Shown: one piece after another, positions 1 to 64,000 of the stretch | How positions within the stretch are numbered: the stretch's first letter is position 1 | Layout of the letters: each line of letters begins with the position of its first letter | From: Heptranchias perlo | Lineage: Eukaryota | Length of the DNA stretch: 64,000 bases | Assembly: GCF_035084215.1 (NCBI RefSeq) | Contig: NC_090359.1 | Location: forward strand, 13,516,001 to 13,580,000 | Direction: 5' to 3' | The notes under the pieces: model-generated | Database searches by the model: none | Told to the model about the DNA's origin: nothing | The model's input: the letters and a program-made list of their open reading frames with translations, nothing else | Translations under genes and position numbers: made by a program

Positions 1-199
1 CTGGGAAATCTCCTCTCCATCCTCTCCAAGACCTTGACCTCCTCAATAAATTATAGTGCCCAGAATTGGACACAATACTTCAGATGAGGCCTGAACAATG
101 ATTTATAAACGTTTAACATAACTTCCTTGCTTTTGTGCTCTATTTCTCTATTATTAAGCCAAGGAACCGGATGCTGTTTTAACGGTTTCACCAACTTCT

Positions 200-720
200 G
201 CTGCCGCCCTCCGCTCTAATCCCATTGCCCGTCTCTCGGTCCTGTCCCCGGGCTCGGGGACTCTCGGCCGGTCCAGGGCCCTTTAAGAGGGACGCGCCAC
301 ACTGCGCATGTGCGCCGTTTATTTAAATCAAACCGCGCGATTCAAAGGAAAAGTGACGTCAGTTTCCGTCACAATAAAAACCGCTCGTTCTCAACCGAAA
401 AAACGGAAAGTTTGTCTCGCGACACAACAGGAAGCGGTCACTGATCCGGCGGGTGATGTGCGCATGTGCGAACATTCTCCCAGAGTGCAGCGCGGCCTGT
501 CTCACAGATGGGGCCTTTTCTCCGCCGCTCTGCATTGTGGGAGATTCGGCCGCCATGACGGGCCCGGGTCACCGAGTTCATCCAATCACAGGTGAAGCTT
601 CCCGGATTGGTGGAACCGACAGAGTGCAGGTGGTCTGTGGAGCGAGAGAATCTCTGAGAAGAGGGGCAGCCAATTGGGGAAATCACAGGAGGTGGTGACC
701 GGTCATAAACCCAATCGGTG
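200..720. promoter_or_regulatory. CpG-rich promoter-like region (NRF1-like, CRE-like, ETS and CCAAT motifs)
   Basis: High CpG density; TGCGCATGTGCG twice (~303, ~459), GTGACGTCA (~352), CAGGAAG (~428), CCAAT at ~582, 671, 712. No associated exon identified in the window. Confidence 0.5.
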
Positions 721-799
721 AATGACGGATTGAACCAAGGAAAGGAATGAAGAAACTCGACTGGGACCTGTGGGAACAGGCGGACTAATAAATTTAACC

Positions 800-1435
800 C
801 GTGTCCAGTTCAGGTCACCACATTACAGGAAAGATGGGATTGGACCAGAGAGGGTGCAGAGGAGATTTACAAGGATGTTCCAGGACTGGAGAATTTTAGC
901 TGTGAGGAAGGATTGGATCGGCTGGAGTTGTTTTCATTGGAACAGAGGAGGCTGAGGGGGGATTTAATTGAGGTGTATAAAATTATTGGGGGCCACGCGG
1001 ACTGCGTCACTTCAAGGCGGCAACTCACCCCCACCCTCTCAAAGGCAAATGGGATGGGCAATAAATGCTGCCCTTGCCAGTAACACCCACATCTCATGAA
1101 CAAATAAAAAAAGAATATGAAGGTCCTATATCCCTTAGCAGAGAGGCCAATAACCAGGGGGCATATATTTCAAATAATTGGAAGAATTCGAGGGGATCTG
1201 GGGATAATTTTTTTCACCCAGAGGGTGGTGTGGGTTTGAACCTGACTCGCTGAAAGGGTGGTAGAGGCAGAAACCAACATCGCTTTTTATAAGTACTTGG
1301 ATGCGCACTTGAAGTCCCGTCACCTGCAAGGCTGCGGACCAAGACCAAGAGTGCGATGAGGCTGGATAGCTTTTTCAGCTGGCACAGACAATGGGCCGAA
1401 TAGCCTCCTTCTGTGCTGTAAATTTCTATGATTCT
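800..1435 (+). mobile_element. Degenerate CR1 LINE 3' fragments, interrupted by another LINE 3' tail (~1030-1112)
   Basis: ERVQRRFTRM motif and CR1-type 3' end ending TTCTATGATTCTA. Confidence 0.7.
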
Positions 1436-3479
1436 ATAACGCCTAGGTTCAAATGTAACATGGCAAAAGATACATGTCTACGGTTCAAAAAAATATCTTT
1501 ATAGGGAGGGGACAATGTAGAGTTCTGCCCGAAAATGTTGTTCACACAGACTCCATGAATTATTTTAAATGGGAATAATAGTGGAGGCACCTTGGAACAG
1601 AGGAACATTAAATTGGATGAGGGGGCGAGAGGAAAGTCACCTGTTTCTGTCCTGTAAGATCCTAAGCTTCATTGAGAATGAATTCATGAAGCATTTCTAC
1701 ATGGTATTTTGTTGCAACATTTTAAAAATACCCCAAAGTAGTTCTCCTGGTGTCCTGGCCAGTATATCCAGTTTGTAAAGCCTCCCTGAAATGTTTACAT
1801 GTAAATCAGACAACAGTCAGAAGAGGGTAGGATGGCCCTACACTACACTACAATGTATTGTCATCTATTGGGTTTAATGTTTCCTAACATTATTTATCAA
1901 TAGTGTGAGGAAGCTCAGAGTGAAAGTGAGGAGGGGCCGTCTGACTGCAGTTTCCACTGGAAGAAAAATCACCTTGTGTGTAGTAAGCAGAAATGAATTG
2001 CTATTGTTAAAAGTTCCCACTAACTTATTGTGATTCTACTGCAACAGAACGAGCCTGGATCTCCTGCTATGTTTAAACACTAAACTTCAGTGATTATAGC
2101 TTAAGTAAAATATTACTATGATTTGATTTAAATGGAGGAATGGTTTCCACCTGCCAAAGAATGTTGTCTGAAGCGAGGGTGTTTACTGCTAACAGCTCCC
2201 ATCTGTTTAATAGACCCCCTGAATGTCTGATTTACCAAAAAGAAAAACCCAGCTCAGTAAAGATAAACAAATATGCTCTTATTAAATCTGAAGAACATTT
2301 TATGAACAAATTTCAGTATTTCAAAGGCAAGGTTGTCCCAGACATGGATTGTACCCAATTCACTGTAAAGTTATAAAGACACAGCCAGTTTAACGACCAG
2401 GGGACAGAACCTCGAAGTTCGAATTAGGACTTTCAGGAATGAAGTTAAGAGACACTTCTGCACGCAAAGATTGGGAGAAGTTAGGAACACTCTTCCACAA
2501 ATGGCAGTTGATGCTAGCTCAATTGTTAAATCTATTATCTCAGGTTAAAATTTTGTTAATCAAAAAGGTAAGGGATATGACTAAGGCAGGTATATGGAGT
2601 TATGTCACAGATCAACCATGATCTCATTGAATGGTGGACCAGGCGAGAGGGGCTAAATGGCCAACTCCTGTTCCTATTGCCACCCCTCAAATATAGTGAA
2701 TGATAAACAATAACGTAATCTGAAAAATAGGACTAACTACTTACAATACAATCCTGAGGGCCTGCCGTGAGGGGAAGCTGAGGATAACGAAACTTCAGTC
2801 TGTGCTCACGAGAAGACAGGTGAAATTCAAATCCAACAGAGGTAAATCACAACCGCTGGGCTCCCCGTCCCTCGCACTCTGTGCCTGTACCCAATGAGCA
2901 CAACATTGCCCCCTGTGAACATTAATCTTTACACTGGGCATTGGAAATTTACTTGGAGCCCCAGCCCAACAAAACAAAGATCTTCACACCAGGGGCAGAG
3001 ATCTTCAATCTTGGAAGAGAGTTCAAGTCCACCCACTTTCAATCCTATTGGTGTTTGGACAATTAGCTCCAAATGGGAAAGTTTAGGAGTTTGGAGCCCT
3101 TGTGCGGATTCGAGTGATCAATGGCCACAGAGCACCAAGGGAATGATTGTGCAGTCAACCACCCGGCACCAGTACTTCAGGCCAGTCCCATTGTCCCTTC
3201 AGAGCTCATTGACCTGCACAATGAGGGCCTGGCAAGCCTTCACCCATTGCTGCAGCCATCCCTGGACTGGGCCTGGATACACTATTACCAGCCATTCTGC
3301 CACTAGTTACATGGACCCATTTCAACCCATTTCACTAACAGTAGGAACTGACGGAGGAGTGCAGTGTGTTACTAACACGGTATTGAGCACTCATTGTGTC
3401 GTTGACTGGAGACAGTGAGAAATGAGCAACCAGCCATGAGAAGATACAAGTGGTCACTGCTTTATTGGTCATTTGATAA

Positions 3480-6332
3480 CTAGATAAACTGGGTTTGCTT
3501 GTGTTTCCTGTTCAGGAATAAGGCAATCCAAGAAGCAGAGATCAGAGAGACAGCGGTCACAGTCAGGGCCAAGATCAGGACCACCTCAGACGCCACACCT
3601 ATAAAGCAACAAGAAACCAATGGTTAGTGAAGGAAATACTGAGGGGAAAATGGAAACTAGCAGTCGGCCAACTCACCACCTGGAGACCTCTCCTGCATCC
3701 TTTGCTCAACCTCATTAAGGGGCTCAGTTGCCAGGTCTGTCACATGAGGATCCAGAATGACCAAGGGTCCAAGTGAGGCCTCACCCTCCCACTTCAACTC
3801 AGCATCACTCTCTGCAATATCAAACATTCCAGTTAGAGAGTAAAGGGTGACCTCCAACAATCAAGAGGATCAATGTCCTACCAGGTCCAGATACAAGATC
3901 CCTCCTTCCTGTGGAATCAACGAGGAAATCCCTTGTGGCACTGCAGTTGCCCAGATGACAACAGGCACACACGTCATTGGTCGATTCTTCCAATGGGGTC
4001 CAGCTCAACCAGAGAATCAGTTTATCAACCAGGTTGTCCATCACCCTTTAATCAACACATCCCTGAACGAGAGAGGGAACTTACATATTCTGGAAAGTAC
4101 AAGCCTTGTTCATGGAATCTCTCCGATCCACTGCAGCAACTTTCAGGTGACAGGTGATGAAAATCTGAGGGACACATTCAATACAAGTTGTTATTTCGTG
4201 ACCTCCTCCCAACATGGGGAACCCAATGTTTGGCTTCCTCTTACCAAGGAACGGTCATCTCCAAAGAAGCGGAACGCATCCAGGTCAAACTGGAGTTTGT
4301 CCAGCTCACGTTCACCTCTTGGCAACACAAAGGTTGAAAAGGAGTCCTCAGCTTTGCTGTCCAGGAGGCAACTGAAGAAAGATTTAAAAAGGGACAAAGT
4401 GAATTAAGTGAACCGATTGAGACAGAACCAGCTGGAGAAAGCAGAGAGCTCCTTACCCATGGGAGTCAATGATGTTGTATCTTGGGGTGGAATCCTTGTC
4501 TGGGCTCAATGTAGCTGCACAGCTGTCAATGTAGAGCTTCAAGGGCATGTGGTTGGTCATTGAAACAGAGGCCTCAATGTGAATGAGGTCACCCAGGTAG
4601 TAGACAGTCGAGGTGCGCTCTGTAAACCAGTCATCTGAAGTACAAGAGGAAAAGGGTTGGAGACAGTGGGTGTAACTCCCAGTGGGAGACGACAGAAAAG
4701 CACTCCCCATCCACCCATCACATACCGTTCATAAGACGCAGTGAGAATGACAGAAGCCCTTCTCCAGACTTGGTCGAGCTGAATGGGATCCAGGTGGGCT
4801 TGATAGGGTCACTGCTCACATTGCCCTTCCTGAAAGGACAGTACAGTAATTTCAGGACAACTTCACAGAACTGCACCTGCTGTAGACCTTATTTGCAATA
4901 GAGTAAAGATTCTTACCTGAAATAGTGGCACTCAATGGGAATGACTGCTCCATTAGTTCTCACAATAACAGATCCACGAGCATTTGGGGTGTGGTTCAGG
5001 TGGGTGGTGTCGACCAGGAAATCGCCAGCCATCTGAAAGACATCAGGTTAAGGAATGAAGAGCTGGTCTCATTGAACAAAAGCTATTTCTGGTCATTTTC
5101 CTACCCTGTTAAGCAGAAGTTTAAGGGGTTTCAGCTGCTCCTCAATGACACATGATTGAAGCAGCTCCACCATTGGTTGAAGTTGCCTGGAGCAGCCTCT
5201 GTTACTCTGCTCAGTCCACCTTCTATTACAGGGGACTTCAGGCCTGCAGTCAGAAACCCCTGAAATGATTGGCACTGCCAGATTTGATGAGCATTCTTTC
5301 CCATATAGATTAGAGCTTTCACCTAAAGGGGCTCAAGTTACCCCTGATATGGAGCACAAAACACAACATCACATTTAAATCTCATCTGTGTCCGTGGAAT
5401 CAATCGTATTGGCAGGTGTAACAACCAAAAGTGGAGTTCCCCTTCAATACAGTGTATCCCAATTATTGTTCCACTTGTTTCATCTTTCAAGGGAAGTCTC
5501 AACAGGAACTTCCACACTGAACATTCATTGACCACAAGTTGAGGCAACAGGCCTGAATATCCACAGGAAGGAACGGAAAAGATAAATCAATTGAGGCACA
5601 AAAGAACAGAGTGGTTTGGAGAAATGCAGGTGAAGGTTCAAGGTCAATAGAATTGAATCTCAGAGTTAGAGAGCGGCAATGACCCATTTAAGAAAGATGC
5701 AGTCCCTCAGTGACAAGTTGAAGTTCTTTTTAAATATAAAGCGAAGATTGACATGTCAACATAAAGAAGTAGTTTCACACAGGGTGATACTTCACAGTGG
5801 GCAAAAATTTATACACAGATTTCATTCAGGGATCTCCTCAGTGGCTGGAGTTTCACCCGATGTTAATGAGTTCAGAGTGGGCAGTAATCTACACAGTGAA
5901 ATTGGAGCAAGAGTTGAGGAATCACATTACCTGCAATCTGCTGCCACATTCATGGAGCCCATAGTCAAAGAGGACAGTGTGGTTCTGAGAGTAGATCCCA
6001 GTTGGCCGATAACCTGCTGTCTCCAGGGTCAGGTCAGCAGCTTTAATCAGGTGCCTGGTTCTAAATAAATCCATGTCTACCCTCACCAGCAGGTTCTGCT
6101 CTCCACACTGCACCATCACAGTCTGCAGTGGAGACAGACTTCTCCCCTCAGACACACTGAAATGGGAACCAAAGGGAGGGACAGGGAGAGGGACTCTCTG
6201 GGGCACAGGGGTGGGTTTTACTCTTCTCCATGGAAATCTCTGCCCTCTAAACTGTTGCCAAATATCAGAGCAACAAACCACTCCAACTAACACCAGCACT
6301 GGGAACAAACCTCTCACTACAAAATCCCCCAT
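3480..6332 (-). CDS. zp3: Zona pellucida sperm-binding protein 3-like (ZPC) copy 1; 9 exons: 6332-5931, 5032-4917, 4829-4726, 4634-4457, 4371-4245, 4164-4085, 4003-3882, 3811-3677, 3598-3480; ~460 aa
   Basis: Signal peptide; ZP-N (VQCGE, HECGS, IECHY); ZP-C ([40 protein letters not shown]); ZP3 Cys cluster CACCHLGNC; EHP LGPLVIL; TM exon. GT-AG introns keep frame (1383 nt); AATAAA at 3466-3461. Confidence 0.9.
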
Positions 6333-6377
6333 GATACCAAATAACTCAACTATCACTTTACCCACCAACCAGCACCC

Positions 6378-6688
6378 TTTTTTTCCCTTTTTTTTTGTGT
6401 TTTTTAGGCCCCCCTTTTATAAGAAGGGGGGGGGGGTGTAGGGTGTGCTTAAGTACTAAAAACCAAATAAAACGAAACCAGGCATCAAAATAAATTTTAT
6501 TTTCCTCGTCCAGGATGCACTCCAGCCCCTGCAGTGCCCACCGGTCGCGGAAAGCCTCAAGCGTACCGGCAGACACCGCGTGCTCCATCTCCAGGGCCAC
6601 CCGGGCGAGGAGCAACCCGCGAAAGAGAGGCAGACAAGCCGAGCGCCCGCCCCCACGGACCGCGAGCATCCTGGACCTGTGGATATCC
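6378..6688 (-). mobile_element. Tx1-clade LINE 3' fragment with A-rich tail abutting the ZP3 5' UTR
   Basis: ORF2 C-terminus (ALEMEHAVSAGTLEAFRDRW...LECILDEENKI), family 3' UTR, A tail joined to GGGTGCTGGTTGG. Confidence 0.9.
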
Positions 6689-6719
6689 AGGATGCACTCC
6701 AGTTTCGTCTAGTTTTCTG

Positions 6720-7995
6720 GTGGGTCAGTGGCGGGTGGACTCCCTGCCGGAGGAGCTCAGGCCTTTCGCCTGGAGTACCACGCACCTCCGGTACCTGGGA
6801 GTCTACCTCGGCCCGGCCGAGGAAGCCTGGCCGGCGAACTGGGAAGAGCTGGAGGCCAAGGTCGCCGCTCGCCTGGCGCGCTGGACAGGACTGCTCCGAG
6901 TGTTATCCTACAGGGGTCGAGTGCTGGTCATAAACCAGCTGGTGGCCGCCATGTTGTGGTACAGGTTGGTCACTTTGATCCCACCCCCCGAATTTGTCGC
7001 CAAGATTCAGAGGAAGTTCGTCGACTTCTTCTGGGCCAGAGGGATACACTGGGTCGCTGCCGCGGTCCTGAGTCTCCCGCTTAGGGAGGGCGGTCAGGGG
7101 CTGGTGTGCGTCCGCACCCAGGTGGCAACTTTCCGCCTTCGGACGCTGCGGTGATACCTGTACGTTGAGCGTCCTCTTAGATGGCGTGCGCTGGCGACGT
7201 ATTTTTTCCGCCAGCTGCACGGCCTGAACTCCGACACGCAGCTCCTGTTCGTCTCGCTGCTGGGCGGCCGCATGTCTTCCTCGCCCTCGTCTCTCGGCCG
7301 GACACGCCCTGGCGTACCATCCTGCTGTCCGGCGGAGACGGGGGTTCCCAGTGGGGTGCTCTCTACTCAGGGATCCTCCCGTGTTCCATCGGGGATCTGG
7401 GGTGGAGGGTGGCGTACGGAGCAGTCGCGTGCAACCGGCGGTTACGCCATTTCACGGACACCCAGGCCGCTTGTGATTTCTGCGGCCTGGAGGAGTCCGT
7501 GTTCCATCTGTACACTGGGTGTGCGAGACTGCAGCCCCTGTTTGATTATTTGAAGGGGCTGCTCCTCAAGTTCTGGCTGCATTTCAATCCCACGCTCCTG
7601 ATCTTTGGCCGCCCGGTGAGGAGGGGAGCGGGCAGGTCGGTGGACGTCCGCGTGGGCCTGCTCCTGGGCCTGTCCAAGGTGGCCATCCACAGGTCTAGGA
7701 TGATCGTGGTCCGTGGGGGCGGTCGCTCGGCCTGTCTGCCTCTCTTCCGCGGAATGCTCCGCGCCCGGGTGGCCCTGGAGATGGAGCACGCGGTGTCTGC
7801 CGGTACGCTCGAGGCTTTCCGCGACCGGTGGGCACCACAGGGGCTGGAGTGTATCCTGGACGAGGAGAATAAAATTTTAATTTGAACACTTGGTTTTGGT
7901 TTGTTTGGTTTTAGTATTTAAGCACACCCCACACCCCCCTCTTATAAAAGGGGGGCCTAACAAAATTAAAAAAAAGAAAAAAGGAAAAAAAAAAA
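6720..7995 (+). mobile_element. Tx1-clade LINE, 5'-truncated and internally deleted
   Basis: RYLGVYLG, LSYRGRVLVIN, LPLREGGQGL, zf-RVT CDFCGLEESVFHLYTGC, 3' UTR and A tail. Confidence 0.92.
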
Positions 7996-8446
7996 TCTGA
8001 AAGTGAAATAAAAATCTGAAAGTTTCTCTTTGTTTCAATCTCTTGGAATCATAACTTTGAATTATTTGATAATAATTTGATATTTTCACTGAAGTGGCTT
8101 TTCATAATCTGTTCAAGTTTATTACTTGTTAGTGATTGTGATGTTGAGACAATATTCAAAGCAATCAAGTTGTCTTGAGTGAATTTGCAAACCATCCATT
8201 GGTCAGAGAAATGGAAATTCCATCCCATGGATGGTGTGAATCGTCCCCAGTTCTAATATAGAGAATGGGTGTGTCTGAGGATTGGCAGCATGGGGGCATC
8301 AACTGGGCAAAGCATTGTGGGATGTGTCATTTTTAGTTTTGATTCTCATGAAATGTTGTTTGGTAAAATTCAGGATATTCAGCGAGAATGAGAGGCAGTG
8401 AAGATTACTGAATGCAATGTCACCCACACAAACATCTCCATTTGTG

Positions 8447-8815
8447 TCAGCTGTGGCTCAGTGGCAGCACTCTCACCTCAGAGTCAGAAGATTGTGGGTT
8501 CAAGTCATCATCCAGAGACTTGAGCACATAATCTAGGCTGACTAAGGGAGTGCTGTACTGTCGGAGGTGCCGTCTTTTGGATGTGATATTAAATCGAGGC
8601 CTCATCTGCTCTCTCAGGTGGACGTAAAATATCCCACAGCACTATTTCGAGGAAGAGCAGCGGAGTTCTCCCCAATATCTGGACCAATATTTATCCCTCA
8701 ACTAACATCACTAAAACAGATTATCAGGTCAATATTTCATTGCTGTTTTTGGGTCCTTGCTGGAGGCAAATTGACTGCCGCATTTCTTACCTTACAACAG
8801 TGACTACACCTCAAA
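8447..8815 (+). mobile_element. tRNA-derived Deu-domain SINE (SacSINE1-like)
   Basis: A box TGGCTCAGTGG, B box GGTTCAAGT, Deu core GAGGTGCCGTCTTTTGGATG...AAATCGAGG. Confidence 0.75.
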
Positions 8816-8949
8816 GGTGCGAACTATGCAGCAGTCAAAGCTACCAGATAATCCACACTGACTCGTAAAATTATGGCTCAACAACGTATGAAATGTGGTG
8901 ACATTGATATCCCAAAAGTGCCTTTAGAGATCATAATATCCTACTATTA

Positions 8950-9240
8950 CAGCACAGAAAGAAGCCATTCAGCCCATTGTGCCTATGCTGCCTCTTTGAA
9001 AGAGCTATCCAATTAGTCCCACTCCCCTGCTCTTTCCCCCTTCAAGTATTTATCCAATTTCCTTTTGAAAGTTATTAAATCTGCTTCCACCACCCGATGA
9101 GGCAATGCATTCCAGATCAGAACACTGAAAAAAGTTTCGTGTCACTTCTGGTTCTTTTACCAATCACCTTAAATCTGTGTTTGCTGGTTACTAACCGGTC
9201 TGCTACTGGAATCAGTTTCCCCTTATTTACTCCATCAATA
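8950..9240 (-). mobile_element. CR1 LINE 3' fragment
   Basis: Reverse complement of the CR1 3' end also seen at 61230-61670. Confidence 0.65.
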
Positions 9241-10604
9241 TAAAGATATTAACATGGACTGACTGAAGACGGCAATTCTATCACACCCAGTGCAAGTCAC
9301 AAGTTCCTAAACTTCACTTGGAAACACTGGATAATTACAGCTACAGCATCAACATTTGAATCCATTCATAGGGGTGAAGGAGATGAATGGAGAACCCATA
9401 GGATTTGGAAAGGTTGATTACAATTTGGTATGGAACACACAATAGGACTATAGGCAAATCGACACATTTATGGAGGAGCTGATTGTATTGTGTTTATGAA
9501 TTGATGGCATTGGGATGTGGAGTTTCAGGCAAAATATCTATTTAACTTGGTTTAAATGAAATGGTGATCCAGTAGAATTTAGAATTGTAATCTAGTATTA
9601 ACTGCACAATGGGATAAATACAAATTGATAGATTTATGGATGAGCTGCTTATATTGGGTTTATGAATTGATGGAACAGTAGTGGTATGGAAGAGTTTAGG
9701 AGCCTTATCTATTCAACTTAATGGTTCAAGTTAGTTGTTTAGTGCATTTACTACGTCTCCCAGAAGGAAGATTTTGTTTGCTGGAGTTTAGTTCGAGCTA
9801 TTTTTTCTGTACCATACCCAATTTATTATTCATGGGGGAGATTAACATGGGGTGGGGGGGCAGAAGATGAAAATGAAGGGAAATAGACAAACAGGGAACC
9901 TGCACTCCCCCATATGAGACCTATTTGACTCCAAACAAACAGTTTATTAGGAGTAATAGTGAGTGATTTCATAAGCTACCCCAACTACCTACTGAGGTCT
10001 GTAGCATCTTTGAAAAAAAAGCATCTGGATTGTTCTTCCCCAGGCAGATACTATTGTTTTAAAAATTGCCTATTGGACTGAAATTACTAGTTCACTTTCC
10101 TTGTGTTTTATTGGAACAAAATGTTACAGCAGCTGGTTTTGCATCATTAATGAGTTAAACAGTTGATAATATGCAGTACTAATAGGAACAGTAACTCATT
10201 ACTGTATTGTTCTTTGCATTGAAATCAGCAGTAATCATTTTACTGCATAAATACAATTTACACGCAAGGCAGACACATTGGCCCTCAACACCCAAGTCAC
10301 TACATTGATATGACCCCAGAAGAAAAAATGTCATGGGCAGAATCTCACCCGAAAGCCAATACATAGCCCAATGTAATTTGTTACAACAGCTGAATTATGT
10401 TAATCTGAAAAATAAGCAATCACTCAATTTACAAGGAGCCAAAACCCAGTCTTCTGTAACAGTTTATTTCCAGTTACTATTACATTTCACATCAAGAGCC
10501 CAGGTCTCACAGCTCTTAGCACAAAGTCACCATTGCTACAGGATAGGGGTTCTTCAGACTATAAACAGGAGTACTGAACAATAAGCTTTGTCCCTGCAGT
10601 CAGT

Positions 10605-13165
<2,561 letters not shown>

Positions 13166-13239
13166 CTTTAAATTAAATTTAACAAAACTAAACAACTCTA
13201 TTGAAGCAAGAAACTGAAAAACAGCCACCCAAAGCTCCA

Positions 13240-13430
13240 TATTTATACTGCTGGTTAATCCTGGGCGTGTCAGCCTAGATGATGAGTGACAGTTGGCAAT
13301 ACCCAATCAGAAATTACATCCTCTCTCAGAACACCAATCAAGAAAAGAGAGGAGGGGAGATGACACCCAGAGCCAGTCAGAACTTTGAAGGAGGAGCATC
13401 ATTGGCTGACAATTCAATAAAGATCCAATT
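13240..13430 (-). promoter_or_regulatory. Ferritin copy 1 promoter: TATA box and multiple CCAAT boxes
   Basis: TATAAATA on the minus strand at ~13247-13240; CCAAT/ATTGG at ~13303, 13334, 13401, 13425. Confidence 0.6.
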
Positions 13431-13470
13431 GCTTTGACTTTCCTCAAACTGTAAAATCTGTTTCCGTAAC

Positions 13471-13637
13471 CGGTGGGCACCGCAGGGACTGGAGTGCATC
13501 CTGGATCGATGTAATAAAATTATAATTTGACACTTATTTTGGGTTTATTGATTTACTGCACATAAACACAACCAACCCCCCCTCCCCTTCTTATAAAAGG
13601 GGGGCCTAAAACACAAAAAAAGGAAAAGCAAAAAAAC
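13471..13637 (+). mobile_element. Tx1 extreme 3' fragment upstream of ferritin 1
   Basis: CGGTGGGCACCGCAGGGACTGGAGTGCATCCTGGA, then 3' UTR with TATAAAAGGGGGG and A tail. Confidence 0.85.
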
Positions 13638-13925
13638 CATGGCTGCTCTTCCATCCCACACTCCAAAGAAAAAAAAATCTGATCGTGACCATATTCTTGA
13701 CCATAATCGACCTTTCTTTGATGGACCAATAAGGGAGACTCTGGGTTGCCCCAGGGTCACCAAACATAAACCATCACAAGTGGCCCTCTCAGGGCACCAC
13801 TAATATTGGATGGTCCAATCAAACTGAAAAGATACCAAAATAAGCATCAAGTGCCACCAAAAACAACAGGATACTTTCCCAATTAATTCCGGATTCTATT
13901 ATTGATGTCTGAAAGACAGTCTATA

Positions 13926-14008
13926 CCCTGCGGTGCCCAGCGGTCGCGGAAGGCATCAAGCGTAACGGTGGACACCACATGCTCCCTCTCCGGGGCCACC
14001 CGGGCACT
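13926..14008 (-). mobile_element. Tx1 ORF2 C-terminal fragment
   Basis: Matches the RVALE.EH.VS..TL.AFRDRWAPQG segment. Confidence 0.7.
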
Positions 14009-28794: not shown

Positions 28795-31700
28795 ATGGGG
28801 GATTTTGTAGTGAGAGGTTTGTTCCCAGTGCTGGTGTTAGTTGGAGTGGTTTGTTGCTCTGATATTTGGCAACAGTTTAGAGGCCAGAGATTTCCATGGA
28901 GAAGAGTAAAACCCACCCCTGTGCCCCAGAGAGTCCCTCCTCCTGTCCCTCCCTTTGGTTCCCATTTCAGTGTGTCTGAGGGGAGAAGTCTGTCTCCACT
29001 GCAGACTGTGATGGTGCAGTGTGGAGAGCAGAACCTGCTGGTGAGGGGAGACATGGATTTATTTAGAACCAGGCACCTGATTAAAGCTGCTGACCTGACC
29101 CTGGGGACAGCAGGTTGTCGGCCAACTGGGATCTACTCTCAGAACCACACTGTCCTCTTTGACTATGGGCTCCATGAATGTGGCAGCAGATTGCAGGTAA
29201 TGTGATTCCTCAACTCTTGTTCCAATTTCACTGTGAAGATTACTGCCCACTCTGAACTCATTAACATCGGGTGAAACTCCAGCCACTGAGGAGATCCCTG
29301 AATGAAATCTGTGTATAAATTTGTGCCCACTGTGAAGTATCACCCTGTGTGAAACTACTTCTTTATGTTGACATGTCAATCTTCGCTTTATATTTAAAAA
29401 GAACTTCAACTTGTCACTGAGGGACTGCATCTTTCTTAAATGGGTCATTACGACTCTCTAACTCTGAGATTCAACTCTATTGACCTTGAACCTTCACCTG
29501 CATTTCTCCAAACCACTCTGTTCTTTTGTGCCTCAATTGATTTATCTTTTCCGTTCCTTCCTGTGGATATTCAGGCCTGTTGCCTCAACTTGTGGTCAAT
29601 GAATGTTCAGTGTGGAAGTTCCTGTTGAGACTTCCCTTGAAAGATGAAACAAGTGGAACAATAATTGGGATACAGTGTATTAAAGGGGAACTCCACTTTT
29701 GGTTGTTACACCTGCCAATACCATTGATTCCACGGACACAGATGAGGTTTAAAAGTGATGTTGTGTTTTGTGCTCCATATCAGGGGTAACTTGAGCCCCT
29801 TAAGGTGAAAGCTCTATTCTATGTGGGAAAGAATGCTCATCAAATCTGGCAGTGCCAATCATTTCAGGGGTTTCTGACTGCAGGCCTGAAGTCCCCTGTA
29901 ATAGAAGGTGGACTGAGCAGAGTAACAGAGGCTGCTCCAGGCAACTTCTACCAATGGTGGAGCTACTTCAATCATGTGTCATTGAGGAGCAGCTGAAACC
30001 CCTCAAACTGCTGCTTAACAGGGCAGGAAAATGACCAGAAATAGCTTTTGTCCAATGAGACCAGCTCTTCATTCCTTAAGAACATAAGAACAAAAGAAAT
30101 TGGAGCAGGAGTAGGCCAATCGGCCCCTCGAGCCTGCTCCGCCATTCAATAAGATCATGGCTGATCTGATCCCAACCACAAATCTAAAGAACACAAGAAG
30201 TCGGAGCAGGACCCGGCCACATAGCCCCTGGGCCCTCTCCGCCACCCACAGGGCATTGACCGATCCGAACTCAGCTTCATGTCCAATTTCCTGCCCGCTC
30301 CCCATAACCCCTAATTCCCTTTACTTCTAGGAAACTGTCTATTTCTGTTTTAAATTTATCTAATGATGTAGCTTCCACAGCTTCCTGGGGCAGCAAATTC
30401 CACAGACCGACCACCCTCTGAGTGAAGAAGTTTCTCCTCATCTCAGTTTTGAAAGAGCAGCCCCTTATTCTAAGATTATGCCCCCTAGTTCTAGTTTCAC
30501 CCATCTTTGGGAACATCCTTACTGCATCCACCCGATCAAGACCCTTCACAATCTTATATGTTTCAATAAGATCGCCTCTCATTCTTCTGAACTCCAATGA
30601 GTAGAGTCCCAATCTACTCAACCTCTCCTCATATGTCCGCCCCCTCATCCCCGGGATTAACCGAGTGAACCTTCTTTGTACTGCCTCGAGAGCAAGTATG
30701 TCTTTTCTTAAGCATGGAGACCAAAACTGTATGCAGTATTCCAGGTGCGGTCTCACCAATACCTTATATAACTGCAGCAATACCTCCTTGTTTTTATATT
30801 CTATCCCCCTAGCAATAAAAGCCAACATTCCGTTGGCTTTCTTGATCACCTGCTGCACCTGCATACCAACTTTTTGATTTTCTTGCACTAGGACCCCCAG
30901 ATCCCTTTGTACTGCAGTACTTTCCAGTCTCTCGCCATTAAGAAAATAACTTGCTCTCTGATTTTTCCTGCCAAAGTGCATAACCTCACATTTTCCAATA
31001 TTATATTGCATCTGCCAAATCTCCGCCCACTCACCCAGCCTGTCTATATCCCCTTGCAGGTTTTTTATGTCCTCCTCACTCTCTACTTTCCCTCCCATCT
31101 TTGTATCATCTGCAAATTTTGATATGTTGCACTCGGTCCCCTCCTCCAAATCGTTAATATAGATTGTAAAGAGTTGGGGACCCAGCACCGACCCCTGTGG
31201 AACACCACTGGTTACTGGTTGCCAGTCCGAAAATGAACCATTTATCCCAACTCTCTGCTTCCTGTTTGATAACCAATCCTCCACCCATGCCAGAATATTA
31301 CCCCCAATCCCGTGATTTTTTATCTTAAGTAATAATCTTTTATGTGGCACCTTGTCGAATGCCTTCTGGAAGTCTAAATACACTACGTCCACTGGTTCCC
31401 CTTTATCCACCCTATACGTTATATCCTCGAAGAACTCAAGCAAATTTGTCAGACATGACTTCCCCTTCATAAAGCCATGCTGACTTTGTCCTATTAAATT
31501 ATGCTTATCTAAATGTTCCGTTACTGTCTCCTTAATAATAGACTCCAAAATTTTACCCACCACAGATGTTAAGCTAACTGGCCTATAATTTCCAGCCTTC
31601 TGCAGCCTGATGTAGGCAGGAAATCTCCAGCCTGATGTATTTCAGATGGCTGGAGATTTCCTGGTCTATACCACCCACCTGAACCATACCCGAAATGCTT

Positions 31701-33144
31701 GTGGATCTGTTATTGTGAGAACTAATGGAGCAGTCATTCCCATTGAGTGCCACTATTTTAGGTAAGAATCTTTACTCTATTGCAAATGAGGTCTGCAGCA
31801 GGTGCAGTTCTCTGAAGTTGTCCTGAAATTACACTCCTGTCCTTCCAGGAAGGGCAATGTGAGCAGTGACCCTATCAAGCCCACCTGGATCCCATTCAGC
31901 TCGACCAAGTCTGGAGAAGGGCTTCTGTCATTCTCGCTGCGTCTTATGAACGGTATGTGATGGGTGGATGGGGAGTGCTTTTCTGTCGTCTCCCACTGGG
32001 AGTTACACCCACTGTCTCCAACTCTTGTACTTCAGATGACTGGCTTACAGAGCGTACCTCGACTGTCTACTACCTGGGTGACCTCATTCACATTGAGGCC
32101 TCTGTTTCAATGACCAACCACATGCCCTTGAAGCTCTACATTGACAGCTGTGCAGCTACATTGAGCCCAGACAAGGATTCCACCCCAAGATACAACATCA
32201 TTGACTACCATGGGTAAGGAGCTCTCTGCTTTCTCCAGCTGGTTATGTCTCAATAGGTTCACTTTATTCACTTCGTCCCTTTTTTAATCTTTCTTCGGTT
32301 GCCTCCTGGACAGCAAAGCTGAGGACTCCTTTTCAACCTTTGTGTTGCCAAGAGGTGAACGTGAGCTGGACAAACTCCAGTTTCACCTGGATGCGTTCCG
32401 CTTCTTTGGAGATGACCGTTCCTTGGTAAGAGGAAGCCAAACATTGGGTCCCCCATGTTGGGAGGAGGTCACTAAATAACAACTTGTATTGAATGTGTCC
32501 CTCAGATTTTCATCACCTGTCACCTGAAAGTTGCTGCAGTGGATCGGAGAGATTCCATGAACAAAGCTTGTACTTTCCAGAATATGTAAGTTCCCTCTCT
32601 CGCTCAGGGATGTGTTGTATTAAAGGGTGATGGACAACCTGGTTGATAAACTGATTCTCTGGTTTAGCTGGACCCCATTGGAAGAATTGACCAATGACGT
32701 GTGCGCCTGTTGTCGTCTGGGCAACTGCAGTGTCACGAGCGAATTCCGACTTGATTCCAGAGGAAGGAGGGATCTTTTATCTGGACCTGGTAGGACATTG
32801 ATCCTCTCTATGTTGGAGGTCACCCTTTACCCTCTCTAACTGGAATGTTTGATATTGCAGAGAGTGATGCTGAATTGAAGTGGGAGGGTGAGGCCTCACT
32901 TGGACCCCTGGTCATTCTGGATCCTGAAGTGTCAGACCTGGCAACTGAGCCCCTTAATGAGGTTGAGCAAAGGATGCAGGAGAGGTCTCCAGGTGGTGAG
33001 TTGGTGGACTGCTAGTTTCCATTTTCCCTCAGTATTTGCTTCACTCACTAACCATTGGTTTCTTGTTCTGTTTTAGGTGTGGAGTCTGATGTGGTCCTGA
33101 TCCTGATCCTGGCCCTGACTGTGACTGCTGTCTCTGATCTCTGC
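28795..33144 (+). pseudogene. zp3: ZP3-like copy 2 (probably disabled); exon 1 28795-29196, exon 2 31646-31761, exon 3 31849-31952, exon 4 32036-32213, exon 5 from 32299, last exon from 33077 truncated
   Basis: Near-identical inverted copy of 3480-6332. Exon-5 acceptor AG changed to GG (32297-32298), 2-bp deletion in the TM exon, Tx1 insertion at ~33145 replacing the C-terminus, CR1 in intron 1. Confidence 0.85.
30077..31603 (-). mobile_element. Young 5'-truncated CR1 LINE in ZP3 copy 2 intron 1 (428-aa open RT frame 30277-31563)
   Basis: QHGF, YLDFQKAFDKV, GVPQGSVLGP, FADD motifs without stops; TTCTTATGTTCTT tail; absent from ZP3 copy 1. Confidence 0.95.
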
Positions 33145-33955
33145 TTTTTTTAGGCCCCCCTTTTATAATTAGTGGGGGTTTAGGGTGTGTTTGTGCAGAA
33201 AACCAAAATCCAGTGTCAAATTAAGATTTTATTATTTTGTCCAGGATGCTCTCCAGCCCCTGCAGTGCCCATCGGCGGAGATGGTGTCGCCATATTCCAT
33301 CGAGCTACACCCACCCCAAGTCTCAGGCCGACTAATAACAAAGGCCTTGCAAAAGAAAACCTCCTCTCCCCAATTCCCACTGTGTTTGGAGGGGGGCTCC
33401 TTTGCAGGATTTTGTAAACAAGAATATCCGTGATAGTGAGAGGGAGGGATGGTCGAATGGGAAGGAGGGAGTCTGCAGGGGTGGGCTGCTGCAGAAGTAG
33501 GTGGAAGAGGGGTGGGGTTGCACCTTAACAGGTGGATCTTCTGGTGGGCAGGGGGAGGAGATGTCTTCCCCTAGACAGCTGGAGCTGCCCAGGCTCAGTC
33601 CTGCACAGATTGAAAAGTAACTTCACCCAGGCAGCTCCAGCTGTTCTGGGCCAGACACTGGGGGGAAACCCCCTGTTCTGTGCGATCTTCTTTCCTCCCC
33701 CTACCTTCAGTTGATCACACTGCACCGCACCGACCTCCTCTTCCTCCCTCTGTTGGATGGTATCGGTCAGCAGCAGCACACCCCTCACAGTGAATGGTGG
33801 TCGTCTTCTTCTCCCTCCTTCCCTGTTGGTTGTTTGTTCCTCTCCTTCTCCTTCTCCCAGATTCAGAGGTATACAAGCAAGGGCTAGTACTTTTCACCCT
33901 GCTCTCCACCCAGAGCTCTCGCTCTGACCTCCACTCTGCTCTACTCAGCAGTATT
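33145..33955 (-). mobile_element. Mini non-autonomous Tx1: 5' UTR plus first ORF1 codons fused directly to the 3' end
   Basis: 33293-33955 aligns to the 5' UTR at 38457-39070; ATGGCGACACCATCTCCG joins the ORF2 end (RWALQGLESILDKIIKILI) and 3' UTR. Confidence 0.85.
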
Positions 33956-34403
33956 AACTGGCAAGTTCAGTCAGGCTGATTCCTGGATGGATTGATGGTC
34001 TGTCTGAAAGACATCCAATCGTATCCCAACAGTGACTCCTTATTTTTTCTTTTAGAAATTTATGAAATGGGACATTGGAAGTGATTGAACGAAAGGAGGA
34101 TCCGAAAGACATTGAGTTGGATCAAAAACAGTTTTTTACAATTTTCACCACTCCGCTCAGCTCAGGAGTGTGGGATGGAAGAGCAGCCGGGGGTTTATCA
34201 GTGACTTTTCCTGATGAGTCTGAAAGACATCCAATCGCATCAAAGAAGTGACCTTTTTGCTCCCAGGTTTTTTTTTAGGACTTTCTTTTTTCCATTCCCA
34301 ACAGCGACTTGTTTTTTCTTTTTTTAGGCCCCCCCTTTATAAGAAGTTGGGGGGTTCAGGGTGTTTTATGTGCAAAAATCCCAAAGAGAAACCAAACCAA
34401 GTA

Positions 34404-36377
34404 TCAAATTATATTATTTTCCTCGTTCAGGATGCAGTCCAGCCCCTGCGGTGCCCACCGGTCGCGGAAAGCCTCAAGCGTACCGGCAGACTCCGCGTGC
34501 TCCATCTCCAGGACCACCCGGGCGCGGAGAATTCTGTGGAAGAGAGGCAGACAGTCCGAGCGACCGCCCCCACGGGCCGCGAGCAACCTGCACCTGTGGA
34601 TGGCCACCTTGGACAGGCCCACGAGGACGTCCACCGACCTGCCCGCTCCCCTCCTAACCGGGCGGCCAAAGATCAGGAGCATGGGACTGAATTGGAGCCA
34701 GAACTTGGAGCAGCCCCTCCAAATAATCAAACAGGTGCTGCAGTCTCCCACACCCCGTGAACAAATGAAACACTGACTCATCCAGGCCGCAGAAATTGCA
34801 GGTGGACCGGGAGTCCGTAAAATGGTGTAAACGCCTATTGCACGCGACTGCTCCGTGCAACACCCTCCACCCCAGATCCCCGATGGAACACGGGAGGATC
34901 CCTGAGTAGAGAGCCCCCCACTGGGGACCCCCGTCTCCGCCGGACGGCAGGATGGTACGCCAGGGCGTGTCCGGGTAAGAGACAAGGGCGAGGAAGGGGA
35001 GAGTGTGCAGGAGCAGCCCGTACAGGAAATCCCTCCGTGCGGAGTGAAGAGGCACGGAGGGAATTTCCAAGACGGCTCAAGTTGAGGCGCAGCCTCCCGA
35101 GCCAGACTCAGCAGAGCGTCCAGCCGGTCGGCATCCTCCGGGCTGACCTTTGGCAGGTCCTCCCACAAAACTCTGCGCGCTTCCTCACTGGACGGATCAG
35201 GAGAGAACAGAGCCTCGTAGTAGGATCGAGCCCGGGCCCTGAATCCCTCCGGGTCCGAGACGAGGGACCCGTCGTCGGCCAGCAGCGTAAGGAGCTGTTT
35301 ACGGGCCCCCCCGCCGCTTTTCCAGCGAGGTCCAGGTGCAGGTCCCTCAGAGCGTCCTTCCTCTCCTCGTACACCTGCCGCAGGGCCGGATCCTCGGCGG
35401 CCTGACCGAGACGGGACTCCAGGCCAAGCACCTCCTGCTCCAACCGCCTGACCTCGGACTCCCGCCTCTTAGTCGACCCCCTCGCGTACTCTTGACAGAA
35501 GAGGCGGACGTGAGCCTTGCCCACGTCCCACCATAGCCTCAAGGAGGAGAAGCCTCCCCGCTTCCCTCTCCAGTCGCTCCAGAACAGACGGAACGAGTCC
35601 CGGAACCGCGCGTCCTCCAGCAGCCGGTTGTTAAAGTGCCAGTACGCGGACCCCGACCGGGCGCGGAACAGAGCGAGCTCCATCCACACCAGGTGGTGGT
35701 CCGAGCACGACACCGGCCGGATGGAGGCCGACGGGACGCAGGAGGCGTACGCCCGCGAAACGTACAGGCGGTCGATTCTGGTGCTCCCTCCTGCAGCCCT
35801 CACAAAGGTGAACTGGCTGGAGTCGGGATGGAGATTCCGCCAGACGTCCACCAAGTCGAAGGACCCGACCAGGTCCCTCAACTTCCCCGTCGCCGACCGG
35901 CGATCCGCGGGACCGGAGCGATCCCTCGCCTCGAGGGTACGGTTAAAATCCCCCCCGAGGATAATGCACTCGCCGGCGTCGACGGAGTTCAGGTAAGTGG
36001 ACACTTCCTCAAAGAAGCTCACTTGCTCGGCTCCGGACCAGGGGGCGTACACGTTCACCAGGTGAAGCGGCACGTCCCCGTGGCGAAGGGCTACGTGGAG
36101 CAAGCGGCCCGGCACCGGCTCCTTGACCCCCAAGATCTCCGGCTGAAAAGTCGGGGCCAACAAGATGGCCACCCCGCTCGAAACGCTGGCGAGGTGACTC
36201 AAGTAGACCCCCCCCTCCCCATTCCAGGATCCACGTGGCCTCGTCTCCCGGAACGGTGTGGGTTTCCTGCAGAAAGCACACCGCATACTTCCCGTCCCGC
36301 AGGACCGAGAACTTGTCAAATCTACGGCGGGCGTCTCTGCCGCCGTTGATGTTGAGGCTGGCTATGGTTATCTCCAT
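34404..36377 (-). pseudogene. Tx1 ORF2 remnant: AP endonuclease plus C-terminal zf-RVT, RT missing
   Basis: MEITIASLNING, FLQETH, GGDFN, RIDRLY, SDH motifs; frameshift in the G-run near 36210; no YADD/FADD region. Confidence 0.85.
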
Positions 36378-36406
36378 GGCAAGAGCACAGCGCAACCTAC
36401 TTAAAC

Positions 36407-38456
36407 CTAACGCGCGGAGGGAGCGGGGCCGCTAGTCGACCGCCACTCCCTCAAGAGCCCGGTGAGGAGAAACCTGAGCCGGCGCAACCCGACCCTGCCG
36501 CCGCCCTCCTCCGCGGCCACGGACGCGACGGCGGCCCGGACCGAGCAGATTAATTGCGCCGGCTCCGACCAACGGTCGAGGGCCAGCCGGACGCCATCGC
36601 GACGATGGCTCCAAACGGACACAAAATCCCGGAGCTCCTCAACGGGGATGAGGGGAGACTCGGTGCCGGGCACGAGGGCGTCCACCACCTCACTGGTGGC
36701 GAACTCCAAATCCTCCCCAGTGCCCACCACCGAGTCCCCGTCCTCCTCCGGATCATCGTCGCTCGCGGCCGACCCACTCCCCGCACAGGGTGCGGAGAAC
36801 GAGACGGCCGCGCCGGCCAGCCCCGCCTCTGTCACGATCCCACCCCCAGGATCGTCGGCAGAGGAGTCCCCCCCGGGCTCTACCGGGGGCTCCGGGTCAG
36901 AGGGCGGCGCCGGGCGGGGACCCTCCCCATCCTCCGGGCGGTGAAAAACAGGCACCCGGATATAGGGGCAAACCGGGGAAACCGGGGAGAACGTATACTC
37001 CAGTTCTCCCACCTCCCCCGGCTCCGTGCCCAGATACTGGGAGGAGGGGGTCCCCCCACCCACGTCGCCACCGACCGACCCGGCCCGTGAGATATTTTTA
37101 TTAAACCCCGCCACCAGGTCGAGCAGGTCCTGGGAGAGGTCGAGCCGAGGGCAGACGAATCCGGCCTCTTCGGCCTCGCCCGCCCCGGCACCCAGGACGC
37201 CCGACCCGGTGAACGGGGTACGTATGTCTATGGGCGGATCCGCGACCCCCCCTATCAGCAGGGTCTCTCCATCCCCCCCGGGCGGCACGGGCACGATCTC
37301 CTCCCCCCCGAGAGGCAGAAGACCCCCGCCGCTGTTTAGATGTAGCGGGTGGGGCCGCAGGATCCGCGAGTGGCGCCAACTCCCCATCCACGGGGGGCCG
37401 TCCCTTAGCAGGTTTCCCCCCCGCTTCCAGGGAGTGGCGCCTTTTCTTCTTGCCGGAGGGTCGCGGAGGGAGGGGGAGCCCCATGTCTGTTGGGGCCCCC
37501 ACCTCCGCTCCCTCCTGACCACCCGCCAGCCCGGGCTCTGTCGCGACCGCGAGATGTTGATCAGCCGCGGTCACGACCACGGCCTTGGGCTGGCTAGACC
37601 CGTTAACGTCCCGGGGACCAGCCTCCTGGTGCCTCGTCTTCTTCAGCGCTTTTCGCGGCCGAGGGTGCCCTCCTTCCCCCCCGGCGGAGGCCTCGTCGGC
37701 AACCTCCGCCCGCGCAGTTGACTCTCCCGACGCGGGGGCGGGGTTAGGGGGAGGAGCGGTGGCGGCGCCAGCCTTGGCCGCCGTAGCTTGTTTGGCGGCC
37801 TGGGAGGCGGGGCAGTTCTTCTTTAGGTGCCCCACCTCCTTACAGGCATGGCACCGCCCACCCTCCGCCGTCCAGAAGACACGGTAGGCTGTCCCGTCAT
37901 GGAGGGTGTTAAAGCCCCCCTCCGTCACCTCCTCCCGTGCCAGTGTAATAAAGGCTTGGCGACGGAAGGAGTAAACATGCCGGAGGCTGTTATCCTTGAG
38001 GCCGAGCGGCAGCGGCGTTATCCCCGACCTCACCTCCCCCAGTTGACGCAGGTGGGGGAGGAGGAGCTCATCCGGAAGGAAGGGCGGGACGTTGGAGATG
38101 ACAACCCGCTGCGCGGTGGCCTCCAGCGGGTCCACCGGCAGGAAAGTCCCGCCCACCGTGAGCCCCTTGCTCAGGGCCAGGGACACCGCCCGCTCGGACC
38201 TCAAAAAGACAACAGCCTTCCCGTAGACCTTGGAGGCCGCAACGATGGCCGAGGGGCCGACAACCTCGGCCATGGCCTTTACGCAGGCCTCAATGGTCAT
38301 GTTGGGGTGGGCGTAGGCCTTGACCCCATTCTTCCTCGTCAAGAGGCGAAACGGCGCCGGCCCAGCAGGAGCGGCAGAAACAGCAGGAGCGGCCGCCGTG
38401 GCAACTCCCGCATACGTCCTGCTGGGTCCCGGCACCGGCGAAGATGGTGACGCCAT
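36407..38456 (-). pseudogene. Tx1 ORF1 (gag-like, CCHC knuckle), frameshifted
   Basis: VVISNVPPFLPDE, CHACKEVGHLKKNC zinc knuckle; continues in a second frame (ORF 36407-37522). Confidence 0.8.
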
Positions 38457-39083
38457 AGTCTCAGGTCGATGGATGGAGACGGCCTTAATGGATAACCGCC
38501 TCTCCCACGTCTGCCAATATTAATTTGGGAGAGGGGCTCCTTTGTCCGATGTTTATGCCTTAAGAGGTATCGCTCACAAGAGCAGGAGAGCAAGTGAGGG
38601 AGGGATGGCGCCCAAAGAAAGGAGGGAGTCCGCAGGGGTGGGCTGCCGCTGAAGTGGGTCGAAGAGGGGCGGGGCTGCACCTTCTTCCTTCTGGTGGGCA
38701 GTGGGGAGGAGATGTCTTCCCCTAGACAGCCGAAGCTGCCTCGGCTCAGTCCTCCAAGGATGGAAACAAAAGAAAAGTAACTTCACCCAGGCAGCTCCAG
38801 CTGTCCCGGGCCAGACACTTGGGGGGAAACCCCCTGTCCTTTTATGGTCTTCTTCCTCCCCCTACCTCCAGCCGTCCACACCTCACGGCGCCGACCTCCT
38901 CTTCCTCCCTCTGTGTTGACGGCCGAACCCGCAGCAGCACACCCCTCACGGCTGATGTTGATGGTGATGGTGTTCTCCTTCTCCCTCCTTTCCTGTTGAT
39001 GGTTCCTCTCGTCTCCTTCTCCTCTCGCTGGCTGGCTGGCTCTGCTCTGCTCTGCTCTGCTCGTTGTCAGTACCACAGTGATG

Positions 39084-39210
39084 AACCTCTCACTACAAAA
39101 TCCCCCATGATACCAAACAACTCAACTATCACTTTCCCCACCAACCAGCACCTTTTATACACAACCTGCAGTCAGCTGACTCCAATTGTCCCAGATGAGG
39201 CTAAACGAGA
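39084..39210 (-). pseudogene. zp3: ZP3 promoter, 5' UTR and first 8 codons (third-copy stub)
   Basis: ATGGGGGATTTTGTAGTGAGAGGT (ATG at 39108) and leader match copies 1/2; TATAAAA 39159-39153; E-boxes CAGCTG 39173-78, CAATTG 39183-88, CAGATG 39192-97. Confidence 0.85.
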
Positions 39211-39223
39211 AAACTGGACGAAA

Positions 39224-39535
39224 CTGGAGTGCATCCTGGACCGAAATAATAAAATTATTATTTGACACTTATTTTGGGTTTTTTGGTTTACTGCACATGA
39301 ACACACCCTGAACCCCCCCCCCACTACTTATAAAAGGGGGGCCTAAAAACACACAAGGAAAAAGGGGGAAAAAAAGCCTCATTCTGACTGAACTTCCAGT
39401 CGACAAAAAAAACCACCCAAAACCCCCCTTCTTATGAAAGAGGGCTGAAAACACAAGGGAAAAAATTATTATGACACATATTCTGGGTTTATTGTTTACT
39501 GCACATGAACACACTCGAAGAATAAAAAAACAACA
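39224..39535 (+). mobile_element. Stack of Tx1 extreme 3' ends
   Basis: LECILDRNNKIII* plus 3' UTR (39224-39376), then two further partial 3' UTR copies. Confidence 0.8.
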
Positions 39536-39537
39536 CA

Positions 39538-40384
39538 AGGCCTCCGCCGGGGGGGAAGGAGGGCACCCTCGCGGAAAAAAGGCGGGGAGGAAAATCAAAC
39601 ATCTGGAGGCTGGTCCCCGGGATGCTGAACAATCGAGTGAGCCCGAGGCTGCGATCGTGACCGCGGCCGATCTACATCTCGTGGTCGCGACGGAGGCCGG
39701 GCAGATCGTTGGTCAGGAGGGAGCGGAGGAGGGGTCCCCAGCAGACCCTCCCTCCGCGACCCTCCGGAAAGAAAAAAAGGCGCCACTCCCTGGAAGCGGA
39801 GGGGAACCCTGCAAAGGGACGGCCCCCCGTGGAAGGGGAGTTGGTGCCTGACGCGGATCCTGGGGCCCCACCCTCCATTTCACACCATCGGCGGGAGTCG
39901 TCCACCACTCGGGGGGAGGAGACCGAGCCCGTGCCTCCTGGGGGGAATGGGGAGACCCTGCCTATGAGGGGGGTCGCGGATCCGGGCACGGAGGAGAGTA
40001 TACAGTTCACCGGGTCGGGCGTCCTGGGTGCCGGGGTGGGCGAGGCCGATGAGGCTGAATTCGCCCGCTCGCGGCTCGACATCTCCCAGGACCTGCTCAA
40101 CCTGGTGGCGGTGTGGGCGGGGGGAGCCCCTTCTCCCGGTCTCTGGGCACGGTGCCGGGTGAGTTGGGGAGCTGGAGTTCACTTACTCGCCGGTTTCCCC
40201 GACCGGTGGGCACTGCAGGGGCTGGAGTGCATTCTGGACAAAAATAATAAAATCTTAATTTGACACTGGTTTTTGGTTTTCTTTGGGTGTTTTTGCACAT
40301 AAACAAACCCGAAACCCCCCCTTCTTATAAAAGGGGGGCCTAAAAACACACAAAAAAGAAGATAAATAGAAAAAGAAAAAAAAA
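39538..40384 (+). mobile_element. Tx1 derivative: ORF1 middle fused to the ORF2 3' end and tail
   Basis: ASAGGEGGHPR...RPSGKKKRRHSLEA matches ORF1 at ~37000-37700; joins DRWALQGLECILDKNNKILI* near 40200. Confidence 0.85.
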
Positions 40385-40424
40385 GAGTCGCTGTTTTGAA
40401 ACGATTGGATGTCTTTCAGGGCCC

Positions 40425-52919: not shown

Positions 52920-55740
52920 GATTTTTTTTCATTCTTTCATGGGATGTGGGCATCGTTGGCAAGGCCAGCCTGTATTGCTCATCCCTAATTGCCCTTGAGA
53001 AGGTGGTGGTGAGCCTCCTTCTTGAACCACTGCATTCTGTGTGGTGAAGGTACTCCCACAGTGCTGGTGGATGGGGAGTTCCAGGATTTTGACCCAGCGA
53101 CGATGAAGGAACAGCGATGTACTTCCAAGTCAGGATGGTGTGTGAATTGAAGGGGAATGTGCAGGTGGTGTTGTTCCCATGCACCTGCTATCCTTTTCCT
53201 TCTGGTGGTAGAGGTCGTGGTTTTGGGCGGTCCTTTCAAAGAAGCTTTGGCGAGTTGCTGCAGTGCATCCTGTAGATGGTACACACTGCAGCCACGGTGC
53301 GCCGGTGGTGGAGAGAGTTAATGTTTAAGGTGGATGAGGTGCCAATCAAGCGGGCTGTTTTGTCCTGGACGGTGTCGAGCTTCTTGAGTGTTCTTGGAGC
53401 TGCACTCATCCAGGCAAGTGGCGAGTATTCCATTACACTCCTGACATGTGCGTTGTAGATGGTGGAAAGGCTTTGGGGAGTCAGGAGGTGAGTCACTCGC
53501 CGCAGAATACCCTACTTCTGACCTGCTCCTATAGCCACAATATTAATGTGGCTTGACCATTTAAGTGTCTGGTGAATGGTGACGCCCAGGATGTTGATGG
53601 TGGGCGATTCGGCAACCGTAATGCCATTAAATGTCAAGGGAAGGTGGTTGGACTCTCTCTTCTTGGAGATGATCATTGCCTGGCACTTGTCTGGCGCGAA
53701 TGTTAGTTGGATGTTGTCCAGGTCTTGCTGCATGCGGGTACGGACTACTTCATTATTTGAGGGGTTGTGAATGAAACTGAACACTGTGCAATCAATGGTG
53801 AAAATCCCCACTTCTGACCTTATGATGGAGTGAAGGTCATTGATGAAGCAGCTGAAGATGGTTGGGCCTCGGACACTGCCCTGAGGAACTCCTGCAGCGA
53901 TGTCCCGGGGCTGAGATGATTGGCCTCCAACAACTACTATCATCTTCCTCTGTGCTAGCTATGACGCCAGCCACTGGAGAGTTTTGTCTCTGATTCATAT
54001 TTACTTCAATTTTATTCGGGCTCTTTGATGCCACACTCGGTCAAATGCTGCCTTGATGTCAAGGGCAATCACTCTCACCTCAACTCTGGCACTCAGCTCT
54101 TTTGTCCATGTTTGGACCAAGTCTATAATGAAGTCTGGAACCGAGTGGTCCTGGAGGAACCAAAAGTGAGCATCGGTGAGAAGGTTATTGGTGAGTAAAT
54201 GCCGCTTGATAACACTGTCGCCGACACCTTCCATCACTTTGCTGATGATTGAGAGTAGACTGATGTGGCGGTTATTGGATGAATTGGATTTGTCCTGCTT
54301 TTTGTGAACAGGACATACCTGGGCAATTTTCCACTTTGTTGGGTAGATCTCACTGTTGTAGCTGTACTGGAACAGCTTGGCTAGAGGCGCGGCTAGTTCT
54401 GGAACACAAGTCTTCAGCACTACAGCCAGGATTTTGTCGGGGCCCTTTGCCTTTGCTGTATCCAATGCACTCAGCCTTTCCTTGATATCAAGTGGAGTGA
54501 ATCGAATTGGCTGAAGACTGGCTTCTGTGATGGTAGGGATCTCAGGCGGAGGCCGAGAAGGAGCATCCACTTGGCACTTCAAGTTGAAGATGGTTGCAAA
54601 CACTTCATCCTTGTCTTTTGTACTTACATGCTGGGCTCTGCCAACATTGAGGATGGTTGTCCATCACCAATCAGGACTGGATGTGGCAGGACTGCAGAGC
54701 TTTGATTTGATCCGTTGTTTGTGGGATTGCTTAGCTCTGCTCTATAGCATGCCACTTCCGCTGTTTGGCTTGTATGTAGTCCTGTGTTGTATCTTCATCA
54801 GGTTGGCACCTCATTTTAGGTACGCCTGGTGCTGCTCCTGACACGCTCTTCTACACCCCTCATTGAACCAGGGTTGATCCATTGGCTTGTTGGTAATGGT
54901 AGAGTGAGGGATATTTCGGGCCATGAGGTTACAGATTGTGGCGGAATACAATTCAACTGCTGCTGATGGCCCACAGCACCATATGGATGCCCAGTTTGGA
55001 GCTGCATAGATCTGTTCTGAATCTATCCCATTGAGCACGGCCACCACACAATATGTTGGACAGTGTGAAGACGGGACTTTGACTTCACAAGGACTATGCG
55101 GTGATCACTCCTACCAATGCTGTCATGGACAGATGCATCAGCAACAGGTAGATTGGTGTGGAAGAAGTCAAATAGGTTTTTCCCTCGTGTTTGTTCTCTC
55201 ACCACCTGCCACAAGCCCAGTATGGCAGTTATGTCCTTCAGGACTCGGCCAGCAGTGGTGTTACCAAACCACTCTTGGCGATGGACAGGGAAGTTCCCCA
55301 CCCAGAGTACATCCTGTGCCCTTGCTACCCTCACTGCTTCCTCCAAGTGGTGATCAACAGGGAGGAGTAACAATTCATCAGCTGAGGGAGGGCGGTAAGT
55401 GGGAATCAGCAGGAGGTTTCCTTCCCTTTTTTGACCTGATACCATGAGATTTCATGAGGTCCGGAGTCAATGTTGAGGACTCTCACGGCCACTCCCTCCT
55501 GACTGTATACCACAGTGCCGCCACCTCTGGTGGGTCTGCCCGGCAGGTGGGACAGGACATACCCAGGAACAATGATGGAGGAGTCTCGGACTTTGGATGA
55601 AAGGTATGATTCTGTGAGTGTGGCGATGTCAGGCTATTGCTTGATCAGTCTGTGGGACAGCTCCCCCAATTTTGGCATCAGTCCCCAGATGTTCGTGAGG
55701 TGAACTTCGCAGGGTCGACTGTGTCTGGGTTGCCTTAGCA
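52920..55740 (-). mobile_element. CR1/L2-group LINE (decayed endonuclease plus RT), same family as 48672-49712
   Basis: TYRPPS, WVGNF, SDHR (EN); ALDIKAAFDRVWH, GVPQGSV.GP (RT); same 3' end. Confidence 0.88.
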
Positions 55741-56423
55741 TTATTCAGTGTCGTGTGGCCCACACTGTTTTATTCTTATTACGACTTTTATGTAACGGGA
55801 TTGTGCAACTGAGTGGCTTGTTAGGCCATTTCAGAGAACCGTTAAGAATCAACCACATTGCTATTGGTCTGAGGACGGCATGTTTCCTTCCCTCAGGCGG
55901 GCATCAGTGAACCAGAGGGATTTTTATGACAATCCAGTACATTCACAGTTACCATTTCTGATAGTAGCTTTTCAGTCCCGATTTTATTTAATGAACTGAT
56001 TTTAAATTCCCCAGCTCCTGTGGTGGAGATTTGAACTCATGACTCCCGATTATTAGTCCGGGCCGACTGGATTACTCGTCCAGTAACATCATCACTATGC
56101 GACCGTACCCTTTCCCTTGGGCTTAAGGGAGAGGAGATGAGAGCTGTACCAGGGTGGCCGAACAGTGAGAGAGAGAGTAATGGTTTTAATGGGGACAACT
56201 GCATCAAAAGTGGAGGTGAGAGTGTGATTGAGCAGATCGGTCGCTGCAGAAATGTCGTGGTGAATGGAGGGCCAAAGGCTGGACAGTTGGGACTTTGAAA
56301 TTGTGATTGTAAGTGACTTGGGGGGAGGGTTTTTTTGATGGGTGAACACAGGATGAAGTGGGTTTTGGAGGGGGAAGGGGGATGTGGGTACAGAGGGATA
56401 CAAGGAAGTGATCAGGGATGGCC

Positions 56424-56498
56424 TTCTCCGTGAGTATAGTGATGAGTATCTTCGCCTGTCACGTGGAAAGACAGGGGTTCAATTCCTCCGACGGGGCG
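56424..56498 (+). pseudogene. tRNA-Asp(GTC) pseudogene
   Basis: GAGTATAGTGATGAGTATCTTCGCCTGTCACGTGGAAAGACAGGGGTTCAATTCC with the shared 3' flank. Confidence 0.7.
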
Positions 56499-56924
56499 AT
56501 TAAACTTTCTGCCTTCAAAAGCTTCACTTTCATTTATCTGCAATATTGGATGCAGGAAATACAGAGCAAAACTGACTCGGAGTTTCTCACTTGCCACAAT
56601 TTAATTTCACTGATATTCCAACGGTTTTAAAATCTGCTCTCTGTCATTCTTCACCTCGATGTCAGAACCACAATAATGAGGAAGAAATGAAACGCACAAT
56701 CTCACCGTGAATAACATTAACAATAACTTGCATTTATATCGAGCCTTTAAGGTAGTGAAACGTCCCAAGGCGCTTCAAAGGAGCGATTTTCAAACAAAAT
56801 TTGACACCGAGCCACGTAAGGAGATATTAGGACAGGTGACCAAAAGCTCGGTCAAACAGGCAGGTTTTAAGGAGTGTCTTAAAGGAGGATGTGAAAGGTG
56901 CTATATGAATGCAAGTTCTTTGTT

Positions 56925-57195
56925 TCTCACAGGGGGCCGTGTCTTGTTCCTCATATCATTGAGATCTCAGTTAATTGGTCTGTTCTCTCCACAGATGGGG
57001 CCCGACTCGCTGAGTGTTTCCAGAATGTTGTGAGTGACTCGGGTTTTAGAGTAAATGATAAAAGGACTGTCGTCAAACACCAGGCCATGAGCTGCTGCCC
57101 AGCTGCTGAGTGACCTGTCGGGACATTGTTGCTTGCTTCCCTTCAGCTTGTGGTTCTGGATTTTTGGTGCACTGTCCCTTTAAGAGCTGTGGTCT
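56925..57195 (+). repeat. ~270-bp direct repeat of 41555-41808
   Basis: Shared TCTCAGTTAATTGGTCTG...GACCTGTCGGGACATTGTTGCTTGCTTCCC...GTGCACTGTCCCTTTAAGAGCTGTGGT. Confidence 0.75.
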
Positions 57196-58184
57196 GCCTG
57201 CAGCGGTCAGACAAGTCGCAAAGGCTCCCAGAACTATGCTTGGCTCTGTCTTTCACTGAGGTGCAGAGATCAGCCAGACTTTAATGTAAATTCCACCAGC
57301 TGGCAGAAAAGAGTGAGTAACAACTCGTTTGAACCTGGAGTGTGAGCTGCGGCCAATAATAAAGTGAAAAATTATCTTATAAGAACAGAAGTGGGTCATT
57401 CAGCCCCTCAATCCTGTGCCGCCATTCAGTCAGATCATGGCTGGTCTGTACCTCAACTCCAATTACCCGCCTTTGATCCATATCCCTTGATATCTTCATC
57501 AAACAAAAATCTATCAATCTCAGTCTCAAAAATTATTTTGAGTTAACTAACGTCAGCCAGAAAGAGAGGAAATCAGGAAGAAAATGGAGTTCCAGAGAAA
57601 GAGGGAATAAAAGAGGTAGATTAACAGAGAGAGAAATTTGGGAGTCAAGTAAAAGGAGTGTGTGTGAGGGAGAGAGGCCTGGACATTGAGAGAGACAGAA
57701 AGAGGGGGAATGAGTGAAACAAGGTGACAAGGACTGTGCTAAATTACATAGTAGGGTGACAGGGAATAGCAGGACCGGCCTGGGAATGGGAGTACAGAAG
57801 ATTCAAGTAGAAATGTTACATTGGTGAACTGGGTTTCGATATTTCATACACTGTGTGCTTGTTGTTTCAATCTTCATGTAATTTATTAAACTTAGAAATT
57901 GTGACTCTGTCATTGTACAATTCATTGTTCCAAAAGGTTACTCAGCTGGTCGATGTGTAATGTTCCATCACCTTAATGAGTGTGATAGTCAAAGGTCAGA
58001 TGGGACCAAAACTTATTTGTTCAGGAGTCTGTAAGTAATATGTGATGTCAGTCGGGATGCGATCCAATTGTCCCATTCGGGGTTTATTTACACTATAAGT
58101 ATCCCGCTGTTTTAACTTCATTACCTGACTATCGCAGTTCGCATACCTCTTTATAGCACCGAAAGACATCGTCTCCACAGAGAA

Positions 58185-60555
58185 ATGCATTTGTCTCTAT
58201 TCACTGAGGTAGAATTCGTTTATTATCCTGTTCTGGCAGCAATTGGAGTACCTGGTAAGTCATTATCAACACGTACGGTGTAAGTAACAGAATGTTTAAC
58301 GATATTGCTGTTTGTGCTCTGAGCCTGGTAAATGGAGAATGTTATTCTTCAGCGCTTTATGATACAGTTAAAACTTCCATCCTTGTCCCATTGGTCAATG
58401 CACCGAGGAACTCACCCTCACTCTGTGCTGAACTGTCGAGTCTGGGGTCTAAATGTGTCCTTGGTGCTCCCTGGCCAGGCAGGGGTAAAACAGGCAGGGC
58501 GCACAGTCCTGAGTGTAATCCACTGCCTCCTGGTGGAAAGCGCGCCTGTTGTGGAGATCGGGTGAGGAAGGACCGGGTGAGATTGTCGTGTTTCCCGAGG
58601 ACCGATCGCCTGGGGTTCCGGAGAGCAGATTGCGGCTGTGCATCCCGGCATGAGTCAGTGTCTTCAGGATAGAAGGACAGGGAACAAACGGAATACGCAT
58701 CAGATAAATAAAACATGTGACAGAAACTGTCCTCCTCACTCGAAGGTACAATCTTGTGTTCCCGTCAAATGTTCCTCTCAGATCATAATTATATTTCAGC
58801 AAAATGGCTTCACAGGACTTTTGATGTATTTGATATTTAAATTATTGTTTGGACTAGTTGAATGACGATGACTGTATACTTCAGTCCATGTGTGTTATTG
58901 TGGAGAGTGGGGAAACCAGTCTTGACACTGGTTCGGGAGGGGGATTAGCTGGAGACCATGAGTGAGAGTTGGCGGTGATTTGTTCTTATTCCGCGCGGCT
59001 CCTGGGATCGATCTCTTATTCCGAGGATCCGACTGTCCTTTGTTTTTCTCACGCCTTGTGCTGAGATATAAAGACTGGACCTGGTTATAACTGGAGCACG
59101 TTACAGAATTAAATTCCTTGACATATTGTGTCATGATTCATTCACAATACTCCACTGGAAACCTCATCTAATTAATTACTGAAAGATGACGGGCAGCAAC
59201 TCAATACCAGGCTCGTGTTTTCAATGTATTTTCTAAAATCAAAGTCTCTGGTATTGTGTGGGTCAAGGCATTAGGTTTTCCCCCCGTATTACGATTTAAG
59301 CCAAATCCAGAGTCACCTTGTCTGTATTTCCTGATTTAACTCGTCTTGTCGCCTTTCACTTTCATAGTTGGTGACGTCCTGCCCCGCGGACCTCCCAGTG
59401 TCGGAATCGACAAAATAAACTTAATCTCAAGGATCACAAGTGAGGACTCAGCTGTCGGGTGAGGGATCCCGGGGCCACCGTCACCCGAAAGGAACCTCCC
59501 AGAATGAGCTGCTCCTTCGGAACAGGAGGCAGAAGCCAAGGGGAAAAACCAATAAATAAACACAATCATAGCCCATGTACATCGGTTAAACTGAGAGCTC
59601 ATTGATCAGCCCGGTTAGTGATTTCACTGTTTCTGTCTCTCTCTTTCTCTCAGTGAACTTGCTGGCGATTGTGATCCTGTCCCGTGGAAAGTGCGGTCTC
59701 TCCAAATGTATCACTCGCTACCTGGTGGCCATGGCGACGGCGGATCTCCTGGTGATTGTCTGTAATGTGATCTTATATCGGATTGCTCATCTTTATTGGG
59801 GGGACACTTTCCTGCTCTACACTCGTGTTTGCAGATTCATTCTCTTCCTGGCTCCTGCTGCCACAGACAGTTCTGTTTGGTTAACGGTCGCTTTTACCTT
59901 TGATCGTTTTGTAGCCATTAGTTGTCAGAAGCTGAAAACAAAATATTGCACCGAGAAAACTTCACTTGTGATGATAGTGACTTTGAGCGCGCTGTTCGGT
60001 TTAAAGAATATTCCCCGGCCCTTCGTGTATGTTCATTACCCTACTGTTAACAATATACCGTGGGGTTGTCGTGTATCATCACAGTTTTATATTCTACCCA
60101 CATGGATTGCATTTTCTTGGATTGAACAGCTGTTAACCCCGTTGCTTCCATTCTGTTTGATTTTATTGTTTAATGCTCTCACCGTCAGACGCATTTTAGT
60201 GGCCAGTCGGGCCCGAAGGAGCCTCCGGGACCTCAGCAATGGTGAGAATGACAAGGACCCTGAGATGAAGAACCGCAGAAGGTCCATCGTTTTACTTTTT
60301 GCCATATCCGGCAGTTTTATCCTGCTCTGGATGGCAACGGTCGTATATTTTTTATATTATCGAATTTCAGGTGTCTTTAACCGCCGATCTTTGTTTAACC
60401 CTTTCGCAACCTTCGAACAAGCGGGAATTCTGCTTCAGCTTCTGAGTTCCTGCACGAACACGGCCATTTACACAGTGACCCAGAGTAAGTTCAGAGAGGA
60501 GCTGCTCAATGTGATTAAATATCCGTTTACTCTAATTGGTAAATTGGTCAAATGA
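58185..60555 (+). CDS. Class A orphan GPCR, GPR139/GPR142-like; exons 58185-58254 and 59654-60555; ~323 aa
   Basis: Exon 1 MHLSLFTEVEFVYYPVLAAIGVP|GT splices in phase 1 to VNLLAIVILSRGKCGLS; MATADLL, TFDRFVAI, PLLPF, CTNTAIY motifs; 7 hydrophobic segments; no stops. Confidence 0.9.
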
Positions 60556-61229
60556 GGAAAACGGCTGAAGTGAAGCGGGAACTAACTTCCCAACAGCACA
60601 GCTCAATTCAATATCACAATTATCACCTCAATTTACCAAAGGGACTCAGCATCAGGGCCAACGATATCTCCTTTAAACTAATTTCTAATCAAAAGTTAGA
60701 TCAAAGTTAAATTTAACAGCAGCCGACATAAAATGAACAAAACTTTCTCAAAACATGTTCCTGTATTCAGATCATTTTTTAAACACGTCCTCAGGGAGTC
60801 TGACCTGAAATGTAATTGTCCGGAGGAAGGGCTGTGAATTAGCGACTGGATATTAGTTTCCACCGGACCGGACTAATAATCGAGCCCCGCCTACAGCATC
60901 TGTGGGGTTAATTCCCTTTCATTTCCGTGCCCCCTGAAAGCATTCCTGTAACTCCGATTGTCTGTGATATTTGAACAGCTGTTAATCCTCAATAGTCTGG
61001 GAATTACTGGTGTTGATCATACTAAAGGAATGTTTCGCTTTCAAATAAAACTCCGGCGCTGTTTTACAACAGCCGTTAAGTCTTTTTAACAAAATAAACG
61101 GGTTAATGAGCAGTCAAAATATCGGATAGTGAAATTTCACAGGATTAGATTGAGTTTCTATCCGCCATTTCTTTAAATGGGAGGAGTGAGGCTGCCAGGT
61201 GGAAGGGTTTAACAGTAAGGATTGAAGAA

Positions 61230-61670
61230 TCATAGAATGATACAGCACAGAAGGTGGCCATTCGACCCATCGTGGCTTGTACTGACTCTTTGGAAGAGCA
61301 ATCCAAATCGTCCCACTGCCCCGATCTTTCCCCATATCGCTGCATTTTTTTCTTTTTCAAGTATACATCCGATTCCCTTTTGAAAGTTACTATTGAATGT
61401 GTTTCCACCGCCCTGTCAGGCAGTGCATTCCAGATCACAACAACTCACTCTGTAAAAAATATTTTCCTCATGTCGCTCCTGGTTCTTTTGCCAATTACCT
61501 TAAACCTGCGTCCTCTGGTTACCGACCCTTCTGCCACTGGAAACAGTTTCTCCTTCTTTATTCTATCAAAACCCTTCATAATTTAGAACACCTCAATCAA
61601 ATCTCCCCTTAACCTTCTCTGCGACAAGGAGAACAACCCCAGTTTCTCTCGTCTCTCCGTGTAATTGAAG
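61230..61670 (-). mobile_element. CR1 LINE 3' fragment
   Basis: IWNALPDRAVE..SIVTFKRE plus TTCTATGATTCT tail. Confidence 0.8.
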
Positions 61671-61877
61671 AGAGTTAGGCTGGGTTAGCTGGAGGCACTG
61701 CCCCAGATGGGAGAACCAATGAATGAGGGAGTGCACAGAACGTCAGTGTTGGAGGATCAAAGAGTGTGGGACATGGAGATGTCGGGTTTGGCAGAGCTCG
61801 GAGAGGGCAAACCGAGGAGGGACTGACAGGGAATGTATTGAGGGACAGGAAAACAATGGAGGTCAATGAGAACCGAG

Positions 61878-62448
61878 AAGTGGAGGAGTGGGAGGGTGGA
61901 GGTATGGAGACTGGCAGGGAGATGATTGAAGAGATGGAGGAGTGGGAGGGTGGAGGTATGGAGGAGTGGGAGGGTGGAGGTATGGAGACCGGCAGGGAGG
62001 TGATTGAAGAGGTGGAGGAGTGGGAGGGTGGAGGTATGGAGACCGGCAGGGAGGTGATTGAAGAGATGGAGGAGTGGGAGGGTGGAGGTATGGAGACCGG
62101 CAGGGAGGTGATTGAAGAGGTGGAGGAGTGGGAGGGTGGAGGTATGGAGACCGGCAGGGAGGTGATTGAAGAGGTGGAGGAGTGGGAGGGTGGAGGAATG
62201 GAGACCGGCAGGGAGGTGATTGAAGAGGTGGAGGAGTGGGAGGGTGGAGGTATGGAGACCGACAGGGAGGTGATTGAGGATATGGAGGAGTGGGAGGGTG
62301 GAGGAATGGAGACTGGCAGGGAGGTGATTGAAGAGGTGGAGGAGTGGGAGGGTGGAGGTATGGAGACCGGCAGGGAGGTGATTGAAGAGGTGGAGGAGTG
62401 GGAGGGTGGAGGAATGGAGACCGGCAGGGAGGTGATTGAAGAGGTGGA
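61878..62448. repeat. 54-bp purine-rich minisatellite, ~10 copies
   Basis: Unit GAGGAGTGGGAGGGTGGAGGTATGGAGACCGGCAGGGAGGTGATTGAAGAGGTG, with one partial internal duplication. Confidence 0.95.
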
Positions 62449-63619
62449 GTCCAGAGGTAATGAACAAATGGGGAATAAAAACTTTGGAGGGACTGCACCT
62501 CAGAGAGTCGGAGACAGGGATTTTTATGGAAGCGCAAGGAACTAACACTGGTGAAGAATAAAATTGCAGAGAGCAAGTGCAGCTCTCAATCGAATAGGTT
62601 ATTCACTCCTGGTTCCATGGGAGCCAGTTTACTAATAACCTGATACTACATCTGACCAACTGGAGCCACTGCACTATTTGCACAATTCCACATCCGACAC
62701 ATTGTAGTTGATACGCTGTAAATATACTTGTTTTGTGCAGAAATACCACAGACACATTGCACAGAAACCCCAGTGTTTGCCACAGCAACAGACATGGTGC
62801 TCCAGGTCCATTTCACTGATAGACTTGGCGCTCTGCTCGATGGCCAATCTATTAACAATGATAAGGCAATCCGTTCTTTCTGTGGTTCACACATGTTTCT
62901 TCTCAGGTTGATGTCTGATTCATAAAAATCCATCATGGTCCTTAAGAATGAGGACAGGATGCGACTGGGAAATCCATATTAGTCCCCCCCGATGGTCTGA
63001 TTTGTGAGCTCAATCTTTCCTTTCATGAGAACCATCCCACGTTCCGTATGTCCAGGGGCCTTGTCACCTCACAACGGAACCGCTCACTTTTTAACATGAA
63101 CTTTCTGAGTGGACTTCACTTGTTTTCATGGATTGGGTGGTTAGCGTTGTTCACAAATAGATTTTTTCAGTGTGAAAGTGGTCTGATTGTTACCCTATTA
63201 TTTTGTCAACATATCACCTTTCACCTTTGTTCGCTGTCTCTCTTCACCAATTCAATAAAACAAGGTTAAATATTTCTGTATTCGCAACTGCAAGATTGAA
63301 AATTCTCACGGAGCTCGGGAAGAACGATCTGTCGGAAAGATTCCATCTGAGCGCTAGAGTTAACCAAGTCCTGTCACTAAAATTTATGTAAAAGGCCTTT
63401 GTGATTTTGTTGCAATTAACGGAAAATGAAATATTTCCCCATAGAACTGAGAAACTTGCTCAATTTGGAATTGTTTAAAATTGATTGTCTGTCTGTTTGG
63501 TTTCACTTCTAAGACTGAATTATGCTGAAATAAAGTACAAAAGTTGCTTTTGGGTGTTCATTTGTATTTCTGTCTGCCAAGGGAGGAAGATTAACTCTGG
63601 CCACAATTCTTGGAAACGA

Positions 63620-63912
63620 AACAGATAATCTGTTTTAGTGATGATGCTTGAGGGATAAATTAGGCCAGGACATCGAGGAGAACTCCCATTCTCTCTTCCA
63701 ATAGTCTCATGAATCTTTTACGCCCATCAGAGAGGGCAGAAGGGGCCTTGGTTTCAGGTCTCATTCAAAAGGCCTCAGACAGGGCAGCACTCCCTCAGTA
63801 CTGCATTGAAATGTCAGCCTAGATTATGTGTTCAAGACCCTGGAGTGGGACTTGAACCCACAGCCATCTGACTCAGAGGTGAGAGTGCGACCATGGAGTA
63901 AAGGCTGACACT
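63620..63912 (-). mobile_element. SacSINE1-like SINE
   Basis: Head CTCTCACCTCTGAGTCAGA...GGGTTCAAGTCCCACTCCAG and Deu-like body. Confidence 0.7.
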
Positions 63913-64000
63913 TGAGAACTTGAGAAGGTGATGGTGGATCTTCTTCTTGATCCACTGCAGTCTGTATATTTTGTAGCAGTTTCGTACAACTGAGTGCTTA

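Follow-up and report, generated by a model that had tools for sequence, protein, structure and literature searches.

The window, the 64,000-nucleotide stretch of Heptranchias perlo DNA that was analysed, is a single unit of an 8-Mb ZP3/ferritin array, and the Tx1 copy numbers within it are therefore inflated by duplication. Its genes and the LINE pieces around them are listed in Table 1.

Table 1. Genes and Tx1 pieces in the window (positions counted from its first letter).
Feature	Position	Strand	Remarks
ZP3-1 gene	3530..6332	-	8 exons, ATG at 6332; 94-98% identical to ZP3-2
Tx1 3' piece	6378..6684	-	poly(A) joined to ZP3-1 TATA site; own TATAAAAGGGGGG in place of native TATA
Tx1 ORF2 3' part and tail	6684..7995	+	head-to-head with the TATA-site copy of ZP3-1
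Flank	8010..8440	+	start corresponds, in antisense, to a site ~230 bp ahead of a ferritin TATA; at least 7 dispersed copies carry it by transduction
Ferritin 1	10400..13247	-	TATA 13240-13247; four upstream CCAAT words
Older Tx1 tail	13461..13636	+	~220 bp upstream of ferritin-1 TATA, divergent
Ferritin 2	15850..19129	-	TATA 19119-19129
Short Tx1 tail	19226..19300	+	~100 bp upstream of ferritin-2 TATA, then antisense ZP3-promoter snippet (19302-19370)
Two older Tx1 pieces	19843..20433	.	upstream of ferritin 3, minus then plus
Tx1 3' piece	20786..21028	+	13-bp TSD right after TATAAATAG of ferritin 3; 22/30 fetched best matches share both insertion and flanks (block itself amplified)
Ferritin 3	21081..23100	+	start codon GTG in this copy
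Old Tx1 3' end	26073..26420	+	~75% identity
Tx1 ORF2 3' part and tail	26636..28441	-	head-to-head with ZP3-2 TATA-site copy
Tx1 3' piece	28441..28749	+	joined to ZP3-2 TATA site
ZP3-2 gene	28795..33120	+	exon 1 ZP-N match (below Pfam cut-off)
Unrelated RT-coding LINE piece	30080-31630		in ZP3-2 intron 1
Internally deleted Tx1	33145..33950	-	5' UTR and tail; ends in last ZP3-2 exon
Mosaic element head	33950..34300	-	assembled from A-runs and pieces of ZP3 promoter in antisense, with CCAAT boxes
Long Tx1	34310..39075	-	5' UTR, ORF1, endonuclease, internal deletion, tail; sense fusion to ZP3 exon 1
ZP3 core promoter and exon-1 stub	39076..39200	-	E-box, TATA 39151-39159; head of the long Tx1
Older Tx1 tails and ORF1 piece	39224..40384	.	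upstream of ZP3 stub; last tail with antisense ZP3-promoter snippet

On the basis of its ORF2, the family is assigned to the Tx1 clade. ORF2 (EN-RT) shared 50% identity with Xenopus Tx1 ORF2 (YTX2) over its full length of 1299 aa and is closer to it than to L1 (human L1 ORF2 matched residues 2-861 with 274 bits). Pfam domains Exo_endo_phos and RVT_1 were found in ORF2 above the cut-off and zf-RVT below it (E 0.00095), while ORF1 gave a weak zf-CCHC match below the cut-off (E 0.0034) and one match in a homolog search. Poly(A) tails, 5' truncation, and TSDs were present, the TSDs measuring 12-16 bp at 53/65 sites. The 3' UTR contains TATAAAAGGGGGG, a TATA-box look-alike, and its fold was no better than that of shuffled sequences (z 1.45).

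The element was found at all six gene starts, at most ~230 bp from the TATA box, and the coordinates given in the preliminary description were verified, including the upstream copies of ferritin 1 (present from 13461) and ferritin 2. At ferritin 3, the TSD AAGAGTTTGGGAA immediately follows the TATA at 20768-20775, with more copies further upstream, and at the ZP3 stub, a copy begins at 39224 and the long element joins exon 1 at 39075. The tails at ZP3-1 and ZP3-2 share the joint AAAAGG|GTGCTGG (at 6378 and 28749), and 23 of the 30 ZP3 loci most similar to them contain this insertion, 5' junction included. Self-BLAST of the window returned zero Tx1 matches at 40.4-64 kb and 200-720, the regions described as free of young copies. 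The first of these holds five tRNA genes (an Rfam search retrieved tRNAs and nothing else); none of the five has a Tx1 neighbour, and targeting of tRNA genes was rejected.

The tails in the window represent 11 distinct 3'-junction clusters, and the local density is therefore not that of one or two duplicated insertions, the outcome that the preliminary description had said would count against it. Together with the two sublineages at the ZP3 TATA site, these clusters ruled out such insertions as the whole explanation. The elements at that site did not form one clade (AU p=1.3e-4, with 6 long-branch rows left out of the tree; p=0.22 after removing L123 and adding the C1417 copy), and the site appears to have received at least two element sublineages.

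In all, 42 distinct junctions were curated by hand, with array loci fetched by similarity or picked as Tx1-rich: 18 at ZP3, 13 at ferritin promoters, and 11 at a subtelomeric element head. Background density predicts 0.09-0.61 distinct junctions at these targets, a fold enrichment that is inflated because junctions known from 3'-transduced snippets over-represent successful source copies and may derive from alleles since lost. The controls were within-locus only, as both patterns for one control LINE family proved overly specific (3 and 5 matches). Nine of the 18 ZP3 junctions lay no more than 150 bp from the TATA (p=1.6e-5); for ferritin, 11 of 13 lay within 350 bp. Relative to the TATA, the junctions ranged from -150 to +2845 at ZP3, where half were intragenic, chiefly in intron 1, and from -910 to +42 at ferritin. 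Element heads were as frequent a target as gene promoters.

The preference for ZP3 and ferritin gene starts is real, and duplication is insufficient as its cause. A history without preference would combine random insertion, selection of copies behind germ-line promoters, and later segmental duplication and gene conversion. Amplification has indeed been massive, dispersed sites are mostly ordinary DNA, and snippets register successful sources alone. Duplication, however, raises copy number and not the number of junction positions: among array sequences, 133 tails fell into 28 flank clusters, two sublineages occupy one nucleotide position, and the subtelomeric head received 11 junctions in 0.7 kb while its marker has 21 genome-wide matches. 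This alternative is already strained, and we consider it very unlikely.

At dispersed sites, the general promoter pattern that had been proposed was not supported. After 9 of 74 TSD calls were dropped (duplicates, tandem repeats, and sites inside Tx1), neither CpG islands (3/63 vs 7/118) nor a TATA within 50 bp (5/63 vs 7/118) was enriched. NF-Y CCAAT, one of ten motifs tried, was found near 13/65 dispersed sites against 4.2 expected (permutation 0/5000), with part of the excess falling within common repeats. In an older replicate set, in which 12/30 loci had no TSD call, the excess was not significant (2/18 vs 0.88, p=0.21), and a looser CCAAT motif was reversed (2 vs 3.3 expected). The claim of genome-wide promoter targeting is thus weak. 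Consistent with the earlier remark that the sites share little sequence, no motif was found beyond a purine/A start; no one target sequence occurred in more than 20% of flanks, the threshold used in PMC4494074, and the hot-site contexts share no motif. Long copies alone exceed 20% by array location, but they were counted after amplification. The empty sites of dispersed copies had almost no spanning sequence in common.

These results bear on the model put forward in the preliminary description, in which the element protein is tethered genome-wide by a factor bound at Pol II promoters (NF-Y, an E-box factor, or TBP) and selection purges single-copy hits. CCAAT words are present in all hot reference sequences; within 200 bp of dispersed sites, the NF-Y motif was 3.75-fold, CAGSTG 1.7-fold, and TATA 1.87-fold enriched; and a few sites (L123 and L049) are promoter-like. 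Against tethering, the CCAAT excess lacked significance in the replicate, no fixed spacing of junctions to TATA or CCAAT was found, ZP3 junctions reach through intron 1, a strict NF-Y motif is absent from the ZP3 promoter itself, and the Pfam search of ORF1 gave the weak zinc knuckle alone. Tethering is judged quite unlikely.

Among 67 TSD-bounded dispersed copies, 42 carried a snippet (3' transduction), of which 33 mapped to ZP3, ferritin, or head loci, compared with 1/148 and 3/119 under the null; 7/100 loci were dropped before mapping, and the reference set was assembled after the snippets had been seen. In L1 3' transduction, the source flank and poly(A) are inherited, sometimes serially, and tag the source elements. 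The dispersed Tx1 copies likewise carry source flank and poly(A), but here transduction is very frequent, the snippets are often 8-60 nt, and they point to few locus classes. Snippet type tracked element sublineage in 34 copies (7.7% within vs 12.7% between, p=2e-4). Random template jumping as the snippet source is disfavoured because snippets follow the sublineage and the TATA snippet begins upstream of any ZP3 mRNA. The CCTTTTGAT snippet had been assigned wrongly to ZP3 intron 1; its source is a stretch of the subtelomeric head that resembles a ZP3 intron.

Consecutive hops, counted by eye, numbered ~12 within a locus class vs 4-5 between classes; an excess of hops within classes is not predicted by open chromatin alone. 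Homing guided by RNA or locus was considered, in which a read-through or nascent Tx1 RNA with head and flank sequence would pair with, or stay near, homologous DNA and redeliver the endonuclease there; promoters would be targeted since the RNA carries promoter sequence. Re-insertion at the same site fits this model: the TATA snippet was doubled in 4/30 ZP3 loci, L059 has two insertions at the 8013 site and L063 has four, and doubles were also found in L032 and the C22 copy. So do the variable RNA 3' ends, some within the 3' UTR and others hundreds of bases into the flank, and the 12/83 empty sites with another Tx1 piece within 1.3 kb (0.14 expected), some of which may be single mis-parsed events. 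The new junctions, however, retain poly(A) and sit at new positions, jumps between locus classes across chromosomes exist (L083, L146/L156), and independently captured promoters from likely oocyte genes would be left unexplained, save through selection of sources. We regard RNA-guided homing as rather unlikely.

Long copies were concentrated in the arrays. Among the first 100 of 123 ORF2-start matches, 81 lay on C38:9.3-17.7 Mb and C43:4.46-4.61 Mb, which make up 0.27% of the genome, and they often formed trains of intact elements, arranged head to tail and led by a captured ZP3 or ferritin promoter. The head was a ZP3 promoter with exon 1 in 17/30 ORF1-start loci (read by eye), the class to which the long Tx1 of the window belongs; in most remaining loci, a divergent ferritin promoter headed a Tx1 train. 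The C1417 copy begins at the predicted ZP3 TSS, and 5' transduction is suggestive at most because its TSD is absent. The tail-TATA ZP3 exon 1 was open in 23/23 copies, which says little because the copies were chosen by similarity. Promoter capture, tandem trains, and the 3'-transduction record are all additional to the preliminary description.

A real preference combined with promoter capture describes these data, and we hold this descriptive part to be highly probable; taken whole with open chromatin as the cause, the reading is given a probability of roughly 0.55. An active Tx1 LINE, with an endonuclease probably of weak sequence specificity (TSDs mostly 12-16 bp, with A at the start), would insert anywhere at low density and far more commonly in the first ~1 kb of ZP3, ferritin, and its own heads. 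These multicopy transcription units are presumably extremely active in oocytes, and their open chromatin would be what the element favours. A copy landing there may be transcribed in the germ line from the host promoter and so serve as the source of later copies, unequal exchange within the array would yield more genes and more trains, and gene redundancy could make promoter insertions tolerable. A further step, that the LINE actively homes to the top oocyte Pol II starts and captures their promoters in a self-reinforcing cycle that builds trains, helps the array expand, and may leave many ZP3 copies on an element TATA, is offered tentatively. If true, this homing-capture cycle would explain the origin both of target specificity in Tx1 elements and of promoter swaps like those of L1.

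Accessible promoters are also hit repeatedly by Tf1, Ty3, and Dictyostelium TRE5-A, which are LTR elements or Pol III-tethered. Similar cases are the cluster of roo insertions at the CG18446 promoter and the hsp promoter hot spots (PMC6415491); these involve LTR or DNA elements, and their cited description mentions no capture-and-source feedback of the kind proposed for Tx1.

The targets had been contrasted with the multicopy targets of Tx1 elements, and this contrast fails, as ZP3 (86 exact 5' UTR matches, 6 of them dispersed) and ferritin (144 exon-1 matches) are multicopy too. Published targets include transposons, snRNA and 5S genes, satellites, and microsatellites, and multicopy DNA is preferred by Xenopus Tx1L, Keno, Kibi, Koshi, and crocodilian Tx1-Mar (PMC4494074); tandem insertions are shared with SINEU-3 (PMC4494074). 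The present family differs from those described there in targeting the 5' regions of amplified protein-coding genes and its own heads, at many positions, with no common motif and a large dispersed background. The flank figures of PMC4494074 could bear on promoter targeting by Tx1. A literature search by title or abstract start, with subscription papers and Repbase reports mostly outside its scope, returned no report linking Tx1 to promoter or TSS targeting, oocytes, or sharks.

Several non-homologous heads on one body recall the 5' UTR/promoter replacement of mouse L1 (PMC3600994). The donors of L1 heads, described there as unknown sources or older L1 families, are mostly unknown, whereas here the host promoters that donated them can be identified and remain joined to their genes. 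Same-orientation trains are formed by insertion beside an existing copy in HeT-A/TAHRE arrays (PMC5537684) and by double insertion in R1 or P-element dimers (PMC5932611). Unlike HeT-A/TAHRE and R1, the Tx1 trains occupy neither telomere ends nor rDNA and begin at captured promoters inside gene arrays. By analogy with the 3' promoter of HeT-A, the TATA look-alike of the Tx1 3' UTR might act for the unit that follows. The multicopy preference of Tx1 is known, and this genome lets the start of a preference be read: intact source elements are present, and the transduced tags trace a dated succession of source sites. LINE targeting of Pol II starts and the shaping of egg-coat gene amplification by retrotransposon trains are testable here.

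The ZP3-Tx1 junction at 39075 was bridged by none of the contigs listed from RNA-like runs, and none of the listed holders was registered as RNA. For ZP3-2, GT..AG joints were found at six introns in contigs from such runs (presence only; tissue not on record), and zebrafish follicles are rich in zp3 and fth1 (PMC1488847).

The concentration of Tx1 elements at gene starts is real and unusual; its genome-wide reach is narrower than the preliminary description proposed, and its anatomy is richer. The element is a member of the Tx1 clade, and the terminal sequence of its 3' UTR is TATAAAAGGGGGGCC. Intact copies elsewhere in the array carry an ORF1 of 682-684 aa and an ORF2 of 1301 aa, in which endonuclease and RT domains were found. 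ORF2 was 50% identical to Xenopus Tx1 ORF2 across 1299 aa, and the most identical named protein fragments were from stingray (71%) and horn shark (67%), each spanning at most one third of ORF2. As long copies are 96-99% identical to one another, the family is young. Target site duplications (TSDs) were 12-16 bp long at 53 of 65 sites and started with A at 58 of 65, the initial A being in part an artefact of extending the TSD into the poly(A); no consensus upstream of the insertion site was evident at these 65 sites. By the 20% flank criterion for sequence-specific Tx1 members, the element falls outside that group.

All the placements of Tx1 at gene starts reported from the window were present in the sequence, and its Tx1 tails formed 11 distinct flank clusters. 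The reported lack of young copies in 40.4-64 kb was borne out, as Tx1 tails were absent there; they were also absent from a 39 kb stretch next to a different array unit.

Features of the window and their positions
Feature	Position	Remark
Two whole ZP3 genes, one ZP3 stub, three ferritins		Followed by the tRNA/GPCR stretch
Tail-TATA promoters	6378-6430; 28696-28749	Exon 1 remains open
Ferritin-3 copy	21081-22830	Likely pseudogene; start codon GTG (ATG in locus L003), exons 2 and 4 appear shortened
Young RT-coding LINE piece in ZP3-2 intron 1	30080-31630	454-aa open frame; missing in the other 29 sampled ZP3 loci; 99-100% identical to a C5 flank (L101)
Five tRNA genes	41918-51375	
Rhodopsin-family GPCR	59590-60555	Single exon
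54-bp minisatellite	61876-62449	Long open frames; also present beside another array unit

In the 3.25 Gb genome, the ZP3/ferritin array extends over ~8 Mb (C38:9.3-17.8 Mb, and also contigs C725 and C1048), and a separate tandem ferritin array lies on C43:4.27-4.63 Mb. The window occupies C38:13,516,001-13,580,000. Exact matches to the ZP3 5'UTR motif numbered 86 (61 of them on C38:9.5-17.8 Mb; 80 outside C1-C10), ZP3 exon 1 had 201 candidates, and ferritin exon 1 had 144 matches, of which the first 100 listed included 67 on C38 and 29 on C43. Certain unplaced contigs could be uncollapsed haplotypes. The array is larger than the 41 ZP3 genes given for carp in PMC13704971. The element had been set apart from other Tx1 families, for which multicopy targets are typical (PMC4494074). 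Its presence at gene starts stands, but the contrast falls, because the ZP3 and ferritin match counts make these targets multicopy as well.

The insertion at the TATA site was common to 23 of 30 sampled ZP3 loci, with the element TATAAAAGGGGGG in place of the native TATA and CCAAT promoter, ~90 bp upstream of the ATG; this class is possibly an exapted promoter or possibly a silent class. The other seven retained the native TATA, three of them with no Tx1 match in 1.5 kb upstream. A ~50 bp minisatellite adjoins the native promoter ~260 bp upstream of the ATG (L144, L153, L159). Among the 30 best matches fetched with the ferritin-3 Tx1 copy, 22 showed the same insertion and flanks. As insertions and flanks were amplified with the array, raw copy counts carry little meaning.

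The exact tail motif had 504 matches, of which the first 100, all on C1-C8, were fetched; their density of 0.093 dispersed tails per Mb extrapolates to ~300 genome-wide. The majority of dispersed copies were 5'-truncated. After seven loci were dropped, 67 copies had a TSD, and in 42 of these a snippet of DNA lay between tail and TSD. Thirty-three of the 42 snippets could be placed in ZP3, in DNA upstream of ferritin, in an element head or in the 3' end of the element, using a reference set put together after the snippets had been seen; the null controls mapped at 1/148 (reversed segments) and 3/119 (distal segments). The ZP3 TATA-site flank, 8 to ~320 nt long, occurred in six dispersed copies. 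Copies sharing a snippet were closer in sequence (distance 7.7% vs 12.7% otherwise, p=2e-4). The snippets are therefore 3' transductions that copies inherited from their sources, some of them serial. Snippets recurring with no source found (L033, L108; L117, L180; L163, L165) point to further source loci.

Hand curation gave 42 distinct junctions (18 ZP3, 13 near ferritin promoters, and 11 in the subtelomeric head). With 0.09-0.63 insertions per Mb, a target of ~1 Mb should hold 0.09-0.61, so that the excess is 70- to 470-fold. This figure is overstated, as a snippet is left only by a source that succeeded and may stem from an allele since lost. The 133 genomic tails alone formed 28 clusters. 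Duplication is insufficient to explain the preference, since it multiplied copies and not junction positions. Insertion with no preference whatever fits these data poorly and is very unlikely. Of the 18 ZP3 junctions, nine were no more than 150 bp from the TATA (p=1.6e-5), seven were in intron 1, and two were further 3'. Tf1, Ty3, and TRE5-A are tethered elements. Fixed spacing is a feature of such elements and was lacking here, so that tethering to promoters by a factor, which would also direct insertions to gene starts, is unlikely. The mode of working resembles that of Drosophila promoter hot spots (PMC6415491).

A single clade for TATA-site elements was rejected (AU p=1.3e-4), a result that depends on L123, a copy 14-18% distant from the other dispersed TATA-site copies. 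L050 arrived at the ZP3 TATA site already bearing an intron snippet. Re-hits in place were seen as well: 4 of 30 loci had the TATA snippet twice, and in L063 one ferritin-upstream site was hit four times.

The ORF2-start motif had 123 matches genome-wide; the first 100 listed included 72 on C38:9.3-17.7 Mb, 9 in the C43 ferritin array, and 13 on C1-C37. Ten of these 13, with several on C49 and small contigs, represent one duplicated locus near chromosome ends, located through a snippet. Long copies are thus housed chiefly in the arrays, behind captured promoters. Three kinds of head were found: the sense ZP3 promoter with exon-1 start, equal to the window stub (17 of 30 ORF1-start loci by our reading); a divergently used ferritin promoter, with the gene still attached in L213 and L251; and a subtelomeric head, in which CCAAT words accompany a 150-bp piece with 90% similarity to ZP3 intron 1. 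The near-telomeric locus (L249:6200-7130, L250) occurs on at least six chromosomes and contains AT-rich satellite, CCAAT words, the ZP3-intron-like piece, and putative short exons. In stretches picked for Tx1 richness, elements formed head-to-tail trains of 2-5 with a period of ~7 kb, each new tail terminating in the head of the next element. Comparable features are head replacement in L1 (PMC3600994) and double-insertion trains (PMC5932611, PMC5537684). A long copy in L229 (C1417:28001-38000) and L210:770-960 has its 5' end 32 nt after the ZP3 TATA, lacks a TSD, and adjoins a repeat resembling a tRNA, read by eye as tRNA-Tyr and left uncalled by ARAGORN. Two further long copies, one on C1 and one on C22 (L044, L208/L248), share an AT-rich satellite as their insertion site.

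We propose, with a probability of roughly 0.55 for the whole account, that a weak endonuclease would nick the most open DNA while the element is active, presumably the first kilobase of genes that are hyperactive in oocytes. A landed copy would acquire a germ-line promoter and become a source, whose imprecise RNA 3' end would tag its offspring; its head, as an active promoter, would draw the next insertion and build trains. The redundancy of the array would tolerate the damage, and unequal exchange would spread insertions. RNA- or locus-guided homing accounts better than open DNA for same-site and same-class hops; it is rather unlikely, and could operate jointly with open-DNA nicking.

In contigs from putative RNA runs, ZP3 exons were joined at GT..AG over six introns. 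One such run contained pieces 98-100% identical along the Tx1 5' UTR, ORF1, and endonuclease; no piece among those listed bridged the ZP3-Tx1 junction. Oocyte expression of the ZP3/ferritin units is presumed from other fish, with zebrafish follicles reported to be rich in zp3 and fth1 (PMC1488847) and amplified, ovary-specific ZP3 genes in catfish (PMC13704971).

A preference for promoters had been proposed genome-wide; it holds at the ZP3, ferritin and element-head loci, with their 42 distinct junctions, and is weak beyond them. Rebuilt dispersed sites showed no excess of CpG islands (3/63 vs 7/118 controls) or of TATA within 50 bp (5/63 vs 7/118). The strict CCAAT motif occurred within 150 bp of 13 of 65 dispersed sites vs 4.2 expected, with several matches in common repeats; the excess was not replicated in 18 older sites (2 vs 0.88 expected, p=0.21), where a looser motif was below expectation. 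Within 200 bp of dispersed sites, E-box words were 1.7-fold and TATA words 1.87-fold up. As selection would purge hits in single-copy promoters, these counts neither prove nor exclude general targeting. Among the listed titles and abstract starts on Tx1 together with promoter/TSS targeting, oocytes or sharks, none described this mix of promoter hot spots, head replacement and trains. Some dispersed copies (L054, L055, L034, L078, L178/L179) lie directly upstream of the TATA in what appears by eye to be a single LTR family.
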